Below, piece after piece: positions 1 to 64,000 of a stretch of DNA of 64,000 nucleotides. The position numbers were made by a program, and so were the translations under genes. Origin of the DNA: an uncultured Candidatus Saccharibacteria bacterium (GTDB lineage Bacteria; Patescibacteriota; Minisyncoccia; SW-4-49-11); NCBI GenBank assembly GCA_964646465.1, contig CAZYEN010000029.1, positions 2,670-66,669 of the forward strand. The letters run 5' to 3'. Positions within the stretch are counted from its first letter, which is position 1; each line of letters begins with the position of its first letter. The notes beneath the pieces were generated by a model. That model was not told the DNA's origin. It ran no database searches and saw nothing but the letters and a program-made list of their open reading frames with translations.

Positions 1-625
1 GTAGCGGAAAGGTTGAGGCTTGTACCATCGACTCCCAACCATAATAACTCAATATGCGAGGAGATGTAAAAGATTGTCTTACTTGTCTACTGCACAACCA
101 GAGCCCGAAATGTCTCCAATATTGGAAAAATTTGGGTATGGATGCAAACATGGTATCTCTTTCAGACATGAATATGGTGTTGAGATCTCCTACAATGATG
201 TCGTGGTCATTATCATTTAATATAGCTCTTAGCTCTCTTTCTCTTTTGACAGACGAATTAGCTTCTAAATATGTCACCGCTATCTTAACTCTATATATAT
301 CAAGGGAAACAAAGTTTCTATCCCCGTATAGGTTTTTAAGGGTACTAAATACAACCTCTTCAGGAATATCTTTTCTAACTAAGATGGCATAGTTCATATC
401 CTCTATATCTCCAAGAGGATACAATCCTTCCAATCTGTACTCTGGGAAGAGATGCTCAAATGTACCTTCCTGCCATTTATTCCAACCAAAAGCATCGATG
501 ATTGCCACCACTGATGGAGTAAAAAAATTTATGCATTCTGCGATTTGTCCTAGTCTTAGAGTATAGCCATAAATGTCTTTAATTTTGTAGTCTTTCTGAC
601 CTCCCTGGCAGATATTCCAAACCAT
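1..625 (-). CDS. Endonuclease/exonuclease/phosphatase (EEP) family protein, partial (C-terminus beyond window edge)
   Basis: My own minus-strand translation from the ATG (rc of 623-625) runs stop-free to position 1, more than 200 codons in ~30% GC DNA. The N-terminus reads MVWNICQGG and a later IIVGDLN motif is typical of the EEP fold. The ORF is absent from the track only because no stop codon falls inside the window. Confidence 0.55.
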   Translation of the reverse strand, partial: MVWNICQGGQKDYKIKDIYGYTLRLGQIAECINFFTPSVVAIIDAFGWNKWQEGTFEHLFPEYRLEGLYPLGDIEDMNYAILVRKDIPEEVVFSTLKNLYGDRNFVSLDIYRVKIAVTYLEANSSVKRERELRAILNDNDHDIIVGDLNTIFMSERDTMFASIPKFFQYWRHFGLWLCSRQVRQSFTSPRILSYYGWESMVQASTFPL

Positions 626-721
626 TAAGGTTAGAGAGTTTGTAGTGACCACTTGCAAAAGCTATAAAGAACATTATCTATATAACATATTTTAGCTATA
701 TTTGCAAGAGGGGGAGTAAAG

Positions 722-925
722 AAAAAACCCCGCTGCTTAGCGGGGTTGGATAGGTGTCCAAAGGCGTTCCAGCCATCTGGTACATTGCTCTGGGCTCATG
801 ATGAGCCAGAACCTGTCCATCTGGACAGGGGGGAGAACCACTGACTTCTCCCTATGGGGAGAGGAAGTTTCTGGTTGCTTGATCTCGAAAGAAATTTGAG
901 ACATTGTTTTATGTCTATTTTCAAT
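722..925 (-). ncRNA. Candidate structured RNA or cis-regulatory leader: GC-rich multi-hairpin transcript ending in an intrinsic terminator
   Basis: On the minus strand, a consensus promoter at 930-958 is followed by about 170 nt carrying at least four perfect 6-8 bp hairpins. Examples are cctgtcca-tc-tggacagg, ggctca-tga-tgagcc, cttctccc-tatg-gggagagg and ccag-atgg-ctgg. The region ends in the hairpin ccccgctaagcagcgggg plus a U6 tail (rc of 722-750). It is markedly GC-richer than its flanks. Confidence 0.35.
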
Positions 926-929
926 TACA

Positions 930-958
930 ATTATACCATAAAAACAGTGTTTTGTCAA
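930..958 (-). promoter_or_regulatory. Sigma-70-like promoter TTGACA-17-TGgTATAAT (extended -10), minus strand
   Basis: The rc of 953-958 is TTGACA. A 17-nt spacer follows, and the rc of 930-938 is TGGTATAAT. Confidence 0.4.
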
Positions 959-1010
959 CATATAGTGTCAAATATGAAAAATAAAAAGCCGTACAAATCA
1001 ATTGTGCGGC

Positions 1011-1796
1011 TTATAATGTTTTAGATGTGTTTTGTGAAGTCTGTGCTTCCAGACATTTTTTGAGGTTATTTAGTCTCCAATCAGCTATGTATATGAGTAG
1101 TCCGTAATTTATGTCATTATCTCGGTCTCTATGAGTTTTGTGTTTTCTTCTGTCTAACATTAAACTGGGGTTGCTCCATTCTTGAGTCAATATATCTAAA
1201 TCTATTGTGGTTATTTTGTTGTGTTGTGGTAGAAATCTCCTATTTAATAATATATCGAAATTAATTTTATATCTTAAGCAATATTCTTGTAGGTCTAGCT
1301 CGTGATACCCCCACCCTTTTACTCGTTTTATTTTTCTGATAGTTTGGTTTGATTGAATACAGATTAGATGAATATTTAGTTTGTCGGAGTATAGATTTTC
1401 TGATCTAAGTAAGATGTTAGATATTTCCTCTTTTGTACACTTGTCAAAAGATATATAAAGAATATTAGTGTCACGAATACATATTTTGGCTACATATATA
1501 TTGGGAGTTAGTTTCAATACTCTTATTTTGGCTGGAGATATGTAATAATCAGCAGTTGTTTTTAGAGTTGCTAGACAATACTGGTCATCACATATCCATT
1601 TTAGTTCATATTGATTCCTTATATCAATTATTTTTGTATCACCGGGTTTCGTATTTACAAATAAACAGTAAATTGGAGGGTCTTTTTGATCAAAAATGTC
1701 TTTAACATTTTGATTTCTTGGTAGTTTAGTTGGGTCAAGAATTAGCAAACTAAAGTATTCTGGTGATAAGGAGGTACTCATTTTGTAAAAGAACAA
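1011..1796 (-). CDS. Hypothetical protein
   Basis: A 261-aa ORF, AT-rich with no recognisable motif. The true start may be the internal Met (MSTSLSPEY). Confidence 0.45.
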   Translation of the reverse strand: MFFYKMSTSLSPEYFSLLILDPTKLPRNQNVKDIFDQKDPPIYCLFVNTKPGDTKIIDIRNQYELKWICDDQYCLATLKTTADYYISPAKIRVLKLTPNIYVAKICIRDTNILYISFDKCTKEEISNILLRSENLYSDKLNIHLICIQSNQTIRKIKRVKGWGYHELDLQEYCLRYKINFDILLNRRFLPQHNKITTIDLDILTQEWSNPSLMLDRRKHKTHRDRDNDINYGLLIYIADWRLNNLKKCLEAQTSQNTSKTL

Positions 1797-1898
1797 TTTG
1801 ATATTTTGATTATAACATATAATCTAATATCTTTAATATAAAATAAAAAGCCCACTCAGAATGTTCTGGGAGGGCTTTGGGTGAGTTAGGTTGGGCTA

Positions 1899-2666
1899 TC
1901 AAACTATAGCTTTAAAGCGAGGTCTTTTGCGCATTTTATTTATAAGCAGGCTAGAGGATAGGTACCAACAGTTCTCAAGGTGTTCGAGCTTAGTATCGAC
2001 AATATATATAATACACTTTGTGAAACTCCTATTTTGAAAATATCGAATTACTTCATCATTGAGCCGTTCTATGTTTCTTTCGGAAACAAAGTAATGTAAT
2101 CCTGCCTCATTCTCGTCGTGATGCTCAAAGTGTAGCCACTCCTGATAATCTCCTCCTTCATATTTTGTATTACAACTACAAATCATATCAAGGTCAGAGA
2201 CATTATAGTTTATAAGATTTAAGAAATCAAATACGTACCTTAGTTTTGTTATCTTCGGAATGTATAGTATCTTTAAATTTTTTAAATGTATTTCTAAAGA
2301 TTGCATTGGTCCCATCTTTAGCCTAGCAACAGGTGCATACCGTACATACTGGTTGTGGGGTTTATAGGAAGCTACACAATACTCTCCACACCATTGAATA
2401 TCCCATTGAATATCATAAAAATCAGTAATTTTATTGATGATTGGAGTTATTAAAAGTTTATTCCCGATAAAAATATAATGATTTACAGTATCTAGAGAAT
2501 TCTTATCTGGATCAGCCAATATATTGTTTGCAACCTCCTCCAACTCCTCTGCATAGAGTGGGAGTTGGACATTAATTATTATGGCCAACGAAGTGAGTCG
2601 GCGGGGTCTTACTCTTGGCTTTTCTCTGAACTTCATTTTAGTTCTCCAATTTTTGTGAAAGGGCAA
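1899..2666 (-). CDS. Hypothetical protein
   Basis: A 255-aa ORF with no recognisable motif. A -10-like TGGTATGAA abuts the annotated ATG, so the true start may be the downstream MKFREKP Met. Confidence 0.45.
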   Translation of the reverse strand: MPFHKNWRTKMKFREKPRVRPRRLTSLAIIINVQLPLYAEELEEVANNILADPDKNSLDTVNHYIFIGNKLLITPIINKITDFYDIQWDIQWCGEYCVASYKPHNQYVRYAPVARLKMGPMQSLEIHLKNLKILYIPKITKLRYVFDFLNLINYNVSDLDMICSCNTKYEGGDYQEWLHFEHHDENEAGLHYFVSERNIERLNDEVIRYFQNRSFTKCIIYIVDTKLEHLENCWYLSSSLLINKMRKRPRFKAIV

Positions 2667-2693
2667 GTTAATTCATACCATAAAAACAAGATG

Positions 2694-2713
2694 TTGTCAA
2701 ATTTCAGTGACAA
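2694..2713 (+). promoter_or_regulatory. Inverted repeat TTGTCA-N8-TGACAA in the divergent promoter region upstream of the ABC-2 exporter operon
   Basis: Perfect 6-bp arms are visible in the sequence, and an extended -10 TGTGGTATAAT lies at 2740-2750. The same ~45-nt motif block (ataccataaaaaca...ttgtcaa...agtg.caaata) recurs at 926-969. Confidence 0.3.
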
Positions 2714-2778
2714 ATAAAGTCTTATTTTAAGTATATTTTTGTGGTATAATGAATATATAAATTATAAAGTTTGCATTC

Positions 2779-3687
2779 ATGCCTAAAAAAATTTCTCTGG
2801 AGATTAAGAACTTATATAAAACTTATCAGGATGGAAAGGTAAAGGCTTTAAATGGCGTTGATCTTACTATTTATAAGGGGGAAATTTTTGGTCTTCTGGG
2901 GCCTAATGGAGCTGGGAAATCTACTTTGATTAATATTATAACTACTCTTGCTAATAAAACATCGGGTGATATTATAGTTAATGGTATTGATTTTGCAAAA
3001 TTTCCCTCAGAGGCCAAGACTTATCTCGGGGTGGTGCCACAGGAATTTAATTTTAATTGGTTTGAAAAGGTGGAAGATATTGTAGTTCAGCAAGCTGGAT
3101 TTTATGGGATGCCAGCGAGAGAAGCAAAAGAGCGGGCTGAAGTTTTACTCAAACGATTGGGTTTGTGGGATAAGAGGAATACAATCTCAATGAAATTGTC
3201 CGGAGGGATGAAGAGACGCTTGATGATTGTGCGGGCTCTGATTCATAAGCCTGAGATTTTGATACTAGACGAGCCCTCCGCAGGAGTAGATGTGGACTTG
3301 AGGCGAGAGATGTGGGAGTTTGTAAGAGAGTTGAATCAAGAGGGAGTGACTATTATCCTAACCACTCATTATTTGGAAGAGGCGGAGAATCTTTGTGATA
3401 GAGTAGGAATTATTAATAAAGGAAATATATTAGAAATAGGTACAGTCAAAGAATTATTATCTGAGCTTAAAAAAGATACTTTGGTACTGGATGTAGTGGG
3501 AGAGATAAGAGCTTTACCAGATAGGTATAGAATAGTTGAAGATGGTAGATTGGAGACAGATTTATTACAAGGAGAGGATTTATACAATGTTACAAATGAA
3601 TTACATAGCAAGGGGTTACAGGTGACGGGTATTAGGAATAAGACCAATCGTCTAGAAGAGGTGTTTATTAATAAAGTAAATCAATAA
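2779..3687 (+). CDS. ABC transporter ATP-binding protein (ABC-2/DrrA-like)
   Basis: Walker A GPNGAGKST, ABC signature LSGGMKRRL and Walker B ILILDEPSAGVD are all present. Confidence 0.9.
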   Translation: MPKKISLEIKNLYKTYQDGKVKALNGVDLTIYKGEIFGLLGPNGAGKSTLINIITTLANKTSGDIIVNGIDFAKFPSEAKTYLGVVPQEFNFNWFEKVEDIVVQQAGFYGMPAREAKERAEVLLKRLGLWDKRNTISMKLSGGMKRRLMIVRALIHKPEILILDEPSAGVDVDLRREMWEFVRELNQEGVTIILTTHYLEEAENLCDRVGIINKGNILEIGTVKELLSELKKDTLVLDVVGEIRALPDRYRIVEDGRLETDLLQGEDLYNVTNELHSKGLQVTGIRNKTNRLEEVFINKVNQ

Positions 3688-3688
3688 T

Positions 3689-4459
3689 ATGAAGGCTCCA
3701 GTTTTTACACCATTATATACGATTATCAATAAAGAAATGATTCGAATTTTTCGAATCTGGACACAAACATTATTACCTTCTGTTATTACTACGAGTCTTT
3801 ATTTTTTGATTTTTGGTTCTTTTGTGGGCTCTCAAATTAAGGATATTGAAGGTATTAGCTATATGCAGTTTATAGTACCTGGACTGGTGATGATGGCAAT
3901 TATTACTAATTCTTTTATGAATGTGGTAGGATCCTTTTTTGGAGCTAAATTTGGGAAAAGCATAGAGGAACTACTAGTATCTCCAACTCCAAACTGGGTA
4001 ATTGTCTGGGGTTATGTGATTGGAGGAGTGGTAAGAGGACTTGTAGTGGGAGTTTTGGTGCTGATTATCGCATTATTATTTACCAAGCTGACTATTATGA
4101 ATTTGTGGGCTGTTATTCTATTCTCAGTCTTAACGGCTGTAGTATTCTCATTAGGTGGACTTATGAATGCAGTTTTTGCTAAAAAATTTGACCATACAGC
4201 TATTGTACCGACTTTTGTACTAACCCCTCTTACTTATCTTGGAGGAGTGTTTTATTCGGTTAACGCTCTACCAGAATTTTGGCAAAATATCTCGAAATTT
4301 AATCCAATTCTATATATGGTAAATGGCTTTAGATTTGGATTTTTTGGAGTTACTGATGTCTCAATTACAATCTCAGTTGTAATCTTGGTGATGTTGGTCT
4401 TGATATTATCTATTACTGATGTAATTCTTTTGAGAAAAGGTGTGGGGTTGAGGAGTTAG
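3689..4459 (+). CDS. ABC-2 family transporter permease
   Basis: A six-TM hydrophobic profile, starting 2 nt after the ATPase stop in an operon arrangement. Confidence 0.8.
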   Translation: MKAPVFTPLYTIINKEMIRIFRIWTQTLLPSVITTSLYFLIFGSFVGSQIKDIEGISYMQFIVPGLVMMAIITNSFMNVVGSFFGAKFGKSIEELLVSPTPNWVIVWGYVIGGVVRGLVVGVLVLIIALLFTKLTIMNLWAVILFSVLTAVVFSLGGLMNAVFAKKFDHTAIVPTFVLTPLTYLGGVFYSVNALPEFWQNISKFNPILYMVNGFRFGFFGVTDVSITISVVILVMLVLILSITDVILLRKGVGLRS

Positions 4460-4479
4460 GGGGCGATAACATAATTATT

Positions 4480-4773
4480 ATGGAAACAATATATTTTATT
4501 TTAGTCTTATATACTATATTATTACCAATACCATTTGGCATATTTTGCATTATGTATACGATTAATTATAAAACTAAATATAAAAGTCAATTGTGGTGGA
4601 TATTAGGTCTTATTTGTATTTCTTATATACTTATGGCTATGGGAGGAATCATTAGCGATAATCTCGGTACAGATGGGGGGCAATTTAATTGGATTACTGA
4701 TATTATTATTACTATTAGCTATATCCTTGGATTTAGGTATCTATATAAAATAAAAAAATTAAGAGAAAAGTAA
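4480..4773 (+). CDS. Small hydrophobic membrane protein
   Basis: A 97-aa ORF with 2-3 predicted TM helices and no recognisable motif. Confidence 0.4.
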   Translation: METIYFILVLYTILLPIPFGIFCIMYTINYKTKYKSQLWWILGLICISYILMAMGGIISDNLGTDGGQFNWITDIIITISYILGFRYLYKIKKLREK

Positions 4774-4801
4774 AGTACTAGAAATACTTAGTAAATATTA
4801 A

Positions 4802-5146
4802 ATGAATATACTTAAAAATAACATTCTCACACTAACAATAATATTAGCGATAGCGATAATATTTTATTTTATTCCATTTATGTTTGGGCAATTCATATCT
4901 CCTTTTATAATTTTGATTGGGTTGAAAATGTCCCTACAAGCAAAAAGTTTAGATAAAATTATATTAGTTTTGGTGTCTATAGTATTTTATTGGTATTCTT
5001 TACAGATGATATCTTTAGAGATGGATCAATTAGATAATGTGATTGATAAAGAAGTACAAATTCCCACCAGTCAACTAACTCATAGTATTACAATATTTGT
5101 AGCTTGTTATGTAGTCGGTTTTGGGGCGATAAAAAGAAGAAAATAG
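4802..5146 (+). CDS. Small hydrophobic membrane protein
   Basis: A 114-aa hydrophobic ORF. Confidence 0.4.
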   Translation: MNILKNNILTLTIILAIAIIFYFIPFMFGQFISPFIILIGLKMSLQAKSLDKIILVLVSIVFYWYSLQMISLEMDQLDNVIDKEVQIPTSQLTHSITIFVACYVVGFGAIKRRK

Positions 5147-5147
5147 C

Positions 5148-5429
5148 TCACCCCTCCACTTTTTCAAATCTATTAACAATTTGTCCCTTTTCTAGTTGGA
5201 CGGGTGTATTCCAGCCATCCTCACCATTTACTTTTCTGACCCAGATTATTGAGTCGTCTAGACTTTGGTAAATTACTACAGGCTCTTCATCCCATTCTAA
5301 TAGGGCTAGATTGAGTACTTTGTAATGTTTTTGAGGACTTTTGTAATGATAATATTTAACTCCTATTTTTATATTATATTGCTCGAGATTTAATTTATCT
5401 AATAATTGAGTGGAGTCTGTATGTGCCAT
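5148..5429 (-). CDS. DUF1653-like small protein
   Basis: The pattern YYHYKSPQKHYKV...VVIYQSL...WVRKV...NRFEKV resembles the YrHYKG...VvYr...WvRP...RFe signature of DUF1653. Confidence 0.45.
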   Translation of the reverse strand: MAHTDSTQLLDKLNLEQYNIKIGVKYYHYKSPQKHYKVLNLALLEWDEEPVVIYQSLDDSIIWVRKVNGEDGWNTPVQLEKGQIVNRFEKVEG

Positions 5430-5480
5430 AGATTTTAAGTTTAGAATATACTTAATTATAGCATAATTATAGTCCCTCTA

Positions 5481-5511
5481 TATATAAATGCAAATGATTT
5501 GCATTTATATA
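5481..5511 (+). promoter_or_regulatory. Perfect 14-3-14 palindrome (tatataaatgcaaa-tga-tttgcatttatata), a candidate Zur/Fur-family operator
   Basis: The inverted repeat is seen directly in the sequence. It lies in the divergent intergenic region between the DUF1653 gene and the COG0523 GTPase gene, and COG0523 genes are classic Zur regulon members. Confidence 0.45.
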
Positions 5512-5527
5512 TATTCTTTGATATACT

Positions 5528-6631
5528 TTGAAAAGTAAATTAGATAATATTATGCAAGATAAGCAAACTAAACTTTTACCGGTGACGGTATTATCTGGAT
5601 TCTTAGGTAGTGGGAAAACCACTCTTCTTAATGCCATTCTCAAAAATAGGCAGGGTCTTAAGGTTGCTGTGATCGTGAATGATATGTCTGAAGTGAATAT
5701 TGATGCTGAATTGGTAGCTAATAATGAAGTCTCTCTAAGTCAGACTGAGGAAAAGTTAGTAGAGCTCAGCAATGGATGTATTTGTTGTACATTGCGGGAA
5801 GATTTATTGGTGGAGGTGAAAAAATTAGCTCAAGAAAATCGTTTTGATTATCTCGTGATTGAATCTACAGGAATATCTGAACCATTACCTATTGCTGAAA
5901 CTTTTACTTTTGATGATGAGTCTGGAGATATTTTGTCTAATTTCGCAAGATTAGATACTATGGTGACGGTGGTAGATACGGCTAATTTTATGAATTATCT
6001 TGCCTCAGAAGATCAGCTTAAAGATACTGATGAATCTCTTGGGGAAGAGGATACCCGAACCATTGTAGGACTCCTTACAGATCAAATTGAATTTGCTGAT
6101 GTGATTGTATTATCTAAAGTGGATTTGGTGGATAAGGGAACTGTGGGTACTATTCGAGGTATTGTAACCAAGCTTAACCCTGATGCCAGAATTATTGAAG
6201 CGGTGAAAGGCGATATTCCTCTTAATGAGATTCTCAATACCGGATTATTTGATTTTGATAAGGCTTCTCAAAATGTGGGGTGGCTCAAAGAGATGCGAGG
6301 AGAACATACTCCAGAAACTGAGGAATATGGCATTAGTAGTTTTGTCTATGAGTCCAAAAAGCCTTTTGATAGACAAAAGCTGATGGAATTATTGCAAAAT
6401 GGTACACTACAGGGCGTAGTCCGATCTAAAGGGTTTGCTTGGGATAATTCTGACCTTACGACAGCTTTATTATGGTCTCAAGCAGGGAATATTATCAATC
6501 TAGACCCGTATGGATATTGGAGTAAATCTAAGAGTGGGTATATTAAGGGGGAGCAAAAAATTGTCTTTATTGGAGCTAATATGGATAAAAAAGCTATTGC
6601 AGAAGCTTTAGATAAGTGTTTGGGGATATGA
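5528..6631 (+). CDS. COG0523 (CobW/YciC/ZigA-like) metallochaperone GTPase
   Basis: P-loop GFLGSGKTT, the CxCC metal motif GCICCTL, and a CobW C-terminal domain. Confidence 0.85.
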   Translation: MKSKLDNIMQDKQTKLLPVTVLSGFLGSGKTTLLNAILKNRQGLKVAVIVNDMSEVNIDAELVANNEVSLSQTEEKLVELSNGCICCTLREDLLVEVKKLAQENRFDYLVIESTGISEPLPIAETFTFDDESGDILSNFARLDTMVTVVDTANFMNYLASEDQLKDTDESLGEEDTRTIVGLLTDQIEFADVIVLSKVDLVDKGTVGTIRGIVTKLNPDARIIEAVKGDIPLNEILNTGLFDFDKASQNVGWLKEMRGEHTPETEEYGISSFVYESKKPFDRQKLMELLQNGTLQGVVRSKGFAWDNSDLTTALLWSQAGNIINLDPYGYWSKSKSGYIKGEQKIVFIGANMDKKAIAEALDKCLGI

Positions 6632-7461
6632 TTTTAGCATTTTTAGGTAAAGGTGGTAGTGGTAAGTCTTCTGTATCTGCTCAGATGTCCCTTTATCTTG
6701 CTTCTCAGAGGAAAAATGTATTGGCTATTGATGCTGATCATAATATGGATTTGTCATATAATCTGGAGGGAGAAGATATGATGTATTATGGAAATGCTTT
6801 AATGGATTTACAATTAGCAGTTGGTCTTGATAAAGAAGAAAAGTATTCAGCTGTATTTTTGCAGAATATAGTGAAACGATTTACTTTATCTCCATTATCT
6901 TCTGAAATTGAGAAGTATTCTATGAAGTTGGAGAATGGTATTCGATTGATGAGTGCTGGACCTCAAACTGATGATGTCCTGTATGGAAAAGCTTGTAGTC
7001 ATATTTTAACTACTCCATTAAAACTTCTTCTTCCTTTATTAGAGCTTCAAGAAAATGAGGTTGTGATAATTGATGAAAAAGCTGGAGCCGATGGAGTTTC
7101 TACAGGAATTATTACAGGGGTGGATATTGGAGTAATAGTTTGTGAACCAGCATTACATAGTATCAAAACTGCAAAGCAAATTGCAGAATTAATAAAATTT
7201 TATGAAACTCCTTATATGTTTGTAGGGAATAAAGTAACTTCAAGTGAAGACAAAAATTTTATTGAGGAAAGTTTGGGAGAGATTCCTATTGCTTACTTAA
7301 TGGAAAGTACGAATCTAAAAAGAAATCCCTCTCTCTTGGTTTCAGAGTGGAGTGATGAGCTGTCCATGATATTCGAACATGCACAAAAGATATCTCAGAA
7401 TAATCGTTTAGAAAGAACCATAAAGAAATTTCAACGAAATCAGAAATTTTCTCATAATTAG
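6628..7461 (+). CDS. CooC/MinD/ParA-family P-loop ATPase
   Basis: The deviant Walker A GKGGSGKSS is followed by AIDADHN. The start overlaps the upstream stop as ATGA (6628-6631), so the two genes are translationally coupled. Confidence 0.7.
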   Translation: MILAFLGKGGSGKSSVSAQMSLYLASQRKNVLAIDADHNMDLSYNLEGEDMMYYGNALMDLQLAVGLDKEEKYSAVFLQNIVKRFTLSPLSSEIEKYSMKLENGIRLMSAGPQTDDVLYGKACSHILTTPLKLLLPLLELQENEVVIIDEKAGADGVSTGIITGVDIGVIVCEPALHSIKTAKQIAELIKFYETPYMFVGNKVTSSEDKNFIEESLGEIPIAYLMESTNLKRNPSLLVSEWSDELSMIFEHAQKISQNNRLERTIKKFQRNQKFSHN

Positions 7462-7549
7462 TTGCCGTTACCAAAGAGCTCACGAGAATGGGTTCTTTGG
7501 TGATGGGAACATTACCAGGTTACAATCCCTTTACGGAGACTCACACATC

Positions 7550-8257
7550 ATGTGTAATGCACATTTCAATGAACATCTTGCTCCTCTTAATCGTCGGCAT
7601 TTGGAAGATGTTCAGACTTATTTTCCCTCTCAAGCTGAGTTTGCAGAAAAAGTCTTTCATGCGTTGATATCTAATTTGAATCCTCAGGTTAACCTTCTTG
7701 TTGCCTTTGTGGCTCTGAAGTATCAATATGATCTTGGTATGAGAGGTATTTTTGGAAGATTTGGCAGAGTGCTTTATGCTCCACTTTCTATCGTTGCAAA
7801 AACAGGCTCTCATGAATGGATTCGTTTCCGTCCCATCGTTGTGGAGGAACTTCACAAAAGTTTCCTTTCCCTTATGATGGCGAAAGAGAATCGTCTAGCT
7901 TTGGAGGGTGTGATGGGTGAGTATGGACTTACTCTATCGCAGAGACATTGCTGTGGCATTATCTTTGGAGAAAGTTCATCGGTATATCGCTTTGAGTCTT
8001 CAGATGAGTCAAAGTTGCGGAATGAAATGCGGAGTTATGCTGAATCAATGGGTATGCCTGTTAGAGTTGTAGAGTTTGATAATATCCCAAGTGAGAATAG
8101 TGATTTGGGAGTAGTTGAACGAGCATTTTATGATTTGTGCAGTGATGTGTTTGCTCGAATTGCATTGCAAGGATATGAATCTTATATTGATCCTCGGCAA
8201 GAATTGCTCTGGGATGAAATTGTTCTCTCAAAACCAGTTTTTATGAATACTTTGTGA
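7550..8257 (+). CDS. Hypothetical protein in a GC-elevated segment
   Basis: A 235-aa ORF. Sampled 60-nt lines here are about 38-40% GC, against roughly 28% in neighbouring genes. No motif was recognised. Confidence 0.4.
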   Translation: MCNAHFNEHLAPLNRRHLEDVQTYFPSQAEFAEKVFHALISNLNPQVNLLVAFVALKYQYDLGMRGIFGRFGRVLYAPLSIVAKTGSHEWIRFRPIVVEELHKSFLSLMMAKENRLALEGVMGEYGLTLSQRHCCGIIFGESSSVYRFESSDESKLRNEMRSYAESMGMPVRVVEFDNIPSENSDLGVVERAFYDLCSDVFARIALQGYESYIDPRQELLWDEIVLSKPVFMNTL

Positions 8258-8368
8258 GTTTGTACTCCATCAAGCCTGGCACCATGTGTTGGGCTTTTCT
8301 ATATTCAAAAAGATAATATTGTAGTACAATATATTTTAAATATTGTATCCCGAATCGATAAGAACAGA

Positions 8369-9073
8369 ATGATATATTGGAATCAAAGATTAGTAGTGGT
8401 ATTACTTACTATAATAGCGTTGGGGATTGTATCTATCAGTGCTATAGTATCTCCAAAGGGGGATGAGTTATTGGAGAAAAAAGCTTCTCTATCTTATAAT
8501 TCCATGTCTGATCCTAGTAGGACCTTTAGCGTGGACCAAGAGGCCAATATACCTACTTGGTTTACCAGTGGGATTGCTTTATATTTAGCTATGACTGCAG
8601 CTATGATTGCCTCCGTTGTAAAATCTCAAGGAAGTAAACAATCATGGGCTTGGAGAGGAATATCTATAATGGCAATTTATATCGCTCTTGATGAAGTGGC
8701 GGGATTCCATGAACTGGCAATTGAGCCTATAAGAGATACCTGGGAAATAAGCCCTTGGTTATATCAGGCTTGGGTCATACCAGCTATGCTAGGAGTGGTT
8801 TTTATCGGGATTATTTATTCTAGATTTTTGTGGAAATTACCTATTTATACAAAAATTTATTTATGTCTAGGGTCCTTAACTTATATTACTGGTGCTATTG
8901 GAGTAGAGGCAATTGGAGGGTTTGTATTGACTACTCAAGGTTTGAGTGATTGGTATGTTCAATTATCTCATATTGAAGAGTTTTTAGAAATGATGGGCTT
9001 GATCATTATTCTATATTCGGTTGTAGAATACGCTCGTCGTGAGCTTAAGTCTATGACAGTGATTTTAAAATAG
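8369..9073 (+). CDS. Polytopic membrane protein, hypothetical
   Basis: A 234-aa ORF with about six TM helices. Confidence 0.5.
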   Translation: MIYWNQRLVVVLLTIIALGIVSISAIVSPKGDELLEKKASLSYNSMSDPSRTFSVDQEANIPTWFTSGIALYLAMTAAMIASVVKSQGSKQSWAWRGISIMAIYIALDEVAGFHELAIEPIRDTWEISPWLYQAWVIPAMLGVVFIGIIYSRFLWKLPIYTKIYLCLGSLTYITGAIGVEAIGGFVLTTQGLSDWYVQLSHIEEFLEMMGLIIILYSVVEYARRELKSMTVILK

Positions 9074-9154
9074 AAAAATGTATGACAACTATTGACAAAA
9101 GTTCAAAAATATGTTAGTGTCCATGATAAATATAATTAGATTAGATGTGTCGCT

Positions 9155-10255
9155 ATGATTAGATTGTCTTTCCGCAAGTTTGCATTTATAGCTCAGTTGG
9201 TTGTTTTGACTTTAGTATATCTATTTTATATCATTTTTATTATACAACTATTAACAACAAAAGATTTAGGTAGATTAGAGTCTGCATGGTTAATAGTTTT
9301 AAGCGTTATAGGTCTATTTTGGATAAGTAATTTATTATTAAAAATTAAAATAGTTAAAAGACATATTCGCAGACTTTTTGTATTAAATATCAATTTACTA
9401 TTTAATAACCGTATAGTATGGTCTATTTTAGGTGTTTTTAATAAAAGATTTAAATTAATTAAAACTATATTTTTAGCATATCCAGCTAACCATAATTTCG
9501 CAAAAGAATATGTATTTGATAGTGTTTTAGAAGAGACTCGATGGTATCCTTGGTTTACAGGGTTTTTTATACAGAATGGAAAAGTCGGTTTAAAATTTGC
9601 TATATCTTCTACAGAGGATGACTTTAGAGATGAAAATAATTTAGATCAATTAAGAAGTGTTTGGTTAAAAATGAGTTATTTACAACATCTTTTAGAGTCT
9701 GACCAAATGACTTTTGCGGGTATTTTGCCAGGAGTATTTTATAAAAAGAATATTATTAACAATCTTCCGGTAGAGTTAGATAATACAGTTCAAGCTGTTA
9801 AGAAGTCAGTTTTATTAGTTATTGAAGAGTTGAACTTAAATAATAAAACGCCAATTATTGTGCTTGGAGGGAAGGGTTTTATAGGAGATAAATTTATTAC
9901 CGAGATGAGTGATAAAAAAATTTACTGTATTGATATAAAAGATAATAATTATAGTATAAATGAACTTATAAATTCTGCAAACGATAAAGTAATAATTCTC
10001 AATGTAGCAAGTCAGCGGGCGTTGCAAGATAACTTGATTTATTTTAATGAAAAAGTTATTATAATAAATGAAGTATATCCGGAACCTTCTACTGAAATAG
10101 TTAATCGAATAAAGTCTCAAGGTGGAACTATATTTCACATTGTGGGTGTTTCGGGAAGATCTTTCCCAAGATTTCCAAGAGCATATAGGAATGGGATACC
10201 TTGCTGTGCTAGTTGGAACAGTAAAAATACTGATGTTAAATTGATAAAAATATAA
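9155..10255 (+). CDS. Membrane-anchored protein with a C-terminal Rossmann-like (GxGxxG) domain, hypothetical
   Basis: N-terminal TM helices are followed by IIVLGGKGFIGDKF, a nucleotide-binding-like motif. Confidence 0.45.
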   Translation: MIRLSFRKFAFIAQLVVLTLVYLFYIIFIIQLLTTKDLGRLESAWLIVLSVIGLFWISNLLLKIKIVKRHIRRLFVLNINLLFNNRIVWSILGVFNKRFKLIKTIFLAYPANHNFAKEYVFDSVLEETRWYPWFTGFFIQNGKVGLKFAISSTEDDFRDENNLDQLRSVWLKMSYLQHLLESDQMTFAGILPGVFYKKNIINNLPVELDNTVQAVKKSVLLVIEELNLNNKTPIIVLGGKGFIGDKFITEMSDKKIYCIDIKDNNYSINELINSANDKVIILNVASQRALQDNLIYFNEKVIIINEVYPEPSTEIVNRIKSQGGTIFHIVGVSGRSFPRFPRAYRNGIPCCASWNSKNTDVKLIKI

Positions 10256-10268
10256 ATATAATACTGTA

Positions 10269-11885
10269 ATGATAGAATTAAATTTAATACAAATACTTTT
10301 AATTACAGTAGGTGTAACAAACTTTGCTTTAGGTCTATTGGTATTACTAAGCTTTAATAAGAAAAAAGATTATAGTAGTGGTTGGTTTGCTTTAGTTGCA
10401 TTTTCTGTTGTTCTATGGACCAGCTCAATGATTGTTTATAGAGGGTTTGATGATGTTAATAATATTGTGCTCTATACAAAAATATTATATAGCTCAGCTC
10501 TATTAATTCCTACAGTATTTTTAATATTTGTCAATAGATTGATTTCTAGTAAATATATATATATCAGTGAGTTTCTAGTTTTCTTTTTTTTCGTTGGTTT
10601 AGGTATATTAACCTTTTTCACCTCATATATTATTGAGTCTGTAATAATTTTTAAACCATTAGAAAATACAATTATATTTGGTGACTTATTTTTTCTTTAT
10701 GTACTATTTTTAATCATTGCATTCAATTTATCATTTTATAATTTACTTATAGAGTATAATCGTTATAAAGGGATAAGAAAAAAACAAATTTTGTTCATCA
10801 TTCTAGGTACAACATTATCTACATATCCTGCTTTTTTTACTAATTTAATATTGCCATGGATCGGAATATTTGCATTTAACTGGTTTGGACAATTATCGAC
10901 TATATTTCTTATTATCTTCACCACCTATGCTATTTTTAAACATCATCTATTTAATATAAAAATGATTCTATCAGAAATTCTTTTGGGAGTTATGGGAATT
11001 GTATTATTTATTTATATTTTTCTTTCTCGTAGCTTGTCTGAGGTAATAGTTAGTATTACATTTTTTATTATTTTTGTTATATTGGGATATAATTTGCTCA
11101 AGGAGTTATTAAGTGGAATCAAAAGAGAAAAAGAATTGGATATATCGAATAGGAAGTTAGAGGATACTATAGAGTCGAAGGATTTGTTTTTGAGAATGAC
11201 TTCCCATCAGCTTAGAACTCCCCTTACCTCTTTAAATGGCTTTTTATCTCTGATTTTAGAACAATGGCAAAGTAAATATAAGATGAATGAATATACCAAA
11301 AATGATATTGTAAAAGTATATATTAATGTACAACGATTGGTTGAATTAGTTAACGATGTACTTGCTCTAAATACAATCAAGGCCGGCAGATTTGGAGTTG
11401 TAATTAGGCCGAATATTGATATTAAAGAGGAGTTAACCTATTTAATTCAAGATAATAAATATATGCTTGATCATTTTACTACTAAAATCACTATAAAAAG
11501 CATAGGAGAAAATTTTATTGCTGATGTTGATAGTGTTAGAATGAAAAGTGTATTTCAGAATTTATTATCTAATGCTATTTATTATGGTAAAGATAAAATT
11601 TGGGTTACTTTGATTGATGAGGGTGATAGGATAAAAATTCGTTTTAGAGATAATGGGAATGGTATTGATATGAGTATAAGAGATAAAATTTTCAACCCTG
11701 GCTTTAGAGCGGTTGGTTTTGATGAAAGAAATCCTAATGGCTCTGGTTTTGGCTTATTTATATCAAAAAATATTATTGATCTTCATCATGGTTCCTTGAA
11801 GTTAAAATACTCGGGGACAGATAATGGTTCTTTATTTGAAATAAAATTACCTAAAAAACCTCTAATTGATAAATACAACAACTAA
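10269..11885 (+). CDS. Sensor histidine kinase (multi-TM sensor domain)
   Basis: The H-box MTSHQLRTPLTSLNGF, the G2 box GSGFGLFISKNI, and about eight N-terminal TM helices. Confidence 0.85.
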   Translation: MIELNLIQILLITVGVTNFALGLLVLLSFNKKKDYSSGWFALVAFSVVLWTSSMIVYRGFDDVNNIVLYTKILYSSALLIPTVFLIFVNRLISSKYIYISEFLVFFFFVGLGILTFFTSYIIESVIIFKPLENTIIFGDLFFLYVLFLIIAFNLSFYNLLIEYNRYKGIRKKQILFIILGTTLSTYPAFFTNLILPWIGIFAFNWFGQLSTIFLIIFTTYAIFKHHLFNIKMILSEILLGVMGIVLFIYIFLSRSLSEVIVSITFFIIFVILGYNLLKELLSGIKREKELDISNRKLEDTIESKDLFLRMTSHQLRTPLTSLNGFLSLILEQWQSKYKMNEYTKNDIVKVYINVQRLVELVNDVLALNTIKAGRFGVVIRPNIDIKEELTYLIQDNKYMLDHFTTKITIKSIGENFIADVDSVRMKSVFQNLLSNAIYYGKDKIWVTLIDEGDRIKIRFRDNGNGIDMSIRDKIFNPGFRAVGFDERNPNGSGFGLFISKNIIDLHHGSLKLKYSGTDNGSLFEIKLPKKPLIDKYNN

Positions 11886-11928
11886 AAATGGGTAGAATAA
11901 TTATATAATCGATTAATGAATATCTAAT

Positions 11929-14640
11929 ATGAAAAAAACTAAAAACTATTATCAGTTATCCATTGAAGAGTCTTTATTGGCTACTAAATCTAATCTTACT
12001 GGACTCACTAATCAGGAAGTATTGGATAGAAGGCGAGAATATGGTGAGAATATATTATTAACTAAGCAAGTAGAATCTCCTATTTGGCTGTTTTTAAAAC
12101 AATTTCATAATGGATTAGTATATGTGCTTTTACTAGCAGCTATTATATCTGTGATGTTTGATCATTGGGTGGATTTTTGGATTATTATTGTAATTATAGT
12201 TATAAACTCGATCATTGGATTTTATCAGGAGTATAGAGCTGAGAGAGCTGTAGTTGCTTTGGCTAAAAAAATATCTGTTAAGACCAAGGTCTATCGGGAT
12301 GGACATCTAGAAGAACATGATGCAAAGGATTTAGTACAAGGAGATATTATTGTGTTGGAGGAGGGTGATAAAGTTCCGGCTGATGCGAGGTTGATTGAGG
12401 CTGTCGAACTACAAACTATCGAGGCTTCTCTTACCGGAGAGTCTCAGCCATCTTATAAATCTATAGATATTATTACAGAAGATGTAGGTATTGGAGATAG
12501 AAGTAACTTAGTTTGGATGGGGACATTGGTAGCTACTGGATGGGCTAAGGCTGTAGTAGTAGCTACTGGAATGAATACAGCTATTGGAGTTATTGCAGAT
12601 GATTTAGACAAAGTAGAAATTGAAAGAACACACTTTCATATTCAAACAGATATATTAGCTAAACAACTGGCTATCTTTGCCTTTAGCTCGGCCGCTATAT
12701 TGTTTGTAATCGGATTTTGGTTTAGACAATTACCATTAGATGAAATGATTGGGTTTACTTTATCCGCTTTGGTTGGAGGCATTCCTGAAAGTTTACCTAT
12801 AGTATTGATTGTAGTATTGGCTATTGGAGCTAAGAGAATGAGTGATAAAAAGGCCATTATTCGCTCTTTACCAGTGACAGAATCTTTAGCTGTGATGGAC
12901 ACTATTATTACAGATAAAACTGGGACTTTGACTGAAAATAATATGACAGTGCAAAAAATATGGGTTTTAGGAGAGGAAATGGTAGATGTTAATGGTAGAG
13001 GCTTAGAGACAAAAGGAGAGTTTACACAAGGGACAAATAATATAATCCCCCTAGATTATCCCGGTATCTCTAAATTATTACATATAGCAGGTTTAGCTCA
13101 TAATGGTCAGATATATGAAGAAGTTTTAGAAGATGGAAGTTCTGTCGTGAAGAGTGTGGGGGACCCAACCGAGGTAGCTTTATCTATTGTCTCAATGAAG
13201 TCTAATCTCAATAAAGATTTACTGGATAGTGATTGGCATCGTTTGGCAGATTTGCCATTTCGTTCGGAGAATAAATTTCGAGCTACTTATCTTCACAATG
13301 TATCTCAAGATACCCATCAATTAATGGCTATTGGGGCTAGTGAGACATTATTGAATTTGAGCAATAAAATTCTAGACAAACAAGGAAATTTAATTTCCTT
13401 GAATGATGAGCATATTCAGGAGATCAATAAGCAAGTAGCACATTTGTCTAAACAAGCAATGCGAGTTATCGCTCTTGCTTATAAAGATGAAAAAGATAAT
13501 TTGAATGGCCTTAATGTTGAACAAGTACAGGATTTGGTCTTTGTAGGACTAGTAGGAATTATAGATCCACCAAGAGCTGAAGTGGCACAAGCCATTGCAC
13601 AAGCTAAACAAGCTGGAATTAGAGTGATTATGGCCACAGGAGACCATAAAGATACTGCTCTTGCTATTGCTAAATCTATTGGACTTATTGATGAGACAGG
13701 TCAAGCTCTTACGGATACTGAAATTCAAGAACTATCTGATAGAGAACTTTATAAAAAGTTAAAGACAATTTCTGTGCTAGCTAGATTAAGCCCTAGAACT
13801 AAAATGCGAGTAGCAGATATTTTTCAAAAACATAAACATATAGTGGCTATGACAGGAGATGGAGTCAACGATGCCCCGGCTCTTAAAAAGGCGGACATAG
13901 GTATATCTATGGGCATCAGAGGCACTGATGTGGCTCGGGAAGCGAGTGATATTGTGCTTACAGATGATAATTTTGTAAGTATAATATCCGCCGTAGAAGA
14001 GGGGAGGGTAATATTTAGGAATGTGCAACAAACTAGTATATTCTTGATTACTACCAGTGTAGCGGAGATTTTATTATTTATATTAAGTTTGAGTTTAGGT
14101 TTACCACTACCACTTTTAGCAATTCAAGTCCTGTGTCTTAACCTAGTCACTAATGGAATCTCAGATATTGCCCTAGCAACGGAGCGAAGTCATAAGAATA
14201 TTCTACTAGAGAAGCCATTACCAGTAAATATGCCAGTAGTCTCACCTAATACCTATCCATATATTATAATCATGACACTTACAATGACTGGTTTAGGATT
14301 TTGGATCTATCTAGCTTATTTGGGCAATGGAATAGAGCAGGCTAGAACAATGTTTTTCTTGTGCTTAGCCTTGATGCAATTAGCTAATACCTATAATATG
14401 CGATCCCCAAAAGAATCATTGTTTAGGATAGGATTTTTCTCTAATAAAATGATAAATCTAGCAGTTATAGCCTCATCCTTGATATTAGTAGCTATGATAA
14501 CTATGCCATTTTTACAAAATATCCTACAATTCACACCCGTTTCTCTATATGATGCAATCTATTATGGCTTTATCTCAATCGTGGTTGTCATCGCCGTCGC
14601 CGAATTCTATAAGTGGAGAATGAGGTTGGAGGGGAAGTAG
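11929..14640 (+). CDS. Cation-transporting P-type ATPase (P2-type, Ca2+/Mg2+-like)
   Basis: The phosphorylation motif DKTGTLT, the hinge motif MTGDGVNDAPAL, a TGES motif, and ten TM segments. Confidence 0.9.
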   Translation: MKKTKNYYQLSIEESLLATKSNLTGLTNQEVLDRRREYGENILLTKQVESPIWLFLKQFHNGLVYVLLLAAIISVMFDHWVDFWIIIVIIVINSIIGFYQEYRAERAVVALAKKISVKTKVYRDGHLEEHDAKDLVQGDIIVLEEGDKVPADARLIEAVELQTIEASLTGESQPSYKSIDIITEDVGIGDRSNLVWMGTLVATGWAKAVVVATGMNTAIGVIADDLDKVEIERTHFHIQTDILAKQLAIFAFSSAAILFVIGFWFRQLPLDEMIGFTLSALVGGIPESLPIVLIVVLAIGAKRMSDKKAIIRSLPVTESLAVMDTIITDKTGTLTENNMTVQKIWVLGEEMVDVNGRGLETKGEFTQGTNNIIPLDYPGISKLLHIAGLAHNGQIYEEVLEDGSSVVKSVGDPTEVALSIVSMKSNLNKDLLDSDWHRLADLPFRSENKFRATYLHNVSQDTHQLMAIGASETLLNLSNKILDKQGNLISLNDEHIQEINKQVAHLSKQAMRVIALAYKDEKDNLNGLNVEQVQDLVFVGLVGIIDPPRAEVAQAIAQAKQAGIRVIMATGDHKDTALAIAKSIGLIDETGQALTDTEIQELSDRELYKKLKTISVLARLSPRTKMRVADIFQKHKHIVAMTGDGVNDAPALKKADIGISMGIRGTDVAREASDIVLTDDNFVSIISAVEEGRVIFRNVQQTSIFLITTSVAEILLFILSLSLGLPLPLLAIQVLCLNLVTNGISDIALATERSHKNILLEKPLPVNMPVVSPNTYPYIIIMTLTMTGLGFWIYLAYLGNGIEQARTMFFLCLALMQLANTYNMRSPKESLFRIGFFSNKMINLAVIASSLILVAMITMPFLQNILQFTPVSLYDAIYYGFISIVVVIAVAEFYKWRMRLEGK

Positions 14641-14773
14641 TCAGTTGTAAGAAAATATGGGACAACTGAAATTAGAGGCTGCCGCCCCGGTAAAGTTTTG
14701 TTAAACATAGTTTATTCTATTGACAGTAATTGACAATAGTTATACTATAAAAGAGTAGTGTTAAAATAAATAT

Positions 14774-16474
14774 ATGTATATAAATCAAACATGGTATGTA
14801 AAAAAGTCTGTTTTGCTTGTGGCCTCATTAGCCACATTTTTTGTTTATGATGCTTATGCTTTGGCGAATGCCAATAATAATCAAGGGTTAAATGAATATG
14901 TTGACCCTAGTCAAAACCCTAAGTATTCTCAAGTTTATAATGAAATTACTTTTACAGGAGATGGAATTACCAAAGAAGAATTAGATGATATAAATAGCCT
15001 TATAAACTTAAAAGAAAATTCTATTGAAGAGCCTATAGCTGTGGTAGGTGAGGAAGTCGTCCCTATCTCTAAATTAAAAATAGGAGCTAAAATCAAAAGC
15101 CTAGCTTATAATAGTAGTCCTGAGGACACTAAATTTATAGAATTAAATTATTATAGAGGCAAAGATGAAAATTTAGAAAATAAAAAAGCCAAGAGAAAAG
15201 AATTAAAGGATAAAAAATCTAAAGAATTGGAAACAATAGTGGCTAAATTAGATTATGAAATTAATACACAAGAACAACGAATACAAAAAAATAAAACCAA
15301 CTGGGACAAAAAAGCTAAATCCAACAAAGCTCAAGTAGAGAAATTAAAATCTAAAACTCAAACAGCCATTAGCAATAACAATAAAGAAATAATGGATATT
15401 CTATACCCTAGTAAAGAGAGTATAGATAAACTTAATGCTGCAATTTTGGAAGAGCGAAATAAATCTAAGAATTTTTTGGAGCAGAATGCTAATCGACCAA
15501 AGTATATAAAGGAAAAACTGCAAACTTCGATTAAAATTCCGGAAGTTTTAGCCTGGGGAGATTCTTCTAACTCAGTTAATAATTTAGTTATTTATAATCG
15601 AGCAAACTGGGACTATATCTGGGATGTAGATTATGCAAATGCTGTGAATGGACAAACTTTCAAACTCTGGGGTAGAGCTAATGATGCTCCAAAACAATTT
15701 AGATTCATAGATGCTAGAGCTGAGATTAGATTTGTTGGAAAAAAGGGAGTAGAGAAATGTGTAGATGTAGATTTAGCTAATGGTAGATATGATAATGGAG
15801 ATAGAGTGCATCTTTGGGACTGTCATGGTGGTAATAATCAGAAATTTATAGTACAATCAGATGGTACTATTAGACCTAAATTTGCACAACATATGTGTCT
15901 TGATGCTAGTGCAGGAGTTAGTTATGGAAGTCGTATTCATCTTTGGCAATGCCATGGAGGGAGTAATCAAAAGTTCAATGCCGGGGAGTATGATTTTGAT
16001 GGCCAGAGATTTTATTTGAGGATACAATCTTTATCAACTCCAAACGCGCAGAATGTTGTAGGGCATACATTCGTTTCAGTATGGCGTACTGGTAGAGGAA
16101 TTACTAATACCTTTAGCTTCTGGCCTAATAAAGACTTTAATGATTCAAATTATAATGGTAGAAAAAATAATATAGGTACAGGAAATAATATCAATATAGA
16201 TCACGAAAATGATTGGAACAATTCATATTATGGGACTGAAAAAGGTTTTCGATATAAAGATATAAGCATAACAAAGCAAATGTATGATGAAATAAAATAT
16301 ATGAGAGGATATCAAGCTAAGAGTTCATACATAACCTATTCTTATGATTGGTGTTTATTAAATTGTGTTAGATTCTCAACAGATTTATGGAATAAATATA
16401 CTGGTGATTCACTAAGATCATACAGTTACTCAACAGGATGTCATTCTCCAGGAATTGTATATAATAGTCTTTAA
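14774..16474 (+). CDS. Secreted protein with a Lys-rich coiled-coil region and a ricin-B (beta-trefoil) lectin domain
   Basis: An N-terminal signal peptide is present. The repeated motifs HLWDCHGGNNQKF and HLWQCHGGSNQKF are QxW-type ricin-B repeats. The Cys-containing C-terminal domain was not recognised. Confidence 0.75.
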   Translation: MYINQTWYVKKSVLLVASLATFFVYDAYALANANNNQGLNEYVDPSQNPKYSQVYNEITFTGDGITKEELDDINSLINLKENSIEEPIAVVGEEVVPISKLKIGAKIKSLAYNSSPEDTKFIELNYYRGKDENLENKKAKRKELKDKKSKELETIVAKLDYEINTQEQRIQKNKTNWDKKAKSNKAQVEKLKSKTQTAISNNNKEIMDILYPSKESIDKLNAAILEERNKSKNFLEQNANRPKYIKEKLQTSIKIPEVLAWGDSSNSVNNLVIYNRANWDYIWDVDYANAVNGQTFKLWGRANDAPKQFRFIDARAEIRFVGKKGVEKCVDVDLANGRYDNGDRVHLWDCHGGNNQKFIVQSDGTIRPKFAQHMCLDASAGVSYGSRIHLWQCHGGSNQKFNAGEYDFDGQRFYLRIQSLSTPNAQNVVGHTFVSVWRTGRGITNTFSFWPNKDFNDSNYNGRKNNIGTGNNINIDHENDWNNSYYGTEKGFRYKDISITKQMYDEIKYMRGYQAKSSYITYSYDWCLLNCVRFSTDLWNKYTGDSLRSYSYSTGCHSPGIVYNSL

Positions 16475-16484
16475 GAGTAAAATT

Positions 16485-16709
16485 ATGAGAAAAAAACTAA
16501 TTGGAATATATTTTATCTTGCTAGGAACATCGGGTATAACTTTGATATCTAGTATAGTATTTATGGTCTATAACCTATCTAATATAAAAGCTGGTAAAGA
16601 AATTTTGTTTAATTATATTTTTATAATAAATATGTATACATTTATTGCTTTATTGGTTGTGGGAGCTATAAGTTCTATCTACTTTAGATATATAAAACAA
16701 AACAAATGA
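16485..16709 (+). CDS. Small membrane protein (paralog family member 1)
   Basis: A hydrophobic 74-aa ORF. The start was moved to MRKKL to avoid overlap with the upstream gene. Confidence 0.4.
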   Translation: MRKKLIGIYFILLGTSGITLISSIVFMVYNLSNIKAGKEILFNYIFIINMYTFIALLVVGAISSIYFRYIKQNK

Positions 16710-17098
16710 AGAAAATTTATTTATTCTATAGTCTGGTTATATTATCAAGTATTAGTTTTTTAGGTGAAAAGTTATCATGGGAGATAGTTAATATAAAATC
16801 GGATAATGGGTTAATGTCTATTCTAGCAACACTGTTATTTTTGAGTGTATCTTTAATTTTACCTTTTCTGAATACTTTAATATTTTCTTTCAATATCTTT
16901 GGAAAAAAGCCAATTTCAGATAAGAGTTTTTCTAGTCTCATTGCTATTTATGGCACAGTGTACTTAATATGGGCTACTATTATTGGATATAGACATATAG
17001 TTTCAGAGTGGATTTATGAAAATAGAGAAATAGGCTGGATAAGTCTAGGGGTATTATATATAACCATCTCATTATATAAGAAATTTCAAAAGGTTTAG
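16706..17098 (+). CDS. Small membrane protein (paralog family member 2)
   Basis: It shares MKK..., an ILPF...FGKK motif and MSILATL with the neighbouring genes. Confidence 0.45.
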   Translation: MKKIYLFYSLVILSSISFLGEKLSWEIVNIKSDNGLMSILATLLFLSVSLILPFLNTLIFSFNIFGKKPISDKSFSSLIAIYGTVYLIWATIIGYRHIVSEWIYENREIGWISLGVLYITISLYKKFQKV

Positions 17099-17171
17099 TG
17101 TAATGATGTATTTTAAACAGGGTATTTGATATACAATATAGGTTTTTACAAATTTAACTTAATAACATAAT

Positions 17172-17567
17172 ATGAAAAAACTATTCTTGAGTAAACATAT
17201 TCTAATATATCTTATGTCATTGAGTTCAGTTATTTTACTACTTGGATCGATTTTGAATATATCTGCATTGCAATTCAAAATAGGAATAATTGGAGACATA
17301 GCTTTTATTATATCTAGTATATTGCCGTTTATTATTTTACCTATATTTTTAGCCTCAGTTTTCGGACTTTTTCAGAATAAAAAATATATATTAACCTGGT
17401 ATCATAGGCTAATATATATTCTAATTGTAATTTTATCTACCATATATATCATAATTTCTTTTGGAAACCTGAATATTTTAGGTAATTTTATATATTCAAA
17501 TTCTTATTATATTTTATGGAGTATAATTGGCTTAAGTTTAGCTTGTATAAATATGATTAAAAAATAA
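17172..17567 (+). CDS. Small membrane protein (paralog family member 3)
   Basis: The ILPFIILPIF...FGLFQNKK motif parallels member 2. Confidence 0.45.
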   Translation: MKKLFLSKHILIYLMSLSSVILLLGSILNISALQFKIGIIGDIAFIISSILPFIILPIFLASVFGLFQNKKYILTWYHRLIYILIVILSTIYIIISFGNLNILGNFIYSNSYYILWSIIGLSLACINMIKK

Positions 17568-17570
17568 ACT

Positions 17571-17903
17571 ATGTCTATACTCGCCACCCTAACTGTTTTA
17601 ATCCCTTTTTTAACCCTTATGTTCAATGCAGGCTCAGATGATAAAGGGATATTTGTTGCAACTATATTTTTGGGATTTTTAATTCAATCTATTATATTTA
17701 TAACCTGGTTGCTTTTGAGCATAGTGAGCCTTCATACAAAATATAAATTATTCAAAATTATCCTGATAATCCTAGCTCATATACCTCTTTTATATATTAG
17801 ATATTTTGACAATATGGCTTATATGATTTGTTATGCTATAAGTTTATTTTTATGTATCATAATTATACTAATTGACTATAAATCAGGAAATTGGCTGGAG
17901 TAG
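17571..17903 (+). CDS. Small membrane protein (paralog family member 4)
   Basis: The MSILATL N-terminus is shared with member 2, and the protein is hydrophobic. Confidence 0.4.
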   Translation: MSILATLTVLIPFLTLMFNAGSDDKGIFVATIFLGFLIQSIIFITWLLLSIVSLHTKYKLFKIILIILAHIPLLYIRYFDNMAYMICYAISLFLCIIIILIDYKSGNWLE

Positions 17904-17984
17904 GATTTTGATTTATGTATTTTTGTCTCACTTAAAAGGTAAAAATATGCTATAATACAAACAACCATTAAATTCTCATAATCT

Positions 17985-18587
17985 ATGAAAGGAGTAGTCT
18001 ATATAATGACAACAGTAGTCGATGGACTAATAAAAATAGGACAGACAGGCAGTCAAAATTATCAAGAAAGGATGAGAAATCTAGAATCAAATGGATACTA
18101 CAATGTCTCAGGACTAAAGAGATTTTTTGCAATTGAACTAGAAGATTATATTTACAAAGAAAATCTACTCAAAGAAATTTTCAATAAGCATAGAGTAGCA
18201 GATAGTGAACTATTCGCCTTAGACTATGATTTGGTAAGGCAATTATTACTATCTTTTGAAGGTAACCTAATATATCCAAAAGACATAGACAAAGAAAAAG
18301 AATTTGATGAAGTAGCAAAATCCAGAGAACAAAGTGCAAAATTTAGTTTTTATAAAAAAGGCATACAAAATGGAGAAGGAATTGTCTTCATAGCCGACAA
18401 AGATATAACAGCAAAAGTAGTAGGGGAAAGAGATGTAGAATATGGGGGACAAATTTATAAACTATCTCCATTAACCCTTAAAATATATCAACAAAAAGGT
18501 AATAGCAATAAAAGTGGAGCCTATCAAGGAGCCGCCTATTGGCAATATAAAGGAAAGAAATTAAAAGATTTACCGGATAGGGAGTAG
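17985..18587 (+). CDS. GIY-YIG-like T5orf172 domain protein with a DUF4357-like C-terminus
   Basis: GVVYIM...GLIKIGQT matches the T5orf172/MUG113 motif G.vYil...g.iKIG.T. An extended -10 TGcTATAAT lies at 17948-17956. Confidence 0.5.
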   Translation: MKGVVYIMTTVVDGLIKIGQTGSQNYQERMRNLESNGYYNVSGLKRFFAIELEDYIYKENLLKEIFNKHRVADSELFALDYDLVRQLLLSFEGNLIYPKDIDKEKEFDEVAKSREQSAKFSFYKKGIQNGEGIVFIADKDITAKVVGERDVEYGGQIYKLSPLTLKIYQQKGNSNKSGAYQGAAYWQYKGKKLKDLPDRE

Positions 18588-18638
18588 GGGGTTGGGTTTT
18601 ATATAAAAAATTATAAAGACAGATGAGAGGCTTGTAAT

Positions 18639-19004
18639 TTATTCTTCAATCTTTGAATCTTTTTTTACTGGGTCTTTGTGCTTATCTAGTATCTGATATA
18701 CTCTTTGTCTAGTTATTTTGTACTTTTTGGCTATATCTTTAACTGACATATCAAATAAAGTATAATCTTTAAGTATTTTTAAGTGGTTATCATTTGCAAA
18801 CTTAGAGATATATATTTCTTTCTTCTTACTTTTGGAGTTGTTATGATATCTATCGACTATTTCCTTGTCGTATAATTTGACCCTTTCGCCTGTTTTCTTG
18901 AAGTATATAATCATTTCTATATTTACAAAAGTTGTAGTGGTTATAAGTTGCTTTTTAGCCTGCTGTGTATAATAGTCTTTTCCGTTTACATTTATTATAT
19001 CCAT
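18639..19004 (-). CDS. Small helix-turn-helix DNA-binding protein
   Basis: The C-terminal MSVKDIAKKYKITRQRVYQIL is HTH-like. Confidence 0.45.
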   Translation of the reverse strand: MDIINVNGKDYYTQQAKKQLITTTTFVNIEMIIYFKKTGERVKLYDKEIVDRYHNNSKSKKKEIYISKFANDNHLKILKDYTLFDMSVKDIAKKYKITRQRVYQILDKHKDPVKKDSKIEE

Positions 19005-19329
19005 ATTGTTAAGTTATTCATATAATTTCCTGCTTTTTCTACTACATTATATATTTCATATATCCAAACAGATTATGATTAATAATTAACCATATAATGT
19101 ATTATTATACTATACTTTTTTAAATAAAAAAGACCAGATAAACCTAAGTCGGATATATCTAGTCCTGTGCGTTGTCTAGCTTGTAACTAACTAACAAAAA
19201 AGTTACATAAATAATTTATCATAAAAAATAACAACAGTCAATAATTTGTATGGGATAAGAATGAAGTATAGTAGAGTAGATATTAATTTAACATAATGGC
19301 TTTTACGCACCTTAAGACGGAGTTAGAAT

Positions 19330-19450
19330 TTAGATTTGAACTATTTCACCCCCCTTTTTTTAGGAGGGGGTGCCTGAAAGGTAGGGGGTGGATTGCTTTT
19401 TGTCTCCCTTAGGAGGGAGTACCCGTAGGGGGAGGGAGGACAGAAAGCAT
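19330..19450. repeat. GC-rich hairpin repeat cluster. It contains a 44-bp unit (19398-19440) that recurs inverted at 30903-30946
   Basis: The hairpins cacccc...ggggtg, ctccct-tagg-agggag and ccc-gta-ggg are present. ttttgtctcccttaggagggagtacccgtagggggagggagga matches the rc of 30903-30946 with two mismatches. Confidence 0.6.
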
Positions 19451-19547
19451 TCATAATTTACAATTTATAACTTTATTATCTCATCTAGTGCCAATATTGA
19501 CAAAATATATTATTCCTGTTAATATATTTTCATATTCTACATATGTA

Positions 19548-19580
19548 GCGTCCCCCCTAGAGATAGGGGGCTTTCTTTTT
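19548..19580 (+). terminator. Hairpin gtcccccc-tagagata-ggggggc followed by a T-rich run. It is preceded by a TTGACA-17-TAATAT element at 19497-19525
   Basis: The hairpin is seen directly in the sequence. It is oriented as a plus-strand intrinsic terminator, and it also sits immediately 3' of the minus-strand MazF-like gene. Confidence 0.35.
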
Positions 19581-19980
19581 ATAATTTATATAATTTTTTA
19601 AATTGAGCTTTTATTTTTTTAGTGTCATTAACATCAATTCTACCAATTTTATTTTGTAGTCTTCTATAATCAATTACTCTAATTTGATGTAGACAAGCGA
19701 CCATATTTAGTTCTTTATGAATGAAATGTACAAACCAAGATCCAGATTTTATTTTGGTTGAAGTTGGTATAATTAAAAAGGTATGGGGAGAGAGTTTTTT
19801 GAAAATAATAACTGGTCTTGTATATCTGTTAGATTTACCACTAATTTCAGTCCCGATATTTTCTCCTAAATGAGCCCACCACAAGTCTCTTTCTGAAACA
19901 AAAGGAGGTTTGTGATTATTATTATCTAGTTTTGGTTTTAAAAGGAACCAAGCTTGGAAATTTTTTATAAATGTTTTCAT
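19579..19980 (-). CDS. MazF/PemK-family toxin (mRNA interferase), apparently solitary
   Basis: ERDLWWAHLGENIGTEISGK..RPVIIF ... IIPTSTK ... LHQIRVIDYRRLQNKIG parallels MazF, which reads GDvw.vdf.p..G.E..g.RPvlV...TS...qirtiDk.RL. No antitoxin ORF of at least 60 aa lies upstream. Confidence 0.6.
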   Translation of the reverse strand: MKTFIKNFQAWFLLKPKLDNNNHKPPFVSERDLWWAHLGENIGTEISGKSNRYTRPVIIFKKLSPHTFLIIPTSTKIKSGSWFVHFIHKELNMVACLHQIRVIDYRRLQNKIGRIDVNDTKKIKAQFKKLYKL

Positions 19981-20100
19981 ATATATTAGCTACTCTTTTT
20001 ATATTATACCTTTAAATAATTTCAAAGTAAAATATAGGAGAGGGAGAGAATATAGTTCCACCCCGTCAGTCAAAGCCTGCCACCCCTCAAAAGGGGAATT

Positions 20101-20128
20101 CTAAAATAATGTCGGCGAGGGCACCGAC
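20101..20128 (-). terminator. Intrinsic terminator downstream of the V-ATPase D-subunit gene
   Basis: On the minus strand, gtcggtgccctcgccgac is followed by auuauuuuag. Confidence 0.4.
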
Positions 20129-20158
20129 TCTACGAATTCATCATTTACAATTATTCTC

Positions 20159-20773
20159 CTACAATCCCAAAATTTCTTTGACTTTCATTATGGTGACTTT
20201 TTCTTGGCGGGTGAGTTCGTCTAGGGAGTTTTGGATGGATTTGAGATTGGTTTTCATCTCGGGGATGATGACATATTCTAGGGCATTGACTCGTCTTCTG
20301 GTGGCTTCTATTTCCTCAGCTAATAGCCTGGCGGTGAATTCTATCTCAGCTAATTTTACTAACAGGGGTAGTATATTTTGGATTGTTAAGAGGGATTGGT
20401 CTAAATCTTTGGGTGTGCCTAAAGTTCCATATTGGAAGGGGTCTCCTTGTAAATGAGGGATTATATGTGGGATGGTCACTCCCATAATAGATTTTTTTTG
20501 TAATTCTAGATAGGTCTTGGCTTGGGAGAGATGGATTAGTTCATTGATAGCTTCGGTTGAAATTTTGGTCTGAGCGAATTGAAATAATTGTATTGCTTCT
20601 ACAATTTTGGGAGTTAATTCTCCTCTTAGCTTGATTACTTCTTGGATAATGGCTAAAAACTCTTGTATTAGTCCATCTCTTTTGTCGGTGAGCAAACCAT
20701 GTCCACGAGAAGCGGTTTTAATCTTCTTTTTGAGCTTGAGGGCTTCTTGTCTGGTCGGTTTGACGGCAGGCAT
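20159..20773 (-). CDS. atpD: V/A-type ATP synthase subunit D
   Basis: The N-terminus has a subunit D-like profile, the protein is 204 aa, and it occupies the last position of the operon. Confidence 0.85.
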   Translation of the reverse strand: MPAVKPTRQEALKLKKKIKTASRGHGLLTDKRDGLIQEFLAIIQEVIKLRGELTPKIVEAIQLFQFAQTKISTEAINELIHLSQAKTYLELQKKSIMGVTIPHIIPHLQGDPFQYGTLGTPKDLDQSLLTIQNILPLLVKLAEIEFTARLLAEEIEATRRRVNALEYVIIPEMKTNLKSIQNSLDELTRQEKVTIMKVKEILGL

Positions 20774-20775
20774 AT

Positions 20776-22161
20776 TTATTTGGAATACTTATCTATAAAT
20801 TCGGGCTTGATTTTCTTTAGTTCTTTTCTCGGTAATATTGATAATAATTCCCAAGACAAATCTAAGGTGTCTAGAATGGTTCGGTTTTCTCGTCTTCCTT
20901 GCCTTATATATCTACTCTCAAATGCTTCAGCGAATTTGATATAGGCTTTATCTGTCTCTGATAGGGCTGATTCTCCTAGGATTAAGGCTAATTCCTTGAT
21001 TTCCATACCTTTGGCATAGGAGGAGGCCATTTGCTCTTTGACGGCGGATAAATCTTCTCGGCTGTATTTTTTATCTACGCCAATTCGGGATAATGATCCA
21101 ATTGGTTGGATTGGAGGGTATATTCCTTGATTATGTAGCTCTCTATTGACCATAATTTGGCCTTCTGTGATGTATCCGGTTAAATCTGGTATTGGATGCT
21201 GCTTATCATCATCTGGCATTGTAAGGATAGGGATTTGGGTGAGTGACCCTGTGGATCCTTTGACTATTCCTGCTCTTTCATACAGGGTTGCAAGGTCGGT
21301 ATATAGATATCCTGGATATCCTCGTCTTCCTGGAATTTCTTTTCTAGAGGCTGAGACTTCTCGGAGGGCATCAGCATAATTGGTCATATCTGTTAGGATG
21401 ACTAATACATGCATATTCTTCTCAAAGGCTAAGTATTCTCCTAGAGTGAGAGCTAATCTTGGTAGGGTAATTCGCTCTACAATTGGGTCGCTAGCGGTGT
21501 TGATAAACAAAGCTGCTCTCTCCATCGCTCCGGTTTTTTCAAATGAGTCTATGAAGAATTGAGCTTCTTCAAAGGTGACTCCCATAGCTGCAAAGATTAC
21601 TACGAAAGGTTCTTCGGCTTTGACTAAATCTGTTCCATTTTGTAGGGCTACAACTTGGGCTTGTTCAGCAATTTGGGTGGCTATTTCAGAATGTGGTAGT
21701 CCTGACCCTGAGAAAATAGGTAGTTTTTGTCCTCTTACTAGGGCATTTAGTCCGTCTATGGTGGAGATTCCAGTTTGAATAAATTCACTAGGGAATTGTC
21801 GCATTCCTGGATTGATAGGGGAGCCATTGATGTCTAGATATTTCTCAGCGATTATTTCTGGTCCGCCGTCTTTGACTTTACCAGCTCCTGTGAATACTCG
21901 TCCTAACATACTGTCTGAGACTCCAAATTTGAGAGTTTCTCCTAAGAAGGCTATCTCGGCATTCTTTACATCTAATCCGTCGGTACTAGTGAATAACTGT
22001 ACTACAGCGGTGTCTTTGCTGGCTTCTAGTACTCGTCCTTGTCGGATTTGTCCTTTTGAGTCTCTAATTTCCACCATTTCCTCGAAGGCAACTTGTGGGA
22101 CTTTCTCAACTACGACTAGGGGTCCGGCAATTTCTTTGATTGTGTTATACCATTTCTTCAT
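20776..22161 (-). CDS. atpB: V/A-type ATP synthase subunit B
   Basis: A 461-aa non-catalytic B subunit, highly conserved throughout. Confidence 0.9.
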
Positions 22162-22170
22162 ATAATTATC

Positions 22171-24003
22171 CTAAATTCCACTTATTACTTTATTGATACC
22201 AAAGTCCTCGGATTTATCATTATCTTTGAGATTTTGAATTGTGCTTGAGATATTTTCTATTAGAGACACTATATTCTCAATGTCTGATTCTGGAGTATTT
22301 TTGAGTCTAGCAATTTCTTCACGAATTGGTAGGTCTAGGATATCATTTATCTCAATTTGAGGATTATTTTTGGCGGTTTCAGTGGCTTCATTATGGAAGG
22401 TCATCATTGCTTTTAGCATCAAATACATTTTACGAGTTGAGGCAAAGGCATCAATTTCATCAAAGGCATTTTGTTGTAGATAATCTTCTCGAAGTCCTCG
22501 AGCTGTATCTAGGAGTATTTTCTCAGAGGTAGATAGGGCGTCCATTCCTACTAATTTTATAATATCGTCTAGCTCATTTTCTTTCTGTAAAATTTGCATT
22601 GCTAAATCTCTTAGGTCTTTCCAATCTGAATCAGTTGCATTGATGAAATATTCTTCTACATTATCTTTGTATAGGCTATAACTATTGAGCCAATGAATAG
22701 ATGGAAAATGTTTTTTGGCGGCTAGAGATGCATCTAATCCCCAAAAAGCTTTGGTCACTTTAAGAGTGGCTTGGCTAACTGGTTCAGATAAGTCTCCACC
22801 TGGAGGTGATACGGCTGCAATGATAGTGGCTGACCCAATTCTTTCTTCTGTTCCTAATGTGCTGACTATTCCGGCTCTTTCATAAAAGGCTGAAATTCTA
22901 GATCCAAGATAGGCAGGATATCCTTCTTCTCCTGGCATTTCTTCTAGTCTTCCTGACATTTCTCGCATAGCTTCTGCCCAACGAGAGGTTGAATCGGCCA
23001 TCATAGCTACATTGTATCCCATATCTCGATAGTATTCAGCTAAGGTAATACCTGTATAAACTGAGGCTTCACGAGCTGCGATTGGCATATTGGAGGTATT
23101 GGCAACTAAAATCGTTCTTTCCATCAAAGGTCGTCCAGATTTTGGATCTTTAAGGTGTGGAAATTCTACCAATACATCGGTAATTTCATTTCCTCTCTCT
23201 CCACAACCTACATAAACTACAATATCTGCATCTGACCATTTTGCTAATTGATGTTGAATAACTGTTTTTCCAGCTCCGAATGGTCCTGGTACGGCGGCTG
23301 CTCCTCCTTTTGGAATTGGGAAGAATGTATCTATAATTCTTTGTTGAGTTATTAGTGGAGTAGTTGGCACTTGTTTTGCTTTGTATGGTCTTGGGGTTCT
23401 AACTGGCCATTTGTGCATTAATTGGACTGGGTTTTCTCCAATTGTAGCTATTGTCTCGGTAATTGTGAATTCTCCTGCCTTGATATCCTTAACTTCTCCC
23501 TCTACTCCAAATGGAACTAAAATCTTATGAGTAATTAACTCGGTCTCTTGTACTGTACCTAATATGTCTCCAGTGGTTACAGAGTCTCCTTTTTTGACTA
23601 ATGGCTTAAATTCCCATTTCATCTCTCTGTCTAGGCTAGGAGCGGTTAAACCTCTTGCAATATATTCAGCATTCAATCCTTGGGCAGCTGCTTTCTCAGC
23701 AATTACATTTAGAGGTCGTAAAATTCCATCAAATAATCCAGAGGTCAAAAGTCCTGGGCCTAATTCAATACTAAGGGGCTCTCCAGTTGAGACAACAGGC
23801 TCTCCTACGATTAGACCAGAGGTGTCCTCATAGACTTGAATGGAGGCTGTATCACCTTTTAATTCAATGATTTCCCCCATTAATTCTAGATTTCCAACTT
23901 TCACTAAATCATACATTTTAGCTCCTTTCATGGAGTCTGCGATAACTAGTGGTCCTGAGATTTTGATGATAATTCCGGTATTCATAGTAATTAGTTTAAT
24001 CAA
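22171..24003 (-). CDS. atpA: V/A-type ATP synthase catalytic subunit A
   Basis: Walker [10 protein letters not shown], 610 aa with the A-subunit-specific non-homologous insert, and the ERGNE region. Confidence 0.92.
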
Positions 24004-24323
24004 GAGTTGAATAATTTGTCTAGGCTCATACCTACGGCTTTCTCGGTCAGCTGCTTTAGCTCCTCAACAGAGTTGCTATCTGAGCTAATAGGTAGCTGTG
24101 ATATAGGTATATTGAGGGAATTGAGAACTTTTCTTTGCTTGGTAGATAATATAATGTTGGATGCTATAAAGATAATTGCGTACATCTCTGCATCTTTCTG
24201 GATATTAGCTATTATCTGATCTATTTCCAAGTCATCACTATTCAAAGTTTCAAAACCAAATAGTTTAAATAGTAGTGTTATTTCAGTATCAGCGATTAGA
24301 GCTGGCTTTTTATAGTCTATCAT
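24000..24323 (-). CDS. atpF: V/A-type ATP synthase subunit F
   Basis: A 107-aa ORF with the N-terminal LIADTEI..LF.L.G profile, in the F position of the operon. Confidence 0.7.
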
Positions 24324-25258
24324 ATATTGGAATAATCTATAAATCTTAATTGAGCCTGTTTAGAATCAATTTGTTTGGAGTGGTGTAGAATCAATAATTT
24401 AAAGTTAGTAATTGTATATTGGAGCCTCTCGGTATATTGTATAATTCTATCCCCAGACATCCCTGTAAATTGAGCTTTACTTAAGGCTTTGATCTCATTT
24501 TTAATAAGGGTGTTTTCAATGTTTATTGTGTTAATATCTACCGGAGCTAGATTTAGATATTGGCCTATATCTCCTAACACATCTCCAAAACCAAAGCTTT
24601 TTACAGCATTTATAGCCAGACTTCCCTGAATAGGTAATAAATGTCTTAATATATGTTCTTTTGACTGTCCTTTTTGAGTTCTTGTTAAAACATTGAGTAG
24701 GGTATAGCTATCTATTTTAGCTAATATAAAATCCTTCATTATATCACTACTTCTGTTTAGGTTTTCAAATAGTAGAGTTAAAAATATTTCTTCTAAATAA
24801 GAGATTAGGCTAAAGCTATCTTGTGAGTGAATAAGTTTTTCCTCTTTGGCTAATAATTTAGACTTGAACTGTGCAGAATAATATAGTTTATCAGAGACTT
24901 CAGTTAGAATTTGTTCAAACCCTTTCTCTCCAAGTGTCTCCCCATAAATAGTTTTATTAATAGATAGTGTTTTGAGTTTTTCAAAGTCTTGAGACATCTT
25001 GAGATAAATAAAGGGGGCAGAGTTCTCTGGCAAAAGGGATAGGATTTCTGTTATTTGTTGGTGATAATACTGATTGAGTTTATTTATTAAATTTTCTAAA
25101 TTGAGTTCGGCTAGACCAAAGGACTCTCGAATTGTATTTAGAATTACTTCGATACTATCAGTTACTAAAAGTGCTTTAGTCGTATTAGACTCAGGTAAAT
25201 AACTTAGTCTAGTTACGTATCTACTAGTTACACCAATTAGAGGGACTTGTAAACTCAT
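24320..25258 (-). CDS. atpC: V/A-type ATP synthase subunit C (d)
   Basis: A 312-aa helical protein in the operon position between E and F. Confidence 0.7.
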   Translation of the reverse strand: MSLQVPLIGVTSRYVTRLSYLPESNTTKALLVTDSIEVILNTIRESFGLAELNLENLINKLNQYYHQQITEILSLLPENSAPFIYLKMSQDFEKLKTLSINKTIYGETLGEKGFEQILTEVSDKLYYSAQFKSKLLAKEEKLIHSQDSFSLISYLEEIFLTLLFENLNRSSDIMKDFILAKIDSYTLLNVLTRTQKGQSKEHILRHLLPIQGSLAINAVKSFGFGDVLGDIGQYLNLAPVDINTINIENTLIKNEIKALSKAQFTGMSGDRIIQYTERLQYTITNFKLLILHHSKQIDSKQAQLRFIDYSNI

Positions 25259-25791
25259 ATTTCCTTCATTATGGCAGGTAGTGTTTTTTGTTTTACTTTA
25301 TCAAGAATATCCTCTACAGTAATTTCTAAATTCACCTCATCTAATTTAGCAGTGATGGCTCCTAAGTTAGAGCCTTGTTCTAGGTTATTTTTTTTATACC
25401 CTAGACTTTGAGTAATGCTTGCTAATTCTTTAGAGTAGTTGCCACTTATATTTAAAGTTGTAGAATTGGGGATATCTTTTAATATCTTTTGGATTGAGTC
25501 TTTTACAAAGTTTGAGTTTATAATCTCTGGTATTATATCCTTATAAATAGAGTTAAGTTGAGTTTGGATTGAATAACCGTAGTTAAACTTTTGAGTTTTA
25601 CTTTGTTGAAATTTATGGAAATTAATTTGAGTTGCCACTGCCTCGTCAATTTTCTCGGCATGTATTTTTTTAGTCTCAGATACGACTCTGTCCCAAGTGT
25701 TTTTAGTCTCTTTTAACTCTGCTTGATACTGAGCCTCTAACTTCTTAACATCTTTATTTATCTGAGATTGTATTGAATCTGCTAAAGTCAT
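25255..25791 (-). CDS. atpE: V/A-type ATP synthase subunit E (peripheral stalk)
   Basis: A 178-aa ORF with an N-terminal coiled coil and a globular C-terminus, correctly placed in the operon. Confidence 0.7.
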   Translation of the reverse strand: MTLADSIQSQINKDVKKLEAQYQAELKETKNTWDRVVSETKKIHAEKIDEAVATQINFHKFQQSKTQKFNYGYSIQTQLNSIYKDIIPEIINSNFVKDSIQKILKDIPNSTTLNISGNYSKELASITQSLGYKKNNLEQGSNLGAITAKLDEVNLEITVEDILDKVKQKTLPAIMKEI

Positions 25792-25792
25792 A

Positions 25793-26308
25793 TTATCCTA
25801 CTGATACTCCGTTAATAATCAAAATAGAAACTAGAAGTCCGAACACAGCGAAAGTCTCTACCAAGGCTGCTAGAATAATAACTTGTCCAATTTTAGATTT
25901 ATCTCTAGAAATTAACTGTACACCACTGGCGATTACATCTCCTTGATATTTACCTGAAGCTAAACAAGTAAGTCCGACTGGAATTCCTGCAAAAGCCAAA
26001 ATCATACCGTTCTGCCAACTTAAATTTGCAAATTCACCAGATAAAACTCCTGTGTTTTGTAAAATCAGCACAGCTGCCAAAAGTCCATAGATGGCCTGGG
26101 ATCCTGGAAGAGCAGACAACAAAAGCACATTCCCAAATTGAGAATCATCTTCCGCTACCAATCCTGCTCCGGTTTTTCCTGCTGTAGATACTCCAATAGA
26201 TGAACCAGCACCAGCCAATCCTGCTGCAAGGGCTGCTCCTAATACTGCTAAACTTACTCCTAATATTTCCATATTTTCAACTTTAACTCTTATATAAGGG
26301 ACACTCAT
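25793..26308 (-). CDS. atpK: V/A-type ATP synthase proteolipid subunit K (c)
   Basis: A Gly/Ala-rich four-helix proteolipid of 171 aa. Confidence 0.85.
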   Translation of the reverse strand: MSVPYIRVKVENMEILGVSLAVLGAALAAGLAGAGSSIGVSTAGKTGAGLVAEDDSQFGNVLLLSALPGSQAIYGLLAAVLILQNTGVLSGEFANLSWQNGMILAFAGIPVGLTCLASGKYQGDVIASGVQLISRDKSKIGQVIILAALVETFAVFGLLVSILIINGVSVG

Positions 26309-26376
26309 TGTTTACTGGTATCCTTTTCACTATACTCCTAATTTAACCTATGAATACAGTGAAAGAGATCACAGTA

Positions 26377-28413
26377 TTATTCAATAACACTGTACTCTTG
26401 GGATCTTGTTACTACTTGCAGTGGTCTTCCTCCAGATTGGAAGAATTTGCTGAAAAACTCTACAAAGTGTAGCCTACCAACATTGATGTAAGTACCTAAT
26501 ACATTAAGAGCTATATTAAATACATTTCCAGCTACGAATATAATTGTCATAATTATATATCCAATTATTACCCAAGCTCCACCTTTTTCTACAAACCCAC
26601 TTCCTGCTAAGTTTGCTAAAGTACCAACTACTCCTGCAATAATTCCAGTAGCAAGGCCTAGAGCTACCAACCTAGTATAGGATAGTATGTCAGATAGATA
26701 TCCTACCACTCCAAAAAAGACATCGTAAGCTCCTTTTCCAAATTTAGCAAAAATGGATTTCATTTCTCTTCCCAAAAGATATATCATCACAAATATATAG
26801 GCTATATATACATATAGTAGGGGATCAATTAATAATTTTAGGCCATCTCCTAACAACTCCATATTAATTAAAATTAGGAATATTCCGAATATTAGAGCTC
26901 CGGCCCATAGAATTGAATCTAGACTGGCATCTAAAAAAGATTTAGAGTTATAAGCTTGAACTATATTGAGCACCAAACCAAATAGTAAATGTACTATTCC
27001 AAGAACGATTGTGAATCCCATTAAAGCGATAACACTATCCATTGGGTTAAGAATCTGCATCTTTTGTAAGAGAGGAATCAAACCAATGTTGATTAGAAAT
27101 TTCATATGTGGTGAGGCTGTAGCAGGATCTACAACATCTGGTGTAATCCCAAACCAACTACCAAATAAAGCTCCAATAATCAATGTAGAGATAGATGCAA
27201 TAAATACAACTGCAAAAATATCTCTAATACCTGATTTTAATCTAGGATTAATTAATCCAAGTCCTGTCAAAATAATCAAAATAAGAGCATACCCTGCCTC
27301 AGATAAAGCCAAACCGAACATAAAGGTGAAGAAAATTGCAATAGACAGGGTAGGGTCAATTTTACCGGCTTGTGGATACCCCATGATTTTTGTGACTGTC
27401 TCAAAATGTCTAATTATTGGAAGGTTCTTCAGTATCACTGGACTTGATTCAAAGTTTGCTGGTAACTCAACTACCTTGCCACTATCAGTGATTTTAGATA
27501 CTGATTGTCTGACAGAATCAAATTGTTCTTCATCTACCCATAATTGTATTGATGAGTTTTCTTCGGATTCTGGATTAAATGAATGTAAATAAGAAATTAA
27601 ATTCAGGTGTGAGTTTAGCACGTCAACTAATATAGCTAAATCCTTGAATTTGACGGGCGATTTTTTAAGTTCTCGTCTTAATTTAGTTAATAACTTATTA
27701 TTTGAGTTAAGCTCTTGTTTACTATTGTGATAAATGTCATAGAAAGATCCACTGACTTCGGCTGGGAATTGTATTAATGTTGCTTGATTCTGTATTATGT
27801 CAATGGCAATTTTAACTTGATTCTTCGGTAGTGCTAAAATATATACGTAATCAGTTCCAAGTTTTTTTACGGATTCCAGTACCATAGGAGATACCGCATG
27901 CTCTAATTGTTCTGCTATATAATGTGCTCTAGACTCGTCTATCAAAAATGGTAAAAAGCTAATGTATGAGTATGATTTAAAGATATTTATTTCAATATCT
28001 TTTAATGGTTCAGATTTAGCAATAATGTCCTGTAGAACCTCCTGACGTATTAGTAGGTCATCTTTTAGCTCTGCCTTCTCTACAATCTCCTTAGCCTTTA
28101 TAATAATATTATCTTTTTCTTTATCATAATGTTCAAACACATCTTCAGTTATACTAAATCTATCATCTAGTACGGCAGAAAGCATTGACTTTTTTTCTAA
28201 ATGGTATTCTTTATATACATCTAGAGCTTTATTGACTATATCTAAGTTTTCTAAAATATCTTCTTGTATAGCATGATGTTTCTTAGAAAGTGGTGTTCTT
28301 TCTACTTTTTCTATTATTTCACCAACTTGTTGTTTTTGAAAATATGATAACAGTTCGAGTTGATGTTTGTTAGGAACTGTAACTTGGATTAGTTTAGATG
28401 CTTTAACTCCCAT
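26377..28413 (-). CDS. atpI: V/A-type ATP synthase subunit I (a)
   Basis: A 678-aa ORF with a soluble N-terminal half and a C-terminal half of 7-8 TM helices, placed second in the operon. Confidence 0.85.
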   Translation of the reverse strand: MGVKASKLIQVTVPNKHQLELLSYFQKQQVGEIIEKVERTPLSKKHHAIQEDILENLDIVNKALDVYKEYHLEKKSMLSAVLDDRFSITEDVFEHYDKEKDNIIIKAKEIVEKAELKDDLLIRQEVLQDIIAKSEPLKDIEINIFKSYSYISFLPFLIDESRAHYIAEQLEHAVSPMVLESVKKLGTDYVYILALPKNQVKIAIDIIQNQATLIQFPAEVSGSFYDIYHNSKQELNSNNKLLTKLRRELKKSPVKFKDLAILVDVLNSHLNLISYLHSFNPESEENSSIQLWVDEEQFDSVRQSVSKITDSGKVVELPANFESSPVILKNLPIIRHFETVTKIMGYPQAGKIDPTLSIAIFFTFMFGLALSEAGYALILIILTGLGLINPRLKSGIRDIFAVVFIASISTLIIGALFGSWFGITPDVVDPATASPHMKFLINIGLIPLLQKMQILNPMDSVIALMGFTIVLGIVHLLFGLVLNIVQAYNSKSFLDASLDSILWAGALIFGIFLILINMELLGDGLKLLIDPLLYVYIAYIFVMIYLLGREMKSIFAKFGKGAYDVFFGVVGYLSDILSYTRLVALGLATGIIAGVVGTLANLAGSGFVEKGGAWVIIGYIIMTIIFVAGNVFNIALNVLGTYINVGRLHFVEFFSKFFQSGGRPLQVVTRSQEYSVIE

Positions 28414-28443
28414 ATAAATTTATATATTTACAAAATATGATTA

Positions 28444-28713
28444 TTAATTTAACTGACTTAAAATGATAGCTTTGATTTTTTGAATATCTAGCTTGATATC
28501 AGGTTGTTTAGAATCAGTAGATTGTTTTTCATAAGTAGATAACTTTTCTTCTACAATTTGATTCTTGTTCAAAATCTCTTTTTTTAAAATAGTTACTTTA
28601 TCTTTAGACCGAGTAACATATTCTTGAGATTGGACATTATAGTCTTTTTGTAAAGATTTCTTTTTACTAGCAAAAGACTTTTCAATTTCAATCAACTCAA
28701 CAAGTTTTTTCAT
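28444..28713 (-). CDS. Small coiled-coil protein, probable V/A-ATPase subunit G/H (peripheral stalk)
   Basis: An 89-aa charged helical protein encoded by the first gene of the operon. Confidence 0.4.
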   Translation of the reverse strand: MKKLVELIEIEKSFASKKKSLQKDYNVQSQEYVTRSKDKVTILKKEILNKNQIVEEKLSTYEKQSTDSKQPDIKLDIQKIKAIILSQLN

Positions 28714-28734
28714 AGGTGTTTATAATTACAACTC

Positions 28735-28763
28735 ATTATAGTCCAGAGAATCACATTTGTCAA
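28735..28763 (-). promoter_or_regulatory. Consensus sigma-70 promoter TTGACA-17-TATAAT driving the V-ATPase operon
   Basis: The minus strand reads ttgaca aatgtgattctctggac tataat. Confidence 0.5.
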
Positions 28764-28793
28764 TTATTTATTTTGTTTTTGTGTCAAATAGAA

Positions 28794-30239
28794 TTATAAA
28801 AAAAACTTTTTACGAATGATTTCATCCTGTTCTCTTTGCTTTTCTTCGATTAAATTGATGGCTTTAATTTTGAGGTCTTTTAGGTCTTGGGTGGCAAGTG
28901 CTTGGGATTGTGATTTGAGGTATTCAATATAATTTTTACTAGGGTCCTCTAAAATTTCAGCTAATAGCACATTGAGAATTATTCCTATAATTGGCCCAGG
29001 TTTAATATTGAGTTCATTTATCAAGATATTGCCATCAATTTTGAGCATGGATAAATCTATTGGGTCTAATAAAACCTTCTCAGTCATATATTCAAAGTGA
29101 CGTAGGCGATAGGGGCGGGCCTTTGGCGTACCTGATCCTATACGATCACATTCTCGCAGTTTAATCAAGTCTTTGATATTCTCAGCCCCTACATTACGTA
29201 CTAATTTACGAATTGAGGTCTCTGTAACTTCATTAGTATCATAGTAAAACATATGGTATCTAACTAGTTTAGAGATTCTAGCTGAAAACTTTTTGGGATA
29301 ATGTAATCTGTTCAAAATATCATAAGCCATACTGGCTCCTACTATTTCATGATTATGAAAGGTACAAGTTTTCCCAATACCTTCTTTGGTGCGGGGTTTG
29401 GCAATATCGTGTAGTAATCCGGCCATTCTTAAATCAAAACTCCAATCCATATCACAAGCATGTTGCATAGTTCGTAGTAAATGTTCCCATACGTCATAAA
29501 TATGATGCCCATTTTGCTCTACTCCAATACCTTCCTCTAGTTCTGGCATAATGTAGTGTAGTAGTCTGCTATCTCTGAGCAGAATATATCCATTCATAGC
29601 TCGCGGAGTCAGCATCATTTTGGTGAGTTCATCCCGAATTCTCTCTTGAGCAATATGTTTTAGATTTGGTGCTAACTGTTGTATAGCCTGTAAGGTTTTA
29701 GATTCAATCACAAAATCTAATTGCACAGCAAATCTCACAGCTCGCATTAGTCTCAAGGCATCTTCATTAAATCTATCTTGGGGCTCTCCCACCGTACGGA
29801 TGATTTTGGCTTGAAGGTCATCTAAACCTCCAAAAAAATCCTGAATTTCACCTTGTCTATTCATTGCAAGAGCATTTACAGTAAAATCTCGACGAGCTAG
29901 GTCTTGAGATAGTTCAGACACAAATTCTACTTGCTCAGGGTGTCTATTATCTGTATATTGAGACTCCTCACGGTAGGTTGTAACTTCAATAATCTCCACC
30001 GATTCATCAGGACGGCGATATTTTACCCCCACTGTGCCAAAAGTATTCTCATACACAGAGTCGGGGAATAGCTCTTGAATTTGTACAGGTAGGGCATTGG
30101 TAGTAATGTCCCAGTCTACGGGAGTTTTATTACCTAATACTAAATCTCTCACACTACCTCCAACGATAAAAGCCTCAAAACCAGCTTCTTCTAATGTGTG
30201 CAGGATGAAAAGTATGTGATTCGGTATATTATAATTCAT
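28794..30239 (-). CDS. cca: CCA-adding tRNA nucleotidyltransferase with an HD domain
   Basis: The head motif GGSVRDLVLG..DWDITT, the RFAVQLDF motif and the HD region LLHDIAK. Confidence 0.85.
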   Translation of the reverse strand: MNYNIPNHILFILHTLEEAGFEAFIVGGSVRDLVLGNKTPVDWDITTNALPVQIQELFPDSVYENTFGTVGVKYRRPDESVEIIEVTTYREESQYTDNRHPEQVEFVSELSQDLARRDFTVNALAMNRQGEIQDFFGGLDDLQAKIIRTVGEPQDRFNEDALRLMRAVRFAVQLDFVIESKTLQAIQQLAPNLKHIAQERIRDELTKMMLTPRAMNGYILLRDSRLLHYIMPELEEGIGVEQNGHHIYDVWEHLLRTMQHACDMDWSFDLRMAGLLHDIAKPRTKEGIGKTCTFHNHEIVGASMAYDILNRLHYPKKFSARISKLVRYHMFYYDTNEVTETSIRKLVRNVGAENIKDLIKLRECDRIGSGTPKARPYRLRHFEYMTEKVLLDPIDLSMLKIDGNILINELNIKPGPIIGIILNVLLAEILEDPSKNYIEYLKSQSQALATQDLKDLKIKAINLIEEKQREQDEIIRKKFFL

Positions 30240-30258
30240 AAAAATTTTTGATAAATTG

Positions 30259-30335
30259 TGGAGCCAATGGTGGGGATCGAACCCACGACCTATGCGTTAC
30301 GAATGCATTGCTCTACCAGACTAAGCTACATTGGC
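30259..30335 (-). tRNA. tRNA-Thr (anticodon CGU) with encoded CCA
   Basis: The rc reads GCCAATG-TA-GCTT-AGTCTGGTA-GAGC-A-ATGCA-TTCGTAA-CGCAT-AGGTC-GTGGG-TTCGATC-CCCAC-CATTGGC-T-CCA. I folded this cloverleaf by hand. The anticodon is CGT. Confidence 0.85.
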
Positions 30336-30393
30336 GCACTTTTAGTATAGTCTAAAATAGCTATTAGAGCAATATATAAATAAAAGCCCCCGA

Positions 30394-30741
30394 CTATCTT
30401 AGTGGGGGCTTTAATCTTTGAATTCTTGTGTTTGACCTTAATAATTTTGTATTTCTACGTATCAACTTGTCAATTAGACGATATATATTATCATCTAGTA
30501 AGATTGATATTTGAGGCATCTCAGAACATTGTTCTATTTGGTGGCGAATATGACTTATTGCAGAGTCTATAGTATTAATAGAGTTTCCACTTTTACCAAT
30601 ATCTCGTTGATCATTTTGAGTGATTATCTTTTCTAAACCTGATAAACTAGAAACTGAGATAGTCTTGGATTCTTTAGCTCTTTGTAATAGTTGAAGAATT
30701 TTATTCCATTGTTTATATGAATAAGTGCGTGAGGTCGACAT
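30394..30741 (-). CDS. Hypothetical protein
   Basis: A 115-aa ORF with a GAGG ribosome-binding site 5 nt upstream of the ATG. Confidence 0.45.
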   Translation of the reverse strand: MSTSRTYSYKQWNKILQLLQRAKESKTISVSSLSGLEKIITQNDQRDIGKSGNSINTIDSAISHIRHQIEQCSEMPQISILLDDNIYRLIDKLIRRNTKLLRSNTRIQRLKPPLR

Positions 30742-30819
30742 GAGACTTTCCTCTGTAGATTGGTATTTAGACTATCAAAATCTAAGTTTTATGTCAAATT
30801 ATGATTTATGTCCTCCTTT

Positions 30820-31020
30820 GGAGGAGGTGGCACGAAGTGGCGGTGGTGTATTAGGTTTAATATTATTACAAACAAGTGTTTATTTTAGTATTTCAAAATT
30901 TATCCACCCTCCCCCTACGGGTACTCCCTCCGAAGGGAGACAAAATATCAAATACAGGAGACTGCAAGGTCGCCCCTACGGAAAAACATTATGGAGGGGT
31001 AAACCCTCCGCTACGAGAAA
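30820..31020. repeat. GC-rich hairpin repeat cluster, an inverted copy of the 19330-19450 family
   Basis: The hairpin tcctcc-aaa-ggagga is present. tccaccctccccctacgggtactccctccgaagggagacaaaa (30903-30946) is the reverse complement of 19398-19440. An internal partial duplication (gtaggggcgacc...agtctcc) is also visible. Confidence 0.6.
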
Positions 31021-31044
31021 AAAAAGCCCCGCTGAGTGCGGGGC
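31013..31044 (-). terminator. Intrinsic terminator (gccccgcactcagcggggc plus U8) downstream of the GC-rich gene
   Basis: The hairpin and T-run are seen on the minus strand. Confidence 0.55.
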
Positions 31045-31065
31045 TTGAGTTGTAGGATCGGTGTC

Positions 31066-31632
31066 TCAGGAAGCCATGAGATCAAACAGAAGTTGGTACC
31101 ATTGATCGAGACCATCATTCAGGAGCTCCAATGCTTGGTCATCGATCACCTCCATCACTGGGGGGTGAGGTTTCCCGATGATGGCTGGTTTGCTACCTAG
31201 TTCTTCTCGGACACTCTCCCAATATGAGGCCGTCTTAGTTGAAAGCTGGAAACGTTCTCCAAGGAAGGTGGTATCCATTGAGGGCACCTGCCCAGGTAGG
31301 GTTCTATTAAACTCATTCCGCTCCTCCTGAGCGGCGAGAGACACCAAAGCCTCACGGGCTTTGGTGGCCTGCCCGTAATCAATACGGGCTAGATCCCGTT
31401 CGAGCTCTATGAGCTCAGCACTTCTGTCGCACCAAGGCGACACAAGTCGGTAAAATTCCACCAGCTGAGTGAGAGGAGTTCCTCCATGACTACGGAGAGA
31501 TAGGGCAGTATGAGTCCCTGTAGCTTTCTTCTTCAAGTGTTCCAGCTTCTGCTCCACTTGAGCAGAAGAGGTTCCTAGCGAGCGAAGTCGCTGAGGAATA
31601 TGAAAATTGGAGAGGACTGTGGTGATAGCCAT
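31066..31632 (-). CDS. Hypothetical protein encoded in a ~50% GC island
   Basis: A strong AAGGAG ribosome-binding site lies 8 nt upstream of the Met at 31632. Sampled lines are 45-57% GC, against about 28% for their neighbours. No motif was recognised. Confidence 0.5.
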   Translation of the reverse strand: MAITTVLSNFHIPQRLRSLGTSSAQVEQKLEHLKKKATGTHTALSLRSHGGTPLTQLVEFYRLVSPWCDRSAELIELERDLARIDYGQATKAREALVSLAAQEERNEFNRTLPGQVPSMDTTFLGERFQLSTKTASYWESVREELGSKPAIIGKPHPPVMEVIDDQALELLNDGLDQWYQLLFDLMAS

Positions 31633-31711
31633 TAGGCTAACTCCTTGTAAAATGTACAGAATTAACCATACCACAAAATCAACAAAATGTCAATATATAT
31701 AGACAAATATT

Positions 31712-33127
31712 TTAAGATTTTATAATTACACTTTGCCCGTCTTTATCCTGGATGGTATAGCCTAAATTAGATAATTCTTGTCTTAGTTTGTCAGCTTGTG
31801 CAAAGTCTTTATTAGCTCGAGCTTGATTGCGTTGATTAAAAATTTCTACTATCTCAGCGGGGATTGAGGTTTTGGTGAGGGGTAAATCTAGAGCCAGTAC
31901 TCGCTCTAATCTCTGGAACAATTTGAGTATATGGCGTCTTGGGATGGGCTCTTGTGCGTCTATTGCTGTGTTGACTTCTTTTATAAACTCAAACATAAAA
32001 GCAATAGCCTTTGGGGAGTCTAGGTCAGAGAATAGGGATTTTTTGAAATTATTATAAGTATCTCGGATTAATTTTTGGAGTTTTGGGTTTTTGCGATGGG
32101 GTTTGACTAAATTCACTCTATTAATAAAGTCTATAATTCGCTGGCGTGTTTGTTTGGCTTGCTGTAATGATTCCCAAGAAAAATCTATATCGGAGCGATA
32201 ATGTGCCATCAAGACCAATAATCTTAAATCTAATGGGGAATAGCCTTGAGTAATAATATCATCTAGGGTTATAAAAGTTCCCGCTGATTTTGACATCTTA
32301 TCTGTGTTGATAGTTAGAAAATAGTTATGAAGCCAATAATTAGCCATTGTCTTGCCAGTATCTGCTTTGAACTGAGCTATTTCATTAGTATGATGAATTG
32401 GGATATGGTCTTTGCCTCCTGTATGTATGTCAAATGGTGCATGAAGCAAGGAATCTGCCATTACCACACATTCAGAATGCCAACCAGGGAATCCAATACC
32501 CCAAGGGCTATTCCATTCCATTTGTCTTGTCTCTCCTTTAGGTGAGAACTTCCATAGAGCAAAATCTGAGGGGGATTTTTTCTCTCCCATCTCAACTCTA
32601 GCTCCAGCCTCTTGAGCTTGTAATTTTAAGTGAGCAAAGTCAGAGTATTCTTGTAATTTGGTAGTATCAAAGTATACTCCATCACTTGTAATATAGGTAT
32701 AGCCCTTTTTTTCTAATCTTTTGATTAAATTTATTTGCTCTCTTATATATTCGGTAGCTTTAGGGTAGTGATCGGATGGAAGTACATTAAGCTTAGCTAG
32801 ATCTTCTTGCCAGAGCTTAGTATATTTGATTGCTACTTCTTGGGCGGTAAGTTGTTCTCTTCTGGCTCCTTTTTCTAATTTATCCTCACCAGTGTCCTCA
32901 TCACTAACTAGATGTCCTACATCAGTAATATTAGTGACGGAGTAGACATTATAATTATGTAATTTTAGAGTTCTTTTGAGTAAGTCGTCAAACAGAGATT
33001 TTCTTAAATTTCCAATATGTTGCCTGTCATACACGGTTGGCCCACAACTATATATAGAGACTCTTTTGGGGTGAATGGGTTTGAATGGTATCACTGCTCG
33101 GGCTGGAGTATTATAAAGTTTAATCAT
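31712..33127 (-). CDS. cysS: Cysteinyl-tRNA synthetase
   Basis: The HIGH-type motif CGPTVYDRQHIGN and the KMSKS motif. Confidence 0.9.
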   Translation of the reverse strand: MIKLYNTPARAVIPFKPIHPKRVSIYSCGPTVYDRQHIGNLRKSLFDDLLKRTLKLHNYNVYSVTNITDVGHLVSDEDTGEDKLEKGARREQLTAQEVAIKYTKLWQEDLAKLNVLPSDHYPKATEYIREQINLIKRLEKKGYTYITSDGVYFDTTKLQEYSDFAHLKLQAQEAGARVEMGEKKSPSDFALWKFSPKGETRQMEWNSPWGIGFPGWHSECVVMADSLLHAPFDIHTGGKDHIPIHHTNEIAQFKADTGKTMANYWLHNYFLTINTDKMSKSAGTFITLDDIITQGYSPLDLRLLVLMAHYRSDIDFSWESLQQAKQTRQRIIDFINRVNLVKPHRKNPKLQKLIRDTYNNFKKSLFSDLDSPKAIAFMFEFIKEVNTAIDAQEPIPRRHILKLFQRLERVLALDLPLTKTSIPAEIVEIFNQRNQARANKDFAQADKLRQELSNLGYTIQDKDGQSVIIKS

Positions 33128-33135
33128 AAAAAAGA

Positions 33136-34779
33136 TTATTGTAATGGATTGGATGTAACTTTATTCGGTGGGCGATATGTAGAGTAGAAGGCATCTCTTT
33201 TTATCATAACATCACCTTCATATATTTCACGATAAGCTACTGTTTTCATTGAGCCATCTGAGCTAGATTCTAAGACAACAGGTTCAATGGTTTTAGCGGT
33301 TCGTCCTGTTGAGGTTCCATAAATTTCATAGTAAAGAATAGTCCCCACAATATAATGTTGAATTAAAATATGGTTGTTAGTATCATTTTGGAACCTAAAA
33401 TCTGGTTTTGGTAAATAAATTGTGGCATCAAGTCCTGGCTTCCCATAGTAATTTACCACATATGAGTGATTTCTTCTCTCTGTAATTTGTAGTCCGGCAT
33501 TCAGTGCAGCTCTAAATAGTGTAGTGGATACTTGGCAAATACCTCCTCCATATTCAGGTATGGTTTTATTCCCTTTTATTACTAGTTCTGGTAAATATCC
33601 ATTGCGAGCATCAACTTTACCTAATGTATTTACAAATGAAAACTCTTCTCCTGGTTTTAGTAGAGTGCTTGAGATTTTATTAGCAGCTACATTAATATTT
33701 CTAACTCTACTTTTACTAGACCCTCTAAAGTTAGATTCACCTTTTCCCAATAAAGTTTTCAGCCCCAGAGCATCAAACTGAGACTCATCAATCAAGGGTG
33801 AGGTTACTGCTACAAATAGTTCAGTTTTAGTGATGCCAGATAAAATATCATTTCTAATCCTCTTAGAACTTTCCTCCATCATTAATTTGGTACCTTCTTT
33901 TCCAGGCTCTAAGATCTCTATTTGTTGAAGTTCAGGATTAAATCTTAATTTAGCATTAACTGGTTGGCTGGTTAGTGTTTTTTGTACGGATTCAAGATAT
34001 TCTTTGATGATGTCTTGGGAAATATCAATTTCTTTAGTTGTCTGATCAATGGTAATCCAAGTAATAATTTCTTCAGGAGGTACTTTTATATTTATATCAT
34101 TAAAGAATATAGTATGTTCTCTTATCATAGAGTCAAGGTCACTTTTTTGAGACTCCCAAGAAGCTGTAGTAATAGCAGGGAGTTCTTTATTAAGTGGAAT
34201 TTCTAACCTAATACTTTCTTCTTTTAGCTTTGCAGTTATAGCGGGAGCAATGTTTTCAACATCCAGACTTTCTCCGGCTTGTTCAGGAATTATAATTATT
34301 ACTCCGTCTTTATAATCTAATTTAGCATCAGCAAGAGTTTTAAGAGCAGGATTTACTTTAGCTCCCAGTGATGATTCCAACACTTCATTGTCACTTGTAT
34401 ATATCCAATTGACATCTGTATCTTGTAGTATATGACTCAGACTAGTTATAATATTACTCTTTCTCTTTATTTTATAGGCTTGTACTAAAGTGTCATCTAT
34501 ATTAAGCTTGATACCCAATTCTTCTAATGTTGTAATATACTCCTGTCCTCCATAAGTTAGAGTAATATTTTTATTACTTAGATTTTTATTCTTTTTATCT
34601 AATATATCGAAAGCCTCTTTTAGATTTTTAGAACTAATATCTAATCCTTGTACTGACACACGAGGATAGACTGAGTCACGATAAGAATAAGCTACTACAC
34701 CAAATACAGTAGATAGGATTAATAATATAAAACTGATAATGATTAATGGTAGCTTAAATTTTTGCACAAATAATTTCAT
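33136..34779 (-). CDS. VanW-family protein (membrane-anchored)
   Basis: An N-terminal TM helix, and the C-terminal GGGICQVSTTLFRAALNAGL motif characteristic of the VanW domain. Confidence 0.7.
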   Translation of the reverse strand: MKLFVQKFKLPLIIISFILLILSTVFGVVAYSYRDSVYPRVSVQGLDISSKNLKEAFDILDKKNKNLSNKNITLTYGGQEYITTLEELGIKLNIDDTLVQAYKIKRKSNIITSLSHILQDTDVNWIYTSDNEVLESSLGAKVNPALKTLADAKLDYKDGVIIIIPEQAGESLDVENIAPAITAKLKEESIRLEIPLNKELPAITTASWESQKSDLDSMIREHTIFFNDINIKVPPEEIITWITIDQTTKEIDISQDIIKEYLESVQKTLTSQPVNAKLRFNPELQQIEILEPGKEGTKLMMEESSKRIRNDILSGITKTELFVAVTSPLIDESQFDALGLKTLLGKGESNFRGSSKSRVRNINVAANKISSTLLKPGEEFSFVNTLGKVDARNGYLPELVIKGNKTIPEYGGGICQVSTTLFRAALNAGLQITERRNHSYVVNYYGKPGLDATIYLPKPDFRFQNDTNNHILIQHYIVGTILYYEIYGTSTGRTAKTIEPVVLESSSDGSMKTVAYREIYEGDVMIKRDAFYSTYRPPNKVTSNPLQ

Positions 34780-34827
34780 ATATAATATATATTTCTAATT
34801 ATAGTTTACTACAGCTTAATTATATTA

Positions 34828-35829
34828 TCAAATAAACTTACCTCTTATTTGACGGAATATTTTATAAAAATTAAAAATAAGTCTTTTATGAATTAAAATT
34901 TGGCTATTTGGGTAATCAATAGTTTTACCTCCAAACTGTTTCTTGAATCTTGAAATTCCTTGCCAAGATTTTTTAGTATTAGATATTCCCCAAAAGTCAT
35001 AGATTCTTTTGCTGATTTTTTTTGCTTCCAAAATAGAATGCCACTGTAATAGGGGAGGAGCCATCAGATTACGATACTGATTACTGGAAGCTCCGTGTAG
35101 ATAAACTCTTTGGTCTAATATATCTAAAATAATATTTGCAGCTAAAACTTTCCCTTCGTGTTCGGCTATAATTAAAGATACTTTTAGGTGAGATGATTCA
35201 CTTTTGAATAAATGTCTGTAATGTGATTTTGAATGAACAGCAAAGTCACCTCGTTCACTAGTTTCTTGTATAAGATTGAAAAATATATCAAAGTATTTAT
35301 TAAACTCAGGTTCATTTATTGTAATTTTTTTAATTTCTACTCCTTTTTTTTGAGCCAATTTAATATTATATCGCATTTTGGAATGCATATTTTTTAGCAA
35401 ATTTTCTTCTGATAAGCTTAAATCTAATATTTGAGTTTGATGGGGAAGTCTTTCTAATGTACTATTTTGAGTATATTTATCAAAAAATTGAATATAATTA
35501 TTATATATATCTTTAGCTGGTTCTAGCAAAGTAAATATAGCATTATACTTTTGAGCTAGTTCTTTAATATTATCCCAAAATTCTTGAATTTGTTTTTGAG
35601 ACAGTTTGTCGGAGTATAAAATTGGACCCCTTGGGATATATAATTGGGTATATCTTGAAATTAATTTATAAACATAAATTTGGGCAAATATTATTATGTT
35701 ATTATTTTTATCTTTTATAATAACTCTCTCTAGAGTCAGATAGTCTGTCCTAATCAACTCTGCCCAATCTAAAAATTGATAATATTCTGATATATTGTCT
35801 GGGGATTTTTGATTAGGGGCTAATATCAT
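34828..35829 (-). CDS. FemAB/MurM-like aminoacyltransferase (GNAT-fold), tentative
   Basis: The C-terminus reads LHGASSNQYRNLMAPPLLQWHSILEAKKISKRIYDFWGI, which resembles the FemABX family. Confidence 0.4.
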   Translation of the reverse strand: MILAPNQKSPDNISEYYQFLDWAELIRTDYLTLERVIIKDKNNNIIIFAQIYVYKLISRYTQLYIPRGPILYSDKLSQKQIQEFWDNIKELAQKYNAIFTLLEPAKDIYNNYIQFFDKYTQNSTLERLPHQTQILDLSLSEENLLKNMHSKMRYNIKLAQKKGVEIKKITINEPEFNKYFDIFFNLIQETSERGDFAVHSKSHYRHLFKSESSHLKVSLIIAEHEGKVLAANIILDILDQRVYLHGASSNQYRNLMAPPLLQWHSILEAKKISKRIYDFWGISNTKKSWQGISRFKKQFGGKTIDYPNSQILIHKRLIFNFYKIFRQIRGKFI

Positions 35830-36785
35830 ATTAACTGTGGCTCTAATGTTGTTGCTATTTCAATAATTTCATCCATAGTAGCAAGCCCATTGACTGATCC
35901 TATCTCTCGCAATACTGAGGAGCTTTGTATGATACCCCATTTTAAAGCCTCAGATATATTTTGTGATTGAATAAAATTAGCTAAGAACCCAGCAGCAAAG
36001 GCGTCTCCAGCTCCAGTAGTCTCTCTTTTTTCTACTACTCTAGCTGGTAAATGTAGAATAGTATTATTATCACTAACATAAGCCCCATTATTACCATCAG
36101 TTAGTCCAATAGTTTTGACTCCCATATTATGTAATTTCTGAATCAAGTTAGGAATATGTTCATCAGAAGAATTTAATATATGCTGAGCTTCTTCTTTATT
36201 TAAAAATATCACATCGGCTTTTGGCAAAATTTGATGAATGAAACTCATATTATGTTTGAGTAAATATGATCCTGGATTAAAGGCAATTTTATATGAATAA
36301 TCTGTATTAATTAAGCTTTCTAATAATTTTTCACTACCATTGCTAAGAGATGTAATGTATATCCATTCACTCTCGGGTATAGTTAACCTAGTATAATCTT
36401 TAGGTTTATGATGAGATAAAACCACTCTCTCACCATTAATAGAAAGTATAGTAGATTGATTAATTCCAGAATTTTCACTAGGAATGATATGATCAGTATT
36501 TAAATTAGTGTCTCTAAGAGCTTTTAATACATAAGTAGATATGGAATCAGTACCTATTGAAGCTACAAAAGAGGTTTGAATCCCTAATAAACTTAAGCCA
36601 TAAGTTAAATTATAAGCATTTCCTCCTATATATTCATGCATTTCTGAGATTGGTATTTTATGTCCAATCTCTAAGTTAACCACAAAATTACCAGGATTTA
36701 TATCAGAGGGTACTATATCAATTTTAGGTAATACTAAAAATCTATCTAAGGTTATATCTCCAATTACAGCACATTGATAAGACAT
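35826..36785 (-). CDS. PfkB-family carbohydrate kinase (ribokinase-like)
   Basis: The C-terminal GAGDAFAAGFL signature and the overall fold profile. Confidence 0.8.
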   Translation of the reverse strand: MSYQCAVIGDITLDRFLVLPKIDIVPSDINPGNFVVNLEIGHKIPISEMHEYIGGNAYNLTYGLSLLGIQTSFVASIGTDSISTYVLKALRDTNLNTDHIIPSENSGINQSTILSINGERVVLSHHKPKDYTRLTIPESEWIYITSLSNGSEKLLESLINTDYSYKIAFNPGSYLLKHNMSFIHQILPKADVIFLNKEEAQHILNSSDEHIPNLIQKLHNMGVKTIGLTDGNNGAYVSDNNTILHLPARVVEKRETTGAGDAFAAGFLANFIQSQNISEALKWGIIQSSSVLREIGSVNGLATMDEIIEIATTLEPQLI

Positions 36786-36790
36786 ATTAA

Positions 36791-37225
36791 TTATGGGTTA
36801 ATATTAATAATTCTCTCATTTGAATTAATAACTTCAAATTCGATTTTAGTATTAGGGATGTTCTTCCAGAGATTTGGAGTTTTGCTAGCCCATTCGATCA
36901 ACAAAATATTTTTAGTGTTTTGAATCATATCCATAATACCTAAATCTAAAACCTCCCATTCTTGATTCAATCTGTATAAATCAAGATGATAAATTTTATA
37001 GTCAGAATCTGGTATAGAATATGGCTTCATGATTACGAAGGTAGGGCTTGTGACGGGTTGGACTACTCCTAAGCCAGCTAAAAACCCTTGGCTAAAAGTT
37101 GTTTTGCCTCCCCCCAATTCACCCTCTAGTAATACGACATTAGGTTTTTTGTTGTCTAAAACATCTTTAGCTATATCTTTAGCAAGATTTTTAGTTTCAA
37201 CTATAGATTTTGAAATTATTCGCAT
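36791..37225 (-). CDS. tsaE: tRNA t6A biosynthesis ATPase TsaE (YjeE)
   Basis: The P-loop LEGELGGGKTTFSQGF in a ~144-aa protein. Confidence 0.8.
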   Translation of the reverse strand: MRIISKSIVETKNLAKDIAKDVLDNKKPNVVLLEGELGGGKTTFSQGFLAGLGVVQPVTSPTFVIMKPYSIPDSDYKIYHLDLYRLNQEWEVLDLGIMDMIQNTKNILLIEWASKTPNLWKNIPNTKIEFEVINSNERIININP

Positions 37226-37227
37226 AT

Positions 37228-40227
37228 TTATAATACTTTTATTCCCAAGACTCTTTCTAGTTCTGCAAAATCAGTAGTATGGTCTAATACCTTTAGGATA
37301 CCAGAAACTTCTAAAGTTGTCATCCCTTCCTCAATAGCTAGGCTCTTGATATTAGCAGTTGAGGCATTAGATATAATAGTTTCTTTGATTCTGGGTGTCA
37401 GTACTAATACCTCAAATATAGCAGTGATGCCATTATATCCATTTGGATGCTCGGGGCTAGACTTAGACTCAAGAATAGTATCAGGTATTATACTATGATA
37501 TCTCTCTGGTAATTTAGATTTGATTATATCTTTTTGTTCATCAGAAAGGGTAATAGGGGTTGCATTAGTAGGGTCTATTTTTCTAACAATTCTCTGAGCA
37601 ATAGTCACATTTACAAAAGTAGCTATTTCAGACAGTCCCACTCCCAAGTCATATAATCTTAAAATAGCCGAAGCAGCATCATTGGTATGTAGAGTAGACA
37701 ATAATAAATGTCCAGTAGCTGCTGTTTGCATCGCTACCTTAGCAGTCTCTCCATCTCTTATCTCCCCGATTAAGACAATGTTTGGATTTTGTCTTAAAAG
37801 AGCTCTGATAGCATTAGGGAAACTATAACCAGTCTCTTCATTGATACTGGTCTGTAAAATTCCAGATAATTTATATTCAATTGGATCTTCTATAGTGATA
37901 ATTTTGACTCCAGGTTGATTTAGCGTGTTGAGGGTGGCGTAAAGAGTTGTAGACTTACCAGCACTGGTAGGCCCGGTTACTAAAATTAGTCCAGTAGTTG
38001 CTTTTAACTGTTCCTGTAAAAGTTTAATATTATACTCATCCATGCCGAGGTCTTGTAATTTTATATTAGTAATATCTGATCTTAGTATTCTAAGTACAAT
38101 AGTCTGTCCATAACCTCCTGGAATGATAGAAACTCTGACATCAAAGTTTTTGTCTGTAAAAATAGTGAATCTACCTTCTTGGATTTTATTAGCAATATCT
38201 AAAGGTAGCCCAGTAAAAATTTTAATTTGGCTTAAAATTTGAGGATAGAGTGATTTCGGAACACGAGCTTCCTCATACAATACTCCATCAATCCGAAATC
38301 TAATTATAAGATCAGACATATCTGGCTCAAGGTGAATGTCGGTGGCTCTTTTAGTTAATGCAGCATTAGTAATAGCTGTAAGTTGGTCGTTAATAGACAT
38401 CGATTCAGATATATGGTCAATTTCGGGTAGAGAATCACCAGATTTGTTAATATGAATTCCTCGAGATAAGGCTGACGTCAAAGTAGTCTCATAAATTTCA
38501 TCTACATAAGATATATCTCCCGCCACAGATAAAACCTCTTCAAGGGAAGTCTCTCCATCTACTGCATGTAATACTCCATCTTGAAACAGAGTAACCATAC
38601 CATTTTCAATAGCTTTTCTAAAGATTTTAAATTCTGGAGTATTGTTAATAATTAAATCTTTAATATTGTCACGGGTTTCAAATAATTCATATAAAGCAAG
38701 TCTGCCCTTATAACCTATACCATAACACTTAAAGCAACCTTTTGGACGATATAATCTAGTAATATCTTGAGGTATGGTTAAGTTAGATTTAGGCGATATT
38801 ATAGCCAAGGCTTTTTTTATATAATCTAATTCATTTTCTTCTGGAATATACTCTTCCTTACAATCACATAGCCTCCTTACTAATCTCTGAGCTACAAAAA
38901 GATTCATTGCCGAGATTATTAGTTGGGGGCTAGAACCAAACTCTTTTAATCTAGTAATAATTCCTACCGAATCATTTGTATGAATAGTAGAGAAAACTAA
39001 ATGTCCTGTAATAGCTGCGTTAACAGATATACTAGCTGTTTCATTATCTCTAATTTCTCCAACCATAATTACATCAGGGTCTTGTCTTACAATAGCTTTT
39101 AGTCCATTGGCAAAAGTATATCCTTTTTTATTATCTACTTGAGTTTGATTAATGTTGTGTAATCTATATTCAATAGGATCCTCAATAGTAATTATATTCG
39201 TTTCACTCCGATTAACATAATTAAGAAAAGAGTATAGACTAGTAGTTTTACCTGAACCTGTAGGCCCAGATAACATTATCATTCCTTGAGGTTTGTCTAG
39301 ATTTCTAACTATAATATCTAAAAAAGATTCACGAATGCCAAAATCATAAATATCTAAACTATGAACTGCTGTATTAAGCAGTCTCATAACGATAATCTCT
39401 CCAGTTTTACTAGGTAAGATAGAAACTCTAACGTCAATAGATTGCTTTATATTCCCATTACTCTCTTTGATGGTAATAGAAAATCGACCATCTTGAGCAA
39501 TAGTTTTAATATTTAAAACTAGAGAGGCTAAATTCTTGACTCTTGAAATTAATAATTTATACATTTCATTATCAAAGTTCAAAATATCTTGTAAAACTCC
39601 ATCTATACGGTATCTAAGACGAGTAATATCTCCTTTTGGCTCAATATGTATATCACTAGCAAGTGCTGTTATAGCCCCAGCACAAATTATTTGAGTTAAT
39701 TCAGAAGTGTCAATAGCGTCAATTTTACGAGCAAAATCTTCTAATGAGACTACTCCTTGATTAAACTCATCGATCATTGTAAGAGGAATTATTAATTTAT
39801 CTTTAACAATTTCACTTCTCTCCTGTAAAAATTCATAGGAATTATAACCCTTCTCTAAACTATACTGTGAAACTAGATACAAATCCAGTCCATACTTATT
39901 TTGATACAACCTTTGCAATATTGTTTTAGCTATAGGATTATCTAGATCTTGTAGCGCTATCTTAAGATTTAGTCCAGATCTTTGAAAAATTATCATCTTA
40001 GCTTTTTGGGCCTGTTCTTTAGTTAGAATTTTAAGAGCATCTGGATTAATTGGAATAAATTGCAAGTTAAGATAAGGTATACCAAGACTATCTGCTAAAT
40101 TTTGAGTATTAGATTCTTCTTCTTTTTTACGGATAGTAGATAAATTCATATCTACCACATTGTCAGAATGTAATTTATCTCGAAAGCTTTGCCGATTGGA
40201 TTTTTTTTGTTTTAATATTGTGCTCAT
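37228..40227 (-). CDS. pilB: Tandem-fused double GspE/PilB-type secretion ATPase (type IV pilus/T2SS assembly ATPase x2)
   Basis: Two complete units are present. Each has a GspE N-domain-like region (ASDIHIEP), a Walker A (GPTGSGKTT and GPTSAGKST), an Asp box (VGEIRD and IGEIRDGETA) and a His box (GHLVFSTIHTND and GHLLLSTLHTND). A CxxC...CxxC tetracysteine motif sits between them. Confidence 0.85.
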   Translation of the reverse strand: MSTILKQKKSNRQSFRDKLHSDNVVDMNLSTIRKKEEESNTQNLADSLGIPYLNLQFIPINPDALKILTKEQAQKAKMIIFQRSGLNLKIALQDLDNPIAKTILQRLYQNKYGLDLYLVSQYSLEKGYNSYEFLQERSEIVKDKLIIPLTMIDEFNQGVVSLEDFARKIDAIDTSELTQIICAGAITALASDIHIEPKGDITRLRYRIDGVLQDILNFDNEMYKLLISRVKNLASLVLNIKTIAQDGRFSITIKESNGNIKQSIDVRVSILPSKTGEIIVMRLLNTAVHSLDIYDFGIRESFLDIIVRNLDKPQGMIMLSGPTGSGKTTSLYSFLNYVNRSETNIITIEDPIEYRLHNINQTQVDNKKGYTFANGLKAIVRQDPDVIMVGEIRDNETASISVNAAITGHLVFSTIHTNDSVGIITRLKEFGSSPQLIISAMNLFVAQRLVRRLCDCKEEYIPEENELDYIKKALAIISPKSNLTIPQDITRLYRPKGCFKCYGIGYKGRLALYELFETRDNIKDLIINNTPEFKIFRKAIENGMVTLFQDGVLHAVDGETSLEEVLSVAGDISYVDEIYETTLTSALSRGIHINKSGDSLPEIDHISESMSINDQLTAITNAALTKRATDIHLEPDMSDLIIRFRIDGVLYEEARVPKSLYPQILSQIKIFTGLPLDIANKIQEGRFTIFTDKNFDVRVSIIPGGYGQTIVLRILRSDITNIKLQDLGMDEYNIKLLQEQLKATTGLILVTGPTSAGKSTTLYATLNTLNQPGVKIITIEDPIEYKLSGILQTSINEETGYSFPNAIRALLRQNPNIVLIGEIRDGETAKVAMQTAATGHLLLSTLHTNDAASAILRLYDLGVGLSEIATFVNVTIAQRIVRKIDPTNATPITLSDEQKDIIKSKLPERYHSIIPDTILESKSSPEHPNGYNGITAIFEVLVLTPRIKETIISNASTANIKSLAIEEGMTTLEVSGILKVLDHTTDFAELERVLGIKVL

Positions 40228-40342
40228 GAATATAGTGTATATATTAAAATTATATCATAAAACACTAAAAATAACAAATTTACGGGCTATATTGAACATA
40301 GCAATTTTTATATTTGTGATTAATATGATATAATATTTTTAT

Positions 40343-41413
40343 ATGAGATATATAAAAGATTATACAAGCTCTCTAGAAGGTAAATGTGTTCTGGTGAGAA
40401 TAGATGTTAATGAGCCTGTGGATGAACGGGGTTATCCTCAAGATACCTTTAGAATAAAAAAGTCTTTAGAAACTATTAATTTTTTACGAGAGGCTGGGGC
40501 TAAGATTATTCTAATAGCTCACTTGGGGGATCCTCAAAAAGACGGTAGAGAAGGTTTGTCTTTAGAGCCAATTTCTAAAGTATTGGGTCAGGTTGGTGCC
40601 TTTGAGATTAAATTTATCTCTGAAAATATTGATGATATACATCCTAATGTCATCAAAAATATGTTAAATTCTGAGGTTGTACTTTTAGAAAATTTGAGAT
40701 TTGATTCCAGAGAAGAGGAGAATAGTCAAGAATTTGCTAAGATATTAGAGCAATTTGCTGACTTGTATGTTAGTGATGCTTTTTCAGTTATGCATCGCAA
40801 ACATAGTTCAGTAGTTGCTATTACGGAAATTTTGCCTTCCTTTGGTGGTCTTGTTCTGGAGCAGGAGTTAGATGCTTTAAATTATATATTAAATAATCCG
40901 AATAAACCAGCCGTCGCTATTATTGGAGGGGCTAAAATATCTACTAAATTACCAGTTATTAAGGCATTGGAGTCCATTTTTGATAATATTCTTGTGGGGG
41001 GTAAAATTGCAAATGAATATATTGATGAATATGGTGTAGCACAAAATGAGAAAATTATTTTACCAATAGATTTTATTGATAAAGAGAGATATGATATTGG
41101 TCCAAAAACAAGAGAATTATTTGCAAGTTATATCTCTCAAGCCTCGACTGTGATCTGGAATGGTCCTATGGGTTGGTTTGAACAAAATCCTTATGATGAG
41201 GGAACTGAATTTATAGCTAAAGCTATTGCTGAGAATGAGGCTAGTTATTCTGTAATTGGTGGGGGAGAAACTATAGATGAAGTTCATAATTTACATCAAG
41301 AGTCTAAAATAGATTTCATCTCTACTGGTGGAGGGGCTATGTTGGAGTATATAGCAACTAAAGGGCAGTTACCTGGAATCAAGGCTCTTGCAAGTAATAA
41401 TTTAGATATATGA
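40343..41413 (+). CDS. pgk: Phosphoglycerate kinase
   Basis: The N-terminus reads VLVRIDVNEP..D...RI...L.TI..L...GAKIILIAHLG, which is a PGK signature. Confidence 0.85.
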   Translation: MRYIKDYTSSLEGKCVLVRIDVNEPVDERGYPQDTFRIKKSLETINFLREAGAKIILIAHLGDPQKDGREGLSLEPISKVLGQVGAFEIKFISENIDDIHPNVIKNMLNSEVVLLENLRFDSREEENSQEFAKILEQFADLYVSDAFSVMHRKHSSVVAITEILPSFGGLVLEQELDALNYILNNPNKPAVAIIGGAKISTKLPVIKALESIFDNILVGGKIANEYIDEYGVAQNEKIILPIDFIDKERYDIGPKTRELFASYISQASTVIWNGPMGWFEQNPYDEGTEFIAKAIAENEASYSVIGGGETIDEVHNLHQESKIDFISTGGGAMLEYIATKGQLPGIKALASNNLDI

Positions 41414-42528
41414 GAATAGCTGTACACGGTTCACATTTGTGTCAGGAGCGGGAGGATGGAAATCAGACTTATATTTTGAATTTATTCCGAGCTATTCGAG
41501 ATATTGATAGGGTTAATCAATATACTTTTTATTATAATAAACCTATTAATAAAAAGGTAGAAGCTCCCAATTTTGTGCACAAAGTACAGCAAACTCCTTT
41601 TATGTGGACTCAGAGAGTATTCCCATTTTTATTGCGCCGAGATAAACCGGATGTACTGTTTATGCCGATTCAAATGTTACCTTTTTTGAAGGCACAAAAA
41701 CAAAAATCTGTAGTTACAATTCATGACTTAGCCTTTCTTTTATATCCAGAAACTTTTCCTGCGAAGGATGCTTTTTTACATAAACTGTATGTCAGAGAAG
41801 CGATTACCAAGGCTGACCATCTAATTGCTATTACAGAGGCTACCAAACAAGATATAGTTAAATTTTATAAAGTTAATCCAAATAAAATTACTGTAGTTTA
41901 TCATGGTGTGGATAAAGATAGATTTAGATTAATGCAAGAAGGAGAGGAAAATCTAGTTGCAGATGTTAAGACTAAATACAATATTACTAAGCCTTATATT
42001 TTATATATTGGGAATGTGCAACCTCGTAAAAATATCCAGGGCTTAATCAAGGCTTATCAAAAATTAAGGAAAACTTCTGATCATAATTATCAGTTAGTTA
42101 TTGCAGGAGCGAAGGCTTGGTTAGTAGAAGAGGTGATGAAGGAAATAGGAGCTGCATACAGAGATGATATAGTTTTTACCGGTAGATTTGAAGATGCAGA
42201 ATTAGCACCACTTCTGTGGGGAGCGAATCTATTTGTATTACCTAGCTTTTATGAAGGATTTGGGTTGCCAATTTTAGAGGCTATGGCTTGTGGAGTTCCT
42301 ACATTAGTTTCCAACACCCCTAGTTTGGTGGAGGTTGGGGGCGAAGCCTCACTATCTTTTGACCCTCATAGTATTGACGATATGGCAAAAGTGTTAGACA
42401 ATGTAATAAGTAATCCTGATTTGAGAATTGAAATGAGGAAAAAAGGGTTAAAAAGAGTAGCGGAATTCTCTTGGAATCTTTGTGCAAAGCAAACTATAGA
42501 TGTAATTCAAAAGATTAACTCACTATGA
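41410..42528 (+). CDS. Glycosyltransferase family 4
   Basis: The EGFGLPILEAMACGVPTLVSN motif, with an ATGA overlap onto pgk. Confidence 0.8.
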   Translation: MRIAVHGSHLCQEREDGNQTYILNLFRAIRDIDRVNQYTFYYNKPINKKVEAPNFVHKVQQTPFMWTQRVFPFLLRRDKPDVLFMPIQMLPFLKAQKQKSVVTIHDLAFLLYPETFPAKDAFLHKLYVREAITKADHLIAITEATKQDIVKFYKVNPNKITVVYHGVDKDRFRLMQEGEENLVADVKTKYNITKPYILYIGNVQPRKNIQGLIKAYQKLRKTSDHNYQLVIAGAKAWLVEEVMKEIGAAYRDDIVFTGRFEDAELAPLLWGANLFVLPSFYEGFGLPILEAMACGVPTLVSNTPSLVEVGGEASLSFDPHSIDDMAKVLDNVISNPDLRIEMRKKGLKRVAEFSWNLCAKQTIDVIQKINSL

Positions 42529-43577
42529 GAAAAATTATACCTAATGACAAAAAGTTGCCAAAGAAAAAAATGAAGCCTTGGAAAAAAAGGTTATTGATTA
42601 TCTTTGTAATACTTTTCTTGATAGGTGTTTCTGTGCTTGGATATTTTGCTTATAAAGCTAATAAATCCATTAATAATATTACTGGAGAAAATCAGTCTAT
42701 TTTTGATACTGCTAAGTCACTATTATCTGGGGCTGCAAATAAACAACTAAAATCAGATAATGGTAGAACAAATATAGTACTATTAGGTATGCGTGGCGAA
42801 AACGACCCTAACGGAGGATTACTGTCTGACTCTATAATGATTCTTTCAATACAACAAGAATCTAAAAAAGTGGCTATGATATCTATCCCTAGAGATTTAA
42901 GAGTAGAAGTCCCAGGTATAAAAGGATATAGTAAGCTAAACTCAGCTCATGCAGTTGGTTTTAAACAAAACCCATCACAAGGTTTGCAATATACTATGAA
43001 AGTTTTAGAAGAGGTTACAGGTATGCCTATGCATTATGGAGTTAGTGTGGACTTTATTGCTTTTAAAGGAATTATTGATGCTTTAGGAGGTGTTACAATT
43101 AATGCTGCAAGTGACTTTTATGACCCTAACTATGATGGAGGAATTAGAGTTAAAAAGGGCTTGAATGATTTAAATAGTGATAGAGCTTTGAAGTATGTTC
43201 AAGCAAGATTAACTAGTAATGATTTTGACCGTTCCCGTCGTCAAAGAGAGGTAATTACTGCGATAAAAGATAAAGCTGATCAGAACGGTTCTCTTAGAAA
43301 TCCAATCTTTATGCTAGATCTGTTAGAAAATTTTGGAACTAATGTAAGGACTACTATGACAGTTGACGAGTTGAGAATGACAGCTGATACTATTGGTACT
43401 TTGGATATGAACAATATGATTCAAAAGGGTTATGATACTTCTGCAGAAGGTCCTTTTACATCTCAAACTTTGCCTAGTATTGGGTATGTTATTGTTCCAA
43501 GAGGTGGTAACTTTAATGTATTCCAAAAAGATATACAAAGTGTATTTGATGCTGAGACTGACTTAACTCAACCTTAA
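42525..43577 (+). CDS. LytR-CpsA-Psr (LCP) family phosphotransferase
   Basis: An N-terminal TM helix and IVLLGMRGEND....SDSIMILSI, with an ATGA overlap onto the upstream gene. Confidence 0.85.
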   Translation: MRKIIPNDKKLPKKKMKPWKKRLLIIFVILFLIGVSVLGYFAYKANKSINNITGENQSIFDTAKSLLSGAANKQLKSDNGRTNIVLLGMRGENDPNGGLLSDSIMILSIQQESKKVAMISIPRDLRVEVPGIKGYSKLNSAHAVGFKQNPSQGLQYTMKVLEEVTGMPMHYGVSVDFIAFKGIIDALGGVTINAASDFYDPNYDGGIRVKKGLNDLNSDRALKYVQARLTSNDFDRSRRQREVITAIKDKADQNGSLRNPIFMLDLLENFGTNVRTTMTVDELRMTADTIGTLDMNNMIQKGYDTSAEGPFTSQTLPSIGYVIVPRGGNFNVFQKDIQSVFDAETDLTQP

Positions 43578-43580
43578 AGT

Positions 43581-44405
43581 ATGTACAAATATAAGTATAA
43601 GGTAGCTATTACAATTGTAAATTACAATACAAAAGATCTACTTTTATATTGCTTAAAAAAAATTTATAATGCTCAAATCAGTATTCCATTTCAAGTTATA
43701 GTTTTAGACAATGCTTCTAATGATACTGATGATATAGAAGAAGAAGTCAATGATAAATATCCTCTAGTAGAATTCTTAAAGCAACCTACAAATGATGGAT
43801 ATACTAAAGGCGTCAATATTTGTGCTAAATATGCTCAGTCTGAGTATATATTTAATTTGAATACAGATGCTTTTCTAGACAAAGGAGTGGTCGAACAGAT
43901 GGTTAGTTATTTGGAAAAAAATCCATCAGTTGGTTTGATCGGTCCACAGCTTTTAAATTTTGATAGTTCAATACAAGAGTCAACATATCACTTTTTAACT
44001 CCATTATTAGCACTTTATCGTAGAACCCCAATAGGGCTACTTCCATTTGCAAAAAAAGCAATTGATAAGTTTAAAATGTCTGATTGGAATCATCAATCTG
44101 TAAAAGAGGTGGATTGGGTACTGGGAGCTGCCTATATGTTCCCTAAAACTATAATTGAAAAAATTAATTATCTTGATGAAGATATGTTTTTATATTTATC
44201 TGATACTTATTTTGCTTGGCAAGTCTGGTTGAGCGGGTATAAGGTTGTCTATTATCCAGAGGTTAAAATGTATCATTATCATCGTAAATCTAGTCAAAAT
44301 GGTTTTATATTTAGGTTATTATTTAAAAAAATTTACTGGATACATATTCAAGACGGAATTAAGTTCTTCCGTAAAACATGGGCTAAGCCCAATCCTCATC
44401 AATAG
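43581..44405 (+). CDS. Glycosyltransferase family 2
   Basis: AITIVNYNTKDLL...VLDNASND, the GT-A DxD region. Confidence 0.8.
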   Translation: MYKYKYKVAITIVNYNTKDLLLYCLKKIYNAQISIPFQVIVLDNASNDTDDIEEEVNDKYPLVEFLKQPTNDGYTKGVNICAKYAQSEYIFNLNTDAFLDKGVVEQMVSYLEKNPSVGLIGPQLLNFDSSIQESTYHFLTPLLALYRRTPIGLLPFAKKAIDKFKMSDWNHQSVKEVDWVLGAAYMFPKTIIEKINYLDEDMFLYLSDTYFAWQVWLSGYKVVYYPEVKMYHYHRKSSQNGFIFRLLFKKIYWIHIQDGIKFFRKTWAKPNPHQ

Positions 44406-44424
44406 TTAACTTGAAATTTACATT

Positions 44425-45606
44425 ATGAAATTATATAACTTTTTATTCACAGCTATTCTTCTAATTATATCTTTTGTTTTAGGAGGATTTTATTTTCAAG
44501 ATTATGTGTATAGTTTTATTTCTTCTAATTCTAAATTGTCAAATAATTTAGAGACTGATTCTTTACAAAAAGTATATAACTTTTTACGAGAGGAATATCT
44601 TTATCCTGATAAATTTGAAGACAAATTAAATGCAGAGTTAGGTGCAGTAAAAGGGGTAGTAGAATCTCTTGATGATCCATATACTGTTTACTTATCTAAA
44701 GATGAATATAAGGATTTTTCAGAGAGTTTAGATGGTAAATTTCAAGGAATTGGAGCTGAAATTGGACTCAAAGAGGGTCAGTTAATAGTTATCTCTCCAA
44801 TTGCAGGTACTCCAGCTAGTAAGGCTGGGTTATTGCCAGGAGATGCTATTATTAATATTAATGGTGAAAATACGTTTGGTCTCAGTGTAGACAAAGCAGT
44901 TTCCAAAATTAGAGGAGAAAAAGGAACCGAAGTTAAATTAGAAATAGCAAGAGAAGGGCAGGATGGAATAAAAGAATTTGTTATAGTTAGAGATACTATA
45001 GATGTTCCAAATATTACAATTAAAGAAAAAGATGAAGTTGGTATTATTACTTTATCTCAATTCCAGGTGGAAACAGCTCAAGAATTAGATAAAGAAATAG
45101 TAAAGTTGCAAAAAAAAGGTATTAATAATGTAATACTAGACTTAAGAAATAATCCTGGAGGCTATTTACAGGCAGCCGTTGAAGTAGTTGAATTATTTAC
45201 TCCAAAAGGATCGGTCGCAGTGATAGAAAAAGGCAGAGAATCTAATATGGTAAAAGAGATAAAAACTAAAAAGGCTCCCAAATATGAAGAAATAAAGTTA
45301 GTAGTACTAGTCAATCAAGGCTCAGCCAGTGCTTCTGAAATAGTAGCAGGTGCTCTGAGAGATTTGAAAGATATTAAGTTAGTTGGGCAGCAGACTTTTG
45401 GTAAAGGTTTAGTACAAAGTACTAAAGAGTTTCCTGATGGATCTGTTTTAAAGTATACTATTGCAGAATGGTTTACTCCTGATGGATCGGCTCTTAACAA
45501 AGAAGGAATTAAGCCAGATTTTGAAGTAAAATTAACAGCTGATGATATTAAAGCAGAAAAAGACCCTCAATTAGATAAAGCAATAGAAATAATAAAATCC
45601 AAATAA
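44425..45606 (+). CDS. ctpA: Carboxyl-terminal processing protease (S41, CtpA-like)
   Basis: The PDZ region GLLPGDAIININGEN, and the catalytic region LVNQGSASASEIVAGAL with a downstream Lys. Confidence 0.85.
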   Translation: MKLYNFLFTAILLIISFVLGGFYFQDYVYSFISSNSKLSNNLETDSLQKVYNFLREEYLYPDKFEDKLNAELGAVKGVVESLDDPYTVYLSKDEYKDFSESLDGKFQGIGAEIGLKEGQLIVISPIAGTPASKAGLLPGDAIININGENTFGLSVDKAVSKIRGEKGTEVKLEIAREGQDGIKEFVIVRDTIDVPNITIKEKDEVGIITLSQFQVETAQELDKEIVKLQKKGINNVILDLRNNPGGYLQAAVEVVELFTPKGSVAVIEKGRESNMVKEIKTKKAPKYEEIKLVVLVNQGSASASEIVAGALRDLKDIKLVGQQTFGKGLVQSTKEFPDGSVLKYTIAEWFTPDGSALNKEGIKPDFEVKLTADDIKAEKDPQLDKAIEIIKSK

Positions 45607-45610
45607 ATAT

Positions 45611-46825
45611 TTATATTTGATCGAAAGAAACTATGTTCCCATTGATCTCTACTCCATTTTGAGAAATGCTTTTAGAGCTAATAATAACTCTTTTATTAAT
45701 TCCGAGTAAATCAGCTTCTGCGAATTTTATGCCAGGTCTTTCATTACGGTTATCGAATAAAACGCTTTGATTATTTTCTTTAAGATTATCATATAGTTCC
45801 CCGGCTTTTTGCATAACTTCTACCGAGTCCGTGTTTAGGGCGATAAGATGAATGTTAAAGGGGCTAACCTCAACAGGCCACTTCATTTTAGCTTCATTTT
45901 CAGCAAAAACCTCTACTAAAGTTCCCATTAATCTAGAAATTCCAATTCCATAACATCCCATAATTACAGGTTTATTTATACCATTCTCATCAGTAAATTC
46001 TAAGTCAAAAGCTTCAGAGTATTTTGTTTGTAATTTGAATATATTTCCAACTTCAATGGATTGTCTTTGAGTTAAATCAGAGTTATTACACTCAGGACAA
46101 GTTTTTTGTTCTTCTATAATTTCTTTATTGATAGCAATATTACATTTTTCACATATAAAAATCGTATCTTCTCCAATATCAGATATGGTTTGGAATTCGT
46201 GAGAATATTTACTAAAAGTACCGCCTGAAGCATAAGTCTTAAGAGTAATATCACCAATACCAAGCCTTTTATAAATGTTCAAGTAGGCTTGAGTTACGAT
46301 CTCGTAATATGTATCTAAATCTTCAGAAGAACTATGAAAGGAATATAAATCTTTCATAATAAACTCTCGACCTCTTAATATGCCTGATTTTGCCCTTTTT
46401 TCATCCCTAAATTTAGTTTGAATTTGATAAGCAGCTAAAGGTAAATCTTGATATGATTGAATAAGATTTTTTGCTATAGGTGTTATAATCTCTTCATGAG
46501 TAGAACCTAAAGCTAACTCTGTTGAAGTGTAGTAAGAAGTAAATCTGTAAAGTACATCTAAACTATCCCATCTACCAGTTTTTTCCCAATAAGATTTTGG
46601 TTGTAAGGCTGGTAACAATAGTTCTTGAGCTGATATTTTATTAAGTTCTTGTCTCACTATACTTTCAATATTTTGTAAAACACGATAACCTAATGGTAGG
46701 TAAGCATAAACTCCAGCCATAACTTGTTCCACGTAGCCTGCTTTTATTAGAATTTTGGCGTTTAAAGACTCTTCAGATTGAGATATATATTTTCTAGTTT
46801 TTGAAATTAATTCAGATTGATACAT
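45611..46825 (-). CDS. proS: Prolyl-tRNA synthetase, bacterial type, lacking the INS editing domain (a CxxC...CPEC mini-insert is present instead)
   Basis: Motif 2 reads QIQTKFRDEKRAKSGILRGREFIMKDLYSFH and motif 3 reads GCYGIGISR. The protein is only 404 aa. Confidence 0.8.
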   Translation of the reverse strand: MYQSELISKTRKYISQSEESLNAKILIKAGYVEQVMAGVYAYLPLGYRVLQNIESIVRQELNKISAQELLLPALQPKSYWEKTGRWDSLDVLYRFTSYYTSTELALGSTHEEIITPIAKNLIQSYQDLPLAAYQIQTKFRDEKRAKSGILRGREFIMKDLYSFHSSSEDLDTYYEIVTQAYLNIYKRLGIGDITLKTYASGGTFSKYSHEFQTISDIGEDTIFICEKCNIAINKEIIEEQKTCPECNNSDLTQRQSIEVGNIFKLQTKYSEAFDLEFTDENGINKPVIMGCYGIGISRLMGTLVEVFAENEAKMKWPVEVSPFNIHLIALNTDSVEVMQKAGELYDNLKENNQSVLFDNRNERPGIKFAEADLLGINKRVIISSKSISQNGVEINGNIVSFDQI

Positions 46826-46833
46826 ATTAAGTT

Positions 46834-47295
46834 TTAATTATTAAGTAAGGTACTTATTTTATCTTGAGGGAAGTATTTCATAACAATGTGCCATACTGGT
46901 TTGCGATATTCATGTAGAAATTTTTCAATTTTATTTTGAGATACCCATAGAAATCCTCCTAATTCTCGTCTATCTACTCTAATTGATTGGGTTCCTCCAT
47001 TGAACCGTAACAACATAATGGTTTGCTCTTGTCCTAAGTTTTCGTCCCTGATTAATCTTTTAGGAAAATAGAAAGTGTGTTTTTCTGGACATTTATCCAA
47101 AATTGTAAAATCAGTAGTGTTTAATTCTTCTCCTAACTCTCTTATTATGGCTTCTTCATGAGTTTCATTTTCATTAACTCCGCCTTGAGGAAATTGCCAG
47201 TGTAGAGGGTCATTTGCCCTAGATACAATTAATACATTTTCATCTTTATCGAATATGATTGCTAGTACATTTTTTCTTAGCTTACCATAGGACAT
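46834..47295 (-). CDS. Nudix hydrolase
   Basis: The Nudix box reads QGGVNENETHEEAIIRELGEELN, matching GX5EX7REUXEEXGU. The gene lies 8 nt upstream of proS on the same strand. Confidence 0.75.
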   Translation of the reverse strand: MSYGKLRKNVLAIIFDKDENVLIVSRANDPLHWQFPQGGVNENETHEEAIIRELGEELNTTDFTILDKCPEKHTFYFPKRLIRDENLGQEQTIMLLRFNGGTQSIRVDRRELGGFLWVSQNKIEKFLHEYRKPVWHIVMKYFPQDKISTLLNN

Positions 47296-47458
47296 ATATT
47301 TTTAAAATTAGGCTATTATCATAATTGCATATATTATAGCTTATATTTAGTATTTTGTATATATTTAAAGTATTTTTATTTAAAAAGATGAGAAATATCG
47401 TAGACAAAAATTTAAAAACATGGTATATTATACTATATTAATATAATATAGTATAAAT

Positions 47459-47698
47459 ATGAGTAAAAAACTATTAGAAAAACACCCAGATCACAAAGAA
47501 TTCATTTATAAGACTGAGATTATAGCAAGATATGCTCTAAAAGCTATGGTAATATTAGTAGCTATTACACTTGTCCTGTATCAGGTATTGTTCGCTTTGT
47601 CATATCTTGGGTTAACTTCATATCAAGAATATAAGCAAGAGCAACAACAGAAGCAGCAGCAAGAAGCTCTAGAGCAGTTACAAGAAGATAAAAAATAA
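47459..47698 (+). CDS. Small protein with one TM helix and a Gln/Lys-rich tail
   Basis: A 79-aa ORF followed by a clean terminator. Confidence 0.35.
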   Translation: MSKKLLEKHPDHKEFIYKTEIIARYALKAMVILVAITLVLYQVLFALSYLGLTSYQEYKQEQQQKQQQEALEQLQEDKK

Positions 47699-47728
47699 AT
47701 AATAATTTTTTTCACTACCTTTGCAATA

Positions 47729-47751
47729 GAAGCCGGTAATTCCGGTTTTTA
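47729..47751 (+). terminator. Intrinsic terminator (agccgg-taatt-ccggtt plus T5)
   Basis: The hairpin and T-run are seen in the sequence. Confidence 0.5.
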
Positions 47752-47814
47752 TTGTAAATATATTCAATATGGTATAAACTAAATATAGTTTAGAAATTAC
47801 ACTTTTATTTAAAT

Positions 47815-48876
47815 ATGAACATCATAGAATTTAAGGCTGAGTTTCAGTCCGTATTAGCCCAAGCTATTAAATCAAAATTTACAGAATATAGTCAGTATAC
47901 TGATGATCAGGAGATTTTAGAGATAATTAATTATGCTAAATCTATTATAGGTGGAGGAAAATGTATTCGACCTTATATGGCATATATCTTGTATGAAACC
48001 TTGGGATGTGATAACAAAGAGGTTGTTATGGATTTATTAGTATCTTTAGAAATCTTCCATTCCTTTGCATTGATACATGATGATGTAATTGATGAAGGCA
48101 AAATGCGTCATAAGGTAGAAACTTTACACACTTTTGTATCAAAAAGGATACAATATAATCATAGGACTTTTGCACACAGAATCCATTATGGCCATTCTCA
48201 GGCTATCTTGGTAGGTGATTTATTATTCTCGTGGTCCATTAGTAGATTTCATCAATTTAGTCACTTACCTTATTATAATGAAGCTTGTAAAATTTTTCAT
48301 ACAATGATAGATGAGGTGGCTATAGGACAGATGATAGATGTTAATGTTATGACTAGAGATGCAATTAGTTCTCAATTGATAGAAACTAAAATGCGACTCA
48401 AAACAGCAGGATATACTTTTGTAAGGCCAATGCAGATAGGCGTTGCACTGGCAGGTAAGGAAAAAGAACTAACCCAGTTTTGTGTGGACTTTGGGATAGC
48501 TTTGGGCTTGGCCTTTCAAACTCAAGATGATATTTTGGATGTTATTGCTGATCCGAAAATAATTAAGAAATCAGTTCTATCAGATATAAGAGAGCATCAA
48601 CATACTTTTTTAACACAATATGTGCTTGAAAATGGTAAAAACTCAGACATTGTAGAATTAGAAAAATATTGGGGAAAATCTGAATTAAATGACAGTGATC
48701 AGTTCCATATTGTTAAACTTTTCGAAAAAACTGGAGCATTATCTTATGCTAGATCTAAAGTCGCAGAATATCTAGATCAAGCTAAACAGATTACCTTAAA
48801 GGAAAAAAATATTACTGATAAAACTAAACTGGTATTAAATCAATTAATAAAGTATATCGAAGATAGAGGTTATTAA
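47815..48876 (+). CDS. Polyprenyl diphosphate synthase (trans-isoprenyl transferase)
   Basis: FARM LIHDDVIDEGKMR and SARM FQTQDDILDV. Confidence 0.85.
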   Translation: MNIIEFKAEFQSVLAQAIKSKFTEYSQYTDDQEILEIINYAKSIIGGGKCIRPYMAYILYETLGCDNKEVVMDLLVSLEIFHSFALIHDDVIDEGKMRHKVETLHTFVSKRIQYNHRTFAHRIHYGHSQAILVGDLLFSWSISRFHQFSHLPYYNEACKIFHTMIDEVAIGQMIDVNVMTRDAISSQLIETKMRLKTAGYTFVRPMQIGVALAGKEKELTQFCVDFGIALGLAFQTQDDILDVIADPKIIKKSVLSDIREHQHTFLTQYVLENGKNSDIVELEKYWGKSELNDSDQFHIVKLFEKTGALSYARSKVAEYLDQAKQITLKEKNITDKTKLVLNQLIKYIEDRGY

Positions 48877-48880
48877 GAAT

Positions 48881-49741
48881 ATGGATAAATATACTCAATC
48901 AGTAGAATCTATCACCAAGCAATTTGGAACAAGCTATTATTTTGCAACCAGATTTTTACCCATTGATTTGAGAGAGGCGACCTATGCTTTATATAGTTTT
49001 TTTCGTATTCCAGATGAGATTGTGGATAATTCCATTCACGAAAAAGAAGATTATATCTTAGCGGAACTAGAAGATTGGGAAGAAATGTGGTATAAAGCGT
49101 ATAAGGGGGAAACAACAATATATCCAATTTTAAACTTAACGAATCAAGTTTTTAAGCAATATAATATACCTTATCAGTATAGTCTAGATTTTCTAAAAGC
49201 TATGAAACAGGATGTTTATACTACAAGATATGATACATATAAGGATTTGAAAAATTATATGCATGGTTCCGCCTCAGTTGTTGGTTTAATGATGAGTTAT
49301 GTCATAGGGTTTAACAATGAAAGAGCTTTATATTATGCTTCATACTTAGGTGAAGCTATGCAACTTACTAACTTCATTAGGGATATAGGAGAAGATTATA
49401 AAGAAAGAGGTCGAATTTATTTACCTCAAGAAGATATGAATAAGTATAGTGTAAAAGAAATAGATATTAAAGATAATAAAGTTACTGATAATTTTATTGA
49501 ATTAATAAAATTTGAAATTAAGAGAGCAAGAAGTTTATATAGAAAATCTGATAAAGGTATTAAATATCTCAATAAAAGAGGTAGATTTGCTGTTATAATG
49601 GCAAGTCGTATGTATGAAGCTATTTTAGATAAAGTAGAGCAAAATAATTATAATGTTTTAACTAGAAGAGCAAGAACTTCTAAAAGAGAAAAAATATATA
49701 TATTGGGTAAATCAGCTTTAGAATATGGATTTCAAGGCTGA
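48881..49741 (+). CDS. Squalene/phytoene synthase family protein (CrtB/CrtM/HpnD-like)
   Basis: Asp-rich motifs YSFFRIPDEIVD and NFIRDIGEDYKERGRIYLP. Confidence 0.8.
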   Translation: MDKYTQSVESITKQFGTSYYFATRFLPIDLREATYALYSFFRIPDEIVDNSIHEKEDYILAELEDWEEMWYKAYKGETTIYPILNLTNQVFKQYNIPYQYSLDFLKAMKQDVYTTRYDTYKDLKNYMHGSASVVGLMMSYVIGFNNERALYYASYLGEAMQLTNFIRDIGEDYKERGRIYLPQEDMNKYSVKEIDIKDNKVTDNFIELIKFEIKRARSLYRKSDKGIKYLNKRGRFAVIMASRMYEAILDKVEQNNYNVLTRRARTSKREKIYILGKSALEYGFQG

Positions 49742-49807
49742 AGCTTTTGTATTTGAATATACTTAATATATATGATATAATTGATTTAATACTAAATAAT
49801 AAGTAAT

Positions 49808-50881
49808 ATGGCAAAGAATAAATCCAAATCTACAGACAAGATTAGTAAGAATGATAAAATACAATCAGTATTAGAAGATATAAAAAGTAAATTCGGAGAT
49901 GAGTCAATGATGAAATTGGGAGATGTCAAAAAAGTTGACATTAAAGCTTATTCAACTGGATCTATTTCTCTTGATAGAGCTCTTGGAATTGGCGGAATGC
50001 CACAAGGAAGAATTATAGAAATTTATGGGCCAGAATCCAGTGGTAAAACCACTATTTGTTTGCAAGTAATTGCTAATGCCCAAAAAGAAGGAGGAGTGGC
50101 TGCTTTTATAGATACAGAACATGCTTTGGATCCAGAATATGCAAAAAAATTAAAAGTTAATACGGATGATCTTTTGATTTCTCAGCCTAATACAGGAGAG
50201 GAAGCTTTATCTATTGTAGAGGCTTTGGTGCATTCAGGGAATGTAGATATTATTGTATTAGACTCAGTTGCTGCTATTGTTCCTAAAGCAGAAATTGAGG
50301 GTGATATGGGAGACTCACATGTAGCAATTCAGGCCAGATTAATGTCCCAGGCTCTTCGTAAGTTAACAGCTATTTCAGCTAAAGCTAATACTACAATTAT
50401 TTTTACCAATCAAACTCGTATGAAAATTGGAATGATGGGATATGGTAGTCCAGTTGAAACTCCAGGTGGTAAAGCTTTAAAATTTTATGCTTCAGTTAGA
50501 ATAGAAATTAAAAGAGTAGCTCAGATTAAGAAAGGAGAAGAGGTTATTGGAGCTAGAACTAAAGCTAAAATTGTTAAGAATAAAGTTGCTGCACCATTCA
50601 AGGTTGCAGAATTTGATATTATGTATAATGAGGGAGTCTCTCTTGAGACAGATTTAATTAATTTGGCACTTAAAGTGGGTGTTCTTAAGAAAAAAGGTAC
50701 ATATATTCAAGATTTAGAAGGTAATACTTTAGGTCAAGGTTTAGAATCAGCTAGAAAAGCCTTAAGAGATAATCCGGAGTTATTACAGCAAGTATATGCT
50801 GATGTATTAGCTAAGGAAGATGCTAATATTGATAGTATAGATACGGTTGATAGTGTCATTGCTAATTCTGTGGAAGAGTAA
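49808..50881 (+). CDS. recA: Recombinase RecA
   Basis: Walker [10 protein letters not shown], conserved throughout. Confidence 0.95.
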
Positions 50882-50883
50882 AT

Positions 50884-51642
50884 ATGGCTTATACCTTAGT
50901 GTTAATGCGACATGGAGAGAGTGTTTGGAATCAGCTAGATAAATTTACTGGTTGGACTGATGTTGAATTATCTACTAAAGGTATTCAAGAAGCGAAAACA
51001 GCTGGGGTAATGTTGCTACAAAATGGTTTTGAATTTGATATAGCTTATACTTCTATGTTAGATAGAGCTATAGATACATTACAATATGCATTAGAAGGAG
51101 CCCATATGACCTGGATACCTGTCGTTAAGGACTGGCATCTCAACGAAAGACATTATGGCGGTTTGCAGGGTAAAAATAAAGCTGAATCTATAGATGAATT
51201 TGGAGAGTATCAGGTAAAAGTGTGGAGAAGAGCATTTGCTATTAAACCTCCATTATTATCTGAGTATGATTCTAGATATCCTGCTAATGATGAGAGATAC
51301 ATTGATATCCCAGCTGAACAACTTCCTATTGGAGAGTCTCTCAAGGATACTTTAGATAGAGTTCAGCCATATTGGGAATCAGAGTTAAAACCAGCTATTT
51401 TATCTGGCAAAAGGTTAGTTATTTCAGCTCACGGTAATAGTTTAAGAGCTCTGTTGAAATTTTTAGAAAATATTTCAGATAATAAAATTATTGATATAGA
51501 AATACCAACTGGAAATCCATTGATTTATGAATTAGAAGAACATACATTAAAAGTTTTAAAGAAATATTACTTAATAGATATAAAAAATAAAAGTAATAAA
51601 AATATATTTAGTAAATTGAAATCTATTTTTAAATTAACTTAA
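50884..51642 (+). CDS. gpmA: 2,3-bisphosphoglycerate-dependent phosphoglycerate mutase
   Basis: LMRHGESVWN ... ERHYG, the histidine phosphatase signature of dPGM. Confidence 0.85.
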   Translation: MAYTLVLMRHGESVWNQLDKFTGWTDVELSTKGIQEAKTAGVMLLQNGFEFDIAYTSMLDRAIDTLQYALEGAHMTWIPVVKDWHLNERHYGGLQGKNKAESIDEFGEYQVKVWRRAFAIKPPLLSEYDSRYPANDERYIDIPAEQLPIGESLKDTLDRVQPYWESELKPAILSGKRLVISAHGNSLRALLKFLENISDNKIIDIEIPTGNPLIYELEEHTLKVLKKYYLIDIKNKSNKNIFSKLKSIFKLT

Positions 51643-51645
51643 ATT

Positions 51646-52323
51646 ATGTCAAAGATTATTTTAGTAAGACATGGTGATAGTCAATGGGATCAAGAAAATA
51701 GATTTATAGGTTGGGTAGATGTTCCGTTATTGGAAAGGAAAGATTTACTTAAGAATATAGGTAACGTATTATTAAATAATAATACGGATATAGATGTTGT
51801 TATAACATCAACATTAGAAAGATCAATTGTAAGTGCTTGGACTATTATGAATAGTATGTATCATTCTTGGATAACAGAAATACATGATTGGCGACTAAAC
51901 CCAAGACATTATGGAATAATACAGGGCTTAACCTATCAAGAGGCTATTTTAAAATACCCTAATATTAATGAGATTAATTTGAGTTGGGATCAAACGGTAA
52001 ACCCAATTGCATTAGATGATAAAAATCATCCCAGGTATGATAGGAGGTATTCTAATGTAGAACCAGAAAAATTACCTTCAGTTGAAAGTTTAAAAGATGT
52101 TTATTCAAGGGTAGAGACTTTCATTACAGATGTCTTATTGCCAATCTTGGCTAAAAATGAGAATATTTTAATTGTTGCTCATCATGATAGTATTCGTTCT
52201 ATATTAAAATATTTTCAAAAATTATCGATTGAGGATACTATTGCATTTAATATTAATCCTTCTCATTCTATAGTATTAGAGTATGATGCTAATACAGGAA
52301 TATCAACTCAATCTCTCTTATAA
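51646..52323 (+). CDS. Histidine-phosphatase (dPGM-family) paralog
   Basis: LVRHGDSQWD ... PRHYG. It is a tandem paralog of gpmA with a shortened C-terminus. Confidence 0.75.
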   Translation: MSKIILVRHGDSQWDQENRFIGWVDVPLLERKDLLKNIGNVLLNNNTDIDVVITSTLERSIVSAWTIMNSMYHSWITEIHDWRLNPRHYGIIQGLTYQEAILKYPNINEINLSWDQTVNPIALDDKNHPRYDRRYSNVEPEKLPSVESLKDVYSRVETFITDVLLPILAKNENILIVAHHDSIRSILKYFQKLSIEDTIAFNINPSHSIVLEYDANTGISTQSLL

Positions 52324-52345
52324 ATATAATTAAATTATTGAGTAT

Positions 52346-55315
52346 ATGTATAATCATAGAATTATTGAACAGAAATGGGTTCAAAAGTGGTCCGAGGGAT
52401 TTGTAGATTACACAATTAATCCTCAAACATCTGAGGATAAAAAATATATTTTAGTTGAATTCCCTTTCCCTTCAGGAGCTGGACTTCATGTAGGACATAT
52501 CAGAAGTTATGTAGCTCAGGACATTAAAGCTAGAATATATAGAATGCAAGGAAATCAGGTGTTATATCCCATAGGTTGGGATGCTTTTGGTTTGCCAACA
52601 GAAAATTATGCTATTAAAAATAATATATCCCCAGCAGTAGCAACAGCAGATAATATAAAGAATTTTAAAAAACAATTAGCAGTCCTAGGGTTGTCTTTTG
52701 ATTGGAGTCGTGAAATCAATACCACTGACCCTAAATATTATAAATGGACTCAATGGATTTGGCTACAAATGTTTAAGTCAGGCCTTGCCTATCAAGATAC
52801 CACTCAAGTTTGGTGGTGTGAAGAATTAAAGACTGTCTTAGCTAATGAAGAGGTGATTGATGGTAAATCAGAGCGGGGAGGACATCCTTGTATTAGAGTT
52901 CCACTTCGGCAATGGATGTTAGCTATTACTAAGTATGCAGATAGATTAGACCGAGATTTAGAAAAAGTAGATTATTTACCAATTATCAAAACTCAACAAA
53001 GAAATTGGATAGGACGTAGTGAGGGGTTTGAGTTAAAATTTCAAGTTCAAGATATAGATCAGAATATAGAAATATTCACCACTAGAATCGATACTATTTT
53101 TGGAGTGACTTTTTTAGTTTTAGCTCCGGAACATCCACTTTTAGATAAAATTGTAAAAGCAGAATATAAGAATCAAGTTAAAGAGTATCAAGAGCAAACA
53201 AAATCTAAAAGTGATCTTGACAGACAACAAAGTAAAGATAAAACCGGGGTATTTACTGGAGCTTATGCTATACATCCACTAACAGAAGAACTAATCCCAA
53301 TTTGGATAGCTGATTATGTATTGGCAAGTTATGGTACAGGGGCTATAATGGCGGTCCCTGCCCACGATGAGAGAGATCAGGAATTTGCCAAAGAGTTTGG
53401 ATTATCTATTAAGCAGGTAGTTGCTCAATATACTACTCTTACAGGGCAAGATGCTCCAAAGAGTGATGAAAATATTGTGGAATTTGATGCTGCAACGGTA
53501 ATTATTAAACATTGGGTAGAAGAGTTATATTATGTCGTTCAATTTAGTAATAAAGCACAAGGTTTTGTTGGGGGGCATGTTGAATTAGGTGAGACAACAG
53601 AACAAACCGCAATTCGTGAGACGGCAGAAGAATCTGGATATATAGATATTAAAAATATTGAGCAGCTTATAGCACATGCATATGGCCGTGGATATAAGCC
53701 ACGTAAATCAAGAGAGGAATTATGCCATGATTCTCTTTACTTAATACATTTGAAAAGTGGTGAGAGGGTTGATGTTAATGATCATGAGATTAAAAATGGT
53801 GACTGGCTGAGTGCAGAAGAAATTGTAAGATCACAATTATTTTCTGATGGACACCGTTTATTTTTTGAATATTATCTCAATCAAAAACCATTTACAGGGT
53901 ATGGAAAACTTGTTAACTCAGGAGAATTTGATGGACTATTTTCAGAAGAGGCAAAGAAATCTATTATTACAATATTAGAAGAGCAAAATATCGGACACAG
54001 AAAAGTCCAATATAAACTTCGTGATTGGGTTTTCTCCAGACAAAGATATTGGGGAGAACCATTTCCTATTGTTTGGATAATTGAAGAGCATTATAAAAAA
54101 ATATCAGGAGAGATTGCTAGATTTTTACCTAGTCAAGCAGTAACTAGAGAAATAGAGGGGGTATTGCAGTATGCTGTCCCAATTGCAGTTTCAGATTTGC
54201 CATTAGAATTACCAGAAGTAGATTCTTATGTCCCTCAAGGATTAGGTGAAAGCCCATTAGCTCAAGCTACAGATTGGTTAGAAGTTTGGTATAATGTCCA
54301 AACTGGCCAAGCCATATCCAGGCAAAATCACAAGCCAGATAGTAATTGGGTAGAAGCCTTACGAGAAACCGATACAATGCCTAATTGGGCAGGAAGTTCT
54401 TGGTATTATCTTAGATATATTGATCCTAATAATGATGAGAAATTAGCTGACCCAGAATTATTAAAAAATTGGCTACCAGTATACTTATATAATGGAGGAA
54501 TGGAGCATGTTACATTACATCTATTATATTCAAGATTTTGGCATAAATTTTTATATGATATTGGAGTAGTCCATACCATAGAACCATATCAGACCAGAAT
54601 TAAGCACGGTATGATTTTAGCTGAAGGTGGTGTAAAAATGTCCAAGTCCAAAGGGAATACTGTTGACCCGATTGAAATGGTAGAGTCATTTGGAGCAGAT
54701 TCTCTGAGAGTTTATGAAATGTTTATGGGGCCTTATGATGAAGCCATAGCTTGGGACACTAAAGGTTTAATTGGATGTAGTCGCTTTTTAAAAAGAATCT
54801 ATCAATGGGTAAATGATATGAAAGAGCAAAAATTACAACCCAATAATGATAAAGCTAATCTAGACTATGAGACACATTCATTAATCAAGAAAATTACTCA
54901 AGATATAGATAATCAGAAATATAATACTTGTGTTAGTAGTTTGATGGAATATCTTAATTTATACAATACTCAAGATATAGGTATAGATAATATTAAAATA
55001 TATATTAAATTATTAGCTCCATTTGCCCCACATTTAACAGAAGAATTATGGGAAATAGTAGGGGAGAAGAATACAGTACATAAGTCCATATGGCCAATTT
55101 ATGATGATACTAAATTAGTCCAAAGCCAGTTAGATTATCAAATCCATATCAATGGTAAAATGCGAGATATCATCACAGTATCGAATGCATCCAACGAGGA
55201 AGAAATTCAAATACAAGCCCTCAACTCAGACAAAGTAAAACATATTCTGTCAGACAATATTCCAAAAAAAATTATAATAAATCAAGATAAACAAATAGTA
55301 ATAATTATTGTATAG
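52346..55315 (+). CDS. leuS: Leucyl-tRNA synthetase with a ~155-aa MutT-like Nudix domain inserted after the CP1 editing domain
   Basis: HVGH, the CP1 region TTRIDT...GTGAIMAVPAHDERD and KMSKS are all present. Between GLSIKQVV and LVNSGEFDGL there is an extra segment with the Nudix box GGHVELGETTEQTAIRETAEESGY. Confidence 0.9.
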   Translation: MYNHRIIEQKWVQKWSEGFVDYTINPQTSEDKKYILVEFPFPSGAGLHVGHIRSYVAQDIKARIYRMQGNQVLYPIGWDAFGLPTENYAIKNNISPAVATADNIKNFKKQLAVLGLSFDWSREINTTDPKYYKWTQWIWLQMFKSGLAYQDTTQVWWCEELKTVLANEEVIDGKSERGGHPCIRVPLRQWMLAITKYADRLDRDLEKVDYLPIIKTQQRNWIGRSEGFELKFQVQDIDQNIEIFTTRIDTIFGVTFLVLAPEHPLLDKIVKAEYKNQVKEYQEQTKSKSDLDRQQSKDKTGVFTGAYAIHPLTEELIPIWIADYVLASYGTGAIMAVPAHDERDQEFAKEFGLSIKQVVAQYTTLTGQDAPKSDENIVEFDAATVIIKHWVEELYYVVQFSNKAQGFVGGHVELGETTEQTAIRETAEESGYIDIKNIEQLIAHAYGRGYKPRKSREELCHDSLYLIHLKSGERVDVNDHEIKNGDWLSAEEIVRSQLFSDGHRLFFEYYLNQKPFTGYGKLVNSGEFDGLFSEEAKKSIITILEEQNIGHRKVQYKLRDWVFSRQRYWGEPFPIVWIIEEHYKKISGEIARFLPSQAVTREIEGVLQYAVPIAVSDLPLELPEVDSYVPQGLGESPLAQATDWLEVWYNVQTGQAISRQNHKPDSNWVEALRETDTMPNWAGSSWYYLRYIDPNNDEKLADPELLKNWLPVYLYNGGMEHVTLHLLYSRFWHKFLYDIGVVHTIEPYQTRIKHGMILAEGGVKMSKSKGNTVDPIEMVESFGADSLRVYEMFMGPYDEAIAWDTKGLIGCSRFLKRIYQWVNDMKEQKLQPNNDKANLDYETHSLIKKITQDIDNQKYNTCVSSLMEYLNLYNTQDIGIDNIKIYIKLLAPFAPHLTEELWEIVGEKNTVHKSIWPIYDDTKLVQSQLDYQIHINGKMRDIITVSNASNEEEIQIQALNSDKVKHILSDNIPKKIIINQDKQIVIIIV

Positions 55316-55482
55316 TAGAGTTTGGCCTAAAATTTTACCCTCTTTAAGGGTTTTTTACCTCGATAGAAGAGATGATTTTAGTTAACTGAAATTTATTTCA
55401 CTACGATATGGATATAATTTTTATAGCTTAGGGTTTATTCTCCTCCATACATATATTTAAAGCACCCACTTCCAAGCTAAAT

Positions 55483-57102
55483 TTAACTCTTATATCCCTT
55501 ACGAATATATTCTAGTACCATGCGATGAGTATTATAATAGCTTCCAATTAAAGATATAGCTGATCTTTGCATTTTGCTAAATTTATCTCTATCATTATAA
55601 AATACATCAATGGCATTATTAATATTGTCATACATACTATTAATCTCCTGATACTCATCACTGCCGGCAATTGTCCATCCATTGACATTATGTATCCCAC
55701 TTTCTGGCCACCAACCATCATAGGTTGAAATATTCAAAACTCCATTTAAGGAGGCTTTCATACCACTTGTACCAGAGGCTTCATAGCAAATTCTTGGAGT
55801 ATTCAGCCAAACATCAACTCCGCTAACTAATAGTTTTGACATCTCCATACTATAATTTGGTAGATAAATTATTTTTAGATATTCATTATTATACTCTTTC
55901 GCAATAGATAATATTCTTTTAATGATGTCTGCACCTACTAAATCTGTATGATAGGCTTTACCGGCAAATATAATGTTAATCCCTTTATACTTTTCAGCTA
56001 AACTAACTAATCTTTCAATATCTGAAAAAATTAAATGAGCCCTTTTATATTCAGTTGCTCTTCTAGCAAATCCGATAGTAAATGCATTGGGTAGAAAATC
56101 TATATTTGTCTGTTGTATTAGATAATTAGCTAGATTATCTTTATTAATTTGATGGGCTTGTTTTATATCTTCAGCTGGAATTCCTTCTACATATCTTAAT
56201 ATCTCAGGATGCATTTGCCAACTGGGAAAATATGATTGTAAAACCTGATTGATTGAACTCGAAACCCAAGTAGGGCTATGAATGCCATTGGTAACATAGT
56301 CAATTTTATGTTCAGGAAACATGGCAGAAGAAACCTCTTGATGTTTGGCTGATACAGCATTGGAATAGTCTGCTAAAGACAGAGCTAATCTAGTTAAATT
56401 AATTGTATCTTCAGCTTCAAAAGCTTCTTTTGGTATATTTTGTAATTGCTCTGGCTTACATATATTCCTTAGCCATTCTATTGGTAATCTAGTATGTCCC
56501 CCAATTAGAGGTGTGTGTGTGGTAAAGACAACCTGTGCTGTTGGATGGTCTATTTCTAAAGCAATTAAAGCACTATGACTTTCATTTAGATGAAATGTAT
56601 GTATTTCTGTACATCCAAGGATATTGAGAGCATATTTACTACCAAGTCCTAATACTAATAATTGTCTTCTGAAAATTTCTGAATCGGGGGAATAAACTTT
56701 ATCTGATACGGCTCTGAATTCAGCTGAGTTTTCTTCTAAGTCAGTATCTAGGAGAAGAATAGAAATTGATTTATTGGATAGGGGAGAAGTATATATAAAT
56801 TCCCAGATGTTGACCTTAACTATTTCATTGGCAAGGGGTATGGTGGTTTTTCCAATTAAATTTAGGAGTTTAATATAATCCCATTCTTGGGGATGAGCAA
56901 TTTGTCCATCCATATCATCTAGAGTCTGATCTAGATACCCGTGTTTATATAGTATACCAACTCCTACTACAGGTAAACCTAGATCAGCATAGCTTTTTAT
57001 TGTATCTCCTGCTAGTATGCCAAGTCCTCCGGTGTATAATTTTATATCATCAGATAGCCCAAATTCCATACAAATATAGGCAGTTTTTGGTGTATAATTC
57101 AT
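55483..57102 (-). CDS. glgP: Alpha-glucan phosphorylase (GT35, short GlgP-type)
   Basis: The N-terminal YICMEFGL...GGLGILAGD and the PLP-Lys region EASGTSGMK. Confidence 0.85.
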   Translation of the reverse strand: MNYTPKTAYICMEFGLSDDIKLYTGGLGILAGDTIKSYADLGLPVVGVGILYKHGYLDQTLDDMDGQIAHPQEWDYIKLLNLIGKTTIPLANEIVKVNIWEFIYTSPLSNKSISILLLDTDLEENSAEFRAVSDKVYSPDSEIFRRQLLVLGLGSKYALNILGCTEIHTFHLNESHSALIALEIDHPTAQVVFTTHTPLIGGHTRLPIEWLRNICKPEQLQNIPKEAFEAEDTINLTRLALSLADYSNAVSAKHQEVSSAMFPEHKIDYVTNGIHSPTWVSSSINQVLQSYFPSWQMHPEILRYVEGIPAEDIKQAHQINKDNLANYLIQQTNIDFLPNAFTIGFARRATEYKRAHLIFSDIERLVSLAEKYKGINIIFAGKAYHTDLVGADIIKRILSIAKEYNNEYLKIIYLPNYSMEMSKLLVSGVDVWLNTPRICYEASGTSGMKASLNGVLNISTYDGWWPESGIHNVNGWTIAGSDEYQEINSMYDNINNAIDVFYNDRDKFSKMQRSAISLIGSYYNTHRMVLEYIRKGYKS

Positions 57103-57149
57103 TTTTATTAATCTTTATATGTTATTTACTAAGTATAACATATTATTGA

Positions 57150-57176
57150 AAAATAAAAAATCCCCAATTTGGGGAA
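57150..57176 (-). terminator. Intrinsic terminator downstream of rpmA (uccccaaauugggga plus a U-run)
   Basis: The hairpin and T-run are seen on the minus strand. Confidence 0.5.
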
Positions 57177-57206
57177 TATTTTATTACAGTATAAAGAAGA
57201 TTATAT

Positions 57207-57479
57207 TTAGACTACGGAAACAGTTTTAACTATTTTTCTCTTTCCAGTAAAAGATGTCTTTTTAGTGTCTTTAAATGCAATCACTCCATTGGCTACAGAA
57301 TACAAAGTATCATCAGCTCCTTTCGCTACATTTAGTCCAGGATGAAACTTGGTTCCTCTTTGTCTAATAATAATTTGTCCTTTCTCTACTTTTTGTCCAG
57401 CGTATAGTTTAACTCCAAGGTATTTTGGATTTGAATCTCGTCCTAAAGTTGTAGATCCACCAGCTTTTCTATGTGCCAT
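57207..57479 (-). CDS. rpmA: 50S ribosomal protein L27
   Basis: [24 protein letters not shown]...[13 protein letters not shown]. The start was trimmed to the conserved MAH. Confidence 0.9.
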
Positions 57480-57516
57480 ATCGAATATTATTACTATATA
57501 TGATATAATAATACAT

Positions 57517-57909
57517 ATGAAACATAAATTTGTCAAGAAGATTGAAGTCTTTTTACTAGCTATGTCAGCTATATTAATAGGTGGCAGCGCTTATCTTATT
57601 GGGAATATGAATGCTCTTGAATCGAATCTAAGTGAAATCCAGATAGTTTATCCAGGTTCCATTGTTACTCAACCTGATACGACAATTAAGGGAATTAAGT
57701 CAAATCAAACTATAACTAAACCTATTGATAATACTGTATCTACCATAGATACGGGTAAAATAGTTGCTAGTAAAAATGGTAAAAGATATTATTATCCAAA
57801 TTGTGGCGGGATTAATAGAATTAAATCAGAAAATCGTATATACTTTGATACAAAGGAGCAGGCAGAAGCTAAGGGCTTGACTCTTGCTTCAGGATGTAAA
57901 GCACTATGA
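57517..57909 (+). CDS. Membrane-anchored or secreted small protein with a Cys-containing C-terminal domain
   Basis: The start was set at MKHKF because the upstream part of the track ORF overlaps rpmA. An N-terminal TM helix is present. The C-terminal YYYPNCGG...[15 protein letters not shown] motif was not confidently assigned. Confidence 0.45.
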
Positions 57910-58730
57910 GAAAAACTTATATTCCAAAGACATATAATAGAAATGAAAAAACAATTGCTAGGTCTAAATCTAGAAATTTAATTATAGATTTATTAAAGTT
58001 TATAATGGTAGCCTTGATAATAGGTGGAATTGGATATATATTGTATTCACCAATTTTAAATATAATTCGTTTTGAAGTTAACTTAGAAGACGCAGTACTG
58101 AAAGATGACATTATATCTAGAACACAAAACCTGGTAGAAGATCAAACTTATTGGTGGTATAATAATAAGAATATAATTTTACTAAAAGCTAAAGAATTAG
58201 AAAAATACTTATTACAAGAGTTTCCACAAATTAAAAGTGCTGTAATTAAAAGAAATTTATTTGATAGAGTGATAGATTTAGATATTATACTTAGAACTGC
58301 TACTTTTTATAGTTGTTATGATGAGATCTGCTATAATATAAGTGAAGATGGCTTTAATATGGGGGCTAATCCAGTTTTAGATGCAAACTTAGTTGAAATA
58401 AAAGGATTATCTACAAAACAAGTTGGAGAAACATTTCTCTCGGAAAGAGAAATGAATTGGCTTAAGAATATTGTAGAGGAATACAATACAATAGATAATA
58501 TTAAAATTAATACTATTTATATTCAGCAAAAATCTAAAGATAGTATAGATAGTGTTTTGGTCTATACAGAAAAGGGATATTATATTATGCTAGATTTAGA
58601 TACAGATATAATTTATCAGGCACAAGTATTAAAGCAAGTATTTATTTCTCAAATTCCTTTAGAGAGGCAAAATTCATTAGAGTATATTGATTTGAGAATA
58701 AAAGATAGAGCTTATTATAAATTCAAGTAA
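57906..58730 (+). CDS. FtsQ/DivIB-like cell-division protein (single TM plus POTRA-like), tentative
   Basis: The topology is a cytoplasmic N-terminus, one TM helix, then a region with an (IRF)EVN.....L..L..FP.IKSA.IKR profile. Confidence 0.4.
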   Translation: MRKTYIPKTYNRNEKTIARSKSRNLIIDLLKFIMVALIIGGIGYILYSPILNIIRFEVNLEDAVLKDDIISRTQNLVEDQTYWWYNNKNIILLKAKELEKYLLQEFPQIKSAVIKRNLFDRVIDLDIILRTATFYSCYDEICYNISEDGFNMGANPVLDANLVEIKGLSTKQVGETFLSEREMNWLKNIVEEYNTIDNIKINTIYIQQKSKDSIDSVLVYTEKGYYIMLDLDTDIIYQAQVLKQVFISQIPLERQNSLEYIDLRIKDRAYYKFK

Positions 58731-58733
58731 TCT

Positions 58734-60524
58734 ATGTTGAATAAGTTATTACAAGTATATAATAAAACTCCATTATGGGTTTTTATCTTAGGTTTAACTT
58801 TAATTTTAGGAGTTTTGGCTTTTGGATCTAGTGCTGGAGATTCTTTGACTGTAGATGAAAGTCCACATATTGTAGCGGGGTATTCTTATGTAGTTGAGGG
58901 TGATTATCGTTTAAATCCAGAACATCCGCCACTGCTAAAATTATTATCAGGGATATCTATTTGGTTAGGGGATAAATTAACTTCTCAAAATATATATTTT
59001 CCTAACAATATACCGGCCTGGAATGAAAAGGTTAATGCTCAATGGGATATGGGTTATGAACTCTTATTTCAATCTGGAAATGATGCCGATACTATAATTT
59101 GGTGGGCTAGATTACCTACAATTCTAATTTTATTGTTGGGAGTTGTATGTATTGCGTATTCAGTCAATTATCATACAAAGAGTAAAAGTATTGCTATTAT
59201 TAGTAGTGTTTTGTATGTTTTTTCGCCAAATGTGATTGCTCATGGCAGATTAGTGACTACGGATTTAATCGCGAGTCTAACCTTTTTAGTAGTGATAGAT
59301 TTTTGGATTAGATATCTTAAAATTCCTAGTTGGAGACATATTATATATCTGACTTTAGCCATAGGCATAGCTTTCTTAGCTAAATTTTCCACAATACTAT
59401 TAATTCCATTAATGATATTGACTGGTTTTAGTTATATATTTATAAAATATTGGAAGGATAAAAGATTAATTTTTAAAAATATAATTTTAATACGAGATTT
59501 TATAATTATTGGTCTTGGGGTCTTTATAATAATAAATTTAGTTTATTTTATTACAATGCGTAATATGAGTCTAGATACTCAGCTGAGGTTAGTACAAGAA
59601 TCTTTTCCACAAGAAAATCAGATTTCTGATTTAACTAAACAAGGTTTATCTAATATTATTCAAACCCCATCTCTTAGATATTTTGGACAATACATGCTAG
59701 GTCAGGCTATGGTGATTCAGAGAGTCGGAGGCGGGAACACAACCTTTTTATTAGGTGAGTTTACCAACCAAAGTTTTATAGAGTATTTCCCACTAACCTA
59801 TTTACTAAAAGAAAATCTAGCGGCCATTCTTAGCTTATTTAGTATATTATTAATATCAGTAATTAAATTAACACATATATTTAGAGATAAAAAAATTAAT
59901 CTCAAGTCTAGGATTCTTAATAATTGGTATCTAATTACCATTATCTGTATGATAGCAATATACTGGATAATTAGTGTTAGAGGTAATCTAAATCTAGGGA
60001 TTAGACATATTTTACCAGCTGTTATTTTGACCTATATTGTTATTGCTTTTGGAATTGTCAAATTACTAATACCTATGAAATTTTCTAGGGTAATATTAGG
60101 GATATTTTTATCTTGGTATATTTTAGCTGCAATATTGACATATCCAAACTATATTTCAAGTTTGAATATATTAGCTGGTCAAAATCAAGGATATCAAACT
60201 TTCACAGATTCCAACTTAGATTGGGGACAAGATTTGAAAAGACTAAATAATTGGACTAAACAAAAAAACATTGATACACTATATATAGATTATTTTGGTA
60301 CTGGAGATGTGAAATATTATCTGCCTGATATCAACATAATACCCATTAAGTCAACTGATGGCCCACAAATTGGGTACACGGCAATTAGCGCCACTATGTT
60401 TCAAGATTCTTTCTATAATAGACAAAATGACCCATATTATCAAGAATATTGGTGGTTAGTATGGAGAAGGCCGGACTATATTATAGGAAATTCCATTCTA
60501 ATTTATTATAATGACAAATATTAA
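58734..60524 (+). CDS. GT39/GT83-like polytopic glycosyltransferase (PMT/ArnT-type)
   Basis: DESPHIVAGY...EHPPL lies in the first loop, and the protein has 10 or more TM helices. Confidence 0.7.
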   Translation: MLNKLLQVYNKTPLWVFILGLTLILGVLAFGSSAGDSLTVDESPHIVAGYSYVVEGDYRLNPEHPPLLKLLSGISIWLGDKLTSQNIYFPNNIPAWNEKVNAQWDMGYELLFQSGNDADTIIWWARLPTILILLLGVVCIAYSVNYHTKSKSIAIISSVLYVFSPNVIAHGRLVTTDLIASLTFLVVIDFWIRYLKIPSWRHIIYLTLAIGIAFLAKFSTILLIPLMILTGFSYIFIKYWKDKRLIFKNIILIRDFIIIGLGVFIIINLVYFITMRNMSLDTQLRLVQESFPQENQISDLTKQGLSNIIQTPSLRYFGQYMLGQAMVIQRVGGGNTTFLLGEFTNQSFIEYFPLTYLLKENLAAILSLFSILLISVIKLTHIFRDKKINLKSRILNNWYLITIICMIAIYWIISVRGNLNLGIRHILPAVILTYIVIAFGIVKLLIPMKFSRVILGIFLSWYILAAILTYPNYISSLNILAGQNQGYQTFTDSNLDWGQDLKRLNNWTKQKNIDTLYIDYFGTGDVKYYLPDINIIPIKSTDGPQIGYTAISATMFQDSFYNRQNDPYYQEYWWLVWRRPDYIIGNSILIYYNDKY

Positions 60525-60532
60525 ACAAATTT

Positions 60533-60997
60533 ATGCCAGAAATACCTAATAATACTGAAAATAATATTATTGAACAAAGTCAACACTCAATAGAGAGGCA
60601 GACTGAAAGTTTAAATTCAATAGAATATATTAAATCTGAATTTAATATAGAAACAGCTCAACCCAGAGTGGAGCAGCCTGTTGTGTATGAGAACGAGAAA
60701 CATATAAAGCAAGTTGTAGAAACTCAGAAACAAATATATCAATCCAATATATCTAATAAGCAGCTCTCAGATAAGATCCAAGAAAAATATAGTTGGCTCT
60801 TAAGTATTCCAGAAGCAAATAGAATAGATGTTTCTGTCAAACTGATTACCACCAAAGGAAAAGATATATTAGAAGTGATTCATGCCTTCTTGGCGATTGA
60901 GGATTATGTATCACTAGATAGGTTAGAAGAAAGTCTCAATGCAATTTACCCTACTCTAGTAAGTGAGGGTTTGCTTCCCGATGTACACGATAAATAA
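60533..60997 (+). CDS. Hypothetical protein
   Basis: A 154-aa ORF immediately upstream of the TraD-like ATPase gene. Confidence 0.4.
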   Translation: MPEIPNNTENNIIEQSQHSIERQTESLNSIEYIKSEFNIETAQPRVEQPVVYENEKHIKQVVETQKQIYQSNISNKQLSDKIQEKYSWLLSIPEANRIDVSVKLITTKGKDILEVIHAFLAIEDYVSLDRLEESLNAIYPTLVSEGLLPDVHDK

Positions 60998-61005
60998 AAT
61001 TTATT

Positions 61006-63429
61006 ATGCTTACAGTTCTATATATAATTCTAATCATTTGGGCAGTAGCTATGATATATCTAATTACTAATTTGATTGTTCAGCCCTTTTGGGAAAAAAG
61101 AAGAGTAAATAGAGGTCTATCAATGACACAATATCAGATTATTGTTCCTCGTAACATCCCTAAACCTGAGTCTAATATCAAAGATCTGATTAGTATAATG
61201 GAACAAGTTTATGCTAGTTTTTCTTATCTAAAATTAGAAAACTTTATAAATAGAATTCGTTATAGTAATCCATATATATCTCTTGAAATCGTTAGTCCAA
61301 CTGAGAGAGATGAGATTAACTTTTATATTGGTGTGCCTAAAGGCTATGAGTCTATTTTTGAGAAACAAATTCATGGAGTATATCCTGAAGCTGAATTAAA
61401 AAGAATTACCGATTATAATGTTCTCGTGCCAGGAGCAGAGATTAGAGCTGGTTACCTAAAACTAAAAAAACCTTACGTTTTACCAGTTAAAACCTATAGA
61501 GAGTTGGAATCAAACCCTTTGAATGTTATAACTTCAGCTTTATCTAAAATTCAGGAAGATGAAAGTGCGGTCGTCCAGATCTTAATTCAAAGGATATCTG
61601 ATAATTGGATTGATAATGGACAAAAAGTAATGAAAAAGATGCAAAAAGGGGAGTCTTTCAAAGACGCTTACTCTGATGTTTTTGGAAGTTTAGATAGACA
61701 ATTTATCAAGACTTTAGGTCAAGTTACAAAATCAAAGAACCTTTCAGAAAATGAACCTAAAATACTATTACCTCAAGAATCTGTGATGTTAGAAAAAATT
61801 AGTCAGAAGACTTCTAAGGTAGCTTACGCAACTAATATTAGGCTATTAACTATATCTAAAGACAAGCATAGAGCAGATATGTTATTTGACCAGCTAGAAG
61901 GAGCTTTCGCTCAATTTGCTAACGGAGATCTGAATGAATTTAAGGTTGTTAAGTATCCAATTTATAATGTCAAACAATTCATCTATACATTTATATTTAG
62001 GTTATTCTCCGGCAAAGAGGCTATGATTTTGAATACTGAAGAGTTAACTAGTATCTATCATATCCCAGCTGTCGGAGTGGAGACGCCTAAAGTTACTTGG
62101 ATTACTTCCAAAACCTCACACCCTCCAGTAGATCTACCAAAAACAGGATTATTAATTGGTAAGAATATATATAGAGGAGAAGAAGTGGAAATTCGAATGA
62201 AAGAAGAAGACCGTAGGAGGCATATGTATCTGATTGGACAAACTGGAACGGGTAAAAGCTCTTTGATGAAAAAAATGATTCAAGAAGATTTAGAATCAGG
62301 ACATGGGTTAGCTTTACTTGATCCTAATGGAGACTTTGCAGTAGAGGTGTTAGGAATGATACCAGAGCATCGTATGAATGATGTTATTTACTTTAACCCT
62401 GCTGATACTCAATATCCAATGGGACTTAATATTCTTGAAGCTCGTATCCATGAAGAAAAAGACTTCTTGATTCAAGAAATGATTTCTATATTCTATAAAT
62501 TAGTCTCTGACCCTAGTATGATAGGTCCAATTTTTGAGCATAATATGCGAATGGCAATGGCAGCTTTAATGTCTGATGTTAATAATCCTAGAACTTTAGT
62601 TGAAATCCCTTTGATGTTTACAGACGAAGCTTTTAGAAGAGAAGTGTTATTAACTGTAGATGATCCAGTGATTAGACATTTCTGGGAAAAAGAATTTCCA
62701 GCTACTCAAAAAGGCTCCCAAGCAGGAGATACTTTAGGATATCTTTTGAGTAAATTAGGAAGATTTATTGAAAATGAAATGGTGAGAAACATAATTGGAC
62801 AATCTAGGTCAGCTTTTGATTTTCAAGATATTATGAATTCAGGTAAAATTTTGATTGGCAATTTATCCAAAGGGGGCTTAGGAGAACAAAATAGTAATCT
62901 ATTAGGTATGTTATTAGTCTCCAAATTGCAAATGGCGGCTTTTAAGCGAAATGAAATTCCAGAAGAGCAAAGACGAGACTTCTATCTTTATCTAGATGAG
63001 TTCCAAAACTTCACAACAGACAGCATCTCTACCATATTATCAGAAGCTCGTAAATATAGATTATGTCTAATTCTGGCTCACCAATATATAGGGCAATTAT
63101 CTGATGGAATTAGGAATGCAGTCTTTGGAAATGTTGGAACTGTTGTAAGTTTCAGGATTAGCTCCGATGATGCTGAAATTATAGCTCAAAGAATGCAACC
63201 ATATTATACAGTTGAAGATTTAGTGTTAATAGATAATCTTAAAGCAGTAATTACTTTAATGATTGATGGTAAAACCAGTAAAGCTTTTAATATGGAAGTA
63301 ATCTTTGCCAATAAATCAGATTTATCTCTACAACAAACGGTAATCATGCAATCAAGGCAAAAATATGCAAAACCAGTAGCTGAGATTAGAGCAGATATTG
63401 AGAGTCGCACCCATAGTATGTTACAATAA
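61006..63429 (+). CDS. TraD/TraG/VirD4-like coupling-protein ATPase (T4SS DNA-binding domain family)
   Basis: An N-terminal TM helix, Walker A GQTGTGKSS, Walker B LYLDEFQNF, and a TraG-D_C-like region LILAHQYIGQL...VSFRIS. Confidence 0.65.
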   Translation: MLTVLYIILIIWAVAMIYLITNLIVQPFWEKRRVNRGLSMTQYQIIVPRNIPKPESNIKDLISIMEQVYASFSYLKLENFINRIRYSNPYISLEIVSPTERDEINFYIGVPKGYESIFEKQIHGVYPEAELKRITDYNVLVPGAEIRAGYLKLKKPYVLPVKTYRELESNPLNVITSALSKIQEDESAVVQILIQRISDNWIDNGQKVMKKMQKGESFKDAYSDVFGSLDRQFIKTLGQVTKSKNLSENEPKILLPQESVMLEKISQKTSKVAYATNIRLLTISKDKHRADMLFDQLEGAFAQFANGDLNEFKVVKYPIYNVKQFIYTFIFRLFSGKEAMILNTEELTSIYHIPAVGVETPKVTWITSKTSHPPVDLPKTGLLIGKNIYRGEEVEIRMKEEDRRRHMYLIGQTGTGKSSLMKKMIQEDLESGHGLALLDPNGDFAVEVLGMIPEHRMNDVIYFNPADTQYPMGLNILEARIHEEKDFLIQEMISIFYKLVSDPSMIGPIFEHNMRMAMAALMSDVNNPRTLVEIPLMFTDEAFRREVLLTVDDPVIRHFWEKEFPATQKGSQAGDTLGYLLSKLGRFIENEMVRNIIGQSRSAFDFQDIMNSGKILIGNLSKGGLGEQNSNLLGMLLVSKLQMAAFKRNEIPEEQRRDFYLYLDEFQNFTTDSISTILSEARKYRLCLILAHQYIGQLSDGIRNAVFGNVGTVVSFRISSDDAEIIAQRMQPYYTVEDLVLIDNLKAVITLMIDGKTSKAFNMEVIFANKSDLSLQQTVIMQSRQKYAKPVAEIRADIESRTHSMLQ

Positions 63430-63448
63430 AATTTATTAAATAATATTT

Positions 63449-64000
63449 ATGATTAATATTTGTCTTACCGGAATTAAACCCACAGGAAGTTTGCATATTG
63501 GTAACTATTTTGGAGCTATGAAACCCATTTTAGAGCTATCTAAACAAGCTGAATTTGATAGAACTTTAGTATTTATAGCTAATTTACATTCGCTTAATAG
63601 TATTAAAGATGGGGAAACTCTGCGAACCTATACCCAAGACATTGCGCTTGATTATTTAGCATTAGATTTAGATTTAGCTAAAACAAGTTTATTTTTACAA
63701 TCAGACATTAAACCGCTGACTGAGCTTACATGGATATTCAATAATCTAGTTACAGTCGCTTATTTAGAGAGGTCTCATGCCTATAAAGATGCAATTGATA
63801 ATGGCAAAGAAGCCAATATGGGATTATTTGACTATCCGGTTTTGATGGCAGCAGATATTTTATTGTATCAATCCAATGTAGTACCAGTGGGACAAGACCA
63901 AAAACAACATATTGAAATTGCTCAAACTATAGCCAAAAAATTCAACTCTCAATATGGTCAATTCTTCATCATCCCCAAACCGTATATTCAAGAAAATACA
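63449..64000 (+). CDS. trpS: Tryptophanyl-tRNA synthetase, partial (3' end beyond window)
   Basis: My own translation from the ATG at 63449 gives TGIKPTGSLHIGNY (HIGH) and YPVLMAADIL, with no stop before the window ends. Confidence 0.85.
   Translation, partial: MINICLTGIKPTGSLHIGNYFGAMKPILELSKQAEFDRTLVFIANLHSLNSIKDGETLRTYTQDIALDYLALDLDLAKTSLFLQSDIKPLTELTWIFNNLVTVAYLERSHAYKDAIDNGKEANMGLFDYPVLMAADILLYQSNVVPVGQDQKQHIEIAQTIAKKFNSQYGQFFIIPKPYIQENT

Follow-up and report, generated by a model that had tools for sequence, protein, structure and literature searches.

Dual-function small RNAs and structured small-ORF mRNAs are represented by SgrS-SgrT, RNAIII with delta-haemolysin (RNAIII/hld), and SR1-SR1P, and a second group of described loci, the agrD, comC, and comX pherotype alleles, consists of polymorphic peptide loci in which conserved flanks enclose a replaced interior. 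Trans-acting small RNAs (sRNAs) such as OmrA/OmrB show a conserved 5′ end and terminator around a variable centre, and in pyrBI-type attenuators a short open reading frame (ORF) runs into an intrinsic terminator ahead of a co-directional gene, where a translating ribosome would mask the terminator.

The locus analyzed here lies on the minus strand at positions 722 to 958 of a 64,000-nucleotide stretch of DNA (referred to below, at its full length, as the window), upstream of an EEP-like gene, and it shares features with each of these systems. Like SgrS-SgrT, RNAIII, and SR1, it has a predicted transcript of ∼200 nt that would start at a strong dedicated promoter and end at an intrinsic terminator, that carries a small ORF, and that is far more structured than an ordinary mRNA; unlike them, it has no known base-pairing target, Hfq-type module, or conserved helix set and no sequence or Rfam similarity, and its ORF fills nearly the whole transcript. 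Like agrD, comC, and comX, it combines a small ORF and conserved ends with a middle that falls into discrete, old allele classes exchanged among close strains; however, no adjoining processing, export, or sensor genes co-vary with the unit, and its predicted peptide carries neither a leader, a double-glycine motif, nor a signal peptide. The conservation profile along the transcript is that of OmrA/OmrB, but the variable centre keeps an open frame with coding signatures. The layout of a pyrBI-type attenuator is likewise present, but a conserved promoter serves the EEP-like gene separately, the unit can be found away from that gene, and the peptide sequence is constrained. Two further candidates were rejected, namely, a ToxI-like type III antitoxin RNA (no tandem repeat and only an 8-nt motif present twice, an EEP-like gene downstream, and no PADLOC hit) and a type I toxin mRNA (the peptide is hydrophilic, and no promoter-like site was found on the opposite strand within 700-960). 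The locus is best explained, with a probability of roughly 70%, as a stand-alone monocistronic gene for a small protein. Its hairpin-rich RNA most likely serves as the mRNA for a rapidly evolving product of 54 to 59 residues in a Parcubacteria-like bacterium rather than as a riboswitch or a plain non-coding RNA.

The unit opens with a promoter, TTGACA-17-TGgTATAAT, at 958-930, which matches the hexamers at 12 of 12 positions, carries an extended -10 TG, and is the sole perfect site in the first 3 kb of the window, confirming the near-consensus promoter described in the first-pass annotation of this DNA; the transcription start was placed ∼7 nt past the -10 by inference from the promoter position. 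The GC-rich character pointed out in the same annotation is also evident, with a GC content of 0.50 to 0.57 over 701-900 (0.50 to 0.55 in 100-nt windows) compared with 0.2 to 0.35 in the surroundings and 0.33 in the whole window, and among the ten stretches of the 64 kb that reach a GC content of 0.5, the unit (0.57) is the second richest after 30901-31630 (0.59). Five perfect inverted repeats of 6 to 9 bp were found where at least four hairpins had been reported, and the motif said to be shared by two of them, CCAGATGG, is indeed present twice (824-817 and 780-773). The hairpin termed H3 is extended by an outer helix, UUCUGG/CCAGAG, over about 787-813. The intrinsic terminator lies at 747-720, close to the ∼100 nt from the EEP-like gene originally estimated, with its T-run ending ∼95 nt ahead of the downstream-gene ATG (625-623), and the stop codon of the ORF, TAA (739-737), sits in the terminator loop, as it does in all variants described below. 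Judged from these signals, the stretch is a genuine transcription unit with a strong promoter and a terminator of its own, and it is transcriptionally self-contained, with a predicted transcript of ∼200 nt. The features of the region are as follows.

1..625, minus strand: 5′ part of the downstream EEP-like gene, which runs off the window (full 290-aa form in L002)
679..707, minus strand: the downstream gene's own promoter, TTGCAA-17-TGtTATATA (hexamers and TG conserved, spacer variable, 10 loci)
720..725, minus strand: T-run (TTTTTT) of the intrinsic terminator, read from the sequence
726..747, minus strand: terminator stem-loop AACCCCGCU-AAGC-AGCGGGGUU, 9 bp (747-739/734-726), identical in 7 of 8 aligned unit-carrying loci
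737..904, minus strand: ORF of 55 codons plus TAA (MSQISFEIKQPETSSPHREKSVVLPPVQMDRFWLIMSPEQCTRWLERLWTPIQPR), type A allele, MSQISFEIKQ..., open in 10 of 10 variants and supported by indels, frame-specific conservation, and homologues
749..886, minus strand: variable interior ("cassette," codons 7 to about 52), GC content 0.54, swapped in strains with 96 to 100% identical flanks
793..807, minus strand: hairpin H3 core GGCUCA-UCA-UGAGCC, 6 bp (807-802/798-793), from inverted repeat and fold
812..829, minus strand: hairpin H2 CCUGUCC-AGAU-GGACAGG, 7 bp (829-823/818-812), holding the first CCAGAUGG, from inverted repeat and fold
847..862, minus strand: hairpin H1 UCUCCC-CAUA-GGGAGA, 6 bp (862-857/852-847), from perfect inverted repeat and fold
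899..916, minus strand: start-codon hairpin AGACAU-AAAACA-AUGUCU, 6 bp (916-911/904-899), from perfect inverted repeat and fold
905..923, minus strand: predicted short A-rich 5′ untranslated region (UTR), placed from the promoter position, with AAAUAGACAUA conserved and no Shine-Dalgarno (SD) motif
930..938, minus strand: extended -10 element TGgTATAAT (TGnTATAAT invariant in 7 loci)
953..958, minus strand: -35 hexamer TTGACA (part of the 12/12 promoter match), unchanged in 7 loci among which the 17-nt spacer varies

Variants of the unit were gathered by searching with the ORF translations and the upstream 256-aa protein, by following homologues of the EEP-like gene, and by scanning for the terminator sequence, which yielded ten variants in two classes. 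Type A comprises the window (identical to L002), L004, L019, and L006 (3′ part only), and type B comprises L001 (identical to L003), L017, L013, L018, L028, and L005 (3′ part only). The search with a terminator 24-mer returned one true homologue (L013) together with three unrelated loci sharing just the terminator sequence, and the search with a leader 23-mer gave no match in the metagenome contigs.

Comparison of these variants points to translation of the 55-codon ORF. Its frame had no stops in the eight variants counted, in which the other sense frames had one to four, and L006 and L028 had none in it either; in dinucleotide shuffles, the probability of such an open frame was 0.07 to 0.20 per variant, with a product of ∼2e-4 for four mutually divergent variants. 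In L004 and L013, stop codons interrupt the same frame ahead of the ATG, which fits with the promoter lying there. Internal gaps in nucleotide-only pairwise alignments were all 3 or 6 nt. In an RNAcode-like test, in which the same number and type of substitutions were placed at random and scored with BLOSUM62, the excess in the ORF frame reached z values of 2.65 to 4.04 in 8 of 11 pairs and 1.2 to 1.9 in the other three, all type B, versus -1.3 to 1.7 in the other two frames. Of the eight codon differences between L019 and L006 in the LPPD.RSPFWLVMSP segment, seven are synonymous. Moreover, proteins homologous to the ORF product were found, namely, P0001 (67% identity) and P0025 (49%), both of type A, and P0024 of type B, so that a small-protein family of the kind that the first-pass annotation had regarded as evidence against its RNA interpretation does exist. 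Besides P0001 and P0025, a whole-library HMMER search gave no credible match, and its match to P0026, a repetitive 778-aa translation, was discarded as spurious. Thus, the open frame, the 3- or 6-nt indels, the frame-specific conservation, and the homologues together identify the ORF as a coding sequence.

The ORF had originally been considered less likely than an RNA for want of a ribosome-binding site. The observation itself is correct, as the region upstream of the ORF is A-rich and SD-less, but the conclusion drawn from it is not, since 36 of the 46 long ORFs in the window also lack an SD (counted as GGAG, GAGG, or AGGA upstream of the ORF); where most genes are SD-less, a missing SD at the 55-codon ORF means little. 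Codon composition, on the other hand, counts against the coding reading: the GC content at third codon positions (GC3) of the ORF variants, at 0.40 to 0.63, is abnormal for a native gene in a genome whose mean is 0.245 and whose highest value is 0.50. In L006, moreover, the 5′ part is replaced and the canonical start codon is absent, the nearest upstream ATG being out of frame by one nucleotide. The weak purifying selection, the hairpin over the AUG, the low AlphaFold2 confidence, and the absence of family or structure matches, each described below, weigh in the same direction.

A purely non-coding structured RNA, either a riboswitch or an sRNA whose ORF is accidental, was the reading favoured in the first-pass annotation; it would account for the strong structure z-scores described below, for the GC-rich island, for an SD-less AUG buried inside a hairpin, and for the atypical codon usage. 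Nevertheless, such an RNA would not be expected to keep a frame open in all ten variants with indels only in multiples of three, or to show protein-level conservation confined to the ORF frame; the sequence between its conserved ends is fully replaceable, which is incompatible with a ligand-binding aptamer; and no overall helix covariation and no Rfam family were found. We therefore give this reading a very slim chance. The absence of a known RNA family noted in the first-pass annotation was borne out by Rfam searches, which yielded nothing credible at the locus: at gathering thresholds the sole passing match was a tRNA elsewhere in the window, and at an E value of ≤10 the best local match scored 19.7 bits against a threshold of 49.5 and was driven by the terminator.

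The interior of the unit has been exchanged between closely related strains. Three metagenome contigs encode the upstream 256-aa protein without any difference in sequence. They are 100% identical to the window in the promoter, over the first ∼60 nt of the transcript, and from the terminator onward, but in two of the three the ∼140 to 150 nt between the conserved ends are unrelated sequence. Between the window and L001, for instance, identity is 96% over 4.6 kb upstream and 99.5% downstream, and similarity is missing in the ORF interior only; L018, with an EEP gene 96% identical to that of the window, carries a third cassette. The break in similarity falls at codon 7 on one side and at the terminator on the other. 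Class membership does not follow the backbone: the type A backbones L004, L019, and L006 have flanks only 71 to 79% identical to those of the window, whereas the flanks of the type B backbones L001, L017, and L018 are 84 to 99% identical to them, which indicates that the allele classes predate the split of the backbones that now carry them and have been moved by recombination. Weak similarity between the classes (HG..QG and GR.E.LP; 32% identity between the window and L018) suggests that types A and B share a distant common origin, and the exchange of allele classes as a whole points to diversifying or balancing selection on the predicted peptide.

The flanking 256-aa and EEP-like proteins are 98 to 100% identical across allele classes, and this lack of co-variation between neighbour genes and allele class argues against a cassette of the pheromone-receptor type. 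Neither the 64-kb window nor any of the loci contained a further copy, silent or paralogous, of the leader, the terminator, the interior, or the peptides, leaving pilin-like conversion from silent cassettes and a repeated mobile element without supporting copies, and an integron cassette was rejected because an integrase is lacking and the boundaries show no attC core motif. The blastn searches against phage and plasmid collections gave no match. The two upstream 255/256-aa proteins had no match in Pfam, NCBIfam, or PADLOC, nor did the 256-aa protein have a PDB sequence match. As a comparison for the helices of the unit described below, clean compensatory changes (C-G to U-A and A-U to G-C) distinguish the window from L004 in the terminator that belongs to the upstream 256-aa gene.

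Selection on the peptide appears to be of modest strength. In close pairs, substitutions are spread evenly over the codon positions ([11,12,15] and [9,12,11]), with a ratio of synonymous to nonsynonymous codons of ∼1:3 and dN/dS near 1, suggesting weak to modest purifying selection, and more distant pairs show a third-position excess. Together with the mosaic structure of the locus and the orphan status of its sequence, a dN/dS near 1 in close pairs might be taken to mean that the unit has no function, being a decaying or neutral remnant in a recombination hot spot whose GC content stems from biased gene conversion or foreign origin. We regard this as extremely improbable, considering that the promoter hexamers, start codon, frame, and terminator are kept across lineages whose flanks are 71 to 85% identical, that the constraint is frame specific, and that the structure of the RNA exceeds that of synonymous recodings.

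The relationship of the unit to the EEP-like gene bears directly on the suggestion, made in the first-pass annotation, of a riboswitch or attenuator leader. The gene lies ∼100 nt downstream and is co-directional with the unit in most loci. However, its own promoter (679..707) stands between the terminator and its start, and that promoter is also conserved in two loci without the unit upstream, L006 and L020. The EEP-like gene is present without the unit in L020 and in L008 to L012, and homologues at 53 to 79% identity occur without it, those at 53 to 57% having no copy of the unit anywhere; a profile scan of the genome contigs with the EEP alignment recovered only relatives at 53 to 54% identity, all of them without the unit. 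Conversely, L006 has a convergent gene after the unit, with the EEP-like gene lying 1.9 kb away behind a Polysacc_synt gene. A separate, conserved EEP promoter and EEP-like genes lacking the unit refute the riboswitch or leader reading, to which the non-conservation of the helices adds, and the invariant hexamers and variable spacer of the unit's own promoter, together with its detachment from the EEP-like gene, mark it as an autonomous gene.

A more specific version of the leader reading is a translation-coupled attenuator, in which a ribosome reaching the stop codon in the terminator loop would block the terminator and allow read-through into the EEP-like gene, the peptide sequence itself being irrelevant and the hairpins serving to pace the RNA polymerase or the ribosome. 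The position of the stop codon, constant in all variants, is what such a device would require, and the maintenance of the ORF while much of the peptide drifts, the Pro-Pro motifs in most variants, and the proximity and orientation of the EEP-like gene in most loci are likewise consistent with it. Measured against leader-peptide attenuators, the short ORF does overlap an intrinsic terminator, but an obligatory co-directional downstream gene was not found: the promoter between terminator and gene, the convergent neighbour in L006, and the EEP homologues without the unit all separate the two. Furthermore, the conservative replacements confined to the ORF frame indicate that the peptide sequence matters, and no conserved antiterminator pairing with a terminator arm appeared in the consensus folds. 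Translation-coupled attenuation is thus very unlikely.

The family label of the downstream gene is backed only indirectly, through homologues. Neither the fragment in the window nor the full-length L002 protein had a Pfam match at an E value of ≤10, and a PDB profile search with the EEP-like family also gave no match, but the 53% identical homologue P0014 passes PF03372 with 26.0 bits against a cut-off of 24.5, and two homologues of the downstream protein carry a precomputed PF03372 assignment. Relatives of the downstream gene are annotated as belonging to Parcubacteria or Paceibacterota MAGs, which places the organism among the CPR bacteria.

Structure in the transcript goes beyond what its coding content would require. 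The whole transcript folds at -80.3 kcal/mol, with z = -6.6 relative to dinucleotide shuffles, and the interior of the window's ORF, taken without the start hairpin and terminator, still has z = -3.3, compared with a mean of -0.04 and a standard deviation of 1.24 for 80 coding segments of the same window. Interior z values, again relative to dinucleotide shuffles, range from -2.6 to -5.2 in 8 of 8 full-length variants, and the GC content is 45 to 54% in every one of them. When the codons were permuted synonymously, the native minimum free energy was below that of the permutations in all seven variants tested (z of -1.5 to -3.9), and in five of the seven at most 1.3% of the permutations folded as well, indicating that codon choice favours pairing. 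This comparison suggests that the mRNA itself is under selection besides coding.

Individual helices, in contrast to the overall stability, appear not to be conserved across the aligned variants. Each variant has its own set of three to six internal hairpins at roughly alike positions; a hairpin of different sequence occupies a position similar to that of H1 in most variants, an AUG-including hairpin of 4 to 7 bp is predicted in 7 of 8 full-length variants, and L018 and L028 form hairpins of 11 and 12 bp, respectively, at nt 22-49. Within type A, L019 breaks 4 of the 6 predicted H2 pairs and 4 of the 11 H4 pairs, H2 is kept in L004, and the one helix to persist, and the best preserved, is H3, in which a single basal G-C pair has become C-G; an A-U to C-G compensatory change is seen in the 11- to 12-bp hairpin of L018 and L028. 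The RNAalifold covariation term was unfavourable (+0.35 and +1.25 kcal/mol), a value that has low power, as it was judged on only three to four sequences per type. Selection would thus seem to favour a generally hairpin-rich, stable mRNA over a specific fold.

The same data may be read as a dual-function RNA, that is, a peptide messenger whose hairpin array or conserved 5′ 40 nt also regulates, as a base-pairing sRNA, a protein-binding RNA, or a decoy. The excess of structure in every variant beyond synonymous recodings fits this reading, as do the strong promoter and Rho-independent terminator of its own that are expected of an sRNA, the conserved ends around a variable centre seen in trans-acting sRNAs, and the local compensatory changes at the base of H3 and in the L018/L028 hairpin. 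Moreover, the GC content of 45 to 54% is kept across lineages with flanks at 71 to 85% identity, which speaks for maintenance rather than recent import. Against these points, the individual helices change from variant to variant, with an unfavourable covariation term and with H2 and H4 pairs lost in L019; the UTR, start codon, and first codons account for the conserved 5′ segment; and no Rfam match was obtained. On balance, a regulatory function in addition to the messenger role is rather unlikely. The independent small RNA proposed in the first-pass annotation therefore survives in part: the unit is self-contained and over-structured, but its ORF, open throughout and bearing coding signatures, speaks against an RNA that acts as such.

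For the preferred reading, a small-protein gene with a hairpin-rich mRNA, the following course of events can be proposed. A sigma-70-type consensus promoter (958-930) would drive a transcript of ∼200 nt ending at the terminator (747-720), and the AUG at 904 would be translated without an SD, as is usual in this genome, to give a protein of 55 residues. Homologous recombination, anchored in the 5′ leader and first six codons on one side and in the terminator on the other, may move allele classes between strains. Beyond the coding constraint, GC-rich codons would be favoured that let the mRNA fold into a series of stable hairpins, and these may stabilise a short, heavily transcribed mRNA and/or throttle translation, with the AUG hairpin contributing. 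A more far-reaching form of this reading holds that the gene has two layers, a strain-specific peptide and a strain-specific hairpin array, both maintained, with allele classes that predate the species-level splits kept by balancing selection. We consider this doubtful and offer it as speculation; if it held, the locus could provide an identity or compatibility tag, or a decoy versus phage or host factors, in an episymbiotic CPR bacterium, and selection for being hairpin-rich rather than for a fixed fold would represent an unusual RNA constraint.

The reassignment removes a false riboswitch or sRNA candidate, since what looked like an attractive non-coding RNA is most probably an mRNA, and it illustrates that a GC-rich small ORF in an SD-poor, AT-rich genome can mimic a structured RNA. 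The predicted product represents a new orphan small-protein family in Parcubacteria-like bacteria; small-protein genes as such are already known, and the unusual traits of this family are its consensus-strength promoter, the old, discrete allele classes swapped between near-identical strains, and the apparent selection for structure at synonymous sites. Should the allele classes mark host, phage, or kin interaction, the locus would offer a way into the ecology of CPR bacteria, which is poorly understood. A literature search on CPR small proteins and structured RNAs returned nothing relevant.

The predicted peptide is hydrophilic, without a hydrophobic stretch, and no signal peptide or transmembrane segment was detected in it; searches with the peptides in Pfam, NCBIfam, PADLOC, and PDB sequences gave no match. 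A reading of FWLIMSPEQCTRWLERL as a ribbon-helix-helix (RHH) element was dismissed, since the second helix is missing and no profile matched. The N-terminal half is poorly conserved and probably disordered, and conservation in type A is concentrated in a C-terminal module, LPP-x5-FWL[IV]MSP[EQ][EQ]xT[RK]xLE..P..PR. AlphaFold2, run on a three-sequence type A alignment, placed a helix only at residues 38-48 with low confidence (pLDDT 62), so a helical C-terminal module is suggested at low confidence. The conserved part of type B reads ..GR.E.LP..AKKP.L...E[IV].[IV]QVIP..G...WTTG..IQPR. Tryptic peptides of the predicted products comprise SVVLPPVQMDR, FWLIMSPEQCTR, and WLER for type A and LDNEVHIQVIPPQGGFIWTTGNFIQPR for type B.

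The EEP-like gene that lies 3' of the unit (minus-strand promoter, hairpin-rich 55-codon ORF and intrinsic terminator) has a promoter of its own, and further features were located around the unit and elsewhere in the window, as follows.

679-707, minus strand: promoter of the EEP-like gene, TTGCAA-17-TGtTATATA, from the sequence and ten loci
966-975, minus strand: second motif, (T)TGACAC, 13 nt upstream of the unit's -35
986-1012: hairpin of the terminator that follows the 256-aa gene upstream of the unit
1011-1781 and 1899-2666, minus strand: pair of neighbouring orphan genes, 255-256 aa
13841-13960, 19331-19460 and 30901-31630: further stretches with GC of at least 0.5 (100-nt windows)
37228-40227, minus strand: 999-aa protein with two T2SSE (type II/IV secretion ATPase) stretches and an MshEN domain

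Comparison of the ten loci revealed that the hexamers and the TG of the EEP-like gene's promoter were kept while its spacer was variable; this promoter was overlooked by the consensus scan because its -10 ends in a final A. The (T)TGACAC motif occurred without variation in seven loci and could represent an UP-like element, a second -35 or an operator.

Family, PADLOC and PDB searches of the two orphan genes returned no match, and similarity between the two proteins was marginal (23% over 122 aa, E 0.08). One of the compared loci, L018, has another gene (225 aa) as its upstream neighbour, and the locus is therefore mosaic. The terminator hairpin of the 256-aa gene carried compensatory changes between the window and locus L004 (C-G to U-A and A-U to G-C), and thereby provided a positive control for covariation between sequences diverged to this extent. 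The unit's own 24-nt terminator, ACCCCGCTAAGCAGCGGGGTTTTT, was also found as exact copies at L014:2639-2662, L015:264-287 and L016:602-625, where it terminates unrelated genes on metagenome contigs that are likewise unrelated and of which two exceed 500 kb. An efficient terminator may have arisen convergently at these loci, or they may have an element in common.

Translations of the ORF contained Pro-Pro motifs (LPPV, IPPQGG, LPPL, KPPL and NPPPS) in nine of the ten variants, with L004 having LFPV instead; these motifs are potential EF-P-dependent pause sites. The contigs of L006 and L028 derive from different samples, yet in the regions compared (L006:1-130 and L028:1-50) their first 28 nt are identical, AGTGGTGCTTTTGATTATAGAATATGCG. 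This sequence stands 5' of a complete ORF of allele class B in L028 and adjoins the 3' half of a class A ORF in L006, where the closest upstream ATG is out of frame by one nucleotide. The L006 5' end could result from truncation of the allele, from a branch point in the assembly or from an error in sequencing.

Across the whole window, 36 of the 46 long ORFs lacked a Shine-Dalgarno-like motif, the regions upstream of the long ORFs were A/T-rich and the mean GC3 of the ORFs was 0.245. The GC-rich stretch at 30901-31630 reached a maximum of 0.59, overlapped the ORF at 31066-31674 and lay close to the window's only tRNA (30262-30335). Among the 80 random coding segments of the folding baseline, one 140-nt segment was an outlier (z = -5.75, MFE -50.8 kcal/mol) and may be a structured element within a gene. 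The T2SSE/MshEN protein fits the pilus machinery that CPR bacteria typically possess.

Follow-up and report, generated by a model that had tools for sequence, protein, structure and literature searches.

A probable Zur-type operator within a long palindrome upstream of a COG0523 gene in a Paceibacteria lineage

Introduction

The locus described here raises the question of whether a perfect palindrome, situated between two divergent genes, is the binding site of a metal-responsive regulator and, if so, which part of it is read and which metal is sensed. The window (the whole stretch of DNA that was analysed, 64 kb in length) has a G+C content of ~32%, and identical or near-identical contigs are present in several JGI, Logan and ENA metagenomes. 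The original prediction was that the palindrome represents a Zur/Fur-family box for the adjacent COG0523 gene. A subgroup of COG0523 proteins (YciC/ZagA, ZigA, YeiR) is described as encoded downstream of predicted Zur sites in many bacterial genomes (Haas et al., 2009, PMC2770081).

The palindrome and its genomic setting

At positions 5481-5511 the sequence tatataaatgcaaa-tga-tttgcatttatata forms the perfect 14-3-14 inverted repeat that was first reported, but it is in fact the inner part of a longer palindrome. The arms of the longer element, 5479-5495 and 5497-5513, are 17 nt each and 100% complementary, and they are centered on a single base, G5496. This is the longest perfect palindrome of the window. 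Shuffling the window 200 times (first-order Markov) produced arms of at most 13 nt; the 17-1-17 palindrome is thus beyond chance. Its outer extension, positions 12-17 from the center, consists partly of (TA)n, which is self-complementary by nature. The features of the locus are as follows.

5148..5429, minus strand: DUF1653 gene, divergent, with an ATG at 5429 (Pfam)
5455..5463, minus strand: extended -10 element TGCTATAAT of the predicted DUF1653 promoter (ATTATAGCA kept in four strains, by eye)
5479..5513, no strand: perfect 17-1-17 palindrome TATATATAAATGCAAAT-G-ATTTGCATTTATATATA, 35 nt, exceeding all 200 shuffles
5485..5507, no strand: putative Zur-type (Fur-family) operator TAAATGCAAATGATTTGCATTTA, from matrices of 120 genome sites and 92 Paceibacteria sites
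5498..5504, plus strand: -35-like hexamer TTTGCA/TTGCAT of the predicted COG0523 promoter, inside the right half-site (consensus scan)
5519..5527, plus strand: extended -10 element TGATATACT of the predicted COG0523 promoter (consensus scan; GATATACT invariant in four strains)
5552..6631, plus strand: COG0523 G3E GTPase gene with cobW and CobW_C domains (Pfam; best NCBIfam match ZigA)
6616..7461, plus strand: gene for a CooC-like ATPase of MinD/ParA fold with a conserved C-x-H (Pfam, structural relative and homologue comparison)

The palindrome lies in a spacer of 122 nt between the DUF1653 gene (minus strand) and the COG0523 gene (plus strand). Pfam confirms the identity of both flanking genes, and with it the proposed intergenic position shared with DUF1653. 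The distance originally given to the CobW-like gene, 17 nt, was counted to a TTG at 5528 and needs revision. ATG 5552 is the likelier start, since gene calls on identical public contigs give a COG0523 protein of 359 amino acids, the homologues begin ~8 residues before LPVTVLSG and a conserved -10 element overlaps TTG 5528. The box therefore ends ~40 nt before the start codon. The COG0523 protein scores 527 bits against the ZigA model NF038288 (aligned 1-318 of 390), by far the best-scoring model, yet below the curated equivalog cut-off of 600 bits. By these matches the gene is a COG0523 of the zinc-linked kind and not a certified ZigA equivalog. It is the gene predicted to be controlled by the box, and the CooC-like gene is probably co-transcribed with it.

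On the plus strand, a consensus scan detects TTTGCA-18-TATACT preceded by TG, the -10 part of which is conserved. These consensus matches predict a COG0523 transcription start near 5534, which would place the 23-bp box at about -49 to -27, over the -35 hexamer. The DUF1653 side is less clear. A second candidate promoter found there by the scan, TTTGCA-17-TATAAT, is not conserved in L003. Relative to the predicted DUF1653 promoter listed above, the box spans about -37 to -59 with its center at about -48, and control of DUF1653 is therefore possible but not evident; whether the box also controls this gene is uncertain. DUF1653 is found beside the box only in the window lineage and in L191, where the protein is 68% identical to that of the window, as against 96% for COG0523, and DUF1653 was consequently rejected as a recurrent regulon member. 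The protein has no solved relative, and the literature search returned nothing relevant to it.

Three other identities of the palindrome were considered and rejected. A repeat or mobile-element hairpin does not fit an element that is single-copy in the window and is without direct repeats. A terminator does not fit either, as no terminator-like site was detected and the element is between two gene starts. A known RNA element was rejected because an Rfam 15 scan of 5300-5700 gave two matches at chance level only (E 0.7-0.8).

Elsewhere in the window, a NUDIX gene (minus strand) and a polyprenyl synthetase gene (plus strand) enclose the second-longest perfect palindrome (47428-47456, 13-3-13, TTATACTATATTA-ATA-TAATATAGTATAA), which has no sequence relation to the Zur box. 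Behind the polyprenyl synthetase gene comes one for a squalene/phytoene synthase (47815-49741 for the two, plus strand). On the minus strand, 20159-28413 contains V/A-type ATPase genes, among them ATP-synt_D and an ATP-synt_C proteolipid in duplicate. The segment 16000-20000, of 26-30% GC, carries a gene for a MazF/PemK toxin, a T5orf172-domain gene and a small gene with a weak HTH, and has the appearance of a small islet of mobile or defence type.

The operator core and its consensus

The center of the palindrome is a 7-1-7 core, TGCAAAT-G-ATTTGCA, at 5489-5503. A matrix of the 120 genome sites listed from the scan described below gives the operator consensus T-W-A-W-TGCAAAT-S-ATTTGCA-W-T-W-A, with which the window site agrees at every informative position (±1 to ±11). 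Outside ±11 the information content of the matrix is at background, and the operator is therefore 21-23 bp in length. By this comparison the functional unit would be these ~21-23 bp and not the whole palindrome, and the outer arms (positions 12-17) would lie outside the general operator. The segment 5485-5507 has the 7-1-7 repeat, the conserved G and T bases in each half-site and the AT-rich flanks of a Zur-type operator, and its sequence TAAATGCAAATGATTTGCATTTA is the consensus of a widespread Fur-family operator.

The 7-1-7 scheme for Fur, PerR and Zur sites is reportedly that of Baichoo and Helmann. The Zur box of Bacillus subtilis, where repression is by promoter occlusion, is TCGTAAT-n-ATTACGA. 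The window box shares with it the 7-1-7 arrangement and the central AAT-n-ATT and differs at half-site positions 2, 3 and 4. The likeness to Firmicute Zur boxes that was first noted thus extends to shape and center and not to the half-site, which is TGCAAAT in place of the quoted Bacillus-type TCGTAAT, a difference at three of seven positions from the consensus as quoted there. On half-site sequence the window box belongs to another, equally widespread class. The actinobacterial Zur box, TGAAAAT-n-ATTTTCA, differs from the window box by one base per half-site and is from a different phylum. In Streptomyces the Nur box is TTGCAA-N5-TTGCAA, and Nur senses nickel; the L003 variant of the window box, TTGCAAATGATTTGCAA, fits this formula literally. 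No nickel-related gene is found beside the Paceibacteria boxes described below.

Two characterized sites carry the same core. In Clostridium thermocellum, DAP-seq of Fur_1691 identified TGCAAATcATTTGCA, a pseudo-palindrome in front of a zinc ABC transporter; other Clostridia have similar sites before zinc transporters, and the authors interpret Fur_1691 as Zur (PMC8457756). The 7-1-7 core of TGCAAATcATTTGCA is identical to that of the window, although the phylum is different and the target there is a zinc ABC transporter rather than COG0523 (PMC8457756). In Magnetospirillum gryphiswaldense, crystal structures of Fur with the feoAB1 operator (4RB1/4RB3) display one dimer on TTAATTGCAAATCATTTGCAATTGC, with Arg57 bonded to the conserved G, Tyr56 packed on T bases and Lys15 entering the narrow AT-rich minor groove (PMC4506495). 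The crystallised TTAATTGCAAATCATTTGCAATTGC contains the same 17-bp TTGCAAAT-C-ATTTGCAA as the window box (PMC4506495). The Magnetospirillum protein differs in that it senses iron or manganese and controls iron uptake, and the crystal DNA was engineered towards symmetry by three base changes (PMC4506495). By analogy, this Fur-DNA structure is the best structural model for the reading of the box.

The same box in other phyla

The 19-mer AWTGCAAATGATTTGCAWT was scanned for exact matches in one genome per GTDB species, and at least 120 genomes were found to carry it. At uniform base composition, chance alone is estimated to give ~17 matches over the full collection, with a higher number in AT-rich DNA. 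The matches listed come from Clostridia, Alphaproteobacteria, Verrucomicrobia, Gammaproteobacteria, Acholeplasmataceae, five Patescibacteria and others; several of these are embedded in GC-rich DNA, and several continue into additional GCAAAT hexamers. Extension by repeated hexamers is a trait of classical Fur boxes.

Genes next to the listed sites were identified by taking, on each side, the first open reading frame that reads away from the site, and scanning the resulting 149 open reading frames against Pfam. The neighbors of the 120 listed sites include the following.

ZnuA: 36
FUR: 29
cobW: 7
ABC_tran: 6 (ZnuC-like ABC ATPases)
Zip: 5
Nramp: 3

At least one of these families flanks the site in 79 of the 120 listed loci. 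The motif thus recurs by zinc-uptake genes and by the gene of the regulator itself, both in these 79 loci and at the Paceibacteria sites. Further copies had been predicted in front of zinc-uptake genes; they are present in other genomes, with ZnuA, Zip and FUR as neighbors, and the window itself has no second copy at up to three mismatches, with only chance-level sites at four. About half of the ZnuA-family neighbors in this broad genome set are without the His-rich loop. The Nramp (MntH-type) neighbors are in L133 (Methylobacterium) and L202 (Mesorhizobium), both alphaproteobacterial, and also in L213; outside the window lineage, the occurrence of the 19-mer before Nramp genes in three loci indicates that the same operator serves genes of another metal, of manganese/iron type.

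The box in Paceibacteria relatives

Closer to the window lineage, the Parcubacteria group bacterium ZE-Oct18-75 (L191) encodes a COG0523 protein that is 95.7% identical to that of the window and has the box in the same place. More distant COG0523 homologues are labelled Candidatus Pacebacteria or Paceibacteria. Pacebacteria orthologues of 62-65% identity have box variants before a ZIP-COG0523 gene pair or before COG0523, with a Fur-family gene in the cluster. In L252-L254, the CooC-like, hypothetical and FUR genes read in one direction and ZIP and COG0523 in the other, with AATGCAAGT-N-ATTTGC(A/G)TT ~50 nt before ZIP. In L251, a perfect TTTGCAAAA-T-TTTTGCAAA is found 46 nt before COG0523. In L268, where COG0523 is 57% identical to that of the window, two boxes are present within ~60 nt upstream of a row consisting of COG0523, the CooC-like gene, a hypothetical gene and zur; the CooC-like gene and zur are at matching positions in L267, L276, L280, L314, L315 and L317. 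Window open reading frame 7550-8257 was considered as a homologue of the gene that intervenes between the CooC-like gene and zur in L268, and was rejected for want of any similarity. Three COG0523 orthologues of 69-73% identity (L008-L010) have other genes around them and lack a box in their available DNA.

The Fur-family protein of the Pacebacteria clusters is ~119 amino acids long; its recognition helix contains an invariant Y-R, and it carries the motifs HHHAxCxxC...GxCxH. The residues equivalent to this Y-R contact T and G in the Magnetospirillum Fur crystal (PMC4506495). A metagenome scan with this family yielded 80 loci, totalling 422 kb, in which WTGCAAATNATTTGCAW occurs at 92 sites at up to two mismatches, as against 1.2 in composition-preserving shuffles. 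The box is thus enriched ~75-fold around Paceibacteria Fur-family genes, and 54 of the 80 loci have a site. Its neighbors are the FUR gene itself, ZIP (23), ZnuA (14), CooC-like ATPases (6) and COG0523 (2): it is found between zur and ZIP or a His-rich ZnuA, and also before COG0523. All 14 ZnuA proteins encoded beside these boxes have a His-rich stretch, with 6-8 His per 25 residues, and no iron or manganese uptake gene was seen beside a Paceibacteria box. In other Patescibacteria, zur is found beside the box in L179, L206, L207, L252-254, L268 and others.

Conservation in diverged strains

Four variants of the intergenic region were aligned: that of the window (identical in L001 and L002), that of L003-L006, that of L007 and that of L191. 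Only three blocks are invariant in the four strains, namely ATTATAGCA, which is TGCTATAAT read on the minus strand, the 15-bp core TGCAAATGATTTGCA and GATATACT. The core is unchanged while the flanks drift, and the arms outside the core are strain-specific. In L003 (9929-9961) positions 8, 10 and 13 are changed on both arms, and the palindrome is still perfect, at 16-1-16; the palindrome of L007 is an imperfect intermediate; and in L191 the symmetry is limited to the core and positions 9-10.

Across 120 + 91 related sites, pairing beyond ±11 equals that of a permuted-partner control, and runs as long as 7-8 positions occur in only two of the 120 genome sites listed. Extended palindromy was therefore rejected as a general property of the box, and the 35-nt perfection is peculiar to the window lineage, since the related sites do not pair beyond ±11. 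The symmetry of the (TA)n at positions 12-17 is trivial; that of the substitutions that separate the window from L003 is not. These substitutions may result from templated correction of quasi-palindromes during replication, or they may reflect a preference of the Zur of this lineage for symmetric AT-rich flanks through shape readout; an extended contact or a second Zur dimer on the long arms is a lesser possibility. As a separate observation, L254 (8420-8470) has a degenerate box, AATGCAAATAAGTTGTATT, where its CooC-like gene starts, and the two sides of this box form a perfect inverted repeat of 18 nt, CACAATGTACATACTAAT ... ATTAGTATGTACATTGTG, such that the flanks are perfect and the core is not.

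A model for the function of the box

The reading of the palindrome as a Zur/Fur-family box for the COG0523 gene is supported by the match and shape of the core, by the gene association across phyla and in Paceibacteria and by conservation in the lineage. The palindrome is real, and very probably functions as a Zur operator of a well-known kind. In particular, there is good reason to regard the central 21-23 bp (5485-5507) as the operator of the zinc-sensing Fur-family repressor Zur, a reading that we hold with high confidence on comparative grounds. When zinc is sufficient, one Zn-loaded Zur dimer would bind the 7-1-7 core, with each recognition helix reading the G of TGC and the neighboring T bases and with the AT-rich flanks read by shape. 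The bound protein would cover the -35 region of the promoter of the COG0523/CooC-like ATPase operon and block RNA polymerase. When zinc is scarce, Zur would leave the DNA and the metallochaperone genes would be expressed. Both the zinc response of the operon and repression through occlusion of the -35 region are predictions of this model, as are the promoter positions. A box over the -35 hexamer is the usual geometry for repression by occlusion.

The choice of zinc comes from the target genes and not from the box, because the same core serves iron/manganese regulators in alphaproteobacteria. It is conceivable, if improbable, that the regulator of this Fur-family operator is of Fur or Mur type and senses iron or manganese. 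The feoAB1 operator bound by Magnetospirillum Fur has the identical core; the core adjoins Nramp genes in three listed loci, two of them known to be alphaproteobacterial; and the missing His-rich loop in about half of the ZnuA-family neighbors of the broad set would also be compatible with another metal. In addition, sequence models do not assign the Patescibacteria Fur-family proteins to Zur: the best scores are to Fur and PerR, all of them far below the cut-off. Against this, the target in the window is a COG0523 that scores best with the model of the zinc chaperone ZigA, and not an iron or manganese transporter of the feoAB, mntH or sitABCD kind; Nramp accounts for only three of the 120 listed loci. 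The box neighbors in Paceibacteria, furthermore, are ZIP, ZnuA proteins that all have the His-rich loop, and COG0523, with no iron or manganese uptake gene seen. Zinc thus remains the preferred signal.

Where the zur gene itself is located was also addressed. The statement that the window has no zur or fur gene was confirmed by tblastn with Fur, Zur and PerR probes, by Pfam scans of the small open reading frames and by a search of all stop-to-stop open reading frames with a profile of the Paceibacteria Fur family, none of which detected a Fur-family gene in the 64 kb. No zur was found in the 4.5 kb beyond the end of the window, in the L001-L010 contigs with generic and lineage-specific probes, or, as any Fur-family gene, in ~10 kb further upstream in the relatives L003 and L004. 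Of the 80 Fur-family loci none is from the samples of the lineage (Ga0335062, Ga0335009, Ga0209288), no match in a homologue search with the Pacebacteria Fur-family protein could be traced to the contigs of the window lineage, and P0200 is from samples other than those of the lineage.

These results bear on a second explanation, that the lineage lost or relocated zur and that the box is a relic that regulates nothing now. Relatives of the L268 type do encode zur three genes downstream of the box, where the window has unrelated genes, and the 64 kb are without zur. We nevertheless consider a relic very improbable. Four strain variants share an unchanged 15-bp core in spite of the divergence of the intergenic DNA around it, which argues that a regulator is present, and the site is a perfect consensus match, whereas a dead site in an AT-rich spacer is expected to decay. 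We infer that the genome carries a zur gene outside the window.

The chance is slimmer still that the palindrome acts as a nucleic-acid structure, either a hairpin in a 5′ leader RNA or a DNA cruciform or hairpin: as RNA, 5470-5560 would indeed fold with a 16-bp stem (-20 kcal/mol, z = -3.7) and the symmetric changes between the window and L003 do preserve pairing, but both transcripts are predicted to start outside the palindrome, which would therefore not be transcribed, and this argues against an RNA hairpin, no Rfam family matches, L007 and L191 break the outer pairing and keep the core, related sites lack palindromy past ±11, and the association with Fur-family and zinc genes explains the conservation of the core without any structure.

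The CooC-like ATPase and significance of the locus

The best solved full-length relative of the CooC-like ATPase is the nickel chaperone CooC1 (3kje). The C-x-C of CooC aligns with a C-x-H (KACSH / KCAHGH) that is invariant in ten Patescibacteria homologues. In many Paceibacteria, homologous genes adjoin a Zur-type box or are next to COG0523 in loci that encode zur; strains L003 and L007 lack the gene. Homologues are located as follows.

L191: 552-1406
L207: 551-1243
L251: 10139-10984
L252: 8253-9044
L256: 605-1396
L268: 2180-3022

The protein is a candidate for an undescribed zinc metallochaperone. A broader proposal, and a tentative one that we consider doubtful at present, is that the box marks a zinc-starvation module specific to Patescibacteria, consisting of COG0523 and a second, undescribed metallochaperone, the CooC-like protein, in which C-x-H stands in place of the nickel-binding C-x-C. 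The window resembles the COG0523 subgroup of Haas et al. in that the gene is directly downstream of a predicted Zur site, and differs in the pairing with a CooC-like ATPase; the abstract and four sections of that paper make no mention of Patescibacteria (PMC2770081).

The operator is of a known sequence class, newly recognized in a Parcubacteria/Paceibacteria genome, and leaves the current picture as it is; of the whole locus, only the co-regulated CooC-like ATPase might alter that picture. The operator class TGCAAAT-n-ATTTGCA is nonetheless common to Fur-family regulators from Clostridia to Patescibacteria, and the locus adds a clean, consensus-perfect Zur operator to a bacterium of the candidate phyla radiation. 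To our knowledge, very few regulatory sites have been described in these bacteria. The site also provides a usable motif for reconstruction of the zinc regulon (zur, ZIP, znuA, COG0523 and the CooC-like ATPase) in Paceibacteria MAGs. The presence of such a regulon suggests that reduced, probably host-dependent cells retain a dedicated response to zinc starvation.

A minor observation concerns the L268 locus, in which a serine-recombinase-like gene (1-903; Recombinase and Zn_ribbon_recom domains) is directly upstream of the operon that runs from the box to zur. This neighbor hints that the module of box, COG0523, CooC-like gene and zur may be mobile.

Follow-up and report, generated by a model that had tools for sequence, protein, structure and literature searches.

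A candidate zinc-limitation operon from Saccharibacteria that encodes a ZigA-like GTPase, a CooC-like ATPase and an undescribed Cys/His protein

The insertion of metals by NTPases is well described for nickel (CooC, HypB, and UreG) and for cobalamin-related cobalt (CobW). For zinc, the COG0523 GTPases are, to our knowledge, the only NTPases known, and their mechanism and clients are largely open. Neither COG0523 proteins nor ZIP transporters are strictly zinc-specific. The MinD-type ATPase HypB reportedly works with a separate metallochaperone, HypA, with a metal site that comes from the N-terminal residues of HypA (this is attributed to Watanabe et al., 2015). The N-terminal metal ligand of HypA is Met1-His2.

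Subfamily 1 of COG0523 is Zur-regulated (PMC2770081). More broadly, COG0523 proteins of the ZigA/YciC-like group are typically under the control of Zur and have no dedicated client in their neighborhood, and replacement enzymes are common beside COG0523 genes in Zur regulons (PMC2770081). Two features of the CooC systems are also relevant here. In CooC1 (ChCooC1), Cys112 and Cys114 form a CxC motif at the dimer interface to which Zn or Ni binds, and in CooT, the binding of Ni requires Cys2 (PMC6006190).

We analyzed 64,000 nt of a contig from Candidatus Saccharibacteria (CAZYEN010000029.1 from assembly GCA_964646465.1; positions 2,670-66,669, forward strand). We will call this stretch of DNA the window. 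The module under study comprises a ZigA/YciC-like COG0523 GTPase, a CooC-like ATPase, and a protein of 235 amino acids, which we will call ORF3. We propose that 5479-8306 is probably one metal-starvation operon, most likely responsive to zinc, and that it encodes a metallochaperone module.

Genes of the module and their surroundings

Table 1. Features in and around the module, with positions in the window.
Feature	Position	Strand	Evidence
DUF1653 gene, 93 aa	5148..5429	-	Pfam PF07866, E 6.6e-8; divergently transcribed
Divergent promoter-like site, DUF1653 gene	5466..5494	-	-35 TTTGCA, -10 TATAAT; consensus scan only
Perfect 17-1-17 inverted repeat, TATATATAAATGCAAAT-G-ATTTGCATTTATATATA	5479..5513	.	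Sequence read; presumed Fur-family (Zur-type) operator
Core box, TGCAAATGATTTGCA	5489-5503	.	Center of the inverted repeat
Promoter-like site, operon	5498..5527	+	-35 TTTGCA, 18-nt spacer, TG-extended -10 TATACT; consensus scan only
COG0523 G3E GTPase, ZigA/YciC-like, 359 aa	5552..6631	+	Pfam, NCBIfam, motifs
CooC-like MinD-class ATPase, 277 aa	6628..7461	+	PDB matches by sequence and structure, motifs
Spacer between ATPase and ORF3, ~89 nt	7462..7549	+	Sequence; blastn
Type-A partner (ORF3), 235 aa	7550..8257	+	No Pfam or NCBIfam family; homologue alignments
Terminator-like hairpin (11 pairs, then T-rich tail), operon end	8272..8306	+	

The GTPase contains the cobW domain (PF02492, E = 3e-56) and the CobW_C domain (PF07683, E = 9e-22), as well as a P-loop (GFLGSGKT, amino acids 16-23) and a CxCC motif (CICC, amino acids 76-79, nt 5777-5788). 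Its best match in NCBIfam is ZigA, with 526.9 bits, while CobW scores only 161 bits. The cut-off for the ZigA equivalog is 600 bits, and on the strength of its sequence we describe the protein as ZigA-like rather than as a certified ZigA equivalog. The open reading frame as listed opens at a TTG codon at 5528. The ATG at 5552 is the most likely start, because the -10 of the promoter-like site ends at 5527 and because public gene calls hold the 359-aa form.

The ATPase belongs to the MinD/ParA class and has a deviant Walker A motif (GKGGSGKS, amino acids 7-14) and a DADHN motif (amino acids 35-39). Its top match in the PDB is CooC1 (3kje), both by sequence (E = 6e-10) and when the predicted structure was compared with Foldseek (E = 6e-12, TM 0.66/0.71). 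The CxC motif is strictly conserved in CooC, but the ATPase has C-S-H instead (amino acids 123-125, nt 6994-7002), which aligns to the C-Y-C of CooC1. C-S-H is invariant across the aligned members of the ATPase family (14/14 and 32/32).

A first-pass annotation of this DNA had described the first two genes as a CobW-type GTPase with a CxCC motif and a CooC/MinD-type ATPase with a deviant Walker A, joined by an ATGA overlap. We agree, and we find the overlap at 6628-6631, where the stop codon of the GTPase gene meets the ATG of the ATPase gene. The likeness of the ATPase to CooC holds for the fold but not for the CxC metal site. The annotation had also seen no CO dehydrogenase (CODH), urease, or nitrile hydratase nearby, and Pfam scans of 36 ORFs, of which 30 lie outside the module and which include the larger ones of the window, found none of these and no hydrogenase. 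Similarly, the ATPase was not associated with CODH among these 36 ORFs or in the annotated neighbors of relatives. The missing client had been presented as a puzzle. This puzzle mostly dissolves, because the GTPase is of the ZigA/YciC-like group, whose members are as a rule under Zur control and lack a dedicated client next to them (PMC2770081), and because a Zur-like box lies over the promoter.

ORF3 is set off from the ATPase gene by the spacer and is not translationally coupled to it. The terminator-like hairpin falls on the right breakpoint of a cassette replacement (8264-8278; see below). On the other side, two related loci (L085 and L089) also keep the DUF1653 gene alongside COG0523 and the box, and this gene is possibly under the control of the same box as the operon. 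Farther away, at 1011-2666, are two minus-strand ORFs of unassigned family, with no detectable paralogy to each other. We also ran PADLOC with the idea of a defense system in mind, and this gave only weak P-loop matches, which we view as noise.

A Zur-like box over two divergent promoters

The core box has a single match in the 64-kb window, even if 2-3 mismatches are allowed. The -35 of the operon's promoter-like site sits within the right half of the box, and the -35 on the DUF1653 side sits within the left half. When compared to mycobacterial Zur boxes such as ATGAAAATGATTTTCAT from MAP (PMC4298942), 15 of 17 core positions match. There is one symmetric difference in each half-site, with C/G instead of A/T at the third base.

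Among 76 non-redundant related loci, the box is found upstream of the module in 53. The promoter zones of the module account for 10% of the sequence in these 76 loci, and they contain 74 of the 78 boxes with at most two mismatches (p ~1e-68), all 34 of the boxes with at most one mismatch, and all 13 of the perfect boxes. Boxes were assigned to the ATPase (46), the Fur-family gene (23), ZIP (9), COG0523 (6), the type-A partner (5), and the type-DE partner (2). (A single box may count for several genes.) This fits a presumed operator of a Fur-family (Zur-type) regulon: the box is palindromic and AT-rich, it overlaps the promoter, and it is conserved upstream of orthologous operons.

Of the same 76 loci, 41 have an adjacent Fur-family gene (PF01475), 13 a ZIP transporter (PF02535), and 12 a COG0523 gene. 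In NCBIfam, the Fur-family proteins that are linked to the relatives' modules score best against Fur and PerR models, with every match falling far short of its cut-off, and these proteins are not assigned to Zur over Fur or PerR.

An undescribed Cys/His protein that is exchanged beside the ATPase

The first-pass annotation viewed ORF3 as an orphan, suggested that it was recently acquired, and offered two explanations for it: the client of the GTPase-ATPase pair or an unrelated insertion. ORF3 is not an orphan, as we identified 26 homologs (39-91% identity) and, with a profile, 68 matching representative clusters. The fold is predicted with confidence (pLDDT 94.2), and a search of the PDB by structure gave no match. 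We found no relationship by fold or sequence to known enzymes, and no homology of either kind to CooT or HypA. ORF3 is a member of an undescribed family of Cys/His proteins.

The annotation had suggested looking for conserved clusters of His and Cys, and these are present (Cys2, His102, His/Cys133, and Cys135). The conserved residues of ORF3 are Met1-Cys2, His17, Ser80, Arg92, His102, His133-Cys134-Cys135-Gly136 (nt 7946-7957), Arg161, Asp185, and Glu190. Met1-Cys2 is invariant in 27/27 close homologs. Across the superfamily (n = 114), 85% of members have Cys2, 93% have His102, and 96% have Cys135; position 133 is His in 48% and Cys in 47%, and position 17 switches between His and Asp. The invariant Ser80, Arg92, Arg161, Asp185, and Glu190 would also fit the active site of an enzyme.

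Every ORF3 homolog with a readable context adjoins the ATPase, whether in tandem, reversed, or convergent order, and this adjacency spans Saccharibacteria, Nomurabacteria, and a high-GC MAG. If we consider the 48 loci with at least 900 bp on both flanks, then an ORF3-type or other partner adjoins the ATPase in 47 of them. The ATPase and its partner are an obligate pair; the GTPase, the regulator, and the ZIP importer are optional additions.

The partner at this slot can be of type A (as in the window), B1 (130 aa), B2 (139-152 aa), C (87 aa and Cys-rich), or DE. Types A, B1, and B2 have a common core that includes the CC motif (hhalign E = 5e-6 for B1-B2 and E = 1.5e-4 for A-B1), and B2 is tied to A solely by this family-level chain through B1. 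When the 152-aa partner from the related locus L009 was compared as a single sequence to the ORF3 profile, the result was not significant. No homology of types C and DE to type A was detected by hhalign.

The partner can differ even if the ATPase is nearly the same: the ATPase genes of the window and of L009 are 95% identical in DNA, yet the window has a type-A partner and L009 has a type-B2 partner. Bases 7462-7518 are ~95% identical to L009, and the homology (from blastn) stops at 7518. As compared to L009 and L089, the breakpoints of the cassette are at 7518 or 6764 on the left and at ~8264-8278 on the right. In place of the window's cassette, these close relatives have another partner gene or another ATPase-partner pair. 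Formally, then, ORF3 is absent from L089 and L009 while a GTPase-ATPase pair persists, which the annotation would have counted against its proposal, but the slot is filled by another type of partner.

This exchange also bears on the composition of ORF3. At 39.8%, its GC content ranks fifth among 60 ORFs (z = +1.45) and agrees with the 38-40% that was originally reported, but the background is 32.9% across the window rather than ~28%. In tetranucleotide distance, ORF3 reaches the 98.6th percentile of stretches of equal size. GC3 (30.1%, rank 9 of 60 ORFs) and codon-usage distance (rank 10 of 60 ORFs) are ordinary, and overall the deviation is genuine yet modest. The mildly odd composition of this region can be explained because the partner, or the ATPase-partner pair, has been swapped between close relatives. 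The proposal of recent acquisition holds only in part and with another meaning, in that replacement between close relatives occurs at fixed breakpoints; the composition deviates only modestly.

A model for the module and its rivals

We infer the link to zinc from the ZigA-like score of the GTPase, the Zur-like box, and the Fur-family, ZIP, and COG0523 genes that neighbor the module in relatives. In our model, a Zur-type repressor of the Fur family, which would be encoded elsewhere in this genome and is apparently part of the module in many relatives, would bind the palindrome TGCAAATnATTTGCA over the -35 elements of the two divergent promoters. If the metal became scarce, then repression would be lifted and the COG0523 GTPase, the coupled CooC-family ATPase, and the 235-aa Cys/His protein would be made. 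The partner may hold a metal ion with Cys2, His102, His/Cys133, and Cys135, and removal of the initial methionine would make Cys2 its N-terminus. The ATP-bound dimer of the ATPase may form a 2Cys-2His site, with Cys123 and His125 from each subunit, at the place where CooC1 binds Ni or Zn. Binding and hydrolysis of ATP would drive the hand-over of metal between the ATPase and the partner, and the metal would then be passed on to client proteins under zinc limitation. The direction and the target of this transfer are predictions of the model, as is the binding of metal. The hand-over might be comparable to that of CooC with CooT, or of the ATPase-type HypB with HypA. Several observations count against this model: ORF3 is not translationally coupled to the ATPase, neither a Fur-family gene nor a ZIP gene nor a further box lies in the 64-kb window, the linked Fur-family proteins are not assigned to Zur by NCBIfam, COG0523 proteins and ZIP transporters are not strictly zinc-specific, partner types C and DE have no detected homology to type A, and the invariant Arg, Ser, Asp, and Glu residues of ORF3 would suit an enzyme too.

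The partner may be a co-chaperone or the client; both readings are live, and the second is one that the first-pass annotation had offered. ORF3 could be a metalloenzyme, with the CooC-like ATPase, and perhaps the COG0523 protein as a helper, filling its Cys/His site. It might stand in for a zinc enzyme, either without zinc or with another metal, and be made only under zinc limitation; as mentioned above, replacement enzymes are common near COG0523 genes in Zur regulons (PMC2770081). A client would account for the near-obligate adjacency of ORF3 to the ATPase and for a globular protein of 235 amino acids with a confident fold, and the invariant Arg92, Arg161, Ser80, Asp185, and Glu190 beside the Cys/His set resemble a substrate pocket. 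However, an ATPase that is 95% identical in DNA pairs with a type-B2 protein of just 139-152 amino acids in L009, and elsewhere the same slot is occupied by an 87-aa type C or a 130-aa type B1 protein, which is hard to square with a single enzyme activity. Also, ORF3 has no kinship to known enzymes by fold or sequence. We consider it rather unlikely that ORF3 is the client.

Another alternative is that the architecture is as we propose but the metal is not zinc: the regulator would be of Fur, Nur, or PerR type, and the module would serve iron or iron-sulfur clusters, nickel, or cobalt. The linked Fur-family proteins are most similar to the Fur and PerR models (again, far below the cut-offs), and by structure the ATPase is closest to proteins that handle Ni (CooC and ATPase-type HypB) or Fe-S clusters (NifH and BchL). 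Cys and His ligands would serve Ni or [2Fe-2S] too, and ZIP transporters can carry Fe or Mn. On the other hand, the co-located COG0523 protein is ZigA-like, and the box is nearest to actinobacterial Zur boxes and is not closest to either the Fur consensus (TGATAATnATTATCA) or the PerR consensus. Furthermore, no Ni enzyme or Fe-uptake gene was found among the neighbors whose families were checked, which does not include the neighbors of 80 metagenome loci. A metal other than zinc seems unlikely to us.

It is very improbable that the ATPase acts in positioning or partition in the manner of ParA/MinD, with ORF3 as its adaptor, or that the two form a defense or toxin-antitoxin cassette. The MinD/ParA fold would fit these ideas, and they would account for the rapid turnover of cassettes between close relatives, but C-S-H is invariant at the metal site of CooC, CooC1 is the top match by both sequence and structure, and a Fur-family box, ZIP transporters, and COG0523 accompany the module. 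Finally, the idea that ORF3 is an unrelated recent insertion, functionally unconnected to the GTPase-ATPase pair, could draw on its GC content, its tetranucleotide distance, and its absence from this position in the closest relative (L009), but it is scarcely credible and is already contradicted by the adjacency statistics, as genes of the ORF3 family adjoin the ATPase in every context examined (with three gene orders and in distant lineages), the slot in relatives holds another Cys-rich partner instead, and GC3 and codon usage are unremarkable.

Returning to the zinc-responsive metallochaperone module, we tentatively suggest that CPR bacteria (Patescibacteria) and some other lineages have an undescribed metallochaperone system for zinc starvation. 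It would consist of a CooC-family ATPase in which CxC has become CxH; interchangeable and rapidly exchanged Cys-rich cassettes (A, B1, B2, C, and DE), of which type A would have a new fold and a Cys2/His/(His/Cys)-x-Cys metal site; and a lineage-specific Zur box, TGCAAATnATTTGCA. If this is true, then zinc allocation would gain a second arm, driven by ATP, through a CooC-class ATPase in a Zur-type regulon. No MinD-class ATPase would have been assigned to this process before, and the pair would be a simple two-protein system for studies of hand-over. CPR bacteria gain a regulatory motif and a regulon that can be tested. In the literature that we searched, we found no published Zur regulon for CPR bacteria and nothing relevant on CooC in Patescibacteria or on a zinc uptake regulator in Saccharibacteria. 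The analysis also defines the ORF3-type family, whose confidently predicted fold matches nothing in the PDB, and gives a context to about 1000 proteins (968 matches at E <= 1e-10). Some of these proteins are named "CO dehydrogenase maturation factor" by JGI, yet there was no CODH in the contexts that we checked.

Comparison with known systems

Like the Zur-regulated COG0523 GTPases (YciC, ZigA, YeiR, and the eukaryotic ZNG1), the GTPase has cobW and CobW_C domains and a CxCC motif, and like the members of subfamily 1, its gene lies behind a Zur-like palindrome. In the literature that we searched, we did not find a known COG0523 GTPase that is translationally coupled to a CooC-like ATPase. The box resembles the Zur boxes of Gram-positive bacteria and actinobacteria (the 7-1-7 palindrome TGAAAATnATTTTCA) in that it is an AT-rich 7-1-7 palindrome over the -35. 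It differs in the third base of each half-site and in its presumed regulators, which are short Fur-family proteins (110-160 aa) that NCBIfam does not subtype.

As in CooC, the fold of the ATPase is of the MinD class and its Walker A is deviant (GKGGxGK[ST]). The ATPase also has a conserved two-residue motif at the position of the dimer-interface metal site of CooC1, although it reads C-S-H here, where CooC strictly has CxC. Also, the module is tied to a Zur-like box and to ZIP and COG0523 genes, not to cooS, and CODH is absent from the Pfam-scanned ORFs of the window. ORF3 and CooT both have a conserved Cys2 at the N-terminus, but CooT is a 7-kDa beta protein, whereas ORF3 has 235 amino acids and an unmatched fold.

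The top structural matches of the ATPase also include the ATPase-type HypB, which delivers Ni to the [NiFe]-hydrogenase of Thermococcus (PDB 5auq and 3vx3). Unlike in the HypB/HypA system, there are no hydrogenase genes among the Pfam-scanned ORFs of the window, ORF3 is unrelated to HypA, and the ATPase itself bears a conserved Cys/His motif.

The operon and its operator

The locus is an operon with an operator and predicted promoter, a COG0523 GTPase gene (gene 1), a translationally coupled CooC-like ATPase (gene 2), a partner gene (ORF3), and a predicted terminator. The first-pass annotation had correctly identified a CobW-type GTPase with a CxCC motif and a CooC/MinD-type ATPase, joined by an ATGA overlap. 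Gene 1 matches cobW (E = 3e-56) and CobW_C (E = 9e-22) from Pfam, and it has CICC at amino acids 76-79 and the P-loop GFLGSGKT. Among NCBIfam families, ZigA, a zinc metallochaperone GTPase, matches it best by far (526.9 bits, which is below the 600-bit equivalog cut-off, versus 161 bits for CobW). Gene 1 had been thought to start at 5528, but ATG 5552 (359 aa) is most likely the start, because the promoter-like -10 ends at 5527 and public gene calls have the 359-aa form. Gene 2 encodes an ATPase of the MinD/ParA class whose Walker A motif is deviant (GKGGSGKS), and the ATG of gene 2 overlaps the stop codon of gene 1. Pfam and NCBIfam scans assigned ORF3 to no family.

We agree with the earlier claim that this pair has no obvious metalloenzyme client nearby: there was no CODH, urease, nitrile hydratase, or hydrogenase among the 36 window ORFs that we compared to Pfam, which included the larger ones (30 are outside the module). 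These were housekeeping only, such as V/A-type ATPase subunits (A, B, and I-like, rather than F-type ATP synthase), CysRS, LeuRS, RecA, PGK, a type IV pilus ATPase, an ABC-2 exporter, a histidine kinase, and a P-type cation ATPase. Separately, the leucyl-tRNA synthetase (989 aa) has a NUDIX domain (PF00293, E = 2e-12, residues 402-503) directly after its editing domain, which looks like an unusual insertion. In another protein, of 566 aa, the N-terminal half is rich in lysine and resembles a coiled coil, and there is a lectin domain of the ricin-type beta-trefoil kind (PF00652, E = 2e-16); this protein may act at the surface or bind a host. Two neighboring ORFs without a Pfam family have no detectable similarity to each other (BLASTP, E = 0.08).

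Across the 64-kb window, the box at the core of the palindrome has no other match, even at 2-3 mismatches. Compared with mycobacterial Zur boxes determined by experiment, such as ATGAAAATGATTTTCAT (PMC4298942), each half-site has one difference, at a symmetric position. Two promoter-like sites, both identified by consensus match only, overlap the core: on the + strand, the -35 (TTTGCA) lies inside its right half, with a TG-extended -10, and a divergent site for the DUF1653 gene has its -35 inside the left half. Because of the position of this second -35 in the palindrome, the DUF1653 gene may be co-regulated with the operon. DUF1653, the box, and COG0523 are kept together in two related loci, L085 and L089.

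Features of the locus and other window genes mentioned in the text (window coordinates)
Feature	Position	Strand	Description
ORFs without a Pfam family	1011-1796 and 1899-2666	-	about 260 aa each
DUF1653 gene	5148-5429	-	divergent from operon
Promoter-like site for DUF1653	5466-5494		
Perfect inverted repeat	5479-5513		17-1-17; directly upstream of gene 1
Box (repeat core)	5489-5503		TGCAAATGATTTGCA
Three ORFs	5528-8257	same strand	
ATPase (gene 2)	6628-7461		
ATGA overlap	6628-6631		
Conserved spacer past ATPase stop	7462-7518		
ORF3	7550-8257		235 aa
Terminator-like hairpin	8272-8296		
Lectin-domain protein	14774-16474	+	
V/A-type ATPase subunits	20776-28413	-	
Leucyl-tRNA synthetase	52346-55315	+	

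The ATPase and its partner genes

The top match to the ATPase among PDB sequences is CooC1 (3kje, E = 6e-10). CooC1 is also the top Foldseek match for its AF2 model (pLDDT 88.9; E = 6e-12, TM 0.66/0.71), followed by MinD, a ParA-family ATPase, ATPase-type HypB, FlhG, BchL, and NifH. Overall, the ATPase is CooC-like in fold and probably also in how it acts. CooC1 binds Zn or Ni at its dimer interface through two strictly conserved cysteines, Cys112 and Cys114 (PMC6006190); HMMER aligns G-K-A-C-S-H of our ATPase with G-S-Q-C-Y-C of CooC1. Two separate alignments of the ATPase family show C123-S124-H125 to be invariant, and likewise D35, D37, H38, and N39 (DADHN), DEKAG, H177, and a basic C-terminal tail. 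The family is large (968 matches at E <= 1e-10), and many members carry the JGI label "CO dehydrogenase maturation factor"; NCBI names two of the listed matches as Patescibacteria and Moranbacteria MAG proteins.

ORF3 had been described as an orphan, but it has 26 homologs (39-91% identity), all of them functionally unannotated. When 1.84 billion representative proteins were searched with a profile, 68 clusters matched; almost all are 200-265 aa long, and fusions with other domains are absent. Every ORF3 homolog with readable context is adjacent to an ATPase homolog. The ATPase precedes ORF3 in L001, L003, and L005; the genes are convergent in L006 and L007 (a Saccharibacteria MAG and a Nomurabacteria MAG); and ORF3 precedes the ATPase in L008, from a MAG of 64% GC. 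Adjacency across three gene orders and distant lineages indicates that these genes are a functional pair. From the ATPase side, we collected another 80 loci by means of an ATPase alignment and used scripts to call ORFs and sort the neighbors into classes; our counts are for 76 loci that are non-redundant at 97% ATPase identity. We recognized a partner gene in 69 of the 76, and in 47 of the 48 with at least 900 bp on both sides. The adjacency of ATPase and partner is obligate.

The partner belongs to the ORF3 superfamily (type A) at 38 loci. The others are type B1 (about 130 aa, starting with MSFPS...; 17 loci), type B2 (about 140 aa, starting with MDCKT or MQCED; 5 loci), type C (about 87 aa, starting with MSSPCGGCPPCC...; 3 loci), and type DE (250-290 aa; 6 loci). 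None matched a real family in Pfam, where the sole hit, of a B1 protein to "NucS shadow ORF", was below the cut-off. Profile-profile comparisons connected B1 with B2 (E = 5e-6) and A with B1 (E = 1.5e-4), lining up their PLS/PNS and G-x-h...CC-G motifs, but connected neither C nor DE with any other type. One locus (L029) has two tandem ORF3-family genes downstream of one ATPase, and such duplication may be the raw material of cassette turnover. In L003 (7727-8617) and L004 (1721-2611), the gene after the module has an unusual combination of NusB (PF01029) and NUDIX (PF00293) domains.

The AF2 model of ORF3 is confident (pLDDT 94.2, pTM 0.91) and mixed alpha/beta, yet searching the whole PDB with Foldseek gave nothing at E <= 1e-3 (best TM 0.19), so the PDB holds no match to its fold. 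The conserved His and Cys residues that the first-pass annotation proposed to look for are present. In close homologs, Met1-Cys2, His102, and His133-Cys134-Cys135-Gly136 are invariant, along with many polar residues. Across 114 full-length members of the superfamily, Cys135 (96%), His102 (93%), and Cys2 (85%) are conserved, position 133 alternates between His (48%) and Cys (47%) and position 17 between His and Asp, and conservation is at least 82% for Ser80, Arg92, Gly136, Arg161, Asp185, and Glu190. Such alternation at otherwise fixed positions is how metal ligands behave. Both ATPase and partner carry ligand-like conserved Cys and His.

The first-pass annotation had suggested that ORF3 was recently acquired, with a GC content of about 38-40% against a background near 28%. 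The GC content of ORF3 is indeed 39.8% (z = +1.45, rank 5 of 60 ORFs), but the window's is 32.9%; and the tetranucleotide distance is high (98.6th percentile), but codon-usage distance ranks only 10 of 60 and GC3 (30.1%) 9 of 60. In the related locus L009, identity to the window is 79% and 67% in the flanks but 95% over 6612-7518 (5985-6891 in L009; the ATPase gene and 57 nt past its stop), and homology vanishes exactly over ORF3 (7518-8266), where L009 has a type-B2 gene. L009 lacks a COG0523 gene and has the box directly before the ATPase. Since the ATPase gene is so much more similar than the flanking genes, this suggests that it was itself recently recombined or transferred. L085 and L089 are 83-85% identical to the window over 5157-6764 (DUF1653, box, COG0523, and about 130 nt of the ATPase); homology breaks at 6764 and resumes at 8264-8275. 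The right breakpoint is common to these comparisons and coincides with the terminator-like hairpin. In between, L085 has a divergent ATPase and a divergent type-A partner, and L089 has a divergent ATPase and a type-B1 partner.

These breakpoints show the slot downstream of the operator to be a replacement hot spot, which explains the mildly unusual composition of ORF3 without an unrelated insertion. Recent acquisition is thus plausible in that the slot has been swapped between relatives, but not as an unrelated insertion, given the conserved adjacency. ORF3 is missing from L089 while a GTPase-ATPase pair persists, but another type of partner fills the slot there. The conserved spacer contains ATGGGTTCTTTGGTGATGGGAACATTACCA (MGSLVMGTLP); this same peptide-like stretch is an in-frame N-terminal extension of the partner ORFs in the relatives P0022, L013, and L009, and is out of frame with ORF3 in the window, where it may be a leader, a regulatory element, or a remnant.

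That near-identical ATPases have different types of partners favors interchangeable metal-handling partners over distinct client enzymes. It is doubtful that ORF3 is a client metalloenzyme: its size, globular fold, and invariant Arg, Ser, Asp, and Glu would fit, but alternatives of just 87-150 aa fill the same slot behind near-identical ATPases.

Regulator and metal

We scanned 546 kb of related loci for TGCAAATnATTTGCA, allowing up to 2 mismatches. Across the 76 non-redundant loci, 74 of the 78 matches were in promoter zones of module genes, which are 10% of the sequence scanned (p about 1e-68, binomial), as were 13/13 perfect matches and 34/34 with at most one mismatch. At least one box was found in 53 of the 76 loci. 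The boxes were assigned to the ATPase (46), Fur-family (23), ZIP (9), COG0523 (6), type-A partner (5), and type-DE partner (2) genes, where a single box may count for several genes. The module is linked to genes for Fur-family regulators (PF01475; within 2.5 kb in 41 of 76 loci), ZIP transporters (PF02535; 13 loci), and COG0523 (12 loci); several COG0523 genes of related loci overlap the ATPase as in the window. The box is very probably the operator of the linked regulator, because autoregulation classically has this layout, with a Fur-family gene at the head or side of an operon that the box precedes. We consider it highly likely that this is a metal module under Fur-family control in which ATPase and partner form an obligate pair.

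The metal is quite probably zinc, given the ZIP and ZigA-like COG0523 genes, the similarity of the box to known Zur boxes, and the fact that Zur is established as a regulator of COG0523 subfamily 1 (PMC2770081). Another metal seems unlikely, but would be consistent with the ATPase's nearest relatives, which handle Ni or Fe-S clusters, and with the linked Fur-family regulators, which NCBIfam does not separate into Zur, Fur, or PerR.

Proposed mechanism and known systems

We propose that if zinc is sufficient, a Zur-type repressor on the palindrome would block both divergent promoters, and if zinc is limiting, the operon would be expressed. The partner would bind a metal ion via its N-terminal Cys2 with His102, His/Cys133, and Cys135. 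On ATP-driven dimerization of the ATPase, Cys123 and His125 of both subunits would come together as a 2Cys-2His site, and nucleotide hydrolysis would gate metal transfer between ATPase and partner and then to client proteins. The ZigA-like GTPase would act in parallel with or upstream of this transfer. On balance, this scheme as a whole is somewhat more likely than not to be correct, and the partner could about equally well be a co-chaperone or a client. A ParA-type positioning system or a defense cassette is very unlikely, as it is contradicted both by the metal motif of the ATPase and by PADLOC, which gave just weak P-loop matches. That ORF3 is an unrelated insertion, an option in the first-pass annotation, can be dismissed almost entirely because of the adjacency statistics.

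In a literature search with incomplete coverage, we found no description of a Zur regulon in CPR bacteria, of a zinc regulon that includes a CooC-like ATPase, or of the ORF3 family of partners. As working analogies, the ATPase-partner pair comes closest to CooC and CooT, where CooT requires its Cys2 to bind Ni (PMC6006190), and to the ATPase-type HypB and HypA. These analogies are of mechanism only, not family membership: our ATPase lacks two defining features of CooC, the CxC motif and the CODH context. The Fur-family operator, COG0523 GTPase, and MinD-class metallochaperone ATPase are of known kinds, while the CxH subfamily of ATPases, its obligate interchangeable Cys-rich partners, the unmatched type-A fold, and the operator consensus appear to be new.

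Follow-up and report, generated by a model that had tools for sequence, protein, structure and literature searches.

The locus described here raises the question of why an uncultured freshwater Paceibacteria (CPR) bacterium with a very small cell should carry a gene for a predicted secreted, lectin-bearing protein that is followed directly by four short membrane-protein genes. Toxin-immunity systems that act between bacteria have been studied at length in Proteobacteria, Firmicutes, Bacteroidota, and Actinobacteria that can be cultivated, but little is known of them in the CPR/Patescibacteria, whose genomes are very small and which account for a substantial part of bacterial diversity. Our literature searches found no paper joining the CPR with secreted ricin or lectin proteins. 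Within the window, i.e. the whole 64,000-nucleotide stretch of DNA that was analysed, we consider this locus to be probably a polymorphic toxin-immunity system (sensu Zhang et al. 2012; Ruhe et al. 2020) with a Sec-secreted, lectin-targeted toxin, in which a single cognate immunity gene is accompanied by several orphan ones. An earlier note on this DNA had guessed from the layout that a polymorphic toxin or bacteriocin is encoded here together with an array of immunity proteins. The mosaic structure of the large gene, its co-variation with the adjacent gene, the variable number of membrane genes, and a predicted papain fold all favour that guess.

Architecture of the predicted secreted lectin protein

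The features of the locus, in positions of the window, are as follows.

14680-14692: terminator-like hairpin of the preceding P-type ATPase gene (consensus match only)
14720-14748, + strand: promoter-like TTGACA-17-TACTAT site preceding the candidate toxin gene (consensus match only)
14774-16474, + strand: candidate polymorphic-toxin gene, encoding a 566-aa secreted lectin/Cys-hydrolase (predicted)
14774-14866, + strand: signal-peptide-like N-terminus, residues 1-31, with KK, a hydrophobic stretch, and an ALA|NA site (hydropathy, inspection)
14879-15160, + strand: conserved N-terminal alpha/beta region, residues 36-129 (many invariant alignment columns)
15161-15529, + strand: Lys-rich helical stalk, residues 130-252 (composition, AF2)
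15581-15988, + strand: predicted ricin-B-type beta-trefoil lectin domain, residues ~270-405, with Q-x-F repeats (Pfam, AF2)
15989-16312, + strand: predicted C-terminal permuted papain-fold core, residues 406-513 (H431 = nt 16064-16066)
16313-16471, + strand: variable tail, residues 514-566, with the predicted N-C531 catalytic-Cys helix (C531 = nt 16364-16366)
16485-16709, + strand: m1, 74 aa, 2 TM, candidate cognate immunity gene, subtype A1 of family A
16706-17098, + strand: m2, 130 aa, ~3-4 TM, candidate orphan immunity gene
17172-17567, + strand: m3, 131 aa, ~4-5 TM, candidate orphan immunity gene, family G
17571-17903, + strand: m4, 110 aa, 4 TM, candidate orphan immunity gene, family C

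The 566-aa protein that the earlier note had described is indeed encoded by an open reading frame at 14774-16474. Hydropathy and inspection predict the signal peptide that had been claimed for it: in residues 9-33, a KK n-region and a hydrophobic h-region (13-31) are followed by ALA|NA, and the same N-terminal layout recurs in the aligned homologs. Residues 36-129 are the best-conserved part of the family, and AF2 places strands and helices there with moderate-to-low confidence. The Lys-rich coiled coil that had been proposed corresponds to residues 130-252, which are 22% Lys and have long predicted helices of low pLDDT; the full-length AF2 model (pLDDT 57) is too poor for the N-terminal domain or the stalk to be read from it. 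The ricin-B assignment is borne out by a match to PF00652 (Ricin_B_lectin) over residues 326-402 (E = 1.8e-16; 60.9 bits vs. a cut-off of 29) that covers two lobes, and the AF2 strands across residues 271-405 agree with a beta-trefoil lectin. The repeats themselves are of the Q-x-F type (QKF at 356 and 399), not the tandem QxW repeats that had been reported. We predict from this match that the domain is a sugar-binding lectin.

As claimed earlier, the C-terminal domain contains cysteines (527, 531, and 556) and matches no curated family. Searches of the PDB with the single sequence and with a profile gave no significant sequence match, and the best Pfam hit at E ≤ 10, to Peptidase_C97 (PF05903; E = 0.024, in 2 of 16 members), was not significant. 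AlphaFold modelling, which had been suggested as a check, produced a TseH/PPPDE-like permuted papain fold with a near-invariant His and Cys (pLDDT 76, pTM 0.78; some stretches have pLDDT 54-68). The Foldseek match to TseH is not significant (E = 0.41), and sequence identity to TseH is ~16-17%. The core, which closes with the invariant G512-Y513, contains a G430-H431 motif and the invariant D454. Of 65 sequences compared, all have H431 and D454, 63 have G430, and 62 have C531. The order of these residues, H431...D454...C531, is permuted, with His preceding Cys. On the strength of the model, the domain is best read as a cysteine hydrolase of the TseH/PPPDE/YiiX-type permuted papain fold (NlpC/P60 superfamily). 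Catalysis would proceed via H431 and C531, probably together with D454. Given the sequence comparisons, we suggest that the domain should be treated as a new family in this superfamily, outside PF05903.

Ricin_B is also carried by 36 of 49 distant relatives of the C-terminal domain. Co-occurrences of such relatives with Toxin-deaminase, tape-measure, and RIH_assoc domains were discarded as an artefact, as all came from the repetitive protein P0080. No LXG/WXG domain was detected in the toxin with Pfam or NCBIfam, and no ALF or trypsin-like domain with Pfam; Rhs, HINT, and other standard polymorphic-toxin modules are also absent from it. The named genome-collection matches to the family are all CPR/Parcubacteria-group MAGs.

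The membrane-protein genes downstream

Four short polytopic membrane proteins had been proposed to follow the lectin protein, and the corresponding open reading frames are present, tightly packed on the same strand and with 2-5 TM segments each, the topology being read from hydropathy alone. The length of m1 is counted from an ATG; its listed open reading frame, with a TTG start, opens at 16455. The further proposal that the four form a tandem paralog family did not withstand comparison. In a Smith-Waterman shuffle test, only the m2-m3 pair was significant (z = 7.3), and m1 and m4 were at shuffle level against every other small protein. Profile-profile comparison found the membrane-protein families to be mutually unrelated. 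Of the motifs cited as shared, MKK is a trivial common start, ILPF...FGKK is present in m2 and m3 only, and MSILATL is confined to m2 (internal) and m4 (N-terminus), a 7-residue match with no significant extension. Judged by its alignment score, m2 is a diverged paralog of m3; the array is heterologous and not one paralog family.

All four genes are under purifying selection. Measured against orthologs, dN/dS is 0.10-0.49 for m1, 0.18-0.29 for m2, 0.42-0.55 for m3, and 0.08-0.29 for m4, an overall range of 0.08-0.55. For each open reading frame, the exact sequence or a cluster member of at least 90% identity was found again in other metagenomes, and the 90% cluster of m2 has 8 members. Word-indexed searches with m1 and m3 returned only close relatives (at least 82% identity), and for this reason these two families were not extended. 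PADLOC gave zero defence-system matches for the toxin and m1-m4, and a defence-system reading of these genes was rejected on that basis.

With its 74 residues, two TM segments, and charged C-terminus, m1 is holin-like in size and layout. The locus could accordingly be imagined as the lysis cassette of a defective prophage or other mobile element, comprising an endolysin-like enzyme with a cell-wall-binding lectin, together with holins, antiholins, or spanin-like proteins. Papain-fold domains (NlpC/P60, CHAP) are frequent in endolysins, and the variable island around the locus also carries T5orf172, Bro-N, MazF, and R-M genes. Yet a PHROG search of the toxin and m1-m4 was without significant match (the sole match was m2, at E = 0.04), no relative was found among 2.9 million viral contigs, and phage structural genes are absent nearby, where the neighbours are cellular or defence genes. 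The toxin's own predicted signal sequence and its 250-residue conserved N-terminal region and stalk are atypical of endolysins. Further, holins would not be expected to occur as sets of unrelated membrane genes that sometimes number six or more at one locus, or to display the specific co-variation detailed below. We therefore rejected the holin/endolysin reading on its PHROG, viral-contig, and neighbourhood context, and regard a lysis cassette as highly improbable.

Mosaic candidate toxins and their first downstream genes

Comparison with ~30 related Paceibacteria loci, many of them from closely related strains, revealed that the toxin is a mosaic in which a conserved N-terminal part is joined to variable C-terminal modules at sharp junctions. 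The first junction is within the stalk, after the conserved ..EILEE227 (nt 15452-15454); DNA homology between the window locus (W) and L006 stops at 15454, in codon 227 (one comparison). The second falls exactly after Y513 (...KYMRGY513): homology to L012, L036, L030, and L037 stops at nt 16312, the end of codon 513 (four comparisons). Between the toxins of L034 and L006, identity falls from 94% in the N-region to 36% in the core and 29% in the tail. Those of L016 and L024 share 100% of the ricin domain, 37% of the core, and 24% of the tail, and their membrane arrays are D,F and F, respectively.

In every locus with enough sequence, a small TM gene lies directly downstream of the toxin gene. 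In most loci the two genes overlap slightly or lie up to ~20 nt apart; in L010 the gap is ~70 nt. The family of this first gene co-varies with the tail, i.e. the last 53 residues of the toxin. With loci dereplicated at 95% tail identity and a shared tail cluster defined as at least 60% identity, the first-gene family agreed in 10 of 10 pairs, a level reached in 0 of 100,000 label shuffles. Membership of the same first-gene family correlates with tail identity at 0.81, with core identity at 0.45, and with N-terminal identity at 0.19. The pattern extends to a fine scale, with subtypes A1 and A2 following toxin subtypes, and L037 and L038 agree with it. The family label E stands behind two different tails, and those two E proteins are only 30% identical. 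Because many of the loci belong to closely related strains, the association between tail and first gene is in part descent linkage.

The four membrane genes of the window can be placed in this scheme. The first gene after all toxins with the NCVR[FY]STDLW tail (W, L001/L020, L019, L031, L034, and L038) is m1. A 95%-identical ortholog of m2 occupies the first position behind a different tail in L037, and 85%-identical orthologs of m3 come first after the NRNCSTYSASLF tail toxins of L012 and L036. Hence m1, m2, and close orthologs of m3 are each found first beside a distinct tail variant; for m4 this is true of a distant homolog only (42% identity), after the divergent toxin of L010. The m4 family usually closes the array, with 85-92% identical orthologs in last position in L012, L030, L034, L036, and L037. 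The orphan genes stay intact and are orthologous to first-position genes elsewhere. Two comparisons, L016 vs. L024 and W vs. L012, display a displacement pattern in which what would be older immunity genes are left downstream.

The earlier note had asked whether the number of small genes varies between related genomes, and it does, from 1 to at least 6 at one chromosomal site. Conservation as single-copy housekeeping genes, which the note had named as part of what would speak against its reading, is not what the downstream genes display. These facts bear also on the notion that the locus encodes a housekeeping autolysin or cell-wall remodelling enzyme regulated by the membrane proteins. A predicted secreted papain-fold hydrolase with a carbohydrate-binding domain would suit that role, and the chromosomal position is conserved in several strains. 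On the other hand, the toxin family is rare (60 representative clusters at E ≤ 0.001 among 1.84 billion proteins), and a recombining catalytic tail, a variable number of membrane genes, and flanks that differ between strains are the opposite of housekeeping conservation. There is, in our estimation, very little chance that this notion is correct.

Another possibility is that an episymbiont uses the protein to interact with its host. In such a scheme, the lectin-hydrolase would bind and locally open the host envelope for attachment or for nutrient or lipid scavenging; the small proteins would be its cognate partners, anchoring, exporting, or regulating it on the surface of the producer, or would shield the producer; and the diversification would reflect host-range arms races. 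The organism belongs to the CPR/Paceibacteria, which one account describes as epibionts drawing resources from their hosts (PMC13622651). A lectin joined to a hydrolase fits an attack on a surface, and the structural neighbours of the C-terminal domain model include the lipid-acting PLAAT4, CLN5, and RID. Co-variation of the tail with the first gene is equally expected of a docking partner. However, intact array genes under purifying selection pair with toxin variants that are missing from the same genome, which is hard to square with anchors or chaperones of one resident protein. Also, the first gene is swapped along with the tail while older genes persist downstream, which is the pattern of immunity displacement. 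We deem host interaction unlikely, if a more serious contender than a lysis cassette or an autolysin. For the lectin part, the attachment to host cells that the earlier note had offered as an alternative may yet apply.

A model for the locus and its relation to known systems

The polymorphic toxin-immunity model goes beyond these comparisons on several points that we infer, namely export and the targeting of glycans, catalytic activity and toxicity, what is attacked, and both the function and the mechanism of immunity. In this model, the 566-aa protein would leave the cell by the Sec pathway using its N-terminal signal. The conserved N-terminal region and Lys-rich stalk would hold out the ricin-B lectin, which would dock to glycans on the surface of the target cell, and the C-terminal cysteine hydrolase would attack an envelope component from the outside. 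Candidate substrates are a lipid-linked molecule embedded in the membrane or, as has been suggested for TseH, a peptide or amide bond of peptidoglycan. The 2-TM protein m1, encoded 10 nt downstream and matched to the last 53 residues of the toxin, may protect the producer, and m2, m3, and m4 may be orphan immunity genes that guard against different toxin variants present in the population. New cassettes of tail and immunity gene would enter through recombination at ...KYMRGY513, and larger cassettes of lectin and hydrolase at ...EILEE227. Every such entry would shift the older immunity genes downstream.

Several points count against this model. Besides the weak sequence and fold matches of the C-terminal domain and the descent linkage given above, the immunity candidates are without detectable mutual homology although the toxin domains are all homologous, which is unusual for one toxin family. 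Further, known polytopic immunity proteins mostly counter pore-forming toxins, not enzymes (PMC12744356). An enzyme toxin that is neutralised by small polytopic proteins would imply an unusual immunity mechanism.

Several known systems resemble parts of the locus. The GH catalytic-His motif and the permuted papain-like fold recall the TseH-TsiH pair of the Vibrio cholerae T6SS (PDB 6v98), in which H64 of TseH is a catalytic residue. TseH, a small T6SS cargo with a GHxx motif and no signal peptide, attacks the envelope from the periplasmic side; its toxicity in the periplasm is countered by TsiH, which the adjacent gene encodes (PMC4453574). In contrast, the domain described here shares its polypeptide with a predicted signal sequence, a stalk, and a lectin, with CPR monoderm-type Sec secretion assumed, and the candidate immunity proteins are polytopic and occur in arrays. 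In this last respect the locus is closer to TspA-TsaI and EsxX-ExiCD of the Staphylococcus aureus T7SS, where polytopic immunity genes that are not identical stand in strings directly behind a polymorphic C-terminal toxin; tsaI is found in 2-16 copies, with orphan copies in strains that lack the toxin (PMC9484751, PMC12744356). TspA and EsxX are membrane-depolarising (EsxX has a glycine zipper) and LXG/T7SS-dependent, whereas the domain here is enzyme-like, and the TsaI copies are mutually homologous (DUF443), unlike the mutually unrelated families of the present array.

Papain-fold toxin domains (Tox-NLPC/P60, Tox-PL1, and others), including Sec-exported “T2SS” forms, were catalogued by Zhang et al. 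2012 (PMC3482391). Those systems share with this locus a conserved N-terminus, a variable C-terminal toxin, and an immunity gene immediately 3'. They differ in that the catalogued papain clades have the order C...H...D rather than the permuted H431...D454...C531, which has no Pfam match, and in that variation here occurs within one domain family and is concentrated in a 53-residue tail. The umbrella (Umb) particles of Streptomyces are likewise secreted, diffusible, polymorphic toxins of a monoderm, with a coiled-coil stalk and highly specific lectin targeting of surface glycopolymers (PMC11062931, PMC13274773). The likeness is functional only: Umb is a multi-protein particle with a TAT-exported, ALF-repeat-bearing UmbC, separate UmbA lectins, and soluble Imm-family immunity proteins, whereas the present candidate toxin is a single 566-aa polypeptide of predicted Sec type with a ricin-B lectin and no ALF repeats. 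Finally, in the T6SS auxiliary clusters of V. cholerae, the effector C-terminus and immunity gene are replaced and older immunity genes are left as downstream orphans (PMC5361080); these clusters differ from the present locus in secretion system, toxin families, and phylum.

A more specific proposal is that the locus serves strain-against-strain warfare among the CPR, with a Sec-secreted, lectin-guided permuted-papain enzyme toxin whose specificity module of ~53 residues surrounds the catalytic Cys and which is neutralised by unrelated polytopic families. We put this forward tentatively, as a possibility that is more doubtful than the toxin-immunity model itself. If it is true, immunity could work by shielding or mimicking a membrane-embedded substrate (e.g. 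a lipid-linked cell-wall precursor) or by capturing the catalytic tail at the membrane surface. Ultra-small symbionts, for all their minimal genomes, would on this proposal still invest in kin-discriminating weaponry. If the toxin-immunity reading is right, the locus would contribute a new toxin domain family that is missing from curated libraries, several families of very small membrane immunity proteins that are likewise new, and a compact natural case in which one polypeptide delivers a toxin with lectin targeting. It would also pin the specificity module down precisely to 53 residues, with codons 227 and 513 as the junctions, for the study of how specificity is coded between an enzyme toxin and membrane immunity. 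As a marker locus, it would serve to follow competition between strains in populations of freshwater Paceibacteria.

Gene layout and the predicted C-terminal hydrolase

The earlier note described a 566-aa protein (a candidate toxin, here called the toxin for short) followed by four short membrane proteins. All five ORFs were recovered, the four small ones tightly packed and on the strand of the large one:

14720-14748: promoter-like site 5' of the toxin gene (consensus match only)
14774-16474, +: toxin gene, 566-aa ORF (ORF listing)
16485-16709, +: m1, 74 aa if counted from the ATG, which follows the toxin-gene stop after 10 nt
16706-17098, +: m2, joined to m1 by an ATGA overlap
17172-17567, +: m3 (ORF listing)
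17571-17903, +: m4 (ORF listing)
3' of the P-type ATPase gene upstream of the toxin gene: terminator-like hairpin (consensus match only)

Small ORFs were called from ATG starts only, and the signal-peptide and transmembrane calls are heuristic. By hydropathy, the toxin has a single N-terminal hydrophobic segment, and m1-m4 have two to five predicted transmembrane segments apiece. Lysine makes up 22% of toxin residues 130-252, which are predicted, at low confidence, to form long helices. The sole Pfam match in the toxin is Ricin_B_lectin (residues 326-402, E = 1.8e-16), and the repeats have the form Q-x-F instead of the QxW given in the earlier note. The proposal that m1-m4 are all paralogs of one another does not hold: Smith-Waterman scores set against shuffled sequences are significant for the pair m2-m3 alone (z = 7.3), and m1 and m4 score against all other small proteins as shuffles do.

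Searches with residues ~406-566 returned nothing significant from PDB sequences or from Pfam, where the top match was Peptidase_C97, seen for 2 of 16 members at E = 0.024; the unexpected extra Pfam names in a scan of this domain's relatives came from one repetitive protein and are an artefact. Among 1.84 billion representative proteins, a profile of the domain found only 60 clusters with E <= 0.001. In all but a few complete matches the domain is C-terminal or close to that end, and a ricin-B domain stands immediately upstream in 36 of 49. For the structural model, which is of moderate quality, Foldseek ranked TseH first (TM 0.52, with a non-significant E-value). In the family alignment (n = 65), H431 and D454 are invariant (65/65 each), G430 is found in 63/65 and C531, within an N-C motif, in 62/65. 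The order His then Cys is that of permuted NlpC/P60-type enzymes, and a GHxx motif is common to the domain and TseH, the catalytic mutant of which is H64A (bioRxiv 10.1101/2021.05.27.445954). TseH kills from the periplasmic side, and TsiH, encoded next to it, neutralises it (PMC4453574). In our reading, the domain constitutes a new family, at the sequence level, of predicted permuted papain-fold cysteine hydrolases.

Full-length toxin homologs form ~25 clusters (41-89% identity), entirely metagenomic and each annotated "hypothetical". Named matches in a species-representative genome collection are Candidatus Paceibacteria, Paceibacterota or Parcubacteria-group MAGs and one "uncultured bacterium" MAG; freshwater lakes are the source of several. 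A search of 2.9 million viral contigs found no relative. The holin-like appearance of m1 would suit a holin/endolysin cassette, but we consider this very improbable: phage context is lacking, arrays would be unexpected, and PHROG matches are not significant (the sole match is m2, E = 0.04).

Mosaic candidate toxins and their first downstream genes

Region-by-region identities show that lineages of the N-region (residues 36-228) cut across C-terminal types. Two related Paceibacteria loci, L034 and L006, are 94% identical over the N-region, against 56% in ricin, 36% in the core (residues 406-513) and 29% in the tail (514-566); for L001 and L007, the N-region stands at 91% and the tail at 27%. 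The hydrolase domain can be exchanged by itself: identity of L016 to L024 is 92% in the N-region, 95% in the linker and 100% in ricin, versus 37% in the core and 24% in the tail. The exchange unit in the window's subgroup is the last 53 residues only. DNA homology of the window to L012, L036, L030 and L037 ends in all four cases at nt 16312, the last base of codon 513, where KYMRGY has its invariant G512-Y513. For L006 the end point is nt 15454, codon 227, in the conserved EILEER. Both junctions act as demarcation motifs do in other polymorphic toxins. This mosaicism, together with the family's rarity and variable context, contradicts a housekeeping autolysin, which we regard as a most doubtful identity for the toxin.

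An isolated tblastn match to the last 37 toxin residues only (43% identity) lies at L011 915-1040, in the same MAG as L008 on a different contig; this MAG also has a full-length toxin relative. The match may be an orphan toxin-tail fragment.

Each tail type has one first-position family of small membrane proteins:

Toxin tail types, the loci that carry them, and the family of the first downstream gene
NCVR[FY]STDLW...; window, L001/L020, L019, L031, L034, L038; A (m1-like)
NQNCASYSIQLW...IIHPTH; L004, L022, L030; B
NRNCSTYSASLF; L012, L036; G (m3-like)
NCA[TA]YS..LYN...DPD; L006, L007, L009, L016, L018, L027; D
CQTCATYSIAVW; L024, L025, L028, L029; F
...WGKYTNQWFSMPDWPIITPGAIYQQI; L037; K (m2-like)
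divergent toxin; L010; C (m4-like, distant: 42% identity)

With loci dereplicated at 95% tail identity and tail clusters defined by at least 60% identity, the same tail cluster was followed by the same family in 10/10 pairs, a result reached by 0 of 100,000 label shuffles. "Same family" correlated with identity of the tail at 0.81, of the core at 0.45 and of the N-terminal region at 0.19. The sole apparent exception is family E, which follows two different tails; the two E proteins are only 30% identical. The pairing holds at a finer scale: family A comprises A1 and A2, about 46% identical, with A1 cognate to the toxin of the window, L031 and L034 and A2 to that of L001, L019 and L038.

Arrays, orphan genes and the surrounding island

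In the comparison set of about 30 related, partly non-independent loci, every locus with enough downstream sequence has one or more small polytopic membrane ORFs directly after the toxin gene, spaced by a short overlap to ~20 nt in most and by ~70 nt in L010. The variation in gene number that the earlier note had proposed to look for is found, from one to six or more: 1-2 in L031, L006, L018 and L014; 2-3 in L012, L034, L001 and L004; four in the window; and 5-6 or more in L030, L036, L005 and L038. Much of it occurs among closely related strains at one chromosomal site, which has P-type ATPase or NUDIX/DHH genes as neighbours at one end and, at the other, T5orf172 or the V-ATPase operon. The small proteins cluster into at least 10 families without detectable mutual homology, except m2 with m3 and a few chimeras; profile-profile comparison likewise found no relationship between families built from the related loci. 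One chimera (L001 10295-10600; L020 7295-7600) joins ~60 N-terminal residues like m3, family G (hhalign E = 2.5e-18), to ~40 C-terminal residues like family E (E = 6e-12), which indicates recombination between unrelated immunity-type genes.

The cognate-type gene of the window is m1. Close orthologs of m2 and m3 occupy first position next to different tails; for m4, the only homolog in first position is a distant one. L016 carries D then F, and L024, its relative with a near-identical lectin, has an F-type toxin and F alone. Longer arrays read G, E, A1, B, C (L036) and B, A2, J, A1, C (L030). Where L012 has its own tail, the window has a different tail followed by m1 and m2, and the two sequences align again from 31 nt into m3. 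This is the pattern of sequential displacement described for effector-immunity clusters of V. cholerae (PMC5361080). Comparison with orthologs shows purifying selection on all four window genes (dN/dS 0.08-0.55), even those never first in close relatives, and the 90% cluster of m2 has 8 members on different contigs. An m4-like gene at L031 5314-5673, skipped by the public gene call, has lost the ATG of MSILATL..., and its frame can be read only if a TTG further upstream is used; the start may have shifted, or an orphan gene may be in early decay.

The window locus lies in a hypervariable island (~14640-20160) between a P-type ATPase gene (11929-14640) and a V-type ATPase operon. In related strains (L012, L031, L034, L036, L006), differing combinations of Bro-N, DUF6194, NUDIX/DHH, methyltransferase, type I R-M and T5orf172 genes surround the toxin locus. 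Other features near the toxin locus, in the window unless a locus is named, are:

17985-18587, +: 200-aa T5orf172/MUG113 (GIY-YIG-like) protein just 3' of the array, matching PADLOC candidate defence family PDC-S57 (E = 1.4e-54) and a PHROG "homing endonuclease" family; L006, L012, L034 and L036 have near-identical copies in this position after the array
18639-19004, -: small HTH protein (YlxM / sigma-70 region 4-like), ~575 nt from the PemK/MazF-like gene below
19579-19980, -: PemK/MazF-like toxin gene (Pfam 1.6e-09), with no adjoining antitoxin ORF of at least 40 aa; 19005-19578 has no listed ORF of that size
20159-24003, -: V/A-type ATPase subunit genes D and B and a 610-aa ORF, probably the A subunit by synteny with L031, consistent with V-type, not F-type, ATPase use in some CPR lineages
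L014 and L018, 3542-5920: conserved 792-aa protein of one Paceibacteria lineage, encoded immediately 5' of the toxin gene and in its orientation, without a Pfam domain and absent from the window; L018 has a second copy at 1-1199

A proposed toxin-immunity system

With the exception of the secretion signal, which is putative and called by inspection only, the in silico-testable genomic features that define a polymorphic toxin-immunity system are present, and the locus probably functions like one. The toxin would be exported via Sec and docked to surface glycans by its lectin, and its His/Cys(/Asp) centre would hydrolyse the envelope; m1 would protect the producer, and m2-m4 would protect the cell against neighbours' variants. 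Immunity could plausibly act by occluding the active-site region or capturing it at the membrane surface, because the specificity-tracking tail contains, in the model, the catalytic-Cys helix (model helix 130-142). As membrane-acting toxins are the usual partners of polytopic immunity proteins (PMC12744356, PMC9484751), there is a hint, speculative at present, of a membrane-proximal or lipid-linked substrate. The lectin and hydrolase could instead make up an episymbiont's host-attack or attachment factor, with the small proteins as docking or export partners; we think this unlikely, as it accounts poorly for retained intact orphan genes that match absent variants. A defence-system reading of the toxin and m1-m4 was unsupported.

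The toxin family is new, permuted and missing from Pfam. No dedicated secretion-system domain was detected in the toxin, and delivery appears to need only the signal-like N-terminus (presumed Sec export) and the built-in ricin-B lectin, conceptually like the Streptomyces umbrella toxins (PMC11062931, PMC13274773) but in a single polypeptide. Further differences from known polymorphic toxin systems are the very short segment that is exchanged (53 residues), the CPR lineage, and the pairing of an enzyme-like toxin with immunity candidates that are polytopic membrane proteins of very small size and heterologous to one another.
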